Positions 1-64,000 of a DNA stretch of 64,000 nt are shown piece after piece. Every line of letters starts with the position of its first letter. The stretch's first letter is position 1. The stretch is from Haliotis rufescens (Eukaryota), in the NCBI RefSeq assembly GCF_023055435.1, contig NW_025963857.1:26536001-26600000 (forward strand). Reading direction: 5' to 3'. The position numbers and the translations under genes are program-made. The notes under the pieces are model-generated. The model worked only from the letters and a program-made list of their open reading frames with translations. It did not search any database and was not told the origin of the DNA.

Positions 1-292
1 TAATACAGAGTACATTGTCAACAGGTAAATATGGTTATACAGAGTACATTGTCAACAGGTAAATATGGTAATACAGACTACATTGCAAACAGGTAAATAT
101 GGTTATACAGAGTACATTGTCAACAGGTAAATATGGTTATACAGACTAGATTACTGGCTTATAAAGTTAGTTATATAGACTACATTGTCAATAGGTAAAA
201 TCGTTGTGTAGACTAGATTGTCAACAGGAAACATTAGCCATACAGACTACGTTGTCGGCTGATATGGTCAGTTATATAGACTAGATTGTTAA
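1..292. repeat. 34-bp tandem repeat (TACAGAGTACATTGTCAACAGGTAAATATGGTTA), about 8 copies decaying rightwards; runs off the window
   Basis: Direct reading: CAGAG recurs at 6 and 40, and the period continues to about 290. Confidence 0.85.
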
Positions 293-740
293 CAAGAAAA
301 TTGTAAATCAATCAATATATGCTGAGCGACAAAAGAAAGTTTTTTGTTTTTATGTACATGACAATTGAGAGACGTGTTGTGAATATCTGTTTAACCATCA
401 CTCTTTCCTGTAATAGTTTGAAGTAAGTAATCTGTGGCTGGGTAGTGTTGTGTAAAAATAAATTGGTTCAATGAATACGGGGTGAGAAATGAATTTGCGA
501 TGATATAACCACTACCTTGTTTAAATACTGTAATTTTGTGCCGAAAAAAATGCAAATGTACCAAATCAGCAGTTGTATGTTGCCAACTTTTTAATGTTAT
601 ATAAGGTTTAAATCAAATTATATTTATGTGGAAGAATTCTTTGAGTGCTGCCGGTTTCATGTGAACTTGTTCGTTAGATTATTATTCATTAAGCGTCTTG
701 TTATTCTAACCGCCCCGAAAAACCTGGGGAATCCGTGTTA

Positions 741-1471
741 GGGCTCAGTCAGGATTTTTACTGCGGTCCCTGATAGGACCATTCCCGATTAAAATTTGTC
801 AAACGTCTGATCAAGATCCTGTGATTCGTGGCGAGAAATTCACAAACAATCAGATATTGTTCAGGAAGCGTCTCGATTCAGCCGTTTACAGCCGAATTCG
901 TTCCGATTCTCCCGTTCTCAATCCGAATCTGATCCGATTTGTATCTTCCGCATGGTAACAAACGACCGAATCTGTCCTGACAGCGTCCCGATTCTCCCGA
1001 ATGCGATCCGACAGAGATCAGACAGTGACCGGAGAGTGAACCGACAAAGACGGTTCGCATTCGGCAAGATCTGGACGCAATCTGGACAAGAAACGTCAAT
1101 GAACAATTCATGCCCGTTCATCACGACAGCGTCCCGATCCACAGAACACCGTCCAGACAACACAAGACATTGTTACGAGTTTGATCCGATACAGCAGAAT
1201 CTGTCACGACATAGTCACGATTGTAATCCGACTAGACAAAATCGAGTTTCGCGAATGTTACGGGACGAACCATACTGTCGGGAGTGCTTGGCCGACCTCT
1301 CTGGACCTTTCCCGATCCATAGGATTCTTATACGAACGTGTACGGCTGCGGTCAAACAATGACAGGACATTCAAGATCATTGAGGATAGTAATCCGACTT
1401 TTTTACTTTTCGTGTCGTAGCGCGGTCTGATCTCAAACGAGAGCCATAATCGGCACTGTGTGAACCTGGCC
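741..1471. mobile_element. Non-autonomous DNA transposon (PIF/Harbinger-like MITE) inserted into a degenerate family-A SINE
   Basis: TTA on both sides (738-740, 1472-1474); right end GTGTGAACCTGGCC; the flanks rejoin into a SINE-A head; partial inverted copy at about 46957-47198. Confidence 0.6.
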
Positions 1472-1604
1472 TTAAAATTGGTCCCCAGCAACATGTGCTG
1501 GTCGTAAGAATGAATCGGGAGGTCAGGCAGTTTAACGCCGCACTCCGCAATATGCGAGCAATACGACGGTGGTCTGTAATTTAGTAACACTGACTCTATT
1601 TCAG

Positions 1605-1673
1605 GCTGACGACTGCGACATCTACGGCTGCAGCATCTACAGCGACCCCAACAGCCCCGAAGGCCTCAGCATG
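1605..1673 (+). CDS. PLCG: PLC-gamma exon, SH2-SH3 linker with Tyr motifs ([23 protein letters not shown])
   Basis: ttcag/gtaaat boundaries; in phase with the SH3 exon. Confidence 0.7.
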
Positions 1674-4600
1674 GTAAATTATTATTTTGATATGGTAATG
1701 TGGCTGTTAACCTTCTAGCGCCTCATACCCGTGAAGATTCCGGGGTAGAATAGGTCTTCAGCAACCCATACTTGCCGTAAAAGGCGACTATGCTTGTCGT
1801 AAAAGGCGACTAACGGGATCGGGTGGTCAGGCTCGCTGACTTGGTTGATACATGTCATCGATCCCAATTGCGTAGATCTATGCTCATGAAGTCAAACACT
1901 GGATTGTCTGGTCCAGACTCGATTATTTTACAGACCGCCGTCATACAGCTGGAATATTGCTGATTGCGGCGTTAAACAACAAACAAACAAACAAATCTAG
2001 CGCCTCATAGACAGCTTGGGTTGAACATCAAGTGCACACTGATCCACGGACCGGCGTAATAATGTAGCTCTTTGATAACCCTTTAGGGCATAGATTTCGC
2101 GCATTATAGAAATCCACATAATTATTCAACAAATATGCACATTACCTCAAGCATCAGTCAGTCGCATCCCGATCATGTTTCTCTTCATTTTCTATAACAA
2201 ACCACACAAGGTCAAGGTCATTTTATAATAAGACAAATGGAATACAAACAACAACAACGGCAGCCTCTGGTTGGGAGGGTTGGTTAACGTACACCACTTT
2301 GCTTAAAACGTTAAATTAAAGGAACAGCAAACCGCAAATGTGCGTCTAACTACCACTTGTATGTTAATTTATCACACGATGCATCCTCAATTTCTGTTAG
2401 AAGGGAAAATAAATCATAAACAGGGTTATGTTTCATAAAAGAAGTAATATTTGATCAACAGTGAGTATGAAAGTTGTATCCCATATTTACATATCTGAAA
2501 ACGAATATATTTAAAGTACCTTTTATATCCACTCATGTGATAAAGTAATTTCGTTCACGTGACTATCATACATGTATATGTCATACTATTTACACACATA
2601 TATATATGCTGATGTAATAAATAGTTGAAGTGTTTCTACCTATGCTTGAGGACATGGGTAGCCAAGTAGTGTAAGGTGTATCTCAGCTACAAGTTTGAAT
2701 CCTAGATACACCCGAAAATGAGCATGGTTTGTCAGAACCCTGCCCGATTTATTTACATTACCATGGTTACCAGGTGAAGGTGAAGGCCCTGTACGACTTC
2801 CGGGGTAACCAGTGTGACCAGATGACCTTCCGCAGGGGGGCGCTCATTACGAATGTCAAGGAGGAGGATTGTCCATGGTAAGTTGATTTTAACTGAATCC
2901 AGTCCTTATGATAATAATAATCATCATCATCCAGTGTATTAAATCGCAGTTCTACTATGATAAATACCATTGACCCATTCGCTCCCATAGCTTCGATTTG
3001 AGCCCGATTCGATCAGAATAACGCTAAAAATAGCCGTCCAATCAAATTATTCCCAAGAGCGATTATAGTCTGTGTTAGTTAGAGATGGAAATCAAAGTGG
3101 CGAATTGGTCCAGGCTATTAATAAAAATATATAGAGATATAACACAGTGGGTAATTTGCCAATTAGGACATTGATACCAACTCCAACTTTTATGGTAAAA
3201 TCATCGAGTGTTAATGCTTCAAGGTAAGGTGAAATGGGGTTTAACGTCGTGTTAAAGATTATTGTACTTATATAGCGACGTGCATGCATGTGTGTGTGGG
3301 TGTGTGTGGGTGCTTGTATTTGTCCAGACTTATGCCGATTTCATAGTGCTAGCCCTCGGAGAAGCAATGTCGCAGTTTACCATGAATACCCCACCCAGAC
3401 ACAGTACACTGACTCCGAGCCACCCAGTCCTTCTTTAAGCCCCGAAATGCCGAGCGCCAGGCGTGGTAACATCACTTACGAACTTTAAACTTCTTTTGGT
3501 ATGACGTGACCGGGGATCGAAGCACCGACCTTCCGCTCTCCAGACAGACGCTCTACCCACTTGACCACGGAGGTGGTTTTAATGTTTCAAGAGAGATAAA
3601 CGTCTAATAGTGTGAGAGTCAAGCAGTGTGTGAATCAAACAAAGTAAGAGTGTATTGTGATCGTAGTGATTACCCCCCTCAGGTGGAGGGGAGACCTCGG
3701 AGACATGCGACAGCTTCTGTTTCCGGCCAATTACGTGGAGGTCATCCCGGAGAAGGAAGACGATAAGACAGACCTCGAGAAGGAGAGCGGCATCATAGAC
3801 CTCGCAGGCGGCATCGTTGGTAGGTACACCCACTGCAGGTAACATGAGTGTGGTTTTACGCCGTTTGTAGCAATATTGCAGCCGTATCAGGGCATCGATC
3901 ACAAGAAGAGCTTTACACATTGTACACATATTGGGACTCGAACTCAGACCATCGGCGTTACAAGCGAACACTTTACCCATGAGGCTACATGTGTTGTATC
4001 ATTACCCAATATGGATGAGCAGTCGAACCCCGTTGTCTCGAACTCCTCGGGACCAGACAGTTTTAATTGGGATTCGACACTTCCGGCTGGGTCTTAATTA
4101 CGACCTTTCCTCGCTATCAGACAGCAGACAGCAAACGTACATATGGTGCATGTTAGGTGCATTACATGTTTACAATAAGAACTAAAGCAGTAGAATTTGT
4201 CATATCTCCTGCATGCATCTACATCATTTTATTAAAATCATACAAACTCCAACTTATGCCAAGTTGCCCGTTGAACTCTTGGGAATATAAGATCAACAGT
4301 TCCAGTAAAAGTGTAGTGGGACCGGACTGTGAGTTCGACACAAACGGAGCACAGTTCCAGTTCTACATACCCGAGTTAAAATAGTGGTAAAAGTGTAGTG
4401 GGACCGGACTGTGAGTTCGACACAAACGGAGCAACAGTTCCAGTTCTACATACCCGAGTTAAAATAGTGGTAAAAGTGTAGTGGGACCGGACTGTGAGTT
4501 CGACACAAACGGAGCAACAGTTCCAGTTCTACATACCCGAGTTAAAATAGTTGTAAAAGTGTAGTGGGACCGGACTGTGAGTTCGACACAAACGGAGATT

Positions 4601-7600
4601 CGACACATCCGAGGTCAAACGGAGTTTGACGGTATATTCTATGTTTAGCGGATGACGAGGGCCCAGCCAATTAAACCCAATGCTGGCCTGGCTGCCCTGG
4701 TATAAGTTCATACTCCCGACAGCAAGGACGATGTTCTTGCATAATCCGTATCACATATTGAAGACCAAAATGAAATATTTAAAAGTGTATTTAGTTGAAA
4801 TATCACGTATTGTGGTATACATTGTTGCTTATATTTCCTTGAAAGAACGTGGGATGATGTCTCTACACAACATTCCACTACTGTCACTTCCAAAGCAATG
4901 AATCAATAATTCAATTTTTGGATACAAAACGTATTTCTTTTATGCTAAACAATATGGGTGTTTTTCAGAAATATCTCGGCAGGTTGAAGACAAAAAGAAT
5001 GTTCTCAATATATTCAGCAACAAGACAGCCAAGCCTTTCATCATCGGCTTCGATCACCATCGAGAAATGGCGGACTGGGGTGACGCTATAAGAAGCAATG
5101 TTGCGGCACTAGAAAACAGAGTACGTTCATTATTATTATCACCATTTTATATTATGTTGATGGTTTTATTAGACAATGAATTTGATGCTGTACTACAAAG
5201 TTACACCCCTGGCGAGATGTATGACCTCTCAAAATACAGGGTGGGGTGGAGGTGATGGGAGGGTGGGGAGAAGGTGATGAGTAGGTGGGGTGGAGGTGAT
5301 TGATGGATGGGGTTGATGTGATGATGGATGGGGTGGAGGTGATGTGGGGTGATGGGTGGATGGGGTTGAGGTGATGGAAGTTGGGGCGGAGGAGATAGGG
5401 GTGGAGAGGAGGAGATAGGAGGGTTGGGAAGGAGGTGATGGGTGGATGGGGAGGACGTAATGATGGCTGGGTGGGTAGAGGTGATGGGAGGATGGAGATG
5501 AGGTGATGGGTTGTTGGTGGGAAGGTGATGGGTGGATGGTGAGGAGGTGACGGGTGGGTGGTGAGGAGGTGATTATTGGTGGGTGGGGAGGTGGTGATGG
5601 GTGGATGGTGATGAGGTGATGGGTGGGAGGGGAGGAGATGATGGGTGGGTGGGGAAGAGGTGATGGGTGGGTGGGGAGGAGGTGATGGGTGGTTGGTGAT
5701 GTGGTGATGTCTGGGCGGGGAGGAGATGATGGCTGGGTGGGGAGGAGATGATGGCTGGGTGGTGATGAGGTGATGGGTGGGTGGTGATGAGGTGATGGGT
5801 GGGTGGGGAGGGGATGATGGCTGGGTGCTGATGAGGTGATGGGTGGGTGGGGAGGTGGTGATGGCTGGGTGGGGAGGAGATGATGGGTGGATGGTGAGGA
5901 GGTGATGGGTGAGTGTTGGTTGAGGAGGTGATGGGATGGTCGGAGGAGGTGATGATTAGTGGGTGGGGAAGAGGTGATGGGTGGGTGGTGAGGAGATGAT
6001 GGGTTGGTGGTGAGGAGGTGATGGGTGGGAGGGGAGGAGGTGATTGCTGGGTGGTGATGAGGTGGTGATGAGGTGATGGCTGGGTGGGGAGGAGATGATG
6101 GGTGGGTGGGGAGGAGGTGATGGCTGGGTGGGGAGGAGGTGATGGGAGGGTGGGGAGGAGGTGGTGGCTGGGTGGGGAGGAGATGATGGCTGGGTGGGGA
6201 GGAGGTGATGGCTGGGTGGGGAGGAGGTGATGGCTGTGTGGGGAGGAGATGATGGCTTGGTGGGGAGGAGATGATGGCTGGGTGGGGAGGAGGTGATGGG
6301 TGGGAGGGGAGGAGGTGATTGCTGGGTGGTGATGAGGTGGTGATGAGGTGATGGCTGGGTGGGGAGGAGATGATGGCTGGGTGGGGAGGAGGTGATGGCT
6401 GGGTGGGGAGGAGGTGATGGGAGGGTGGGGAGGAGGTGGTGGCTGGGTGGGGAGGAGATGATGGCTGGGTGGGGAGGAGGTGAAGGGTGGTTGAGGAGGA
6501 GGTGATGGCTGTGTGGGGAGGAGATGATGGCTTGGTGGGGAGGAGATGATGGCTGGGTGGGGAGGAGATGATGGCTGGGTGGGGAGGAGATGATGACTGG
6601 GTGGTGATGAGGTGATGGGTGGGTGGGGAGGAGGTGAAGGGTGGGTGGGGAGGAGATGATGGCTGTGTGGTGATGAGGTGATGGGTGGTTGGTGATGTGG
6701 TGATGTCTGGGCGGGGAGGAGATGATGGCTGGGTGGGGAGGAGATGATGGCTGGGTGGTGATGAGGTGATGGGTGGGTGGGGAGGAGGTGAATGGAGGGT
6801 GGGGAGGAGATGATGGGTGGGTGGGGAGGAGGTGATGGCTGGGTGGGGAGGAGGTGATGGGAGGGTGGGGAGGAGGTGGTGGCTGGGTGGGGAGGAGATG
6901 ATGCCTGGGTGGGGAGGAGGTGAAGGGTGGTTGAGGAGGAGGTGATGGCTGTGTGGGGAGGAGATGATGGCTGGGTGGGGAGGAGATGATGGCTGGGTGG
7001 GGAGGAGATGATGGCTGGGTGGGGAGGAGATGATGACTGGGTGGTGATGAGGTGATGGGTGGGTGGGGAGGAGGTGAAGGGTGGGTGGGGAGGAGATGAT
7101 GACTGGGTGGGGAGGAGATGATGACTGGGTGGTGATGAGGTGATTGGTTGGTGGGGAGGAGGTGAAGGGTGGGTGGGGAGGAGATGATGGCTGTGTGGTG
7201 ATGAGGTGATGGGTGGTTGGTGATGTGGTGATGTCTGGGCGGGGAGGAGATGATGGCTGGGTGGGGAGGAGATGATGGCTGGGTGGTGATGAGGTGATGG
7301 GTGGGTGGGGAGGTGAAGGGTGGATGGGGAGGAGGTGAATGGAGGGTGGGGAGGAGGTGATGGGAAAGTTGGAGGAGGTGATTGGGAGATGCTGATGCTG
7401 AGGGTGATCATGAGTGACAGTAAATGTATCAATTTATTTTGAATATTAATTATCATGCTACATATTTGGATACAGCTTACAATAATGTATTTTTACTAAA
7501 TAATTCGAACTGATTTGCGGTGCACGCCTCCAAGATTTCATACAGGGGTAACATGACGGGGGGTCCGTGAGTGTGTCTGTCTGCCGTAGGACCTGGCTTA

Positions 7601-10256
7601 AGTTGGGATCACGTGGTCGGGCTCTGTGACATGGATCGTTGCTCCTGCTTTTAACCTCTAGTTTTTCCGGCCCAGTGCAATTACAGGCTGCGAGTTAATG
7701 CTGGAATATTGCTACATGTGGCGTATCTATTCACTCTCTCGCTCACTATGCATCTTTTTTCTTTAGGATCGTAAGCGGTCTGTACAGGAGGGTATAGACA
7801 ATAGAGCTGCAGAATTGTCGGACCTCGTCGTCTACTGTCGAGCTGTGGCCTTCGACACAAAGAGTAGGTTGCTCTTAATGTTGCATAATTAAGAGGTACT
7901 CAGCCCTTTTCCATTAAACAGATGAATAAAGTCGAACCGTCGATTATAACAAACACCATCCAAACCATTTGGGACGCTTTTTCATATTTTCTACTTCAAA
8001 TCTACATGTGTATTCCAGTTCTAGCTATGACGTTCACACTGAAATACTATTCGTAAATTTGCTAGACGCCCGGCAGGTACAAGTACGAAAATAACAGAAG
8101 TTACTTCATTTCAATATCTGTACGTGCACTCGGGAACCTATAGTGATTCTACGATAGTCCCCCAAAACCTGTGCTGATTGGAAAAGGCGAAAAGGTATCT
8201 TACGTGCCTGGGGTTTCCTCCTCAAACACGGTGTCCTTAAGTCTGACTTCATTTAAACCCGTGGGGGATTCTGGGTATGTTCCAGCATTCCGAGGTGCAT
8301 ATGTATGTTTGCCGTCAGAGGCGACTTAATGAATCGGCTGGTCAGGCTCGGTAATTGCATATAATCGTATCCAATTTCCGTGGATCGATGCTCATGATGT
8401 CAATCACTGGATTACCTGGTCCAGATTATTTACAGACCGTCATATGGTTGGAATATTGTTGAGTGCGACGTTGAACAACACATATACGTGTATTCTGGGT
8501 GTTATTTCTATATAATTGAATGAGTTCTTTCTATTTTTCTAGACATTCCTGGCAGGCATTCGGAAATGTCATCTCTGTCCGAATCAAAGATTGCACAGTT
8601 TCTAACCACAGACAAAATGACAACGATAACAAAGTATCCTTCCAACAGCCCTTACGGGAATTAATGGATTACCTGTCCCGAGTGAACGAACAGACCCGTG
8701 TAGAACCGGGGTAGAATAGGTCTTCAGCAACCCATGCTTGCCGTAAAAGGCGACTATGTTTGTCGTAAGAGGCGACTAACGGGATTGGGTGGTCAGGCTC
8801 GCTAACATGCTTGATGCATGTCATCGTATCCAAATTGCGTGGATCGATGCTCATGATGGCAATCACTAGATTGTCTGGTCCAATTTCGATTAATTACAGA
8901 CCGCCGTCATATAGCTGGACTTTTGCTGCTGAGTGCATCGTAAACAACAAACAAACAAACATATACTTGGTAGTTCCCAGTTTCCAGGAGCTAATTAAAA
9001 AAAATACTCATTGATATATTAAGAGAGAAAAAACAACAACAGAGAAACTTCACTGAAGGCAACCTATTGTTCAGATGACGAAATGTAATCAATCTGTACG
9101 TCATGAACAATGCCTAACGTCATACCGGATGTTTGAAGCGCTGTGACGTCATTAGTTGACCAATCAGCGCTGAGCATAGCTAAAATGCACATGTGCAAAT
9201 ATCGGATAGTTATCACACACGATCATTTTATCGTCATGTATAATATAACAGTCTGTGTCCATATATTTCCTTAACGGTACAAGTTACAACTGTTATCAGC
9301 TCAGTAGAATCTACCCGAAAGCCTTACGAATCGCGTCGGATAATTACGATCCTGTCCCGATGTGGACAAGTGGTTGCCAGATGGTTGCCCTGAACTACCA
9401 GACCCCTGACAAACCCATGCAGCTCAACCAGGGCTGGTTCCGACAAAATGGAAAGTAAGGTCATCTTTGGTTTACTCGCGAAACTGAAGACATTCATGCT
9501 ACCCGAGACATTGTGAATTCTAAAACATAATGCAATTTCTCGGACAATTCTTTAATTCAATTTCTTCGCCTGTTTTAAAAATAATAATTTGTTGCAGAAA
9601 AGATTGTGAAAAAAGATAATTTTCGTGAATGTTCTGAACAATTAGGAGATAAACATACTGTGTTTTCAATGTAGAGCTAGGTTACCTGTAGATTTAACCC
9701 CGCTAAATTGAATTTGGAACCGAACACGCCGCTTTCTCATTGGTTTTGTAGAAACGACAGGCATGGGTGACCTTGTCCGTCTTAGGTGCTACAATTCGAT
9801 GTGCAGAGTTGCTTCCCTTAGACGTGTCAGAAACCTATGATCGTGGGTACGATTTTCGGTTCGCGCTGATTATGTTTTTAAGCTTCACAGAGCCAACCCC
9901 TTCTTGTGGGTTTTACCAAAGTGGTAAACGTCTAAGACCTACATGGATTCTGGTTTTCCACCCATACCAAGCGGACATCCGTGATAAAAATTGAAATAGT
10001 GTTCAAAGCAGCGTTTGACCAATTTCACTCACCCACTTAAACACTCACTGACCGACTTCAACTCTTACACTGCAGGTGTGGATACGTGTTGAAGCCCCCG
10101 TGTATGAGGGAGGCTTACTTCAACCCCTTTGATTTGAGGACCCTGTCCACAGTCCCGAAACTCAGCTTGACTATAACAGTAAGTGGGGTCTACCAACATA
10201 ATTAAATCAAGGTGAAGCGCAACTTTCGATTCGACATATCAGTTGGTGCATCATCA

Positions 10257-10300
<44 letters not shown>

Positions 10301-13300
10301 TACAGATTAATTTTTTTTTTTTTAAATGCAGCAAAGAGGGTGTGGGTGATCCTATTAACCTCTCATAACAGGTGCATTTGCTCAAACAAAATGGCTGCGC
10401 CCAGTCAAGACGATCTGATCTGATCGATAATGAAGATCTATATTGTAATAAAGCTGGGCTTACTTCGCGAAGTGCATCAAATCACTGGAGCACCTTGATT
10501 AAAAACATGAAAAGATTTGGAAAATATCTGTCGACGCCTAGTAGGCAAGTCCTGAACGTTGAAATCCATGTTGTTTACGAACCGGATGTTCAGTTCGTTT
10601 CTTGATTTTTTAGACCAGCCAAAATATAACTCCATAATTCCAGCCTATTTCGACAAGGATGGAAACTGGATTTAAGATCTCTGGACCGTGGCATAAAGCA
10701 ACACTCGCATATGTCTAAATGTATTTCCAGATACACTGCGGCAGACTGTTAACGGTCGGAGCTTGTCTGAGACCCTTCATTGGGATGGAAGTGATGGGAA
10801 TCCCTATAGACAACAAGAGAATCAGGACCGGTCTACGAGAAGGTAGGGCAAACGTCCAGTGCCTTTTTATTGTGTAAGTAAGGAGTGGTCGGATAGCCTA
10901 GTGGTTAAAGCGTTCGCTCGTCACACCGAAGACCCGGGTTCGATTCCCGACATGGGTACAATGTTTGAAGCCCATTTCTGGTGTCCCCCGCCGTGATATT
11001 GCTGGAATATTGCTAAAAGCGGCGTAAAACCATACTCACTCACTCACTATTGTGTAAGTAAAATAATAATGAAAACCCGAACATGGATATATTGTGGATA
11101 GACTATGATCATTATTAGGAAGAGGGGACTTAAGTCCATGGTAAGCGGAACCTGCAACCGATAGGGGACACAACTCTATGCCTTTTACTACAGGGCCGCA
11201 AGTATCCATTTAGGTTTGCTGATGAAATCGGTAGAGTGTATACATAACATCTTTGTCCATTTTGAGACTTGAAGAAATCAAAATCAGGTAAAAACGTGTT
11301 TATCATGTTTATGTGTTTACATATGACATATATTGTGCGTAGGTAACGTGATAAAATTGGAACCTACAGTCAGCGATCCCTAGCACGCAAAGGGACATAA
11401 CTCTCAGCTGTAAAGCGTGAATCATGAATATATAACATCATATGATCTCTTGTTTAACCCGCATCCATCATTAATACAGTTATGTTTACTTTATTATTTC
11501 TGTTTTATTATTTCATTTAAGTAAACAACGGCCTGACGCCAGTATGGGAGGATGAAACTCACGTCCTTGACATTGTGTGCCCACCAATGGCCTTGCTGAG
11601 GTTTGAGTTGTGTTCAGACAACGAGGTGATTGACCAGAAGGTTCTTGCACAAGCTACGATCCCAGTGTTAGCTCTCAGGGCAGGTAAGAAACGGTTCCTC
11701 TCAGAGACACACACCGTGAAGATCCGGTTAAGAATTGGTCCTCAGCAGCCCATGCTTGTCGGAAGAAGCAACGAATGGGATCGGGTGGTCAGGCTCGGAG
11801 ACAGGTTGATGCATATCCATCCCAATTGCGTGGATCTATGCTCATGCTGTCAATAATTGGAGCGTCGGGTCCAGACTCGATTATTTACAGACCGCCGTCA
11901 TGTAGCTGGAATATTGCTGAGAGCGGCAAATGTAAGTGTCCTACTGGTATCATTTTCGTCCTTTTATCTAAAATATCTTCGCCAGTATAGTATGGCAAGG
12001 GGACCTTTTTATGAACATCTTCACAACTAGATGACGTAAACACACCCAGCATTACAATTCCCCCTTGCATTACAATTAGCTTTGCTCGGTTACTTTCGCT
12101 TAAATTATTTCTAGTACCTTAATGCAAGATACGATAAATGGTCAGGCTTGATAACTTGGTCAATTTAGTGTCACTGTACCCCATGTACGTGGATCGTTTT
12201 TCAAAATATCAATCACTGGTTTGGCGACTAACGGAATCGGGTGGTCAGGCTCGCTGACTTGGTTTGATACATGTCATCGTATCGCAATTGCGTGGATCGA
12301 TGCTCATGATGTCAATCACTGGAGTGTCTGGTCCTCACTCGATTATTTACAGATCGCCGTCATATAGTTGGAATATTGCTGAGTGCGGCGTTAAACAACA
12401 AACAAACAATCACTGGTTTGTTTGGTCAGGACAAGATTAGTGACACGCTGCCGTTATGTAGCTAGGATATTGCCAAGTAGAACGTTAAACACAGCGCAAA
12501 ACAAACAAACAAACAAAACACTCACTCACTGTCTTACCTCCAGGTTTTCGCAGTGTGCCTTTACAGAACGCCTCCAGTGAGAACCTACCGTTGTCCTCCC
12601 TTCTCATACATCTTGCCATCAACGACACAGAGGTAACTTGTGCACAGTTTTCACCATTGTTTGATATTAGAGGGAGTTACATTTGGTAGTATATTTTTTA
12701 ACTTGCCAAGCAATAGTGAGTATGGTTTTTCGCCGCTTTTAGCAATATTCCAGCAATATCACGGCGGGGGACACCAGAAATGGGTTTCACACATTGTACC
12801 AATGTCGGGAATCGAACCCGGGTCTTCGGCGTGACGAGCGAACGCTTAAACCACTAGGCTACCCGACCGCCCCTGCCCAGCAATAATGCAGCTACATTGT
12901 ATCTGACGATACATATAAATAGCAAATATTTATCTGTTGATTTGATCATTATGTAGGTATAGTATTACATTAGTCTCAAATGAACCATCAATCAATGAAT
13001 TCATGTTAAGTTCTGTAAAAAACAACAACAAGCAGACAAATGACAATATAGTGGAAGAACGTTGTATATTCAAGACCGTGAAGTATTAATGATGGGCGTC
13101 ATAAAAGCCACAACGTACTTTACCTTCTTTACCACAGATTATATATTTAGCCTTATTTTCGTCACGGTAGAATAGACATACATGTTATCATTGTTTTCAG
13201 TTTTGAGTAATGTAATGTGATAGTCACGGGAATGAGTGAAACTAGTAACTCTGTTTCAATATGTATTCATGTATAACCTATGGGATTCAATAGACATACA

Positions 13301-16300
13301 TGTTGTCATTGTTTTCAGTTTTGCTATATTTAATGTGATAGTTACAGGAAATAGTGAAACTAGTAACTTCGTTTCAATATTTATTCCTGTACTATCTTTG
13401 AGATTGAATAGACATACATGTTAATGTTTGGAGTCATGCTAGAATAGAAGAATGGTAACATAACAGGAAAATGTAGCCCATGTCCCCAAATCCGTTAATA
13501 ACATACAACATTATTGGAAGAACGAAAGTCTGTCACGCATTGCTGAAGAAGTGAGGAACATGTACCAGACACTGGCTAGTTTGAACCGTGACCCACAGAA
13601 GGTGCGGAAACTGATGGACACGGAGAAGAAGATTCTTGAGTCTCTCGAGGAGAAGAAGAAGAATAGGTATTATAGGGAAGAAGAATCTAGCGTCCACACC
13701 ACCAGCATGTGCTTGATGTTACACCTGCTTTCCTATACCACTCATATATTTGTGTGACCAAACCATGATGGCATATCCAATGCCCGCAACCTGTTGACCG
13801 CTGCGCTTGTTTTAGCCATTTTAGAATTGGCCGTTTCAGATGAAAATATAAATGCATTTGAAACGTATTCAATAATCGTGACTTGTACTCACAGTTTGGT
13901 GCAATAGGCAGCTTTATATTCACAAACTCTGATGTCCTTCCCAACATTAATGCTACAGTAAAGTACGGTTATAACGAACTCAAAGGGACTACTTTTTTAG
14001 TTCGTTATAACCGTAGTTCGTTATAAGCATATATACAGCATAACTACAGCAAATAAAGACCAAAAAAAGTAAGTTCGTTATATCCGTCAGTTCGTTATAA
14101 GCGTGTTCGTTATAACCGTAGTTTACTGTACCATATTGGTTCCTTGGTTAAAATTGTTTTATTGGTTGCCCTGTACAGCATGTAAACAAGTGGTACAAGT
14201 TCTATTTCGAAATTGTATTAATTGGCTCTTACGAAAGACCTCAAGGTCAGTGAAGATGTACACTGTACACAAAAGGATGCCTGGTTTGAATTGATATGCA
14301 CTTACTCACCATGGTCACTATGAATATACAATAAGTGCAATGGCTGATTTTATTGTTGAATGTTCTAGATGTAACAAGGCTCAGCATTATGCCACTTTGT
14401 TTGAAAAGTGATATCCACATACATGCATGCAACACCTTGCTGCACGTACCGTCACCGTGGTTTAGTAGTAGAGCGTCTGCACGGAGAGCGGATTGTCGTG
14501 GGTTCGATCCCTCGACTCGTCATACCAAAAGATGTTAAACGATGGTACTTGGTGTTACCCTGTCTTGCGCTCGGCATGAAAGGGCTAAAACAAGCACTGG
14601 TCAGCTCGGAGTCAGTATACTGTGTCTGAGTGGGGTATTCATGTCAAACTGCGACATGGTATCTCAGTGGGCTAGCACTATAACATCGGCATCAATCCGG
14701 ACTAGAACAAGCAGCCACACACATACACGTGCATGGAACGTCACTATATAAGTGCAACAATCTTGGACTCGACCTCACCTCACCTCACTAGCTACACAGT
14801 TACCATCTTCGATTATCCAATATATTGTATATCCATTCTTGATGATATATTCACAGACCCAGACCGCCTCCGTAGTCTAGTGGTAGAGCGTCCGCCCGGA
14901 GAGCGGAAGTTCCGGGGTTCGATCCCCGGCCGCGTCATACCAAAAGACGTTAAAACTGTGGCATGGTATCTCAGTGGGCTAGCACTATAAATCGGCATCA
15001 GTCCGGACTAGTACAAGCAGCCACGCACACACACACGTGCATGCACGTCGCTATATAAGTGCAATAATCTTGGACGCGCCGTTAAACCCCATTTCACCTC
15101 ACCTATTCACAGACCCATGTTCTACCATAGCTTCCTTTCGAGCCTAGATCGAATGACGCGACGCTAAAAATAGCCACCCAATGAAACTTTATCGTGCATG
15201 ATAGTGCATTAAAAAATATTATTGGAAAGCATGACATAGTTGGAAGGTTTGTATGTGACAAAGTAAACACAATTTATGGATAACAACTTTTTTAATATTG
15301 TAAAGGCGACTTTTCTGTATAGACCCTTATACCGTTGTCAAGCAAGACTGAATGAGGGACATTGTACAGAATATATATATATAGTGGGTGGAGGATTAAC
15401 AGTAACAACAATTGCATACATGAGTGGGATACCATGAGTAAGTAATGAAAACAGAAAGAGAATACTGTCACAACATGATGGACAGAGAACAGATGGATGG
15501 AAGCCGATGTGACATGAAGCCAATTGAACAGGATAAGTGATTATTGCTTAATGTGTTCATTGTAGGCGGATAGGATGAAATAGCCTAGATCTCTGTTGAT
15601 TCATGGCTTGTGGCGGCGAATGTGGTCTGTTTCAGTTAGTTTTCGTGAAGTGAAATCATGGAGGGTGTTGGAGAGGATTTGGACGTTGTCCCAGTTGATG
15701 TTGCGATTAGGACGATGTGGTCCGAGATGGCTGATTTACTGTCTGATTGGATGGTTGAGGTTTTGTGCTCTTTGATTCTGGTGTTGATGGGGCGGGATGT
15801 TTCACCTACGTAAGATTGTCCACAGTTGCAGTCAATTTTGTAAACTACACCTTCAGGCTCTTGGGGTTTGGTTGTGCACCTGCCGTTGGCTCTTAGCGGG
15901 GTATTGAGGGAGTTGGAGCTTGTGTAGTGGGTGTCAATATGGGCTTGCTGTTTGAGGAGGCGGCTGGTGATGTGGGAGGCTTTTCCTATGTAAGAGAGGG
16001 CGATGCGGAAGGGCGCTGATTCGGGTTTAAGGGTCGCAGATCTGGGTGTGGGATGGAGTACGGAAGAGATGACTTAATCCTCCACCTACTGTATATATTC
16101 TGTACAATGTCCCTCATTCAGTCTTGCCTGACAACGGTATAAGGATCTATACCGAAACGTGGTTTTTTTACAGTGTTAAAGAAGATGTTATCCATAAATT
16201 GTGTCTACTTTGTCAACCGTCAGTTTCTAAGTAATGCCTATTAAACAATTCGGTTTGTATCTGATCAAGTGTGCATATTTAAAAGCATTTTTGACATAAC

Positions 16301-19300
16301 TCATATTCAAATTTACTGGTTGGGTGCATGGGTGGTTTTGCCACTGTGTAGTGGTGTGTTCACTAACTGTGACATGATCCCCTGGTCGAAGGTTCGAATC
16401 CCACATTACCTCCCATTATGACCCTTGCTTTACCAGCAGCATACATGAACCCATGTACTTGTGACATTTGGGGCATTCGTCCACAATTAAGTAGCAAGTT
16501 ATGGGAAGGGTTTTGTCACTTTTAATTAACTGTAATTCTGTTCAAAACGGTTTACACTGAAGTTCCAAACTCATCAACTTATTTAATTTATTTAAAATAC
16601 GTTCAATCACGCTTAACAGGGCACAGCAGTAAGATATTTTATTAAAGTGTCTTTAGTGCTTGTAAATATATGTTGTGTTTTTGTGTGTTTTGTGATTGTT
16701 TTATTGGTTCGTTTCCATGTCAGTTTTTGGTAAGGGTTGGAGGGTGAGGGGATGTCTGGCGGAAAGACTTCTGATTGTCCACAACGAGCTCAATACCCGT
16801 TACCTGGAAATGTCACTGTCATGCCATTATATGTCCTAAATAATGGCAACGTTTACCTGACTGATTAGATTCAGTACAGTATGCTCATTAGATGTCACTT
16901 CGTTACTTTAGTCCTTTATATGATATAAAAACTTCTATATTTTATTATCATTCTTCCATGTTAGATGCCATTACATGTACAGGTGTAACAGTAACGTCTA
17001 GGTGGCAGGTGTATTGAACATGATCCAGGTGACAGGTGTGATGACATTGAGAGATGTCATCTCGGATGACATGTTTAATGACGACAGAGACAGGTGTGAT
17101 TACATTGAGAGATGTCATCTCGGGCGACATGTTTAATGACGACAGAGACAGGTGTGATAACATCGTGAGGTGTCATCTCGGGTGACATGTTTAATGACGA
17201 CAGAGACAGATGTGATTACATTGAGAGATGTCATCTCGGAAGACATGTTCAATGATGATAGTGACATCCAGGTGGCAGGTGTGATAACATTGTGAGATGT
17301 CATCTCGGGTGGCATGTTTAATGACGACAGTGACATCCAGGTGACAGGTGTGATTACATTGTGAGATGTCATCTCGGGTGGCATGTTTAATGACGACAGT
17401 GACATCCAGGTGACAGGTGTGATTACATCGTGAGGTGTCATCTCGGAAGACATGTTCAATGACACAGTGACATTCAGGTGACAGGTGTGATTACATCGTG
17501 AGGTGTCATCTCGGAAGACATGTTCAATGACACAGTGACATTCAGGTGACAGGTGTGATTACATTGTGAGGTGTCATCTCGTGTGGCATCATTAATGACG
17601 ACAGTGACATCCAGGTGACAGGTGTGATAACATTGAGAGATGTCATCTCAGGAGACATGTTCAATGACACAGTGACATCCAGGTGACAGGTGTGATAACA
17701 TCCTGAGGTGTCATCTCGGGTGACATGTTTAATGACGACAGTGACATCCAGGTGACAGGTGTGATAACATTGAGAGGTGTCATCTCGGGTGACATGTTCA
17801 ATGACACAGTGACATCCAGGTGACAGGTGTGATAACATCCTGAGGTGTCATCTCGGGTGACATGTTTAATGACGACAGTGACATCCAGGTGACAGGTGTG
17901 ATAACATTGAGAGATGTCATCTCGGAAGACATTTTCAATGACACAGTGACATCCAGGTGACAGGTGTGATAACATCCTGAGGTGTCATCTCGGGTGACAT
18001 GTTTAATGACGACAGTGACATCCAGGTGACAGGTGTGATAACATTGAGAGATGTCATCTCGGAAGACATGTTCAATGACACAGTGACATCCAGGTGACAG
18101 GTGTGATAACATCCTGAGGTGTCATCTCGGGTTACATGTTTAATGACGACAGTGACATCCAGGTGACAGGTGTGATAACATTGAGAGATGTCATCTCGGA
18201 AGACATTTTCAATGACACAGTGACATCCAGGTGACAGGTGTGATAACATCCTGAGGTGTCATCTCGGGTGACATGTTTAATGACGACAGTGACATCCAGG
18301 TGACAGGTGTGATTACATTAAAAGTTGTCATCTCAGGTGACATGTTTAATGACGACAGAGGCAGGTGTGATTACATTGAGAGATGTCATCTCGGAAGACA
18401 TGTTCAATGACACAGTGACATCCAGGTGACAGGTGTGATTACATTGAGAGGTGTCATCTCGGAAGACATGTTCAATGATGATAGTGACATCCAGGTGACA
18501 GGTGTGATTACATCGTAAGGTATCATTTCTGGTGGCATGTTTAATGACGACAGTGACATCCAGGTGACAGGTGTGATTACATCGTGAGGTGTCATCTCGG
18601 AAGACATGTTCAATGACACAGTGACATCCAGGTGACAGGTGTGATTACATTGAGAGGTGTCATCTCGGAAGACATGTTCAATGATGATAGTGACATCCAG
18701 GTGACAGGTGTGATTACATCGTAAGGTATCATTTCTGGTGGCATGTTTAATGACGACAGTGACATCCAGGTGACAGGTGTGATTACATCGTGAGGTGTCA
18801 TCTCGGAAGACATGTTCAATGACACAGTGACATCCAGGTGACAGGTGTGATAACATCCTGAGGTGTCATCTCGGGTGACATGTTTAATGACGACAGTGAC
18901 ATCCAGGTGACAGGTGTGATAACATTGAGAGATGTCATCTCGGAAGACATTTTCAATGACACAGTGACATCCAGGTGACAGGTGTGATAACATCCTGAGG
19001 TGTCATCTCGGGTGACATGTTTAATGACGACAGTGACATCCAGGTGACAGGTGTGATAACATTGAGAGATGTCATCTCGGAAGACATGTTCAATGACACA
19101 GTGACATCCAGGTGACAGGTGTGATAACATCCTGAGGTGTCATCTCGGGTTACATGTTTAATGACGACAGTGACATCCAGGTGACAGGTGTGATAACATT
19201 GAGAGATGTCATCTCGGAAGACATTTTCAATGACACAGTGACATCCAGGTGACAGGTGTGATAACATCCTGAGGTGTCATCTCGGGTGACATGTTTAATG

Positions 19301-21868
19301 ACGACAGTGACATCCAGGTGACAGGTGTGATTACATTAAAAGTTGTCATCTCAGGTGACATGTTTAATGACGACAGAGGCAGGTGTGATTACATTGAGAG
19401 ATGTCATCTCGGAAGACATGTTCAATGACACAGTGACATCCAGGTGACAGGTGTGATTACATTGAGAGGTGTCATCTCGGAAGACATGTTCAATGATGAT
19501 AGTGACATCCAGGTGACAGGTGTGATTACATCGTAAGGTATCATTTCTGGTGGCATGTTTAATGACGACAGTGACATCCAGGTGACAGGTGTGATTACAT
19601 CGTGAGGTGTCATCTCGGAAGACATGTTCAATGACACAGTGACATCCAGGTGACAGGTGTGATAACATTTAGAGATGTCACCTCGGATGACATGTTTAAT
19701 GACACAGTGACATCCAGGTGACAGGTGTGATAACATCCTGAGGTGTCATCTCGGATGACATGTTTAATGACACAGTGACATCCAGGTGACAGGTGTGATT
19801 ACATCGTGAGGTGTCATCTCGGAAGACATGTTCAATGACACAGTGACATCCAGGTGACAGGTGTGATAACATCCTGAGGTGTCATCTCGGGTTACATGTT
19901 TAATGACGACAGTGACATCCAGGTGACAGGTGTGATAACATCCTGAGGTGTCATCTCAGGTGACATGTTTAATGACGACAGAGACAGGTTTGATTACATT
20001 GAGAGATGTCATCTCGGGTGACATGTTCAATGACACAGTGACATGCAGGTGACAGGTGTGATAACATCCTGAGATGTCATCTCGGGTGACATGTTTAATG
20101 ACGTCAGAGACAGGTGTGATTACATTGAGAGATGTCATCTCGGAAGACATGTTCAATGACACAGTGACATCCAGGTGACAGGTGTGATAACATCCTGAGG
20201 TGTCATCTCGTAAGACATGTTTAATGACGACAGTGACATCAAGGTGACAGGTGTGATAACATTGAGAGATGTCATCTAGGGTGACATGTTTAATGACGAC
20301 AGAGACAGGTGTGATTACATTGAGAGATGTCATCTCGGAAGACATGTTCAATGACACAGTGACATCCAGGTGACAGGTGTGATAACATTGAGAGGTGTCA
20401 TCTCGGAAGACATGTTCAATGACACAGTGACATCCAGGTGACAGGTGTGATAACATCCTGAGGTGTCTTCTCGGGGGACATGTTTAATGACGACAGTGAC
20501 AACCAGGTGACAGGTGTGATAACATTTAGAGATGTCATCTCGGAAGACATGTTCAATGACACAGTGACATCCAGGTGACAGGTGTGATAACATCCTGAGG
20601 TGTCTTCTCGGGGGACATGTTTAATGACGACAGTGACATCCAGGTGACAGGTGTGATTACATTGAGAGGTGTCATCTCGGAAGACATGTTCAATGACACA
20701 GTGACATCCAGGTGACAGGTGTGATAACATCCTGAGGTGTCTTCTCGGATGACATGTTTAATGACACATTGACATCCAGGTGACAGGTGTGATAACATTG
20801 AGAGGTGTCATCTCGGAAGACATGTTCAATGACACAGTGACATCCAGGTGACAGGTGTGATAACATCCTGAGATGTCATCTCGGGTGACGTGTCTAATGA
20901 CGACAGTGACAACCAGGTGACAGGTGTGATTACATTAAAAGTTGTCATCTCAGGTGACATGTTTAATGACGACAGAGGCAGGTGTGATTACATTGAGAGA
21001 TGTCATCTCGGAAGACATGTTCAATGACACAGTGACATCAAGGTGACAGGTGTGATTACATTGAGAGGTGTCATCTCGGAAGACATGTTCAATGATGATA
21101 GTGACATCCAGGTGACAGGTGTGATTACATCGTTAGGTATCATTTCTGGTGGCATGTTTAATGACGACAGTGACATCCAGGTGACAGATGTGATAACATC
21201 GTGAGGTGTCATTGTTACAGAATATTTATCTTTTTTAAAGAAGTAATATCCTAGGTAAAAGTTTCCAGTGGAAATGTTTGCAAAGGATTTTATTTCTAGT
21301 ATTTTACTTACCCTGGAATATTTTCCCATATGAATATTCTTTCCCCAGCTGGAAGCCTTTTTACCAAGAAACATTAATCGTTACACCATCACAGTTGACA
21401 TGTGTAGAAGTGACAGAGACATATCCTCGAGGATAGGTGACGATTGTAATAAAATTTATCAGATGTCATTCTGCCAGATTCTCCCTCCCATCCCTTCTTT
21501 TTTAGGTTATAAGAAGTGTACAGAATCATTGCGTCCATTAGGCGAGCCAAAACGTATGACAGTGGGAGCGAATCTTAGATTCACACTTAACGTGTTTCTA
21601 TGTTAGTCGGTATCATGCCGAGCTGGTAGGTTTCACCAAGGTGGTAAACATCTATAACCTCGACCTTGCCATCCACATCATGCTGACGTATATAACTTAA
21701 ATGCTGTTCAGAATCGGCGTAAAAGCCAACTCACTCACTCGCTCATGGGGTATACAGCTTATACCTCACCATAACCTAAACGCAATCAGCGTCTCACTAT
21801 TTGCATTTTATCCTATCCACAGTAACATCTACGGAGAGTTCACCATGCCCAGGCACAAAAAGACTTGA
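1605..21868 (+). CDS. PLCG: Phospholipase C-gamma-like gene, 3' portion. Exons: 1605-1673, 2774-2877, 3683-3819, 4969-5120, 7767-7863, 8543-8633, 9284-9454, 10076-10178, 10731-10842, 11522-11683, 12544-12632, 13521-13666, 21823-21868 (stop). 5' exons lie upstream of the window
   Basis: Spliced frame is continuous. SH3 (VKALYDF...WWRGD...FPANYV), C-terminal split PH (EMADWGDAI), Y box (ELSDLVVYC; QLSRIYPK..R...[37 protein letters not shown]), C2 (NNGLTPVW; [18 protein letters not shown]). The last two exons are less certain. Confidence 0.92.
1728..1995 (+). mobile_element. Family-A non-autonomous retroposon (no tRNA head; CCCGTGAAGA... head, (AAAC)n tail)
   Basis: 14-bp TSD TCTAGCGCCTCATA (1714-1727, 1996-2009); many copies in the window. 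Confidence 0.9.
2774..2877 (+). CDS. PLCG: PLC-gamma exon, SH3 N-half ([35 protein letters not shown])
   Basis: ALYDF SH3 motif; AG/GT boundaries. Confidence 0.9.
3225..3577 (-). mobile_element. tRNA-derived SINE family D (MetaSINE-like)
   Basis: Reverse complement of the copies at 14448 and 14862; A/B boxes; GTCATACCAAAAG..., CTAGCACTAT motifs. Confidence 0.8.
3683..3819 (+). CDS. PLCG: PLC-gamma exon, SH3 C-half ([20 protein letters not shown]...)
   Basis: WWRG and FPANYV motifs. Confidence 0.9.
4020..4632. mobile_element. pogo/Tigger-like MITE with internal 82-83-bp tandem repeats (4305-4598)
   Basis: Imperfect TIRs CAGTCGAACCCCGTT / AACGGAGTTTGACGG; repeat starts at 4305, 4387, 4470, 4553. 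Confidence 0.6.
4969..5120 (+). CDS. PLCG: PLC-gamma exon, C-terminal split PH domain
   Basis: [10 protein letters not shown] helix; phase-compatible splice sites. Confidence 0.8.
5240..7410. repeat. G-rich ~22-bp minisatellite (GATGGCTGGGTGGGGAGGAGGT variants) in a PLC intron
   Basis: Extreme G skew; 22-nt period. Confidence 0.9.
7767..7863 (+). CDS. PLCG: PLC-gamma exon, start of Y box ([16 protein letters not shown])
   Basis: ELSDLVVYC motif. Confidence 0.9.
8543..8633 (+). CDS. PLCG: PLC-gamma exon, Y box (EMSSLSESK)
   Basis: Homologous to the EMSSFxE motif; followed by a U12 donor. Confidence 0.85.
8634..9283 (+). other. U12-type (minor spliceosome) GT-AG intron
   Basis: 5' site GTATCCTT; branch site TTCCTTAAC at 9267-9275; AG at 9282-9283 with no polypyrimidine tract; the join keeps the frame. 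Confidence 0.9.
8696..8960 (+). mobile_element. Family-A retroposon copy inside the U12 intron
   Basis: Near-identical to 1728-1995. Confidence 0.85.
9284..9454 (+). CDS. PLCG: PLC-gamma exon, Y box core (QLSRIYPK...[11 protein letters not shown])
   Basis: Canonical PI-PLC Y-domain motifs. Confidence 0.95.
10076..10178 (+). CDS. PLCG: PLC-gamma exon (CGYVLKP...)
   Basis: End-of-Y-box motif. Confidence 0.9.
10731..10842 (+). CDS. PLCG: PLC-gamma exon, C2 N-part
   Basis: [13 protein letters not shown] resembles PFVEVEI.G...D. Confidence 0.8.
10882..11047 (+). mobile_element. tRNA-derived SINE family B with (CACT)n tail
   Basis: A box TAGCCTAGTGG, B box GGTTCGATTCC; 14-bp TSD TATTGTGTAAGTAA. 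Confidence 0.9.
11522..11683 (+). CDS. PLCG: PLC-gamma exon, C2 core
   Basis: NNGLTPVW...P.MALLRF...LAQATIPV. Confidence 0.9.
11714..11930 (+). mobile_element. Family-A retroposon copy (diverged)
   Basis: Similarity to 1728-1995. Confidence 0.75.
12135..12530 (+). mobile_element. Nested family-A copies (a younger 5'-truncated copy inside an older one)
   Basis: CAATCACTGGTTTG duplicated around the inner copy. Confidence 0.7.
12544..12632 (+). CDS. PLCG: PLC-gamma exon, C2 end ([23 protein letters not shown])
   Basis: GYRSVPL-type motif. Confidence 0.9.
12715..12874 (-). mobile_element. SINE family B
   Basis: Reverse complement of 10882-11047; TSD TGCC(A/C)AGCAATA. Confidence 0.88.
13521..13666 (+). 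CDS. PLCG: Probable PLC-gamma exon, C-terminal helical tail
   Basis: Coding-like charged frame; weak acceptor, phase-compatible. Confidence 0.6.
13956..14128. mobile_element. Tc1/pogo-type MITE, 173 bp
   Basis: TA TSD; TIR CAGTAAA(G/C)TACGGTTATAACGAAC; internal GTTCGTTATA repeats. Confidence 0.85.
14448..15105 (+). mobile_element. Two adjacent family-D (MetaSINE-like) copies: 14448-14790 full, 14862-15105 internally deleted
   Basis: tRNA A/B boxes, shared body and CACCT tail. Confidence 0.85.
15305..15343 (-). ncRNA. Minimal type-I hammerhead-like motif in a pLTR (U3-A8 core variant)
   Basis: GC UUGACAA C GGUAUA-loop-UAUACA GAAAA GUC GC; this copy has two substitutions relative to the sister copies. 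Confidence 0.55.
16126..16162 (+). ncRNA. Minimal hammerhead-like motif in the inverted pLTR
   Basis: CUGACAA C GGUAUA AGGAUC UAUACC GAAAC GU. Confidence 0.55.
16975..21215. repeat. Satellite array of 68/69-bp monomers (plus 57-bp variants) with a 137-bp dimer and a ~1018-bp higher-order duplication
   Basis: Direct reading; ORF-track offsets of 137 (17661/17798/17935) and 1018 (17798/18816, 17935/18953). Confidence 0.95.
21823..21868 (+). CDS. PLCG: Probable last PLC-gamma coding exon ([15 protein letters not shown])
   Basis: Strong pyrimidine-rich acceptor, phase matches, followed by long AT-rich 3'UTR-like DNA. Confidence 0.5.
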
Positions 21869-23619
21869 GCAGAAGGAGCTGGAGCTTTCTCCCACTGGCA
21901 TCAGAAACCTGAGAGAAGCAAACTGCACAGGAAGAGGTTAAGTCCGATCACACGTGTAGTGCTTGTGACGGACAGACAGGGTGACAGCTTCAAGGAAATA
22001 TTTCAATTGTTATCAGACAGAAATGACAATGAATAATGCTATGTCATATTATCAGAACCAGCTGTAACGATAGCTGGAAGAGGCAACACAAGAGGAACAT
22101 CCCAATGCCTGTATTGCTGGTACGAGATTTAGCTGTATGTGATATGTGGTTCATATGAGATAGTGCATCTTAATATGTTTCATGTCCTGTTTCGATCTTT
22201 CTGCAAAACGTTTGATGGTGTCTGTTCAGCAATCTGAAAGGTAGATTAGATCCAATTCGACATGGTACTAGTAAATGGATTTACTTGGGTGTCCAGTCTA
22301 ACGTAATCGTGCCAAAGGAAGGTCCTTCGCTGATCAGCGTGATTACATATTTAGTACTTGACATAGTGATCTTGTAGACATAAGTGATGGATCCATGTAA
22401 AATTCACATGTTGAAATGGTACACCTTGCTTCCAGGAAGCGTGCGATGGTTGGAAGACTTGATTAATTGATTAAGGCTGTAAATGCATGTGTATATTATA
22501 TCTTGTTTATTATTTTATTGTTGTTGTTTATTTTGATGTTGGTTCTATTACTGATACTACCTGTTTAATGTACATATGTGGTTGATATGAATGCTCTAAT
22601 TTGGACAGTTTTACTTTCATGGAATGTCAATTTTATTCTCTGGCTGGTATTGCCTAGATTTCATTCCTATTTGTATCTGTGAATATGTGTATCATCCATT
22701 AAAACGTGGAGATTAATCATATTTAGCCAACTAAACCTCACATTATTATTCATTTAATTTGTCTGTTCTGGTATATGCAATTACTGTATTTATCTATACG
22801 CTTGTCCGTTATTGTTGGATCTGTCAACAATGTAACATCAGTAAGAAAGACATTTTTCTTTCCTTTTTTACTCGCGTATCAAAATTTCAAATGCTAAAAC
22901 CATGTTAATTAACTTAAACGTGTTCTTCCAGATGCTTAGTACCTATTTTTACACAGAAACACGACCTCCACATAATGCATGAATCTTGAAAAGACTTTAC
23001 CCCAGGAATGTGTACATTTGCTACAGTGAAAACTGAAACTTTGAAGTATCTTGTTATTTATAGTATGCACCTCTCTCGCACTAACTGTGATACTTTTGTG
23101 CATAATATTTTTATATATATGTATGAACTTATGTAGAATTGCAACATAAGCTAAGTTGTAAACTTTTCGATTGTACCATGCAATGTCCCCTTTCTTCATA
23201 CCTGAATATTATGACCGTACCATTATACGGTGTAACTTCCATTGCCGTTCTCTGCAGACAACTTTTAGAGTTTTTCGTGTCTTTTGGACCTTAATATACT
23301 TTTCCACAAACAGTTCTACAAACAGTTGCCTAGCAACAACATTATAACAGTCGCCAGGGGCACAACGGCAGTTTCAGATGCATGTATTTCATCAATTTCA
23401 TCAGAATGACAATACAGAATGCGTTCAAATTACTAAACGAACTTGTGTGTAAAATCGTCATAATGGTTATGACGCCAACTGTTATTTGTTGATAACAAAG
23501 AGATACTGAGTGTGCATGTACTGGTTTTATGAATCTCGCGTCCGTATTCATGTATTTCAAAATGTTTTACCAGTGACTCATGTCAGAGTTTGCATCCGTG
23601 AAACGTGAATCTGTATTGT

Positions 23620-24260
23620 TTATGACGAACAGGAAAATTCCATTGATGACGAACAGAAAAACCCAATTGATGACGAACAGAAAAACCCAATTGATGACGA
23701 ACATGGTTGCGTTGGAAAGCGCCAGTCGCTTGCAAGCAATGTACATCGATTCGCCTTACAACGGGGCGCTTACTTTCAGGCGCTTGCAGTCGTTCCATTC
23801 GCTGGCTGAGGTCGCTTCGTTCTCAAACCAAAATGGCGGTTGAGTTCAACAGCGGAACAAGAAACTTTTGACTGGATCTACTGAGAGAGGGGCAAAGGCA
23901 GCTAACACCCCATCATTTTCCCAGTCAGCTACATAACCTCATCAGTTCGTCATCGAACCGCTTCTATTACTTTCTTCATTAGGAAAAAGGCAACCAAGCA
24001 CTAGTTGCGCCACCATTTTGGCAGAGTGTGCAAGCTCTTCATGCTGTTTCAGACCCCGGAATTAGCGATGTATTGCTTACTCTAAGCGATTTGTGGCTTC
24101 CAACGCGCCCCAGAAAACATCCATTGATGACGAACAGAAAAATTCCATTGATGACGAACAAAAAATTCTATTGATGACGAACAGAAAAATCCCATTGATG
24201 ACGAACAAAACATTCTATTAAGGACGAACAGAAAAATTCCATTGATGACAAACAGAAAAA
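23620..24260. repeat. 24-bp minisatellite (CATTGATGACGAACAGAAAAATTC) interrupted by a ~400-bp insert with imperfect inverted ends
   Basis: 4 units left and 6 right; GCGTTGGAA...TACATCG versus CGATGTA...TTCCAACGC. Confidence 0.75.
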
Positions 24261-26630
24261 TGTCATTTAAATATGCAGTCTTCCCTTAAACGTCATTTTA
24301 GATGAAAGCGCGAAGAAAAACAGAATTACAAGGAAGGCAACACATTATACGCAACCGTATATATAGGAATTGTTTATCCGTCATGTAGATGCACCCACCT
24401 TGTACCTATTCTACACTCATCATGTACTGACTGTGACCTTATCATGATATAGCAGGAACGATACAATGGATTCTTCTTTTAGCGGAGATTGCTTGTGATT
24501 ATGGAAACGTTTTGTTGCTTTTATTGCAATGTTTATGTTGATTTTTTGAAATGTCACTTCCTTCTCAAAGGAAAAACACCTAAACAACTTGCCACACGTT
24601 GTTGATTGTTCGTCATTTCACCAGCAATACCAGGTGTACTGTTGCTATTTTTCTTGTTATCTACTCTGGTTTGTGCTTTGTTTTACTTCTTGTAATATGT
24701 GTCAGCTCTATGATCAAAGTACTGTATTGCCAAATATATATAGTTTTTTCAAGTTTTCCTACCTTTTAAAGTATCTTTAGTTTTGTGAATTATGACAATC
24801 ACAGTTACAGTGTTTTTGTTCAGTTTTTAATATAATATATAATAAACACAGTTTTGATTGATCGTATATTGATTATGAATAATCCGTGAAGTAAAGTTTC
24901 CATAGAAAAGAGTATATATTCTTCTCCATTTGATTCCAGAGACCAATTGTCTTCTCATTTGTTACATTTACCACAATCGCCACATTGAACCAAACTTAAT
25001 TACATATTGGTAACAAACCTGACCTGATTAGTTTCCTGAACTGTGTGTAAATTGTGCATGCTACATATTGATATGTTCATAGTTGAACCATGTTTTGTTT
25101 GACTGTTTGAACACTTAATCATTTCTTGAAATTTCTTTGAAACAATTTCTGTCAGTAGTTTCATTTGGCCTTTTGACGAACAATTTGTCTTTCTCCTGGG
25201 TAGTTAAGACATCAACACTGTATGTTTCCCGAGATGGTCGCGTGTACTGGCTGATATGGTATAATACAAGGAAACAAAGTAAGAGTTGAAAGGGTAACTT
25301 TGCCTCTGACCAGTTACAAAACAGGTAATTAGATGATTGATTTCGGTTTATGTATTTCAATATGAAAATCTCATCAAAGAAATATGAATTGTCATGAAAT
25401 ATAAACGGGATACGATTTTAAGTGAAAAACTGTTTATATGGAAATATGGAAACACATGGATATAGAAAGCGGTTCTTAACATTTTTACAGGACTATATGT
25501 CTGATACTTGTTCAATATTGAATGTATTTTACATTGAGTTACCATCCAAATGCACACCTATTAAAAAGACAAAAACAATATTTCTATAAAACGGGATTAC
25601 ATTTTTTTCTTATGTATCATACATATTACAGATAAGGGTATATATGTTCAGAAACGTATGACCATGTTTTTCATAAACAAATTTCTATTTTACAAGATAC
25701 AAGAAAGAAATGTCAAAAAATATGTTTTTCAAGATCATCATGTCATTTGGTCCATGTGCGACATCAGATGGTTTAATAGTTCGACTACACACATTGGCTC
25801 GTTATGTTATACACAGACTATATGAAGGTTTAAAAGAAGCAAACATTTCAGTGTTGTGGTTTGTTATATTGCTAAACATTAGGATATTCTTCATATTATT
25901 CCATGACTCGCCGATATGATTACTTCTAATTTGGATGTGTAAATAGGATCACATATCTCAGTATACCAATCGAAAGTTGTGTAGTATATCTATTCGTTAT
26001 CACGTGAATCGTCAGTGTAGCATCTGCCGCGTATCTTAATGTTGTTTCGTCAGTTCCAAAATATGTGATAAATGCACCTGAAAAATGTTAAGCTCTGCTT
26101 ACTCTATATTTCCATACGCAATGGACATTCTTTTCTTATGACAAAACCCATTTATGTTTGTTTATAAAGTGACATACTCAGAAAAAGAAAATCGATTGCC
26201 TAACTTCAATACTTTGTTTAAGGGCAATGCTTATTTCACTACCCTTTCAATGGCCTCATCTTCTTCTTTGTATCCTATGAAATGACCATGTCCTTGTGAC
26301 CATTTGGAAGAACATATTGTCCTTGTATCATCAGTCCACGCAGTATCAGTCGTGTATCGAGGACACTTATCCGCCCGCATGGCCCCCTCATGCATTTGTA
26401 TGGTTTAATATGATTATACCTTGAAATTGTATATCAAACATTGCACAAATGTCGAAAATTGGAGATCAACATCGAAAGAGTACTTGAAAGTGGAAGTTCC
26501 ATAATGGCGTGAGCAGCCTCATTAGTTACATCCGTCGGAACCACATATCAGCGTCACGTTGTATTTTGTATCTACTTTGGTACTTAAACATAACATTTAC
26601 TTACGAAAGCATTTGGTAAAAGCCGTTGAG

Positions 26631-26838
26631 NNNNNNNNNNNNNNNNNNNNNNNNNNNNNNNNNNNNNNNNNNNNNNNNNNNNNNNNNNNNNNNNNNNNNN
26701 NNNNNNNNNNNNNNNNNNNNNNNNNNNNNNNNNNNNNNNNNNNNNNNNNNNNNNNNNNNNNNNNNNNNNNNNNNNNNNNNNNNNNNNNNNNNNNNNNNNN
26801 NNNNNNNNNNNNNNNNNNNNNNNNNNNNNNNNNNNNNN
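26631..26838. other. Assembly gap (N run)
   Basis: Ns in the sequence. Confidence 1.
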
Positions 26839-27364
26839 CACTGTTGTGTTAGCGAGGCGACAAAAATGGCGTCTGAAAAACTTTGAAACCGTTACTAATG
26901 AAAGAGCTCGCGTACGACCTTTGCCAAGATGGCGGAAGGTGTCCGGTATAAGTGCCTATTTATCAAAGTGAGATCAGTGTCACATGTGACAATGTTCGAG
27001 CCATATGACATCAAAGACAGCAAGGTGCTTAACTTGTTTCGCAGGTTACATTCTGTTTGTTAGGTTTAAACAATTCGAAACAACACTTCATTCATATAAA
27101 CGGAAATGTATGTGCAATACTTATATGTCTCAGCTTAGATTATTAAAGTACACAGTTCAAACTTCATGTACAAACACGTGTATGTAAGAAATGTTTACAC
27201 AGTTAGTTTCTGCTCGTCAATCCTTGAAAAATCTCTCCTACTTAAATCATCCAACATATGGTTGTTTGTTTTCTTAAAAATTGAATTGTTCAGCTTAGTA
27301 AATGATTGAATTTGCGAATGATTTGTGTTATTATTTTTATGAGTCGGGTGTTTGTTTGTTTGTT

Positions 27365-27371
<7 letters not shown>

Positions 27372-27435
<64 letters not shown>
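27372..27435. repeat. (TA)n microsatellite, left flank of the Crypton
   Basis: Direct reading. Confidence 0.95.
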
Positions 27436-27437
<2 letters not shown>

Positions 27438-28379
27438 ATTAACCACTGTGTTCGGTTGTTACCGAAAAATCTACACACGAGTGATTAATCTGCCACGATT
27501 AGAACGAGGCTTTATCCTTTTTCTCCCATAACAATACGCCATAAAATGTCGAGCTCGTAGTTGATGATTTCCTGTGTTTCCTGTGTTTCCCCCGAGCCTC
27601 GTTTTCAAATATGCCCAGTAATACAACTGCACCGAAAACAAGTAAATAGGCTCTAGCGACGACAACCCACAGGAGTCTTCCCGTGACAGGCAAGGCACTT
27701 GTTCGCATTCATGTTACGGGCTTTGTTAACTATTAAAAAATGATAGGAGTAACGTTTTGAGAATTATTAATGTGAGTTGATATCTATAAAAGGTTTTGGA
27801 TTACCCGGCCAATAACTATTTGTATTCATCTCGTCGCGACTATCAGTCTCAATGCGCAACACTAAATAGGTCCACCTTTGAGTGTATGTAAACAAGTCAT
27901 ACGTTTATTTGTCCGCTGGAAACTAATGTTATAAACCCAAATAAGAGGAAATGAATTTGTTTTTTTTGTTGTAAAATATTGATAACGAAAAACAAGGGCT
28001 CAAGGAACTGTCAGCAGGATTGATCAGACTAGATTCTATAAATACCAACTCAGGCAACTGATCAGCTGATTACTGCCAGGTGAATCTTCTCAACTCAAAG
28101 AAAGAATTGAAATATTTGTAAACGAATTTTGCTCTTTAAACTAATTTTACAGTGAATAATTCAATATTTGACTTTTGAACATACTATTTACCATCATAAC
28201 ACCAAACATGTTACTAAATGAGTTGTCTAATTTTCACACATTTGAGAATGACAAGAAACAATGAATTTGACAAGCACAATAGTTTATTGTGTGTGAAACA
28301 TAAAGACATAGGATATATGTAAACAATAAAATATCATTTCAACAGTAATCAAATATTTACAACATTTAATACCTTGTCT

Positions 28380-31300
28380 TTAATACTGTTGATTCTGAAA
28401 ATAATTAACTGTGATGTTGTATGTGCCCCCATATATATTGTTAAACATTCCCTGCACGGGATCTACACCCCTGGAGACATAGACTGTGTGGCTCTCCCTC
28501 TGCTCAGAACTTGTTCTGGACATCTGGCTGGACACCATGGTGCTCACAGGATCTGGTATGGGGCTCACAGGACCTTGTGTGCTTTTGGGTCTTTTTGTTT
28601 GTCCACCAATAATCTTAGATATAGTTCTATGCTGGTTGCTGTTCAGTGAACTGTAGTCATTTAGACTTTGCACATTCTTGTGGCCAGATATCTGCAATCA
28701 ATAAGCTTAATAAATAATACATATTTATGAGATATGGGGTATGTCAATTTCATTCCTAAAATTTAGTTATAAGTATTGTCTTTGTATCATGTTGACATAA
28801 AGAAGTTGCACAGATCTTTACAAGTTTTCAAACATGAAATTTGATTATTTAACTTTGAATATTCATCGATTTAGCATTTAGTGAAGCTCCTAACCTGCAT
28901 CACTTGGTTGCTAGGAACACCAGCATCACACAACTTTTGGACAACATATTTTCGTGCACTATGGTTGGTCAACCTTTTGGCTTGTGGTCCTCCATCTGTC
29001 AATCCTGAATCATAATGGTTTATTGGAAAACTTTATTACATTTGTTATATTAAATCTGCATGTAGTAATTAAATCAAGTTATCATCACTGTAGTGTAAAC
29101 ATTATCATGTATTGATATGAACAATTTACATTTTCTCTTATGATATTGATATTTAGATCATATAGATGGAAAACATAAATTACCTGCTGCTTTCGCCATA
29201 GATTTCATGAAGGAACCCAACTTGTTGATCCCTACTGGCTGTCCCCTGAACCACTTCTTGGACTTATTCATGTCTGTACACGTTGATATATAAAAGGGAT
29301 CAGTTTCCTTCATGTAGTGTGTTGGCCTCAATTCTGTATACTTTTTGAACATCCTTACAGGACAACGTTCTGGGTTCTCCTTAGTAGCCCACATCTTTGG
29401 CTCAACTTGTCTGTAAGACAAACACATGATAGATAGAAATAGTGAAAGTATCTTTCACATCATTGATGATCTATTTTACTGATTAATTAAAAAATTATTT
29501 GTGTAAGGTCATTCATTATAATTCATAAGAGTTACATTTCTTTCATCCATAAAACATACCAGAAGATGATTTCAAATTACATTAAAATCAATTTTATTGA
29601 AGTATATTTTAAACAATTGAATATTTTCGTTTTGTTGCGCATTAAGTTGTATTTATATAATATTCATACTCACAAATCATCACCAATTTATTTTCCTTAC
29701 CTGATATTATTTGGATCTGCTCCACCTCTTGTTTTTGTTGATCGCTCACAGAAGGCAACATAATCATCGCTATTACCATCCTGCTTCACTTTCAAATCGC
29801 CCAACTTCATATCATGGTGCTCCTGCACTCCTCTCATACCAAAGTATATGGTATTGTTAAACCATACAGTGTGCAGGAGCGCCTCTGGTGTGTGTGATCC
29901 CAGTTGACCTGAGGGACAGAGGGAGACTTTATATCAGTAAAGAGAACACCGGCCAATTATACATTACATACAGACCTTTTATAACATACATGTGAAGAGC
30001 ACCACTTCGCTCATTTTAGCTGTTTTCATATGTTTTTTCATAGCTAAAGAATTTATTGTCACAGGATAGTTGGATGTTAAGAGCTGAATAAATTTATCAT
30101 AACATGGATTTACCTGATGAGTCGACTTCATCCTCTGTGAGGCAATCCGCTTTACGAGGTCTGTTTCCTCTCCCACTTCTTTTCAGTTCCACTTGCTTGG
30201 AAGCAATGACCATATTAAGCTGGGCGAACTCCTCGCTCCTAATGAGACAGTAGGCATAATTGTGTTCCCTCAGATGTCGGTTGAATGATGATAACATTCC
30301 TGTAAGTAAAATGTCTTTAAGAACTTGAAGATAAGCATGCTTCATACTTTTAGTAATAAGCAGACTGGTCTAAATAATAATTTGATATTAAGTGTATTAT
30401 CCTAATGTAGAATAAACCAAAATTAAAATCATCATAACAATATATTTAAATTTAGATTTGTATAATTACTTTGAAATTTAAGACGTTCAAATATTATGTG
30501 TCATCTATTAAACAAACTGTAATCAGATTGTTCCTAATTTTGGAATATATGCTATACATTGCTATCAGAATGACAGTTAGTTAAAGATGTGGATGTTTAC
30601 CAAAATATTAAACTTCAATTTCTTTATCATGTTTGTTAACATCTGTAAATGTAATAGTGAAAACTTGCCAATCTGAGGCCCATGTTTTTATAATATTGGA
30701 TATTACTTTAATAATGTTTCTAAAGTGCGTAATTTTACCTTTAAGGGATGATGGTTCATAGTTTTCACCGTTACTTTTCCTGGCATCCATAAAAAACTTG
30801 CAAAGGTGACTGTTAAGTCTGTGTGGAGGGATGGATTGAAGGGGTCTTGTTTCACCTCTATTTTTCTCTAACCACTTGGCAAGTGTTGTCATGTTTGAAT
30901 TAGTTTTCTTGGCGGTGTTCTTATTTTCTTGTGCCTTGATGAATTGCTGTATTTCCTCCTGGCTACATGACATCCAGTTGTTGAACTCTTCATCAAACTC
31001 ATCATCTGAACCATCTAGTCTAACATCTACAAATAAACAACATGAGATTTAATAACAGTTATTCATTGATTTAGATACTCAACAGCACTGACTTTGAAAG
31101 TAACTATTATTTCTGCAAAATGATGATTATCAAATATGATTAACCTAAATGGATTGAAAATATGTTAATAGTGTATGTATATTGGATTTACTTATGATTT
31201 ATGTGTGTATATTTTATTGTATATATTTATACTTGTGGTAAGTCATGGTTAGGGACTCGGCAAGCCTCGTTCCTATGGCTAAGTTCTCGAACCCAACCAA

Positions 31301-31786
31301 AACAACAAATTTTTCAGAATTTCAAAAAAAAAATTATATCATTATTTTACCTCTGAATGGAGAACTCTCTCTTGATCTTTTCTTTGACCCATTCCTTTCT
31401 TTCTCTCGTGAGTTTCTACCTAAAATAATAATATGAAATTAATTTTTCACTGCTCCCTATTAGAAATCAAAATAGTTAAGAAAAAATATAAATACATATA
31501 TTACTTTTTGAGTTTTCATAGATCAAGGTACTTATAACTGCATTCAAGTTTAAATGTGGTAATGTTAATGTTTTTTTATTAAAAAAATGAGCTTCATAAT
31601 TTTCCAGGAATTGCATGTTTCAATTATTGAAGTCTTCAAGGTAAAAAACCCCCAAATATTTATAGGCCCAAATAGATGAATTATATTGATCTGGATAAAC
31701 TCTACCTGTTGTAAGGGGAGACAACTGCTGTGGTTGCAGTACACCCTGGTCGTGCGCTGTACGGTCCGGCAAAGTATGATCGTTTC
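28380..31786 (-). CDS. Crypton tyrosine recombinase (DUF3504; KIAA1958/KCTD1/ZMYM-related). Exons: 31786-31706, 31419-31351, 31026-30739, 30299-30114, 29908-29701, 29410-29184, 29004-28895, 28691-28380; first exon unresolved
   Basis: Continuous spliced frame: ENKNTAKKT...LCKFFMDARKSNGENYEPSSL...FGMRG..EH...KTRGG...RCPV...PFY...WF..QPVGINKL...TNHSAR...SGHKNVQSLNDY. Confidence 0.9.
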
Positions 31787-32034
31787 CTTCATTAAAATGA
31801 AGTATTGCGTTAGATACAAATTATTTGAGTCTTTATTTTCTTGAAATATGAAGTCTCTATTATTGTCAAATAACTATGAAATATGCTTTGGACGCTGGGT
31901 TACACAAACGATCGATCGGCTCCATATCAACACTTCGTTTATAACGTGACATTGCTTATGTGTTTGATGGTTAATTTTTTTAAATACCAAAAGCAATATG
32001 GTAGTCTATTAGTATTTTTACATAAATTACTTAA

Positions 32035-32268
32035 CTATTTCATTAGCTGTTTTATTAGCATTGAAAACGCCCAGTGAAGAATCTTCCGGAATGGCTCATC
32101 TGGTCCCGTAATATCGAAGCGGTATCTTGCTTCGGTCACCGTCTTCCCATTCTGCGACTTAATCTCGTACATCGGGAAGCCGAAATTCTCAGATACATCT
32201 CCGCATATCACACCCCTTCCTCCTCCACAAATTTTCACTTGATCACCAACTTTCGGTGATTGAAACAT
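32035..32268 (-). CDS. Small ORF or first exon of the Crypton gene (MFQSPKVGDQVKICGGGRGVICGDVSENFGFPMYEIKSQNGKTV...), SH3/KOW-barrel-like pattern
   Basis: GC-richer coding-like island just downstream of two CCAAT boxes (~32372, ~32414). Confidence 0.4.
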   Translation of the reverse strand: MFQSPKVGDQVKICGGGRGVICGDVSENFGFPMYEIKSQNGKTVTEARYRFDITGPDEPFRKILHWAFSMLIKQLMK

Positions 32269-32556
32269 CGTCACTACGGTGGGGCCTAATGTTTTGACAG
32301 CTGAGTATTTCCTGCACCAGACGACCTCGGGAATCCCCGATTCGAAAATAGTGCCGGAATTTATTTTTAGACAGCCAATCAAAACACGCTGACACAGCAC
32401 TCCACTATCAGCCAGCCAATCAGATTGCGTAAATAAAAATAAACCACTACGAATAAACCACTGCTGGCGATTGGAGATCAAGCCCTGTTATGGGAGAAAT
32501 ATATATAAATATATATATATATAATGAATACATACACGCACATTCTTACATACATT

Positions 32557-32596
<40 letters not shown>

Positions 32597-33040
32597 ATTG
32601 CGTGTGTGTGCGTAACTGTGGAAATATCATGTGTGTGTATATGTTTGTGTATATGTATTTTATATAGGGTGTCTGCGTGTATATATATATATAGTGTGTG
32701 GCGGGCTGTAAAAAATCGAGTTGGACCAGACATACCATTGCTTGATAATGTTCAACAATACACCAATTACATTGAATCTAAAATATATTAAAAGTCACAA
32801 TAGGTCAACGTAAATCTCTATCTCAGGAAATATGACAAAATGATGCAAAATCAGTTAATTTGAGGTAGGACTTTTCTTTATAGTACTGGAATACGTTGTG
32901 TGTCTGTACTCAGTACATGGAAGGGTAACATATGTACACACAAACACTATTTCTCACATACTTGTGATATGTGATATAAAATCCTGCTGGCTGTCACAAC
33001 GACAAGACTGTAACTGTATGTCCCATATTGTGACCCTCCT

Positions 33041-33048
33041 TATATAAA
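33041..33048 (+). promoter_or_regulatory. TATA box of SOD copy 1
   Basis: TATATAAA ~40 bp upstream of the ATG; homologous TATAAA at about 39340 in copy 2. Confidence 0.65.
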
Positions 33049-33080
33049 CTGCACACGTCGTTCTGCATCCATAAGTCAAG

Positions 33081-36000
33081 ATGTCGCCGATCACGACGTA
33101 CCTCCCCGCTGTGCTGATGGTTATATCTCAGAGTGTGCTGCTGCATGCCCATGAGTCAGTTTCAAACACGAACCCTTGGATTCAGAAGTTTTCTAGCCAA
33201 CCGCAGAACAACTGTGTTCCTCACAAAGGTAAGAACATTCACGTCGTAGTCATAATATTCAAGCATTATCAGACCGGCCTGTATATAACTGAATCTAGCA
33301 AACAAGCACACGAACCTACCAGACGAAACGAGAATGTCTCCGATGAGCTGCCATAATTGTGTTGAAAACTTGTATATGTATTCAGGCCTACGTTTAATGA
33401 CCAATATGGTGTTTTGATTGATAATCAATGTACAAATGATCAGTTTTTAATGTCCAACAGGGGCATAACTGTTAATACTGCGGAAACCCATTATCATATA
33501 TAAGCTTGACGTTGACTGTTGTCTTATTCTTACTCAAACGTACAAACAGGTATATTCTTACTTGAGGTCATATACTTTCATTGAAACGCATAAACTTATA
33601 TACATTCACGTGTACATGTACGTAAACACGATATGCTAACATTTCCTCATATATTCACATAAAATGACATAAACTCACATACTTACGTTGAAATCAGACA
33701 TTTAATAAACACGCAAACACGTACATACATGTAAGCGTATTTAATACAAGTAAATGTTACAAACACGCTTATTCTTACTTAAACGCACATATTCTAATAT
33801 AAACCCACCTGCTTGCATCGAAACGCATATACTTCCTTTTCATAAGGTATTCCTTATAAAGCGTACAAAGACACATATATCTAATTTTTAAGCCCACATG
33901 CCTTACATTAACAATCATTTCCTTAATTAGATTGACTTGTGATCATATAAGACAATTGACTTTTCTTTTGTATGTGTTTGTGACGGGTGCCCCAGATTGA
34001 GCAGGATTCGCTCACCTTTTCGCGAATACCTGGTATCATTACTACTTGATAGTAATTCATAATCAAATGCTCATGATCTATACGGAATCGTACAAATGGA
34101 CACTGCTTTTAGGAGATATTCTTTCATGATTATGGAATTGTTTTTTTTGTTGATTTTACTTACATAAATACGCATGCACGTCATTTTACCGGCGGTGCAA
34201 GCTTACGTAACTTGTCAAGGCGCTTTTCTGTTTCGTTTCCAGAATATGCCACTTGTACTGTTCAGCCAGACCCAGCAGCTCCTTACAAGGTGACTGGCAC
34301 TGTAGACTTCTCTCAGATGGATGTAAGTGACAGTTGTACCTACATGACAGGCACTCTCTCTTTAAAAAACAAATCAAACGACGACTATTCAAGACCAGTT
34401 GTCCTTCTTTTCATGATATGTGTTTGTACGTGACAGGTGTCATGTTGATGTCGTCAGGTAGGTCTGACAAAGGAGAACACCCCTTTTGAAGATTTTTAAA
34501 GATTTCTATTTTCTTCACGTTTACGTATCACGGTATGTACTGATGACTTTTAAAATCGGTACAAATTCACATTTTGAAGTTATATATATTTGGGGCACAG
34601 GTGACCCAGTAAGTTCTCGCAACTTACCTGCCAGAGAATTCCTATGCCTCACGACTGGAAAAGACGTGACCAATGTTGATAAAATGAAACAAGCACGAAA
34701 TAACCACGACTCAACCATATTTCACTTTAAGAAGGTTGTGCACAGATATCAATGAAATAATAAAAATAAAAATAAAAATAAAAATAAAAACTTTGATTAG
34801 CTTTTTCAATGTATATTTGCCATTTAACAAATTTGATTAAAAACAAATGATTTAATGTGAGGTACATGTATGTATTCCTTATCTGTGATTTATATCCGCA
34901 ATGAGCACAGAAAAAAACATTACTAGTGTAATATATTGTTTTGTACCACAAACGATAATATATATGTAGGTGAGGGAAGATGTCTTCAAACAACAGTCCA
35001 GCTATATCCCGTCGATCTACGCTGGTCAGTCTGAACCGAACTGAATTTGAATTAAACTACAATGCATAGCATATTGAGGGTGACACATTCACACAATTAC
35101 GGTATACATACAAATATTTTAAAGTTCATAATGTGCAGAGCCCACTTAAGTCAATCAATAATAGTTCAACAGAAGTTTGAACATTTCTTGAAAGGTATCT
35201 CATTGTATATACAGATTTTTTTTATATATACGCGACCATAGTAAAATGATCGTTACAAAAATATATAAATAAAAAATCGGTGGGTGGGTAGATGGATGGA
35301 TGGATGGAAGATAGACAGATGTTTGGGCGCTTATATACTAAATCGTCTTTTACTTCATGGTACAGATGCAGATGTTTCGTTTTTGTGTTACAGTTCTGCG
35401 GCCACTATGGTGACCTATTAATCAAGGTCACCCTGAAGGGTTTCCCGACCTCTGACCCAGTGAAAGAGCATGGCATGCACGTACATCAATACGGTGACCT
35501 GTCTAACGGATGCACCAGCACAGGAGGCCATTACAATCCGTTCAACATGACCCACGGGGCTCCCTTTGATGAGAAAAGGTTTTATCTTAAACATCACTTG
35601 TATTTTTAACATGCATTTTTAAGTTATCATTGTAATTAATGTTGCTGTCTGCAATGTTACATGGCGGTCTGTACGAACATTAATTATTGAAATGGAGCAG
35701 TCATAGCAGTGGCTAATAGCATGAGTAACAACCAGCCAATCTCCATGCTCGTCTCAAGACACATATGGTGTCTCCTTAGGCAAGTGACATTGTTCGAAAT
35801 GTGCCTCTGTGTACAAGCAGTGAATGGCTACCCGGTGGGGTGAGATGGCGATGTGACTGTTAACGTTTTAAAACCTCACAAGTAGCTTAGGGGGTATATT
35901 CCCCAGGGAGCTGAGAATTAAAACCGAGTGCACATTTTGGGGGTAATAATGTAGCATTTTTAGCACGCTTTGTGCATTAGAGATATACACAGTATTATTA

Positions 36001-38527
36001 TTATCATTATGGAGACTTGCTCTGTCAATGTTTACATATAAAATGAGTGATTGCGTTGTATGTAACGCAGATTTGAACAACGTTTTTAAAGCGTGTCAGT
36101 TAAATGCGAGGACTTATAAATTCAACCTGAGGGAGGAAATCCTTGAGCAAGGGTTACGAGACATTAGGATCATAATAGGAGAAGAATCAGGAATTCGAAC
36201 CGACGACTAATGGATCCTGACTTTGCACCTATAAACTCCAAGTAATTAATAGGCGTTTGTACATCCAGAAGTGATAGGGGAATGATCTGAGATTTCATTA
36301 CAAAACTGTAGTTGTAACCACAAGGCTGATTTTTAACAGTTGTGATTTGTTGTGCTTGCAGACACGTGGGTGACTTTGGGAACATTCCTGTTCAAGCTGG
36401 TCAAGTAAAACAGTATCGTCGTGAGTGGATGGCTGATATTTATGGCCGTTACTCTATATTGGGAAGAGCAATCGTGGTGAGTTCAATTGACCCCATTCCT
36501 ACCAGCCTGCGCATACTGTTTTAAAAGAAAATGAAATGATCGGATTTCCCTAAACTGTATCCGCAGATCGCAACACTATAATAATATACTGCTGGAAGAA
36601 AGTAAAGCACTCACAGAATCTTTCAATGACTAATACAACTAGTGTTGGAATGAAACTACTGACAAATGAGTTCGGGTAAACGAATGCATCTCTAACAATA
36701 AGAAACAACCGTTGTCAGCTGAGGTTATATTTTGATCAGGATATTCTAGCACAACCACCAGTGTAGTTTCATCCCCCAAATAATATCTCTTTAAGGTATG
36801 GAGAATTCATTCGATGATTTCAGGTTTTGTTGATGCAAATATCACTTTGGGTCCATCGTTGACACCCGTTCTTCAAAGGTTCAGTAGTAAGTAAACCCTA
36901 CACTGACCTCCATCCAGCGCCTCTCCCACTAGTCGGGCGTGCAGAAGGGGCAACTCCTTTCAATTCACGCAGATTCTGTACATGAGGTTCCAGTGCCTGT
37001 AAACTACACCCAAGGTATCCCAAATGTGCTCTAGCGGATTCCGAATTGGACTCATTGCGGGCCAAGGCAGAGTCGGCACAGCGTTCTTCTGAAGGTAGGC
37101 TGTCGTGGTCACTACCCTGAAACGATGAGGTCTGGCGTTGTCACCCTTCAACTGAAGTCTTGAGGCTATAGGGTGATTGTTGAAATAGGGAACAACAACT
37201 GGTTTCCGGATATTTCGGTTGAACTGATGTGGTGATGTTGTCTTGAGTGATCCATCTTGCAATCGTAAGAGATACACCCCCAGTCAGTACCGAGTCTGCT
37301 CAATGAGGGATAGCTGGCCTAATGTTCATGGATTTTTAGGCCATATTTCTGTGCCTCCAAATCCTCAGTCGTGCATCAACGGCACGGAACAGGATCATGC
37401 TTTCGTCCGACAAATTGACTTTTCGCCAGGTTTTCAGGTTCCTAGTCTGTTGTGTTCAAGATGATCCCAAACAACACCTCTGGTGATCTACCAGTAGAGG
37501 GTGTTTGATGACGCTCTTGGACGTCAATCTTGCTGCTCTCAAGTGGCTCCTTGTAGAATATGGCTACTTGCAAATGGCTGTCGTCGAACTAATCAAAGCA
37601 CTGTCCTGGATTCATGTTGGGAAGAAGGGCGTTCTGACTGTGAAAGAACAGCGTGCCTTCTCACCATTCATTACTGTTTAATGTTGGCCCAGTTGACGCC
37701 AGATAGCTTTGAAGGACAACTCTGTTGGATGCACTCCGATTATTTGCCGTCTTTGTGCCTCTCACATCTTCCGTCATGCCATGTATATGAAGGAATAAAA
37801 TATTGTGCGACAGCAGATTTAAATGCCCAAACTTGATGCCTGAATTTGGTGGAATGCATGACTGGACTCCATCAATGTTACTATCTTCCTTCCCATTACA
37901 ATTGAAATTACTTGGGCGCATCTTATAATTCACTTTTTTAGTTGTATATTATTAATAACGCCAAGAAGAGTTTGGAGATATTTGTCACGGAAATAATCAG
38001 CATTAAAGGATCCATTAGTTACTGTTTGGCCCATGTCATACATCATATTTAAGATTTATAATGTGGAAACACTGAAATTCTTCGTCGCATGGAACTTACT
38101 TGATATGGTATAATTCACTGGTCAGAAACGTTTGTTTCCTAAACTTTCAAGTTTAACCAACCTTTTCAAACAAAAAGTAGTTCTTGATGGTGATTGAATA
38201 TTAAGCCAAACTATAAAGACCACATCCATGCTACATAAGCTAAAGTATTCAAATTGAATGTAAAATCACCATCACTGTCATTGCAATCAGGGGTCACTCC
38301 ACACATGGAGACTTTGTTATTTGCAAGAATGGAATGATAATCAACCAGTGAATACACTTAAACACATATTACTTTGGTTTTTCTTGTTGTGGCAGATTCA
38401 CGCCGGAACGGATGACCTTGGAAAAGGCGGAAACCCGTCCAGCAAGGTAAACGGAAATGCTGGAGCCAGACTGGCCTGTTGTGTCATCGGACGTGGAGAG
38501 GAGTGGTACGCAGCAGACCAACAGTAA
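33081..38527 (+). CDS. SOD3: Secreted (extracellular-type) Cu/Zn superoxide dismutase copy 1, 219 aa. Exons 33081-33228, 34243-34322, 35394-35578, 36362-36476, 38396-38527
   Basis: Signal-like N-terminus; [55 protein letters not shown]. Confidence 0.93.
35765..36010 (+). mobile_element. Old SINE remnant (CORE/Deu-like body, L2-like tail)
   Basis: CTTAGGCAAGTGAC, AATGGCTACCCGG and TCCCCAGGGAGCTGAG motifs; (ATT)n tail. Confidence 0.5.
36586..37947 (-). mobile_element. Decayed Tc1/mariner transposon in intron 4 of SOD copy 1
   Basis: GDNARPH...[16 protein letters not shown]; frameshifts and deletions; absent from the 90-bp homologous intron of copy 2. Confidence 0.85.
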
Positions 38528-39377
38528 CTGATGTATTCGGAATAGACTGTGGACATATCACGAATACGGAATACTGAATAGTAACACTGCATTGTCAAAC
38601 GAATGTCGCTGTCTGAGCGGTTGACATACGTCGTTAAATGGTTTTCAATGCCTGATATCTTATGGACATTTCACTGAGTATGAATTGTGTTCTTCATTGG
38701 TATAATGCTTTCTCTCAGTCTCATATTTGGACAAACAGTATGAATAATTTGAATGCTTTCTGCTCAGCATACTCAGTATTGACTCTTTCACGATCCTTGG
38801 TGCGTCTTGGCCCGCGGGAACTAAAACGACCCAGATGTATCATCGAGTGTATTTATATGGTGTTTGACTGATCTCTACCAAAACAATATTATGGGGGATT
38901 TACCTTAGTCTGTATATATAAATACAATGAATGACAGTAGTTTAATACAATCAAAATAAATGTATAATAAATCATAATATTTCTTTTTTTTTATGCAGTT
39001 ATCATTATTTATATTGTTAACGATAAGCGAATTAAAGTGATGTATGAGAAACAAACGAGACATATTTAATCCTTTCCCAAATAATGAGAAATTTCTACTA
39101 ATATATGTAATGTCAATGTAAGAAAATAACCAGTCTTGATTATCCGCCGAAACGGATTCCATTTTTCATTAAGGGCAAAATAGCTGTGAAGGTTATATGA
39201 ATGGACCACTGAAAATCTCTTTCTCTTTCTCTCTCTCATTGTTTCTCATATACCTTTATGACATCGTGTTATATATAACCACGCTAGCTGTCACAATGAC
39301 ACTACTGTAACTGTAGTCCCATATTGTGACCCTCCTTAATATAAACTCCCAAAGTCGATCTGCATCCATAAGTCAAG

Positions 39378-42300
39378 ATGTCGCCGACGTACCTCCCGGC
39401 TGTGCTGGCGGTTGTATCCCAGTGTGTGCTGTACGCCAACGGGTCAGTTTTAAACACGAACCCTTGGATTTCGAAGTTTTCTAGCAAACCGAAGAGCAAC
39501 TGCGTTCCTCACGAAGGTAAGAACATACACGTGGCTGAGTGACAGTTGGTTAACGTCTCAGTCTCAATATTCAACCTGTTTTAGGGCGGCCTGTAAATAA
39601 TTGAGCCTGAGACATGGCTTAACGATTCACACCATAGGGCACCCACGACTTATCACCCATCGAACCTAACCACCCTATCCAATATTGTCGCCTATCGGTT
39701 ATGCCTAGCAGAACAATACAATTTAAATGGTGAATCATAATGTCCAGTGATAATTTATCTCAAATTTCACATTTTTATTGACCAATTTAGTTATCACCTC
39801 ACCGTTTACCTGAGTTCTCTGAAGGGATACTGTGTAGTTTTCCCCTGTGCATAATATGATGCTGACCGATAGTGAGTGAGTGAGTGAGTGAGTTGGGTTT
39901 AACGCCGCGTTTAACAGTATTCCAGTTATATCACGGCGTGTCAGCTTAATGTGGGAGGAAAGCCCGAAGTGATGCAGGTCTCAGCCGTTAACCACTTCGG
40001 TGAAACCCACGAGCAGGGGTATGGTGCTGACAAACCTAGAAACATAATCGGGGCGAACCGGGATTCGAACCCACAATCATAGGTTTCTGGCGTGCCCAAG
40101 GGACGCAACGCGGCGCCTTAGACGACTGGGCCACCCGTGCCCCCTGCTGACCGATAGCTTCACCCTTTCGAGTCGTGTATGCATTAATCAACAACAAAGT
40201 TTGACTTTTTGTTATGATATACGGCTTCTCATTCTACAATCGTCCGATAGACGCCGAACACAAGTCAAACCAGTCGAAATTATAAAGTTAACCATAATAA
40301 GCAAGTTTATGATTCCGCGAAGAAGAATCCGACTCATATTTCAATACTTTCAAACTTGGATTATTGTTTCCCTTTAATTCCTCTTGCAGAACATGCTATT
40401 TGCAGATTACTCTGTCAAGTGCAGACAAACTGAAATATTAAGTATAAGAGACAAATCTAATATTAAATATTTATTAACTCGACGAACCAGTTTTTCGTAT
40501 GTCCTTCTACTTTCATACACCGTCTGCATTATGCATCAATTGTTATGACAGACGGTTTATGAATATACACAGTCTGCTGTAGGCTCGGAGGTGTCTGCTA
40601 TATACTGAATGTATGTCAAGGACGTTTTGGTGAAATTGAAAGCATATTTTTAAAGTTATGTTAGTTATGTAACACCTCGTACACATGTCGATACGTATAT
40701 GTCAATATAACTACATACTTACATAAACACGAATAAACTTACAAAAACTTATGATACGTACAAACACGGATATTCTTACTCAAACCCACCTACATGTACT
40801 TACTGTGAAAGGCATGAACTCACATTACTTTGCACATAAAGGTTGTTATGTTCACGTAAACTCACATTACTTTATACATAAAGATTGTTATGTTCACATA
40901 AACTCACATTGCTGTGCACATGAAGATTGTTATGTTCACATAAACTCACATTACTTTGTACATAAAGATTGTTATGTTCACATGAACTCAAATTACTTTG
41001 TACATAAAGGTTGTTATTTTCACATAAACTCACATTACTTTGTACATAAAGGTTGTTATGTTCACATAAACTCACATTACTTCGCACATAAAGATTGTTA
41101 TGCTCACATAAACTCACATAATTATGTACATTAAGATTGTTATGCTCACATAAACTCACATTACTTTGTACATAAAGATTGTTATGCTCACATAAACTCA
41201 CATTACTTTGTACATAAAGATTGTTATGCTCACATAATATTATTAATTTACGTATATACACGCATATTCTTCCATAAACTCATATATACTTACATAAATT
41301 CATATACTTACGCTGCAAAGCGAAAACTTAATAATAATAATAATAATAATAAATATATAAACATACATAATACAATAATACGTTTTAAACACGTGTGTTC
41401 ATACTTACATTCACACATTATAACATAAACTCACATACCTGCATTGAAACGCATGTAGTTACATAAACGTATATGATATAATTATATCTGATAAACCCGA
41501 AAATGTTCACTTAAATTCACATATTCTAACCGAAATTCACATACCTGCACTGAAACGCACAAACGTGCATTAACACGTATATACTAACACAAACTTATAT
41601 AATGCAATTATATTTTATAAAAACGCACATTCTTACTTACACTCACATATTTTTACAAATGCACACACTTGTACTGATACGCATATACTTTCATTCACTC
41701 GCATATATTTACATAAATAAATATGACTTTTTCCAGTTCATCACAATGGCTCAAAAAGCTTTTTAGCACACATATGTAATATATAAAGTCACATATGCCG
41801 TACATAAAGACGCATACACCTTGCATTAAGTATTTACATAAACACGCATGTATTTTATATTATCCAGTAGATGCTACATGTAGTTTATGTAACTCGTCAC
41901 GGAGCTCTGTTTCGTTTCCAGATTTTGCCACTTGTACTATTCAGGCAGACCCAAGAGCTCCTTACAAGTTAACTGGAGCCGTACGCTTCGCTCAAACTGA
42001 TGTAAGTGACTCCTGTGCCCACATTTCCTTTAAAACAAATCAAACGATAAATATTCAAGAACAGTAGCCTAGTTTTTCATTCTATGTTATGTGACAGGTG
42101 ACATGTTGATGTTGTTATGTAGGTCTGTCAAAGGAGAAAACCCCTTTGTATATGTATTTCCGTCACGCTGTTTCTGTTCTGATGACTTGTAAAATTGGTG
42201 AAAATACATTAATTATGTGTATTTGAGACAGGCATCCCAGGGTAAAATAATACAACAAAACCCTTTCCATAATCAGAAGAAACACATGCAGCTGCTAAAA

Positions 42301-45153
42301 GAGGCCATGGTACGATTCCGATATCATGAGCATGTAAATTAATGAATCACTAGCAAATCGTATCCTTCCCCACCGATGGCATTTTTCGAAAACACATGCA
42401 ATAGCAGTTTACCTGAATAAGAACACAGGAAAATAGGGAATTGCATCGGCCATCGTATATTGTACTTGAGGCATCCATTTTGGAAATGTCCTCCACATGT
42501 TTTCAATAAAAAAATATATAGTTATATGATTATGGAAAAGATTTTGTCGCTTTTTTTCTTCAATGCGCAGATATGTGTTACGTTTGTTTTTACAGTACTG
42601 CGGTGCCTATAGTTACCTATTGGTCTCGGTCTCTCTGGAGGGTTTCCCACTCTCTGACCCCTTGACAAAGCATGGTTACCACGTGCATCAATACGGTGAC
42701 CTGTCTGACGGATGCACCAGCACAGGAGGCCATTACAATCCTTTCAACATGACCCACGGGGCTCCCTTTGATCAAATAAGGTTTTAATTTTAACATCACT
42801 TTTATGTTTAACATGTATTTCAAGTAAGTGTTTAATTTGTTATTGAAGTTTTCGAGGGCACTGGAGGCACGGCGGACACGAGTGACTAGGCAGGCCCCTT
42901 TCAACAAAGTAATCTGAGCGTAACTCCCACGATTGAACGTTGGCTTTGTTGAACTAGGCCCTGGTCGTCGATGGCCGCTTCCCGAAGCGGCTAGTCTTTG
43001 ACGCTGATAATTGTAGACTACGTCACCTGGATAACTGTTATGTCGTATGAAGACTATTTTTTTCAGCTATAGTTGCAAAAGCAGATATTTTGTGAATTAT
43101 ATCCATAAGCCTAAATATATTTTCAGAAAACACCTTGCAACAAACTGATATTTTTTATGACAATTACCTCATTCTGAAGCAAAAGTATGTTTTTCAAGAT
43201 TTTTCCGGGACAATTAATATCTTTTGATAAAATCCAAGAATTTCCCAGAATATCAAATGGATGGTCCCTAAGACATTTTGACACAATAATAAGAGGATGA
43301 CATTATTTGCCTCCGCTTCTTGCAAGAAACGTTAGGTACGCTGCAGAATATTGAAGAAATAATGAGAACGAATTTAACGTTCATTGTTTTAAAGAGTACC
43401 GTAGCCGTCATTTTTAACAATGAGAATATATTATATATTCTCTTACGATGTTTGGATCACAGAGAGCGATTTACAACCGCGTTGATGCCTCATCATCATC
43501 ATTAATTCCTCAGCACCATACCATCGCCCTTTGAGACTACAAAAGTTGTGAACTACATCACTTCGGGCTTCCATCCCATATTTAGCAGATACAGTTTGCT
43601 ACGCATATAACTGAACTACTGTTCGGAGCCGCTAAAAACTCACTTTAACCCTATTTAAATACCCACAAGCATGAGACAATATGTCTTATTACTATAAAAC
43701 CATCTTAATCGCCAAAGGTAAGCTATTTAATAGATACAGGAACCAATCAGGTGCCGATGCATATACCATTTGCATTAAACGCGATTATTACAGCGGTCAG
43801 CGTCTGCCTGAAGAGAGCATCAGCTGTAAGTTCCCCTGTCTCTGTCATACAAAACGACGTTGGTTGGTTGGTTTGTTGTTTAACGCCGCACTCAGCAATA
43901 TTCCAGCTATATGACGGCGGTCTGTAAATAATCGAGTCTGGACCAGACAATCCAGTGATTGATATCATGAGCATCGATCCACGCAATTGGGATCAATGAC
44001 ATGCATCAACCAAGTCAGCGAGCCTGACCACCCGATCCCGTTAGTCGCCTTTTACGACAAGCATAGTTACCTTTTACGGCAAGCATGGGTTGCTGAAGAC
44101 CTATTCTACCCCTGACCTACAAAACGACGTATTAAGGGGACAATATAAGGACAGGTCGGCTCGGATTCAGTCTACTGGGTCTGAGGTAGGGCATCCATGT
44201 TAAACTGCAGCATGGCAACCAGGTGGATGAGCACTATAAAACTAGAATTAACAGCCACCCACACACGTGCATGTACATCGCAAAGTAAAAGTATCTTGAA
44301 CGGGACGTTAAATCCCATTTACCTCACTGCACCTCACTTAAATGGTCCAGACCCGATTTTTCACAGATCTAGAACCCATGAAATAGCTGGAATATTGCGT
44401 AAACAACAAACTTAAAAAGGTATTACTTTGGTGGCAGACATGCTCGGTGCATGTTTCCATATTAAATCATTGATTGAGTAGGATGTAACGCAGCATTAAA
44501 CAGTTATTAAACATTAAACAAGAAATTATTAAATCAACATGACCCGGGTTGTAGGTGTTTATTAACGTTGTGGACATATACGAGCATATTAAACCTCAAT
44601 GGTCGTGATCGAGAAGAATCTGGAATTCAATCCGAAAACAAACGGATCCTGAATGTTCTAAGGGATGCAACAACGGATTGAGGACCCATAAATCATTAGG
44701 TGTCCTGGGCCTCCAAGAGTGATAAGGAAATAACCTGACATTAAATACTTGACAAAGCTATAATTGATATAACCATAAGGCTTATTTGAAACTGTATTGC
44801 TCTGTTATGCTTGCAGACACGTTGGCGACTTTGGGAACATTCCGGCTCATGATGGTATCGTCAAACACTATCACCGTGACCGGGTTGCAAGCATTTTCGG
44901 CCGTTACTCCATATTAGGAAGAGCAATCGTGGTGAGTTCAACAGTTTCCATTCCGATCGCCTACTGTTTTACAATAAAACACAACGAACACATGTTACTT
45001 TGGCTTTTCTTGGTGTGGCAGATTCACGCAGGAACGGATGACCTTGGGAGAGGCGGGAAGCCGTCCAGCAAGGAAAACGGAAATGCTGGAGCCAGACTGG
45101 CCTGTTGTATCATCGGCTATGGAGAGGAGTGGTACGCAGCGGACCAACAGTAA
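39378..45153 (+). CDS. SOD3: Secreted Cu/Zn superoxide dismutase copy 2, 216 aa. Exons 39378-39516, 41922-42001, 42596-42780, 44817-44931, 45022-45153
   Basis: Paralogous to copy 1 exon by exon; [33 protein letters not shown]. Confidence 0.93.
39873..40144 (-). mobile_element. tRNA-derived SINE family C (V-domain-like TTTCCTCCCACA)
   Basis: 13-bp TSD TGCTGACCGATAG; (CACT)n tail. Confidence 0.88.
40815..41237. repeat. 39-bp tandem repeat, about 11 copies
   Basis: CATAAACTCACATTACTTTGTACATAAAGATTGTTATGTTCA recurs. Confidence 0.9.
43861..44118 (-). mobile_element. Family-A retroposon copy
   Basis: 12-bp TSD ACAAAACGACGT. Confidence 0.88.
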
Positions 45154-45532
45154 CTGATGTATTCGGGAATAAAGAAACTGTCGATATATCACAAATAATG
45201 AATCGTAATACTGAATTATAAAACGAGTTGTATATCGCTATCTTCGTTCAATGTTATCCAAAACCTGATATTTTTATGAATTTTCACTGAGGATGAATTT
45301 TGTAATAAAATTGTAATATTTTATTCTCTTTGTCCCACGTTGGACAAAGAATACCAACATTGTATACTGTTCGATTTATATAGAAAATAAATCGATTTAG
45401 TTTGTTTGTTTGAACTCAGTGTACGTTATCATTGGGAACTTGTCACGAGTTCAGATGAACTACATAAGTTGATATATTGTCTGTTCACAGCTGGTACGCG
45501 ATGCGACACACCCAGATCATTACACGTGATAC

Positions 45533-45702
45533 GGGGCGGTCGGGTAGCCCAGTGGTTAAAGCGTTCGCTCGTCACGCCGAAGACAAGGGTTCGATTCCTG
45601 ACATTGGTACAATGTGTGAAGCCAATTTCTGGTAACCCCCGCCGTGATATTGCTGGAATATTGCTAAAAGCGGCGTAAAACCATACTCACTCACTCACTC
45701 AC
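45533..45702 (+). mobile_element. SINE family B
   Basis: TSD TACACGTGATAC. Confidence 0.88.
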
Positions 45703-45989
45703 TACACGTGATACATATTGGTTTGACAGAAAGTCAAAAGGACGTTTTAGAAAGGGAAAATTTATGAACCTGAAATCTGTAGTTTAGTCAAATATTATAT
45801 TTTTTATAGAGAAATGAAACAGTTAGTAGACGTATCATACAGACAGTACTGGTTTAGCAGGACCGTTTATGTTTGGAAACATGGGAGGCTTATTGTAGTA
45901 TTTAAGCTTTATAAAACAGATAATACAAAACCATTTGTATTAATTTGATACAATCTTTGTTCCAAGGAAGGGGGGGGGGGGGGGGGGGG

Positions 45990-46253
45990 GGGGGGCACGG
46001 GTGGCCCAGTCGTCTAAGGCGCCGCGATTTACTGTGCAGAGTTGCGTCTCTTGGGCACGCCAGAAACCTATGATTGTGGGTTCGAATTCCGGTTCGCCCC
46101 GATTATGTTTCTAGGTTTGTCAGCATCATACCCGTGCTCGTGTGTTTCACCGAAGTGGTAAACGTCTGAGACCTGCATCACTTCGGGCTTTCCTCCCACA
46201 TTAAGCTGGAATACTGTTAAAAGCGGCGTTAAATCCAACTCACTCACTCACTC
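45990..46253 (+). mobile_element. SINE family C preceded by a poly-G run
   Basis: Near-identical to the reverse complement of 39873-40144. Confidence 0.85.
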
Positions 46254-46699
46254 TAAGGAAAGGGGGTATGGGCTTTCAAGTCGCCTAAGGCGCTGCAAGA
46301 GAATTCAGTGGTCGTGGGTTCGAATTCCTGGTTCTCCCTGTTTATGATGATTTCGTTATCGTGCCTGTTATCGTGGATTTTAATAAAGTGGAAAACCTAA
46401 CGCCTGTGTCGTGTTGGGCCTCCGTCCGACATTAATGTTGAAATGCCATGTTACAACCGAACTACTGCTCAAAACGGAGAAACCCACTCACTTATTCAAT
46501 CGCTCATTTTTTGTGTTGAATTTTTGCATTTAAACTGAAAGTCATCATCAGCTGCTCCATGCGACATATGTGTCGCAGTCGTGATCTTGGATTAAGCAGT
46601 TCTTACGGCACACACCTAAAATAGTAATCATGAGTGATATTGTTGACATGAAGTCAATAGAACTAATACTACTCGGTAACATTTGCGTGCATCATTTTT

Positions 46700-46960
46700 G
46701 TAAAATGATAGGGTTATTCAGAGAGACCTTTATACAAACGTTGAAGGCCGAGTGTTACGAGGTGATTTCCAAATTGAAACGTAGAGAGGTTAACCTAGAA
46801 ATCGGTTCGCACAGAACTAAATTATGTAATATGTAAATGGCCACACAAGATCAACGAATAATCAATGATATATTTCGGACGCACACACACAGACGCACAG
46901 ACGGAGGGACGGAACCTATTTTTATATCCCCCGCCAACTTCGTTGGGGCGGGGGGTAACA
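46700..46960 (+). mobile_element. Helentron/HINE-like non-autonomous fragment
   Basis: GACG-type microsatellite followed by a terminal hairpin CCCCCGCC AAC TTC GTT GGGGCGGGGG. Confidence 0.5.
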
Positions 46961-47259
46961 ATGTCCGGTGTTGTCTGGACGGTGTTCTGTGGATCGAGAC
47001 GCTGCCGTGATGAACGGACATGATTTGGAGAAACTGTTCATTGCCGTTTCCTGTCGATTGATTCCAGATAGCGTCCAGATCTTGCCGAATGCGAACTGTC
47101 TTTGTCGGTACACTGTCCGTTCACTATCTGATCTCTGTCGGATCGCATTCCGGAGAATCGGGACGTTGCCGGGACAGATTCGGTCGTTTTTGCCACAATA
47201 CTAATGTCGTTGTTGCGACCGACGAACGTTCTAAAACTAGCATTCCGGTCCTAAGCGAA

Positions 47260-49200
47260 GCGCATTAATGAGAACCACCAAATAAAATATCACTGTTACT
47301 TGTAACGGCACAGGGGTAGACGTCCTCTCTCTTACAGTCTTACGGAGAGTGTTTTGTCACTCTGAATCTTTATGCTTATGCATAAAGACACAGATACGCA
47401 AGAAGGGAGCACAATTGGTGCCCATGGGGACACCTTCTTGCCTAAATGTCTTACCCCCACATTTTAAGGAGATGTTATCAATGAGGAAGTCCGGCATTTC
47501 ACATTTCACAAATCCTTTGAGTTTTTGAGAATCCATATGGTATTAATTCCACATGCTTTCTGTGAATATAAAGATAGTCCTTCCTTGATTGTATACTCTT
47601 CAAAAAAGAAACACAAAACGGATATTTGTGGCCATAAAAGCAAAAGTAGCGGACCAAGAGGTGCAAAATGAAGAGTTTTAATGTGTTACAGTGTCAGTGA
47701 AAAATTTCCCGGATCAAAATGATCACAAGAAGGACATGCAAACCATTAGACGGGAAACACTTCGATTCGGAAAAACGCACCCAGTGTTTAAACAAAAGGG
47801 TCATGGAGCTGCACGCACTGCGCGCACTGCACGTACTCCACGCGCAGCAGCACTATGAACGGTATTAAAGTGAAGGTCTTGATTGCCTGGCATCTGCGTC
47901 GATCGAACATTGACAGTTCAACAACATGCCAAGATTAACAGAAGTGCAAAGAAACAACGTCATAGGCCGCGTGAAGGCATTGGAATCCTGATCAGCTGTA
48001 GCCAGGGTTTTCAATGTAGCGCCCATCAACATCACAAGGCTTTGGGATAGGTTTCAACAGCATGAGTCAACATGTGATCGGCCAAATTTGCAAGGTCGGG
48101 ACGACCAAGAGTAACCACCCCCGCCCAAGATCGCTACATACGACTGCGTCACCTACATGAAAGGAAGATCGCAGCCACCTTAACCGCATAACAAATTCCC
48201 GGACTGCGCAGAATCTCCGACCAGACCGTACGAAACCGTTTAAGAGCAGCAGGTCTACGAACAAGACGTCCTGTTCGACGCGTCATATTGAGTCGACAAT
48301 ATCGTCAACAACGACTGCATTGGTGTCGTCAACACAGGGTATGGCCTCAACTGCGATGGAGAGACGTCTGGTTCAGCAACGAATCAAGATTTCTCCTCCG
48401 TCGAGGGGATGGAAGAGCACGGGTCTACAGACGTCGGGGTGAACGTTACGCCGGAAACTGCGTACAGGAAGTGGACAGGTTTTCGTGAGGGTAGCGTTAT
48501 GATGTGAGCGGCTATCTCTCACCACGGCAGGACAGGTTTGGACGACATCCAGGGCAATCCTATGGCTCAACGATACATCGACCACACGTCCTACCACACG
48601 TCCTCCTAATTGCAGTCAACGGCAACGATATATTCCAGCAGGACAACGCTCGACCGCATACAGCACGGATCACACAAAAACAACGTTGATGTTCTCCCCT
48701 GGCTCTCTATATTGCCAGATTTGAACCCGATAGAGCACCTATGGGATGAATTGGATAGACGGCTACGCCGACGTCAAACACAGCCCCAGACGTTGCAGCA
48801 GTTGGCTTTTGCGTTGTAGGCCGATTGGGCTACCATTCCCCAGGATGTGATTCGCATACTGGTCTCTTCCATGGACAGGACGCTATCGATTCCAACAGGG
48901 GACATAGGCGTTATTGATGGTAGCTGACCTTCACCTTGGACTTTTCCTATGTACCGATAACTGACATGACTACAATCCCCAAGTGTTCTCTCCACAACAT
49001 TTTGGCTCAATACCTTGTACGGTTCCTCGTATAAATGTATTTTCCTACCTAACACAAATCTGGCTTTGCGTTTCTATTTTTGAAGAGTATATAAATGCTT
49101 CACATAAAATTTGAATTTGGAGACGAAGAATGTCAAGATTTGAACTTATCATCGAAAGATACAACGTGAACGTTTGGGTTTGGAATAGGGGTAATGAGAA
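47260..49200 (-). pseudogene. Penelope-like reverse transcriptase relic interrupted by a Tc1 insertion
   Basis: Minus-strand GINTIWILKNSKDL, FLIDNI and VPMGTNCAP motifs at 47400-47590; extent beyond the Tc1 is uncertain. Confidence 0.65.
47594..49089 (+). mobile_element. Decayed Tc1 transposon with recognisable TIRs
   Basis: TIR TACTCTTCAAAAA(T)AGAAAC(A/G)CAAA; fragments WFSNESRF, FQQDNARPH, PDLNPIEHLWDEL; stops and frameshifts. Confidence 0.9.
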
Positions 49201-49896
49201 TTGCCCCCCTTCTCGTTTCACAATGGCTGCCGGTCGGAGAACGGATGAGAAATAATATTTCAAATTTAACTGTGCATTTCCAATTTAAATGTGTACATTT
49301 CAAATGTGTATTGTGATTGTGACGAAGCTGTTGAACACTCAGCTGATTTACAAAATATGCGGATACGATCTTTGTTTGGACATTAACTCCATTATGTATT
49401 TCACTGGTTTGAAATTTTTTAGATATGTTTTTGATGTAACTGATGTTAAATTTTGTGTTTATTAAAAATGTGAAATTTCTAGTGTAATGTAGCATCAGAA
49501 ACCACGTGTAAAGTTGATGCGAACTCATTTTTTTAGATCTTTCTTGTATAGGGATGAGCGTAATGATTGCTCTGACGCTTCTTTCAGTATTCATGCTATA
49601 CTGGGATGTTTCGGATTATTATAAAGTTATAGTCTACCACTCAGTAGTAAACGTACTCACGTACATGTGTGTTTTCCTTATTGCATAAGGAGTAATTCCT
49701 TTGTTTTGTTGTAGCCTTTTACCGAATCCATGCACACTGGCGAGTTTTAATACAGACATGTGGTTGGTATATCCAAAGTTGATGAACAATTGACTTGCCT
49801 TTGCATGTGTTTCATAGTGATTCATAAACACATAGTCATGATATTGTCGGAAAAGTACAATCGACTCCTCTTTATGATTTTTCTATTGGATATATA

Positions 49897-49934
49897 GCAA
49901 CGTTTCGATGTAGATTCGTACACCGTTATCAAGT
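49897..49934 (-). ncRNA. Minimal hammerhead-like motif from a second Penelope-like lineage
   Basis: UUGAUAA C GGUGUA CGAAUC UACAUC GAAAC GUU GC. Confidence 0.55.
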
Positions 49935-50423
49935 GGTTAAATATTACTAGAGTAAGGACTGTTGCAGAATGCTCGATTACTCTGCATCTGAATCTGTCAA
50001 TTGTTTCTTCACCTGAATCACTATATCTTTGTTTGACATCTCTGACCCATATGTCACCAGTTGGCTATGACGTCATAGGATAAGGTGGAATGATACTTGC
50101 CCGTCCTTTGACAAAATGAGGCATTATCACATAACAGTGACCCACTGCCGTTTAAAAATAATTCTATCTATTTCAGATGCTTTATCCCGCAAACAACGCA
50201 TGGTGTAACAGATTCGTACCCTGGGTACTCAAGGGTTCTATATGGTAAACGCCCTTGCCCCGTATTGCTTTTATCTGTCTACCAACATTTACGGCTTCTT
50301 AACTATCGATGTACGAACACGGAGTTATACAGTTTGAGGCAATCAAGTTTATTGTATACATAGCCACAGGCCTATACAGTGATTCGCATATTTTGCATCG
50401 AAAATATGATACTTGACCATATA

Positions 50424-53400
50424 TTACTTTCCCCACACCACCGTGCGCGGTGGGTTCTGCCCCCGACCAATGACACAGCATCCTACTCTTGGTCCTGAAT
50501 TGCCGCTAGCCACACTTCCGGCGTTACCACCAAGGCCAAGGTCATCAGTTCCTGCATGGATCTACAAATGATAATGAAATTTCAGTTTAAGTCCTCAGAA
50601 TTGAATCATATTTTAGAAGTACCCCTCTTTGATTTGAGCCGGGGATAGAGTGGGGCCTCCTGATAGTATAGGTTTCCGACATGTTTCAAGGGTCAGAATC
50701 AAAGAGCGGCCGACTATAGTGGATATACTAGTCAGGTGTTATACTGCATCCATATACTCGATAGCACATTTATGTCGATTCTCTAAATTTCTCATACATG
50801 TGGCCAGGGCATTCTCCAAGCCCCTCTATTTCTTCTTGTGGGACTACCATCTTTCAGGTGTGTCTAAGTTCAGTTGTCAAAACATCTATTTGATTGAATA
50901 TGTTCGGATGGGAGCCTTCGACGTGATTTTTTGTACGTGGAATCCACACACTGCGACTAATTAAGGTTACCCTCCAAAAATTCGGCATGTGCTCCGTAAA
51001 GTGGACAATGACAAACCCTCAAAACAACATTAAAGGCCAAAGTAGACACAATTTATGGATAAGAGCTTCTTTATTTACTGTAAAGGCGACGTTTCGGTAT
51101 TGATCCTTTTATCGTCGACAACGAAATAAGGGTCTATACGTCGCCTATACAGTAAATAAAGAAGTTGTTGTCCATAGATTGTGTCTACTTTGTTAACCGT
51201 CAACTTCTGAGTAATGCCTATCAAACAACATTAAATGCATATTAAGTATTTGACCCAAGCTGAAGATAAACAAAACTCATCAGTTGGGGCACCCAAACTT
51301 TCATTTTCTCTTGAAGCCAGAAAAAAACGGCCTTTTTCATACATTTTAGCTTATGCTTATGCTTAAGCTATGCTTACAACATAGCTGATACTTTTATTTC
51401 AATATTTTAAAGTAATTTTTGAGCTTGCTTTTTGCAGTGGGCGGGAAGAGTACCACCCAACCGCCTCCTTTGACAGTCGTTTTCGATGTAACAGAACAAA
51501 GCCATAAACATACATTCCCAACCGTGCGGTTAAGTAAGTTTCAATACAGAATGACTAAATATTCCGTTTATTAGTAAACGCGCCAAAAGCTTTTACCATT
51601 GTACGCGATTAACTGCAGAGCACGAATCCGATGACAATGGTAAACCTGCTCAAGCCAACTGTCAGATAGGACAGGACCATCCACAAATGTTCAGTGACTT
51701 GATCGCCACGTGTATTGTATGTCTAAAGATGTATCAAGAGCTCTTCAATCCCATGGCCAGTCGGGTGTATACATTGTACTCTCAGAACCTTCCAACTGCA
51801 CACATCATCAATATTTCATCACAAGTTTCAAAGACAGGCCAAACGGTCAAAGGTCCGTGGCTTGATACTTTGGTTAAAAACATCTACACGGCTATATGTA
51901 GTCATTGATGTATTGAAACCTGTAAAGTCTTGACTATGTCGGCGAACACATGTACACTACCAACCAATGGCTACTCCGACGGAGACTGCGAAGTACATAC
52001 CAGAAAGTTTATAAGCCGAAAATATGTAGTTTGGTACACTGTAAGATAATAGACTAGACGCCGCACGCATTAAAAGGTCTTTCTTCACCATAAATGTTGC
52101 ATTTGGCAGATTATATTATATGTCTTATTTTTCCTGATAAAAATTTCTCACTTTTACGTACAATGAAACAAAATTCTTGGCGAGTGAGTGAGTTGGGTTT
52201 TACGTACCAGAAATTACATGTCAGCTCACACATTGTTGTTTGTCTGTTTGTTTGTCTTTTGTTTAGCGACGCACTCAGCAATATTCCAACTATATCACCA
52301 CGGTCTTCAAATACTCGAGTCCGGACCAGACAATCCATCATTAGCATCGATCCACGCAATAGGTATACGATAACACGCATCAACCAAGTCAGCGAGTCTG
52401 ACCACCCGATCCCGTTAGTCGCCTCTTACGACAAGCATAATCGCCCTTTGTGGCAAGCATGGGTTGGTTAAGACCTATTCTACCCCGGATCTTCACGGGT
52501 CCAGCTCACACGTATATTGAAGGGAAACCCAAAGGGACCACTTCGTAGATGTGTTCCACCTTTATGAAGCGTACGACGACTTGGTTCGAACCCAAGATCA
52601 AGGGATCCTGGTAAAAGAAACAATGAAACTACACAGTGAATTTTAGAGTCCTAGACGAATATGGTGGTCTCAGACTAAGAATCATTATCTTGGAATCGAG
52701 CTGTATTCGTACTGTACGTCTGTGTAGTAACATTATACATGTATAATAAGACACGCATACCACAAGGCTCCTGCCGATGAGTGAGTTCGTCCCGAACAGC
52801 CTCGCTACCGTATCAGTAATGGTTGTATTAACAGTGCCATCAGCTTGTTCCATGATGTTTCCGAAGTCACCAGCATGTCTGAAACAAAACAAAAAAACTA
52901 ACAATAGCACAGAACAGAAGTGGCACACACAAAAGGATAGTGCGTGAAGGAGTGGTTTTACTCTGCATTCAGCAATATTCCAGTAATATCACGGTGAGCA
53001 CCAGAAATGGACTTCACATGTGGGGAATCGAACCCGGGTCTTCACCGTTGCGAGCGAACACTTTAACCACTAGGCACTGGACGCATTGTTTTAGATAAAT
53101 AGTTCTCATTAGTTAAGTTGACCTTCAACTCCGGACGCCCTCAAAGACGGACGCCATCTCACTGTGTCAGTTTAAAATCCTTCATTGATCAACTCATGAT
53201 TTGATTTTACTCAAATCCGTCATGATTCACTCATATGCTTGCGATTAAAACCAGATTACCTTACTGGGGAGGTACGATCGCCATGATTAGTTCCAAACGG
53301 GTTGAAGTGTCCCCCAAGGCTTGCGCAGCCATTACTGAGGTCTCCGAGTGCATGGGCGTGGAAGCCGTGAAGAACCACGGTGTCGGTTGTCGAGAATCCT

Positions 53401-56400
53401 TGGAGGTCAAGGTCAATTGTAAGAGGCGAAAGTCGTTGTGTACAATACTGAAACAAAGTGACCAGACTGAGGGCTTATTCAAATTTAGCAATATGACGAC
53501 GCGAGACATCATTCGTAGATTTCACACATTCCTCCAGGAATCGACCTGGGCACTTCCTTTTATCACTGGGCCATCTCTTCGATCCGTCCAAAACAAAGAG
53601 TCCATCACTGAGCGTCTACCTTGTATTCAGATGCGTCGTCCTGGTTACTATAAAATTGTTAAAAATGTGCTCCAAACGTGTTTCGAATTGTGTTTAGAGG
53701 TGTTAAGGTGTTAATACTTACTACACATAATAAACATAATTACTTCACTGTATAAATTATCTTGTGGATACAGGGGATGTTCCGCCTTAGTTCTGCAAAG
53801 GTCAAACAATACTTCTCCCAAAGAAAGTAATTTGACTGACCCTAAAAAAATCCGCCCTCTTACTTGTCTGAATGCACAGTACAAAATATTCACAAGGTGG
53901 TTGTGTCACAGAGCTTGTGTCATCAAACAGAGCTTCCAATGACATTATTTACATGGAGGAGAAAGGAGCCAGAAAGGGAAGTTGGGTTTGTAAGGATCAA
54001 TTACTTATTCAGCAATGCAGGTTAGGGGCAAACTCCAGAATGCCCATATCAAGGACAAACCTCGGGCAGAGTACAAATGTAGAAATCTGGTGTTCAGAGC
54101 TGAACGCTCGCAATGATGTCAGAGCCACAAATACTTATGCTGTACCCGTCCTTTCGTATTCCTTTGGTGTTGTTGATTGGACGAAACAAGAAATTCACGG
54201 TATTGTCAGCCTCGCACGAAGAATCATGTCCGAGAATAGATCCCACCACTCTCGCACTTCCCTCGCTTATTTTTATCAATCATAAAGGGAGGGCGTGGTT
54301 GGATTAACGTGGAAGCTCTTCATGATAGAATTGCATTGTGCACTTTTGCACACATGTGGCACAAACACACTATCTTAAGTGTCATGATGGCGTAGCTCGA
54401 TCATTTTATTACCGTATTCGCCATGCTTGCGATCTTGGCCAATGAGTGTGAGGTCCATCCATGGTACGACCCAGAATATGTAGAGGGCGTCATGGAAAAT
54501 GACAAACAATTCTTTAGAACTGGCCCGTTTACAGCCTGAGACGTATCCAGGCCAACAAACCTGATCTTGTCCTTTTTGATAAATCCAATGAAATCATTTA
54601 TAACATTTATAACATTGAATTTTCTGTCCGTTATAACACTAATGTGATTGACAAGATTCGGGAAAAACATATATACAAATATACGGTCCTCACGCTTGCA
54701 TCCCAAGTACCAAGTTGTCCGGCTCTCCATTCTTCTCGGTGCCTTAGGTTTGGTACCTCCCAATCTGTTGACTGACATTGGGAGAGTAACCGGGTTTGTT
54801 ACCAGGAATACAGCCCATCTGACAATCTGGGTAATACCGAAGGCTGCAGTGTTGGGATTTCTTCATATTCTCCGAAAGGTTCTGGGCGGGTTTGACAAGG
54901 CAGCGCTTCCTGGGAAAAGTCCCATTTGCTGTCTGAACTGCGTGTAGAAGGGGCAAGGGCCCTGGGCTGATGATGAGCCTAACCAGCCTGACTGTGCCAG
55001 GATCACCCAAACCCTCTTTGCTGCATATAATGATAATGATAATAACAAAGGCAAATATATGAAATATATTATATGTAATCGTAGGTTATTCCAACAGGTG
55101 ATTTTTAAAAAACAAACAAAAAAACCATCCCGTCTTTTAAGCAATACATACGAAAATGGTGTCACTGAGGGTCTAATATTGCCCTATTTGAGCAAATATT
55201 GTGACGAAATTTGTTGTTGCCTCACGTTAAGTGTTTGTGACAGGCGTATCGTCCCGCTCACTGGGTCTGTGATTCCGGGGTCTGCGGCCACTCTGCACAC
55301 AGCGTTCACTGAAATATACAAACAAACAAGCCACCTGAATATCTGTTCTACCTTGAAAGTTCAGCGCAGCCTTCGTAACCCGTCCTCGGTAATCTAGGGT
55401 ATTATATACACAGTAAAAAAAGTGTTGCACCCCCTATACTTTTTCATGGAGGGGTGTTTTGAAAGGGTGTAAAGATAACCGAATTAATATTATAACCAGG
55501 ATTTCGTGTATACCAACAAACCAGTGTATTGTCTATACAATGAACTTAAATGGGGTATTCCATGACCTTATGGCATGTAATAATCTCATGCTGAACTTTT
55601 ACGAAAAATGAACGAACAACGAAGACGCATTAAGTATGGTGACATCTCAATAATTTTTAGTGACCAAATTCATCCAATAGGGTAAGAATGTCATATGGAG
55701 ATTTGACGAACACAGTAAGTCAATATCGAGAACTTCCACCAAGCACTTGGATCACAGCTTGAAGTCTTCGTCTCATACTCCTCACCAGACGTTGGAATCG
55801 CTCCATGGGCAGCTGCTGCCACTCCTCGTGTAATGCTGCTTCCAATTCACGCAAGTTCTGTGGAGGAGGGTCCCGACGATAAATCAGGCGTCCCAAAATG
55901 TCCCATACATGTTCCAGAGGATTCAGATCTGGACTCATTGCTGGCCATGGAATCTGCGTCAGAGCATTGTTGTGGATAACCTGGGTCACAGCTCGTGAAC
56001 GATGTGGTCTGGCATTGTCATCCATGAATATCGGTCTGGTGGCCAGTGGATGATTGTCAAAATGGGGCACCACAACTGGATTCAGCACCTCTTGGATGTA
56101 GCGCTCCCCTGTCAAGTTGCCTCGTATGGTCACTAAATCAAGCTTACAATCAAATGAGAAGCATCCCCAGACCATAACAGATCCACCTCCATATGGTACA
56201 GTTGGCATGATGCTTCTTGCAGTATAAGCTGTTCCAGGACGCCTCCATACTCTCACTCTGCCATCCACAACATGCAGAAGGAACCTGCTTTCGTCCGACC
56301 AGTGGACTCTTCTCCAGGACCTCAAGTTCCAGTTCTGTCTCAGTCTACACCAGGCTAGACGTAGTCGTTTGTGGTTGTCTGTGAGTTTAGGTCGCTTGAT

Positions 56401-59400
56401 AACCCTTCTGGACTTCAACCCTGCAGCTTTAAGACGATTTCTCACGGTCTGGGTACTGAACTGTTGACGAGGAAGCCAAAGACGTTTCAAGGTTGTGCTT
56501 GTAGCAAATGGATGACGCCTTACCACCCTCAACAACGCTCTGTCATCTCTAACTGTGGTCTTACGTGGTCTGCCAGAGGGTCTGCGATTCCTTACATCAT
56601 TAGTTTGTGCGTGTTTTCTGACCAAACGGCTTATTGTTGAGTAGTGATGTCCGGTTCTTCTGCCAATCTCCTTGAACGAGAGACCTGCTCCATGAAGGCC
56701 AATAATCTGCCACTTGACTGCTTCTGACAATCGTCTACCCGGCATTGTGGGTTACAATAAACTGGGCTGTCACAGAACATCTTTTATAGGCGATGTTGAG
56801 CTTAAGAAGATACTGCAATCTGCAAATGTCATGCACCATGCAATTCACGTGCTGATTGCTACGTTTTGGTGATCATCTTCTCTCCGAAAACATTACACAT
56901 TTAACATCAGATCCCCAAGGAATACCTACCATTAAAACCAGAGTCGGGCGTTTTAAATGTTGTGATGTATCAAACGTATTAATGTGGGGGTGCAACACTT
57001 TTTTTACTGTGTATATTATCATCCTGTTATGATATTTGTAACGCGGAGCATTACTGATGATCTCCACCATCAGCTTAGCTCATCCAGATTCGCCATGATA
57101 AAACTGAAATAAAGCTTGCCAGAGTCACACAACCTTCACTCACTCAATCACTCACTCACTCACTCTTTATGTGACCTTGTGACCTGTAAAACTATAATAT
57201 GCCATATATTTTCTATTCTCATATGGAAATATCTAGAATGAAAAATCTGGATGAAACAAATGTACGTAATGCAAATCTTGTTTATTATTAATTCAATCAA
57301 ATGAAATAAGCATGACGGGAATTTGCATTGCCACCCAGATACTTAAGCTATTAAACATCTGCTCTTCCTTACGTCATGTTGAGTTTAACGCCGCTCTCAA
57401 CAGTATTGCAGTTATATCACGTCGTGTCAGCTCCACGTGGGAGGAAAGAAGTGATGCAGGTCTCAGACGTTAACCTCTTTGGTGAAACCCACGAGCACGG
57501 GTATGGTGCTGACAAACATAGAAACATATTGGGGACGACCCGTGATTCGCACACTCAACCATAGGTTTCTGACGTGCCCAAGGGTCGCAACTGTGCACAG
57601 CGAATTGCGGCGCCATAGACGACTGGGCCACCGGCTTTCCCAAACCCTTTCCAACAACAGCTTAAAGAACCTAAACGTAAAATAAGTCATCTAGTCCAGA
57701 TGGAATGGAAAATGAATGTTGAAAGTCAAGTTTGTTTGTTTGTTTGTTCAACGTAGCTCTCAGCAGTTTTCCAGCTCTAGGATGGCGATCTGTAAATAAG
57801 CGAGTGTGGACCAGACAATCCACTGATTGACATCATGAGCATCGATCCACGTAATTGACATGCATCAGCCTGACCATCCGATCCCGTTAGTCGCCTCTTC
57901 CAACCAGCATAGTCGTCTTTTAAGACAAGCATTGGTTGTTGAAGACCTATTCTACCCCGGATCTTCATGGGATTTTAAAGTCGACAAGATAACCATAACC
58001 ATAGTAACCTTCGAAACTTTAATAAAATTGTGCCCAGCAACTCGCTCCCAGATGTCAAGTCAAGGACTATTATATGTCCGCTTCACATGTCTGGAAGTAT
58101 GCATGACCCAAACACTTATATCGGGATATCTATTATTGATTGATTGTGTATAGGTGCTAAAAGATGCGAAAAACAAAAACCTTAACAAGTGTTGTGACAC
58201 AAATAATGTTATATCGACATCGCAAACTGGTTTTCATTCAAACATTGATCTATTAATGACATATATTTAGTCAAGAATAGGGGAAGACTTTACTGTCTCT
58301 TCATTGACTTTTCTTAAGCCTTGACCTGTAGTAATCATACTGCAATGTTTGGAAGAAAATGGCTGTCGGGGTATAATTATGTCCACAGATATTCCTTATG
58401 GTTGCTGATGACATCTCAGCAGTAGCAGACTCTACAAACCGTGTCAAGAAGAAAATTAATATTATTTGAAATGTTATGAAATGCTACATGAATAAATATA
58501 AATCTTACCAAGACAAAGATTGTTGTATTCATAAATGTTGGAACGCTCAGACATGAGAAATGGTATCTCAAAGGACTACAGATAGAAACTGATTAATTAC
58601 AAATATATTGGTACTTTTTCACCTCCATGCGCTCATGGTCCAAATCCCAAATATGTTAAGCAGCACAAGCCACAAAGCATAAATCGACCGATTTAAACAG
58701 AACTTTAAACATATTACATGTGGCGAAATGTTTACAAAATTTGACTCCATGTTATGCCCTATGTTATATTATGGATCTGAAATCTGGGGAACTACATACT
58801 GAAGAGTCATTGAACAGGCCCCGATTAGGTTCTGTAAAAGACATTTCAGTCTCAGCATCAATACAAATAACAACAGGGTACTTGGTGAGTGCGACAGAAA
58901 CTCTCTACAACACCATTGCTTGTCACGATCAGTCAGCTACAGGATCATTCATATCGAGAATCACCCATTACCACAACATGCATTTGTTATGCTCAAGTCT
59001 CTGGGTGATTACGGAAAAACAGCATGAGCAACCAACATCAGGACCTTTCTCTTCCAATATGGATTTGGTTTTGCATGGTTAAGTCAAGAGATCAGTGATA
59101 CCTGTTTTTAAGTATGTATATACAAAGATCACTTGACTTTCCCCACCACAATTGACATCAAGCCCTTAGGAAAGTAAAGAATATGAAATGAAAAACTGTT
59201 TAGATGGACGCTCTGTTTACCCACTCAAGGATATAAAGTTCTTATCACTGACAGCACAACTCTTAATGTGTTGGTCTATTTGTATCAACAATCCGTCGCT
59301 CTAATAAGGTATGAAATTATCTAGATATTCCACGATGGGGCACTGCTTTAGATTTATCCAGGAAATTTTGTGTAGCTGACTGAAGGCTTTGAACACTGAA

Positions 59401-60582
59401 TAAACTGAATAATGATATATGTTCATGTATTAACGTTCCAGATGGTGTGGGTGGAACCTCAGCCACATCTCAAAATGAGAACAATGTCATATGAACTGGA
59501 ATGGGGTGTAACATCTGGTTCAAGATGTTTTTCAAATTGTTATAACATCTTTTAATCCTTCCGATTTCAAACTGAATTCGAGTTCCAATGTTTGTTCGAC
59601 CTTAACATGATCAATTTCAACCTCAAACATGTTTAAGAAATTCAGAAAAAGCAATTTTGTTTCAATTTCTGTCATTTCTGTTGAGAGGCGGGTGCGGCAA
59701 ATTGTAGCAAACTGCGGCAAATTGCAATACCAAGTGCGTTAAATTGTAATAACATCTCTTAATCCTTCCGATTTATAACATAATTCGAGTTTCAGTGTTT
59801 GTTCGACCTTAACAAGATCAATTCCAACCTCCAGCATGTTTAAGGAAATAAAAAAAGCGATTTTGTTTCAATTTCTATCATTATTTCCTTAAACATGCTG
59901 GAGGTTGGAATTGATCATGCTAAGGTCGAACAAACACTAAAACTCTGTTTTGAGTAAATGCAAATATCAAGAATGTACAGTAGTCTTTATCAATTCAGTC
60001 GTTTCAAAGTCCGGATTTGGATTTCCAAACATCTTAGTCGAACATTTTGAACTTCATGCAGGTTTCTTTGTATATTTGCAAATGAATAATATTTCATTAC
60101 AATTTACCACAGTGAAGTTATTACATTTTACCGCATTGATATTACATTTTACAGCAGTTAATAGCAACTTACCACGTTATAACAATTTACCAATGCCGGT
60201 TTTGTAGTGAAGTCTCCTGTGATTCCAAACCCCAGTTGATAATGTTTACCCTACTCCACGATAATATACAGACTTTTAATCCCCGTCATGCCAAGCGCCA
60301 ACAAGTGCCATATTTTAACGTCTCTTTCCGGTGAACTACGGTAGCGGTCGAAGTCATACGTATATATTTTCACAAAATACATGGATGATTAGAATATAGA
60401 AAGTAAAGGGCTGGTGATATAACCTACATGTACTCCTCCTTTTTCTTACCTGTTTGAAGTACACAGCGTCGATGAGGCCTGAAATACCTATTGAAGTATC
60501 GATGGCCATATCGATGGGCATCCACAGGCGTGTAGCTTTGAATAGCTACTAACGCCAGAAGTAGAACGCCGGTCGCTCTCAT
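50424..60582 (-). CDS. SOD3: Secreted Cu/Zn superoxide dismutase copy 3, 219 aa. Exons 60582-60450, 55308-55226, 53447-53260, 52878-52761, 50561-50424
   Basis: Signal peptide [22 protein letters not shown]; [55 protein letters not shown]; same intron phases as copies 1 and 2. Confidence 0.9.
51038..51230. mobile_element. Head-to-head palindrome of two Penelope-like pLTR pieces
   Basis: CAAAGTAGACACAAT...GTCGAC...ATTGTGTCTACTTTG; same family as 15258-16250. Confidence 0.8.
52232..52501 (-). mobile_element. Family-A retroposon copy
   Basis: TSD CAGCTCACAC. Confidence 0.85.
53500..55045 (+). mobile_element. Internally deleted R4/Dong-like (RLE) non-LTR retrotransposon relic in SOD copy 3 intron 2
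   Basis: [65 protein letters not shown]; (TAA/TGA)n tail. Confidence 0.8.
55409..57011 (-). mobile_element. Intact Tc1 (DD34E) transposon, 1603 bp
   Basis: Perfect 26-bp TIR CACAGTAAAAAAAGTGTTGCACCCCC; TA TSD. Confidence 0.97.
55720..56745 (-). CDS. Tc1 transposase, 341 aa
   Basis: [22 protein letters not shown]-(34)-[16 protein letters not shown]. Confidence 0.97.
   Translation of the reverse strand: MPGRRLSEAVKWQIIGLHGAGLSFKEIGRRTGHHYSTISRLVRKHAQTNDVRNRRPSGRPRKTTVRDDRALLRVVRRHPFATSTTLKRLWLPRQQFSTQTVRNRLKAAGLKSRRVIKRPKLTDNHKRLRLAWCRLRQNWNLRSWRRVHWSDESRFLLHVVDGRVRVWRRPGTAYTARSIMPTVPYGGGSVMVWGCFSFDCKLDLVTIRGNLTGERYIQEVLNPVVVPHFDNHPLATRPIFMDDNARPHRSRAVTQVIHNNALTQIPWPAMSPDLNPLEHVWDILGRLIYRRDPPPQNLRELEAALHEEWQQLPMERFQRLVRSMRRRLQAVIQVLGGSSRY
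57378..57635 (-). mobile_element. SINE family C (diverged)
   Basis: Similarity to 39873-40144. Confidence 0.8.
57730..57971 (-). mobile_element. Family-A retroposon copy (diverged)
   Basis: Similarity to 1728-1995. Confidence 0.8.
59540..59946. repeat. ~135-bp direct duplication followed by an inverted copy (foldback)
   Basis: 59542-59676 is similar to 59749-59882; 59884-59945 is the inverse of about 59787-59850. Confidence 0.75.
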
Positions 60583-60707
60583 CCTCAACACACAATACAT
60601 CATCAGATGACTGATCTGACTCGACTGACTGATATAGGAGATTTAACGTGCGCTTTCCGACTGTAGCGTATTTCGCGCACGGAGATCCGACTCTCTCGGA
60701 CGCCCAT

Positions 60708-60716
60708 CTTATATAT
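60708..60716 (-). promoter_or_regulatory. Probable TATA box of SOD copy 3
   Basis: TATATAAG on the minus strand ~130 bp upstream of the ATG. Confidence 0.5.
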
Positions 60717-61116
60717 CAGTCCTAATGTCATCCGGGTAACTCGGGGCCCTTTGTTCATCTAATGTACAGGTGGGCGTATTGTTCATCTTATTTACAGGTT
60801 GGCGTAGCCATTTGACGTGTAAATAGTGCGATATTGCTACACTCTACTTGAAAACAGGTTTGCGATACAGTATGAGGTTTGGTGAAAACAACTTTATTCT
60901 TCTCCTTTTTATATTGAAAATTCATGAGCTCCCTCTCATGTATGGAAAGAGGGAGGTATTTTTTATAAAAAAAAAGCCGCCTGCAATGCTGAAATATATA
61001 TATATGTCATAGTTCCAAAATACATCATATTTTCTTCTATTTTTTGTAAATAATTTTGACTTAAATAAGACTAAACAACATATTTTAATTACTTAATAAT
61101 TTGTGTACTAAAAGTA

Positions 61117-61325
61117 TATTATCAGGCGGTGTTGATATACGCCGGCCTTCATTCACAAGGTTTTGTTGATAAGCATTATGTATTAAGCGTTAAGACTACA
61201 TGCGTGTAGTGGATAGGCATTATGTTCCGTCCAAAGTTATTATCAGTCGGTGTTGATATACGCCTGCCTTCATTCCCAAGATTTAGTCTATGAGCGTTAT
61301 GAGCTAATCGTTAAGACTACATGTC
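61117..61325. repeat. Two ~121-bp tandem copies
   Basis: TATTATCAG(G/T)CGGTGTTGATATACGCC...CGTTAAGACTACATG occurs twice. Confidence 0.8.
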
Positions 61326-62304
61326 CAGCGAGAGAAGTAAACATTACTCTATGATAACGCGCTCTCCAAGAAAACTTATGTAATTTTAGTCATTTCTGCA
61401 TACTCATGTCCTTCAAAACTGCGAGGTAATCTCTAAATTCAGATAGTCAGCACGTTAGATTAGCAAAATTGTGTAGGTATTGTTTAAGTAAGTGATAATT
61501 GAAAATGCGACCGAATCATGACCTAAGAGCATCGGTGGTATTAATAACGGCCTTTATTCCGGGTACCTCACTGATGAGACACCCGGAATAAAGACTGGCC
61601 ACTAATAGATGCTTCTCTTGGTTGTTTTAAGGTAAGATATGTTCACTTCATATATATTGTATGTTCTTAAACTATATTCCTATTTTTCCTGTTTTCTATT
61701 GCATTCTATATTCTTAGTTGCTTTGAATATAATCAACATATTAAATTAGGCAATAATGATTTTAGGGTAACCAATAAAGTTAGTATTATAGTTAGGTTAG
61801 ATCACGTAGCACGAGAAACAATCTAACAATATAGTGTATCTTAAAATAGTATAAAATATTATATGATAACGTTTTAAGACATTGGTTCAGCAAATTAAAA
61901 TTACACATAATCGGGCTCGTGGAAGCAAAGTAATATTCCTGTGCATCTGTTGTCAATTGTATATTTTATTGAATGTTTGCAATTGAAGTGTATGTAAATG
62001 AATGTATCTTTAAATGATTACTGTGTGTGTTCCATTCAAATGATTCAAACTACCCTTGATGAAATTAATGTTTAAACAATGTACTTATTAAGCGCGGCAA
62101 CTATACTGTACACGCAAAACCCATAAGCACATAACACGTGTTGTTTAATTCAGTTGCTCATGTATTGCTATATTTTCAGTCTTATTAGGCTCTATTTATG
62201 TCTACATTGTACACATACAATGACATGTCGTCGGGCATATGACTTTGGTTATTAACGGTAGATATAAAACATGTGGCCATATTTTTTAATTAGCAGATTG
62301 AAAT

Positions 62305-62700
62305 CTTATTGATATTTGTGTATTCTTATTATTCGGTTTAAGTTGTATTCTGTAAGGTTGTATTGAAGTCAAGCTCATCTTTACGTTTCGCATAAACATT
62401 AAAAGATCATGCAAGAATATTTTAGTAATGGGTGAGATATTTATTAATATTTGTGTATTCTTATTATTCGGTTAAAGTTGTATTCTATAAGGTTGTATTG
62501 AAGTAAAGCTTATCATTACGTTCTTCATAAACATTAAAAGATCATTAAGACTATTTTAGTAAGAGGTAAGATATTTATTAATGTATGTGTATTCATATTA
62601 TTCGTTTAGGTTATCTTCTGCTAGGTATATTAAAGTAACGCTTATCATTACGTTCTTCATAAATAGCAAAGATCATGTAAGACTATTTTAGTTATTGGTA
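62305..62700. repeat. ~135-bp tandem repeat, 3 copies
   Basis: TGTGTATTC...TATTTTAGT recurs. Confidence 0.8.
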
Positions 62701-64000
62701 ACTTATGTAGTACGTGTCTTACCGAAGAGTTATCCTATTTATCTAAAATACATTAATTGTCCTTAATTGCGCTCTATTACGTGTATTATATTTTTCAACC
62801 AAATGTAAAGTGTCTTCGTTTCATTGTTAAATGCATTTGTTGTAAGATTTATACTGGAACTGTTAATTCATAATTTTCGGAATACTTTAATTGTCTTAGG
62901 TTGTACTTTGTTTATGTTTTATGGTGATATGTAAATGACTGATGAGATACACGGAATATAAGACTGGCTACTAATAGATGCTTCTCTTGGTTGTTTTAAG
63001 GCGGGCGGTCCCTTGCTAATTCTAGGTATTATAATTAGCCTTGACCAAACATAAACCTTTAAAGGTTATTATAGGTCATAAGGTTTATTATATATATGAG
63101 AGTCGCTTAATTCGATCCTGTGGCACTTGTGACATTCGCCTTCAATGCATGGCAAAGTTGCAGAAGAGTTTACGGCTGCGAATGACGTTGTCGGAAACGG
63201 CTATCGTGTTTATCCCACAGAAGTTCAGTTCAGAAGAAGTTCGGGCGATCTTGATGGCAGCCTGGTTCCGTGGGTATGCTGACCCAGACAATGACTGCGA
63301 CCTCCACTAAACAACCAACCATGGCTGACACGACATGTATTTACTTTTGAAACACGCTAGAAAGGGTGGTTAAATCTTTTCTCAGTATTTACACTGCTGC
63401 AATGTATACCCAACGAGCATAACGTCCTTATTGATACTTTTAGTGAAGGGAGGCATTATTTAGGCTGCTTCGAGACTCGGAAGTAGTCGTCATATCGGTG
63501 AAATGTAAACAATGACACACATCATTTTCAACAGTGATATGTGCCTTAATATTTCGTGTCAGCTCACTGTTGTCACGGAATCGTATACATAATACATGGA
63601 ATTAAACGACCACATTTATGAAATCACGTTAGCATCTTTATTTTAGCGAATTTGATGGCGCCGATTATGCCCCGTTTTCTCCCATTGTAAAACGGTTAGT
63701 TTAGTGGAAACAATGAACGATCAGTACAATAACTAGAAAAAATAAACACTTTTGATAAGTAATAATGGTGTTTGATGGTAGGGTCTGTCATTTGGCCTCT
63801 GGATTTTATTCACATGAAAAGTCATTTATTCGGCATTTGTTTTCTTATCACATAATGAAATTAAACATTTTGATCGAATGATTTTGGAAAAGTAATTGAT
63901 TACTTTCAATCTAGTGTTTTTGAACTCTGGTTGTACTTGTAAAAATGTCGGGTCTAAATGGCATAATAATGAAGAATATGTTCATGATGTTTAATTATTT

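What the first reader, a model, noticed from the sequence alone, without database searches (positions are those of the whole stretch)
27436..32499. Intron-rich, catalytically complete Crypton tyrosine-recombinase element between (TA)n tracts
Seen: at least 8 GT-AG exons splice into one open frame carrying all YR catalytic positions (R in FGMRG, K in KTRGG, HxxR in NHSAR, H in SGHK, Y in NDYS), with a polyA signal near 28283 and CCAAT boxes at the far end. Known: Cryptons are YR DNA transposons, and their domesticated animal relatives (KIAA1958, KCTD1, ZMYM, QRICH1) typically lose catalytic residues. Inference: this is either a potentially active autonomous Crypton with a host-like exon structure or an early domestication intermediate, sitting about 600 bp upstream of a SOD gene. 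One possible lesion: the helix usually reading 'xLWxSGxLG' is shortened to EVDSSGQLG.
Basis: partly seen in the sequence, partly recalled or inferred. Interest (0 to 1): 0.8.

Follow-up and report, generated by a model that had tools for sequence, protein, structure and literature searches.

The report
Damaged copy of a mobile Crypton
This stretch is one slightly broken copy of a young, multi-copy "Crypton" jumping gene that carries a nine-exon tyrosine-recombinase gene; the copy is ordinary, but its family has precisely defined ends, empty target sites and a large terminal hairpin, which makes it a usable system for studying how Cryptons move.

Summary
On the minus strand, nine exons (32268-28380, 1650 nt) encode a 549-aa DUF3504/Crypton-type tyrosine recombinase with R, K, HxxR, H and Y all present. 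Seven of the eight introns appear spliced out in transcript-like contigs of a sister copy.

It is a transposon, not a host gene. At least eight other loci carry 91-97% identical copies with unrelated flanks. About 30 internally deleted non-autonomous copies share both ends. Two insertions have paralogous empty sites that show exact ends (ATAGAGGATTAACC...TTATGGGAGAA) and no target duplication.

This particular copy has four private lesions:
- intron-1 donor GT>AT
- a 2-nt deletion in the left terminus
- loss of one arm of a terminal palindrome

A sister copy on contig C268 is intact. Domestication is not supported.

The unexpected part is the terminal structure. Intact copies carry a ~150-nt terminal palindrome followed by an inverted copy of the opposite terminus. 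At least four other Crypton families in this genome also have a 3' palindrome. The accessible literature reports no terminal repeats for animal Cryptons.

The scan had already noted a Crypton terminal hairpin (s1-816494) and these ends (s1-810515) elsewhere in this genome.

The parts
27365..27432 (.). Left flanking (TA)n tract, the target microsatellite
   Evidence: Sequence. Homology to sister copies stops inside it at about 27425-27433.
27433..32499 (-). Whole Crypton copy, about 5.07 kb, with the gene on the minus strand
   Evidence: Homology with copies on C268, C36/C479, C223, C90, C603, C594 and C2 ends at these points, and the flanks beyond are unrelated. The ends are fixed by paralogous empty sites of two sister insertions.
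27433..27513 (.). Left terminus and outer arm of the terminal palindrome. The window reads ATAGGATTAACC..., which is 2 nt shorter than the family's ATAGAGGATTAACC. The inner arm is missing after 27513.
   Evidence: Alignment of 13 left ends. This arm is 92-98% conserved even in the ~80% family. The intact hairpin in L002 has dG -89 kcal/mol and z -21.
27520..27533 (.). Internal inverted copy of the right terminus (TTTCTCCCATAACA)
   Evidence: 14 nt, 100% complementary to 32486-32499 (I24). Present after the palindrome in sister copies.
27534..28379 (-). 3' non-coding part of the element, with AATAAA at 28288-28283
   Evidence: Shared with the non-autonomous copies at 79-87%. Its ORFs give no Pfam hit.
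28380..28691 (-). Exon 9: SGHK, catalytic Tyr (NDYS), C-terminal tail, stop
   Evidence: Splice joint 28691|28895 seen in an X8 contig.
28895..29004 (-). Exon 8: HxxR (NHSAR)
   Evidence: The 179-nt skip is seen in X8.
29184..29410 (-). Exon 7: second half of DUF3504
   Evidence: Pfam 3.1e-13. Joint 29410|29701.
29701..29908 (-). Exon 6: first Arg (FGMRG) and Lys (KTRGG)
   Evidence: Pfam DUF3504 7.1e-11. Invariant columns. Joint to exon 5 seen in X8.
30114..30299 (-). Exon 5, with a private 9-nt in-frame deletion between 30120 and 30121 (Arg-Leu-Tyr missing)
   Evidence: All five sister copies with this exon carry the 9 nt, and so do contigs of X1, X3, X7 and X8.
30739..31026 (-). Exon 4: N-terminal QRICH1-like / core-binding-type domain
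   Evidence: Pfam PF25561 2.1e-5, below cutoff. 866 library proteins match at E<=1e-3, none above 53% identity. Joint 31026|31351. Intron 4 (30738-30300) was not seen spliced.
31351..31419 (-). Exon 3: basic, NLS-like linker
   Evidence: Joints 31026|31351 and 31419|31706.
31706..31786 (-). Exon 2
   Evidence: Joints 31419|31706 and 31786|32100 in an X8 contig. Conserved in sister copies.
32100..32268 (-). Exon 1: start codon and a 56-aa SH3-like beta-barrel domain. The donor just downstream (32099-32098) reads AT instead of GT.
   Evidence: Six of six long copies and 18 of 20 fetched loci L041-L060 have GT. AlphaFold2 pLDDT 87.6 with five strands. Best Foldseek matches are KOW/SH3-like barrels, TM about 0.75, E 6e-3. 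The same domain is present in intronless paralogs.
32369..32463 (.). Right subterminal region: two CCAAT motifs (32369-32381, 32410-32422) and a tandem AATAAACCACT motif (32438-32463)
   Evidence: This is the best-conserved part of the right end in the ~80% family (0.86-0.89). The related TAACCACTG also lies in the left terminus.
32486..32499 (.). Right terminus ...TGTTATGGGAGAA(A)
   Evidence: Invariant in 24 right ends, followed by unrelated flanks.
32500..32527 (.). Right flanking AT-rich tract, a continuation of the target microsatellite
   Evidence: The flank begins ATATATATAAAT, which fits the target preference seen.

Best explanation
The stretch is one copy of a young, multi-copy CryptonA-type DNA transposon that landed in a (TA)n microsatellite.

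Gene. The element carries a single nine-exon gene. Its product has an N-terminal SH3-like barrel, a QRICH1-like N-domain, a DUF3504/tyrosine-recombinase catalytic domain with the full R-K-HxxR-H-Y set, and a short C-terminal tail.

Movement. The family moves as DNA without making a target-site duplication. The most likely route (inferred) is excision to a circle whose joined ends form the recombination site, followed by recombinase-mediated crossover into A-rich targets. The targets have A at -2 and T at +8.

Cis elements. Those shown by conservation are the ~80-nt left-terminal arm of a ~150-nt palindrome, an inverted copy of the right terminus just inside it, and the right ~120 nt.

This copy. 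It has four lesions not shared by its sisters: an intron-1 donor GT>AT, a 3-aa deletion, a 2-nt terminal deletion and a lost palindrome arm. It is therefore most likely a decaying copy that is no longer autonomous. At least one sister copy (C268) looks intact, and about 30 internally deleted copies depend on such a source.
For: Gene model and domains.

Splicing: X8 contigs join 7 of the 8 exon pairs at the predicted sites.

Copies: 144 DNA matches in the genome. Near-full copies at 91-97% lie on 8 other loci with unrelated flanks.

Non-autonomous copies: they lack 28420-31408. There is also a 1.25-kb derivative that is 98.7% identical (L060).

Empty sites: in both cases the empty paralogs equal the two flanks with nothing duplicated. 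One is ACATTAAA^ATAAATATAA (L066-68), the other TAATTTAT^ACATAAATAA (L062-64).

Target preference: A at -2 in 13 of 13 left flanks read by hand. T at +8 in 19 of 24 right flanks.

Selection: pN/pS is 0.18, 0.17 and 0.42 against three sisters, while intron divergence is 1.7-3.1%.

Private lesions.

Terminal palindrome. The same layout occurs in an unrelated intronless Crypton family. 3' palindromes occur in further families.

No other coding capacity.
Against: No circle junction or excision footprint was seen (contigs only). The runs are only guessed to be RNA, and three of the four also hold intron-containing contigs, so splicing rests on one run. Intron 4 was not seen spliced. Whether the AT donor, the RLY deletion or the terminal changes actually abolish function is inferred, not tested. 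A downstream Met or a cryptic donor could still give a recombinase. The two palindrome arms do not co-vary more within copies than between copies. The evidence for function is therefore sequence conservation, not proven pairing.
Confidence: 0.8

Rival explanations
1. The window copy is itself a functional autonomous Crypton. On this view its deviations from the sister copies are tolerated polymorphisms.
For: All nine exons are open, and all catalytic residues are present. The exons of this copy differ from intact sisters mainly at synonymous sites. A palindrome lacking the inner arm is also found in another copy, L049.
Against: The intron-1 donor is AT here and GT in 6 of 6 long copies and 18 of 20 fetched loci L041-L060. 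Read-through ends in a stop after 77 aa. The RLY deletion removes residues that align with a conserved helix in every paralog. The left terminus lacks 2 nt of an otherwise near-invariant end.
Confidence: 0.1
2. It is a host gene, or an early domestication intermediate, derived from a Crypton and kept by host-level selection.
For: The gene structure is host-like, with 8 introns. pN/pS is well below 1. Annotation pipelines name relatives 'KIAA1958 homolog' or 'QRICH1-like'. An earlier scan note (s1-807619, unchecked) reports domesticated Crypton genes elsewhere in this genome.
Against: The gene is multi-copy with unrelated flanks and exact shared termini. Empty paralogous sites exist. Deletion derivatives keep both ends. 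The catalytic set is intact, whereas all described domesticated DUF3504 genes lost the Tyr and the second Arg (PMC3212892). This copy carries disabling private lesions.
Confidence: 0.03
3. The recombinase gene is a passenger. On this view the element is moved by a different machinery that recognises the terminal hairpin and the 14-nt inverted repeat, for example a foldback-type or HUH-type system acting in trans.
For: The element has a long terminal palindrome, a 14-nt inverted repeat and insertion without a target duplication. These are not the textbook Crypton hallmarks (PMC3212892, PMC8969392).
Against: At least four further Crypton families with different end sequences each have their own 3' palindrome next to their own recombinase gene, so the hairpin travels with the recombinase. 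There is no other ORF or domain in the element. The coding sequence is under purifying selection between copies.
Confidence: 0.07

Closest known systems
CryptonA elements of animals (Kojima & Jurka 2011, PMC3212892); Crypton-A insertions polymorphic in oysters (bioRxiv 10.64898/2026.02.10.705023)
   Same: A single gene encodes a tyrosine recombinase that matches DUF3504 and has the full catalytic set. There is no reverse transcriptase and no target-site duplication. Copy number of the autonomous form is low, and internally deleted non-autonomous derivatives are more numerous. The host is a mollusc.
   Different: That paper found no terminal repeats of any kind in animal Cryptons. Here there is a ~150-nt terminal palindrome plus an inverted copy of the opposite terminus. 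Eight introns were confirmed or predicted, although close paralogs in the same genome are intronless. There is an N-terminal SH3-like barrel. No short terminal direct repeat of 4 or more nt was found.
DIRS1-type tyrosine-recombinase retrotransposons (inverted terminal repeats plus internal complementary region)
   Same: An internal segment is complementary to the two element termini placed side by side, that is, to the junction of a circular form. The recombinase is related.
   Different: There is no reverse transcriptase, RNase H or methyltransferase. The complementary segment abuts the terminus and forms a hairpin rather than lying deep inside the element. The right-terminal repeat is only 13-14 nt.
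Tn916 / CTnDOT-type conjugative transposon integrases (from established knowledge, not tested here)
   Same: These are tyrosine recombinases that excise to a circle. They insert without a target duplication into A/T-rich sites, with base preferences at a fixed spacing of several bp around the crossover.
   Different: They are bacterial and much larger elements. Coupling-sequence carry-over was not demonstrated here. This is a working analogy only, with no homology claimed beyond the recombinase fold.
Domesticated DUF3504 genes (KIAA1958, QRICH1, ZMYM2-4, KCTD1)
   Same: They share the DUF3504 domain and the QRICH1-like N-domain. A profile of paralogs hits the solved QRICH1 structure 9hjt at 2.6e-18. 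NCBI names mollusc relatives after these genes.
   Different: Those genes are single-copy and syntenic, and they have lost the catalytic Tyr and the second Arg. This gene keeps all catalytic residues and is mobile.

Membership tests
Crypton (tyrosine-recombinase DNA transposon) | Encodes a tyrosine recombinase with the R-H-R-Y tetrad | tested here: met
   FGMRG, NHSAR and NDYS, plus Lys in KTRGG and His in SGHK, align to invariant columns of paralogs. Those paralogs pass Pfam Phage_integrase and DUF3504 cutoffs. The residues also align to integrase 3nkh.
Crypton (tyrosine-recombinase DNA transposon) | No reverse transcriptase or other transposition protein; the recombinase is the only gene | tested here: met
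   The other ORFs of 65 aa or more inside the element give no Pfam hit. The exons account for the only coding signal.
Crypton (tyrosine-recombinase DNA transposon) | Mobile: dispersed copies with identical ends and unrelated flanks; empty sites | tested here: met
   Paralogous empty sites were found for two insertions.
Crypton (tyrosine-recombinase DNA transposon) | No target-site duplication | tested here: met
   Each empty site equals the left flank plus the right flank, with nothing duplicated. The dinucleotide AT next to AGAGG is element-borne, seen in 11 of 13 copies whatever the right flank.
Crypton (tyrosine-recombinase DNA transposon) | Short (4-6 bp) direct repeat at both termini (fungal Cryptons; PMC3212892, PMC8969392) | tested here: not met
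   The first and last 10 nt of the element share no 4-mer. PMC3212892 also found none in animal Cryptons, so this does not exclude CryptonA membership.
Crypton (tyrosine-recombinase DNA transposon) | Transposition through an excised circular intermediate | not testable with these tools
   Only assembled contigs were available and no end-to-end joint was listed. Testing this needs raw long reads or inverse PCR.
CryptonA subgroup | Phylogenetic placement with animal Cryptons / DUF3504 clade | tested here: inconclusive
DUF3504 and QRICH1-domain matches and mollusc relatives fit.
Domesticated DUF3504 host gene | Single-copy, syntenic, catalytic residues lost | tested here: not met
   The gene is multi-copy and all catalytic residues are present.
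DIRS-like retrotransposon | Reverse transcriptase/RNase H next to the recombinase | tested here: not met
   No such domain is found in the 5.07-kb element.

The most novel reading that the evidence does not exclude
The ~150-nt terminal palindrome and the adjacent inverted copy of the opposite terminus may be the Crypton attachment site. In the excised circle the two would merge into one ~90-nt-arm palindrome. The crossover point would then sit at the only asymmetric spot, ATAG opposite TT. The recombinase might recognise a folded hairpin or cruciform substrate, as integron attC sites and the CTX-phage attP do, rather than a simple duplex core site. That would be the first defined cis-site architecture for eukaryotic Cryptons. 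It would be shared by several families in this genome, including one whose two 99.3%-identical copies differ by an inverted hairpin loop.
Probability: 0.2. Interest if true: 0.8.

Novelty: new variant of a known kind. Interest (0 to 1): 0.55.

Why it matters
Cryptons are the least understood class of eukaryotic DNA transposons. In the literature accessible here I found no experimental demonstration of Crypton transposition, and animal Cryptons are described as having no recognisable terminal structures.

This family offers the following:
- exact ends
- verified empty sites
- a position-specific target preference
- an apparently intact source copy
- evidence of splicing
- many non-autonomous passengers
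- a conserved terminal hairpin that recurs in at least five Crypton families of the same genome

Together these turn "how do Cryptons recognise their ends and targets" into a directly testable question. For genome annotation, it also shows that gene models named "KIAA1958/QRICH1-like" in molluscs can be live transposon genes. The window copy on its own is of little consequence.

Tried and rejected
1. All searches were done exon by exon or with natural intronless paralogs.
3. The 1.84-billion-protein search with exon 4 found 866 relatives, none above 53% identity. No independently annotated protein of this family was therefore recovered. Named relatives are only 'KIAA1958 homolog' and 'QRICH1-like'.
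4. Foldseek on the N-terminal barrel gave only generic KOW/SH3-like matches above E 1e-3, so no specific function is claimed.
5. A target-site duplication was looked for and rejected. The AT duplication reading fits only 4 of 12 copies.
6. A TAAAT target motif at variable spacing (5 of 24 flanks) was dropped in favour of the fixed-position signals.
7. Co-variation of the two palindrome arms within copies was tested and not found.
8. The ~700-nt extra segment of the short copies was checked for coding capacity. It has none, and it contains a degenerate copy of the right end. Its origin is left open.
10. No circle junction appears among the listed joints.
Full report
WHAT IS THERE

The window is animal DNA of about 40% GC. 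An earlier unchecked scan note, s1-807619, calls the genome red abalone. The genome G000 is 1.33 Gb.

On the minus strand between two TA-rich tracts lies a nine-exon gene:
- E1 32268-32100
- E2 31786-31706
- E3 31419-31351
- E4 31026-30739
- E5 30299-30114
- E6 29908-29701
- E7 29410-29184
- E8 29004-28895
- E9 28691-28380

I translated every exon separately and checked splice phases by exon length only. The nine lengths sum to 1650 nt, which is 549 codons plus a stop.

All acceptors are AG behind a pyrimidine tract. Seven donors are GT. The donor of intron 1 reads AT in this copy.

PROTEIN

Pfam finds DUF3504 in E6 (7.1e-11) and E7 (3.1e-13). The QRICH1 N-domain is found in E4 at 2.1e-5, below the cutoff for an isolated exon.

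The genome holds many intronless relatives with single ORFs of about 520 aa. The window's nine exon peptides tile colinearly on these ORFs from N- to C-terminus. Those full-length paralogs pass the Pfam cutoffs for both DUF3504 and Phage_integrase.

A profile of the paralogs hits the solved QRICH1 structure 9hjt at 2.6e-18. More weakly, it hits integrase 3nkh, aligning HxxR, GH and the catalytic Tyr.

The window protein has Arg (FGMRG), Lys (KTRGG), His-x-x-Arg (NHSAR), His (SGHK) and Tyr (NDYS) in those invariant columns. By contrast, all described domesticated DUF3504 genes lost the Tyr and the second Arg (PMC3212892).

Exon 1 encodes a 56-aa domain that the intronless paralogs also have. 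AlphaFold2 predicts a five-stranded small barrel with pLDDT 87.6. Foldseek's best matches are KOW/SH3-like barrels with TM about 0.75, but E is only 6e-3. Only the fold class is claimed.

SPLICING

Runs were coded, and their kind is only guessed to be RNA. In run X8 (organism D) one 1053-nt contig joins 28691|28895, 29004|29184, 29410|29701 and 29908|30114. Two of these four joints are listed with offsets of 2-7 nt (29002|29182, the same 179-nt skip, and 29912|30121). A second contig joins 31026|31351, 31419|31706 and 31786|32100.

Seven of the eight predicted introns are therefore removed exactly as predicted, in a sister copy about 97% identical to the window. Intron 4 was not seen spliced. 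Runs X1, X3 and X7 hold intron-containing contigs, which could be DNA or unspliced RNA.

IT IS A TRANSPOSON

The 5064-nt stretch has 144 DNA matches in its own genome. Near-full copies at 91-97% identity lie on:
- C268
- C36 and C479 (the same locus assembled twice)
- C223
- C90 (split by a ~6.8-kb insertion)
- C603
- C594
- C2

Homology stops at the same two points in all of them, and the flanks beyond are unrelated.

About 30 copies of 2.4-3.3 kb, roughly 80% identical to the window, keep 27425-28377 and 31444-32499. In them, 28419 is joined directly to 31409, so exons 3-9 are deleted. They also carry about 700 nt of extra non-coding sequence. Among themselves they are 84-96% identical, and half have stops or frameshifts in exon 1.

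A 1.25-kb derivative on C279 is 98.7% identical to the window. Other deletion joints appear in the runs.

EMPTY SITES AND TARGET

Two insertions sit inside other repeats, so paralogous empty sites could be read.
- The C268 copy reads ACATTTAA[ATAGAGG...GGGAGAA]ATAAATATAA. The empty paralogs read ACATTAAA^ATAAATATAA.
- The C279 copy reads TAATTTAT[ATAGAGG...GGGAGAA]ACATAAGTAA. The empty paralogs read TAATTTAT^ACATAAATAA.

The element therefore runs from ATAGAGGATTAACC to TTATGGGAGAA, and nothing is duplicated.

Across copies, the base two positions left of the insertion point is A in 13 of 13 flanks (read). The eighth base to the right is T in 19 of 24, with an A-rich stretch between. The window AT content is 0.60. 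The window copy's (TA)n surroundings fit this preference.

SELECTION AND AGE

Against three sister copies the exons differ mostly at synonymous sites. pN/pS is 0.18, 0.17 and 0.42, while introns differ by 1.7-3.1%. This means most divergence arose in lineages that still needed a working protein, as expected for several active source copies.

THIS COPY IS DAMAGED

Compared with all sisters, the window copy alone has the first two lesions and a third terminal one; the fourth is shared with one other copy.
- (a) A instead of G at the first base of intron 1 (32099). GT is found in 6 of 6 long copies and 18 of 20 fetched loci L041-L060. Read-through would stop after 77 aa.
- (b) A 9-nt deletion between 30120 and 30121 that removes Arg-Leu-Tyr from the helix, which reads EVDRLYSSGQLG in the family.
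- (c) A left terminus 2 nt shorter than the consensus.
- (d) No inner palindrome arm after 27513. One other copy, L049, shares this loss.

The C268 copy has all nine exons open, the GT donor, RLY and the full palindrome. C36/C479 has an in-frame 6-nt deletion in exon 1 and a truncated left part. C223, C90, C603 and C594 have frameshifts or insertions.

TERMINAL ARCHITECTURE

In intact copies the left end, which is the 3' side of the gene, has this order:
- ATAG
- a 75-nt arm beginning AGGATTAACC
- a short loop
- the inverted arm
- TTTCTCCCATAACA, the exact complement of the right terminus TGTTATGGGAGAAA (I24)

The hairpin of the C268 copy folds at -89 kcal/mol, against -20 for shuffles (z -21).

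Read on the other strand, this internal stretch is a near copy of the junction that would form if the two ends were joined. It reads GGGAGAA-AA-AGGATT, against GGGAGAA-ATAG-AGGATT for the joined ends.

The outer arm is 92-98% conserved even in the ~80% family. The right 120 nt is also the best-conserved part of that end. It holds two CCAAT motifs and a tandem AATAAACCACT motif related to the TAACCACTG of the left arm.

The arms do not co-vary within copies. They carry conserved asymmetric CGAG/CTCG positions, and in two copies the variants are swapped between arms.

An unrelated intronless Crypton family has the same layout. Its two copies are 99.3% identical and the element is 2.4 kb. It has a 150-nt palindrome at the 3' side, followed by an inverted copy of its own right terminus. 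The loop is inverted between the two copies.

Three further families also have 120-155-nt palindromes just downstream of the ORF.

The accessible literature says animal Cryptons have no terminal repeats (PMC3212892). It also says the only hallmark is a short terminal direct repeat (PMC8969392). Searches for Crypton hairpins or palindromes found nothing relevant.

The scan itself had already noted a '168-bp terminal hairpin' Crypton on another piece of this genome (s1-816494), and the 14-bp inverted repeat on this stretch (s1-810515).

MECHANISM

Shown:
- mobility as DNA
- exact ends
- no duplication of the target
- a target base preference over about 10 bp
- cis-conservation of both ends
- one recombinase gene under purifying selection
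- trans-dependent deletion derivatives

Inferred:
- Excision to a circle and recombinase crossover between the joined ends and A-rich targets. This follows the model proposed for Cryptons by Goodwin et al. (as cited in PMC3212892). It resembles Tn916/CTnDOT-type integrases, which also insert without duplication into A/T-rich sites (established knowledge, not tested here).
- A role for the palindrome as part of the attachment site, possibly as a folded substrate. This is speculative. Loop inversion in hairpins can also arise by ordinary recombination between arms.

CONTEXT AND VERDICT

The gene's 5' end faces, head to head, a gene with Cu/Zn-SOD motifs that starts about 580 nt away. There is no sign of a functional link.

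The Crypton reading is right at the family level. The 'potentially active' label belongs to a sister copy rather than to this one. Domestication is not supported.

The element is a member of a known class, and Crypton-A is already reported as polymorphic in oysters (bioRxiv 10.64898/2026.02.10.705023). The terminal hairpin architecture, the confirmed eight-intron gene and the defined target make the family a new variant worth following.

Noticed in passing
window 5239-7382: G-rich 22-bp minisatellite (GGGTGGGGAGGAGGTGATGGGT, about 96 copies, 80% matches). It causes the extreme GC skew (0.46-0.71) seen at 4-8 kb. An 83-bp x 3.5 tandem repeat lies at 4305-4597.
   Followed up: partly
window 33081-38524 (+), 42530-45150 (+), 50427-53474 (-): Three sets of exons carry Cu/Zn-superoxide-dismutase motifs (HVHQYGD / HAHALGD, DDLGxG, GNAGAR / GNSGPR). 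This is a small cluster of SOD-like genes. The first begins with a signal-peptide-like exon about 580 nt from the Crypton's right end.
   Followed up: partly
window 26631-26838: A run of 208 N (gap or mask) lies 600 nt left of the element.
   Followed up: no
L041-L059 (e.g. L056:776-1474): The non-autonomous ~80% family carries about 700 nt of non-coding sequence at the position of the stop codon. This segment contains a degenerate copy of the element's right end (...CCAAT...ACCACTGTAAACCTTGTAATGGGAGAA). That suggests an old nested or tandem insertion event in their ancestor.
   Followed up: partly
L069:3284-3433 vs L070:3294-3443: Two 99.3%-identical copies of an intronless Crypton family differ by an inversion of the 12-nt loop of their terminal hairpin (AAGCGAAAGCGA vs TCGCTTTCGCTC). 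This is a flip/flop state.
   Followed up: partly
window 31262-31300 (intron 3): A stretch resembling the centre of the terminal palindrome (..ctcggcaagcctcgttcc..) lies inside intron 3. A similar piece lies in the flank of the C603 copy. Scan note s1-816494 mentions an arm recurring in an intron.
   Followed up: no
G000:C90:32317354-32324132: The C90 copy of the element is split by a ~6.8-kb insertion between exon 5 and exon 6. It is presumably a nested transposon and was not examined.
   Followed up: no
L020:265-288 and 2932-2955: Another intronless Crypton-like ORF (522 aa) is bracketed by a 24-nt inverted repeat pair 2.6 kb apart, instead of showing a 3' palindrome within the fetched 3.2 kb.
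   Followed up: no
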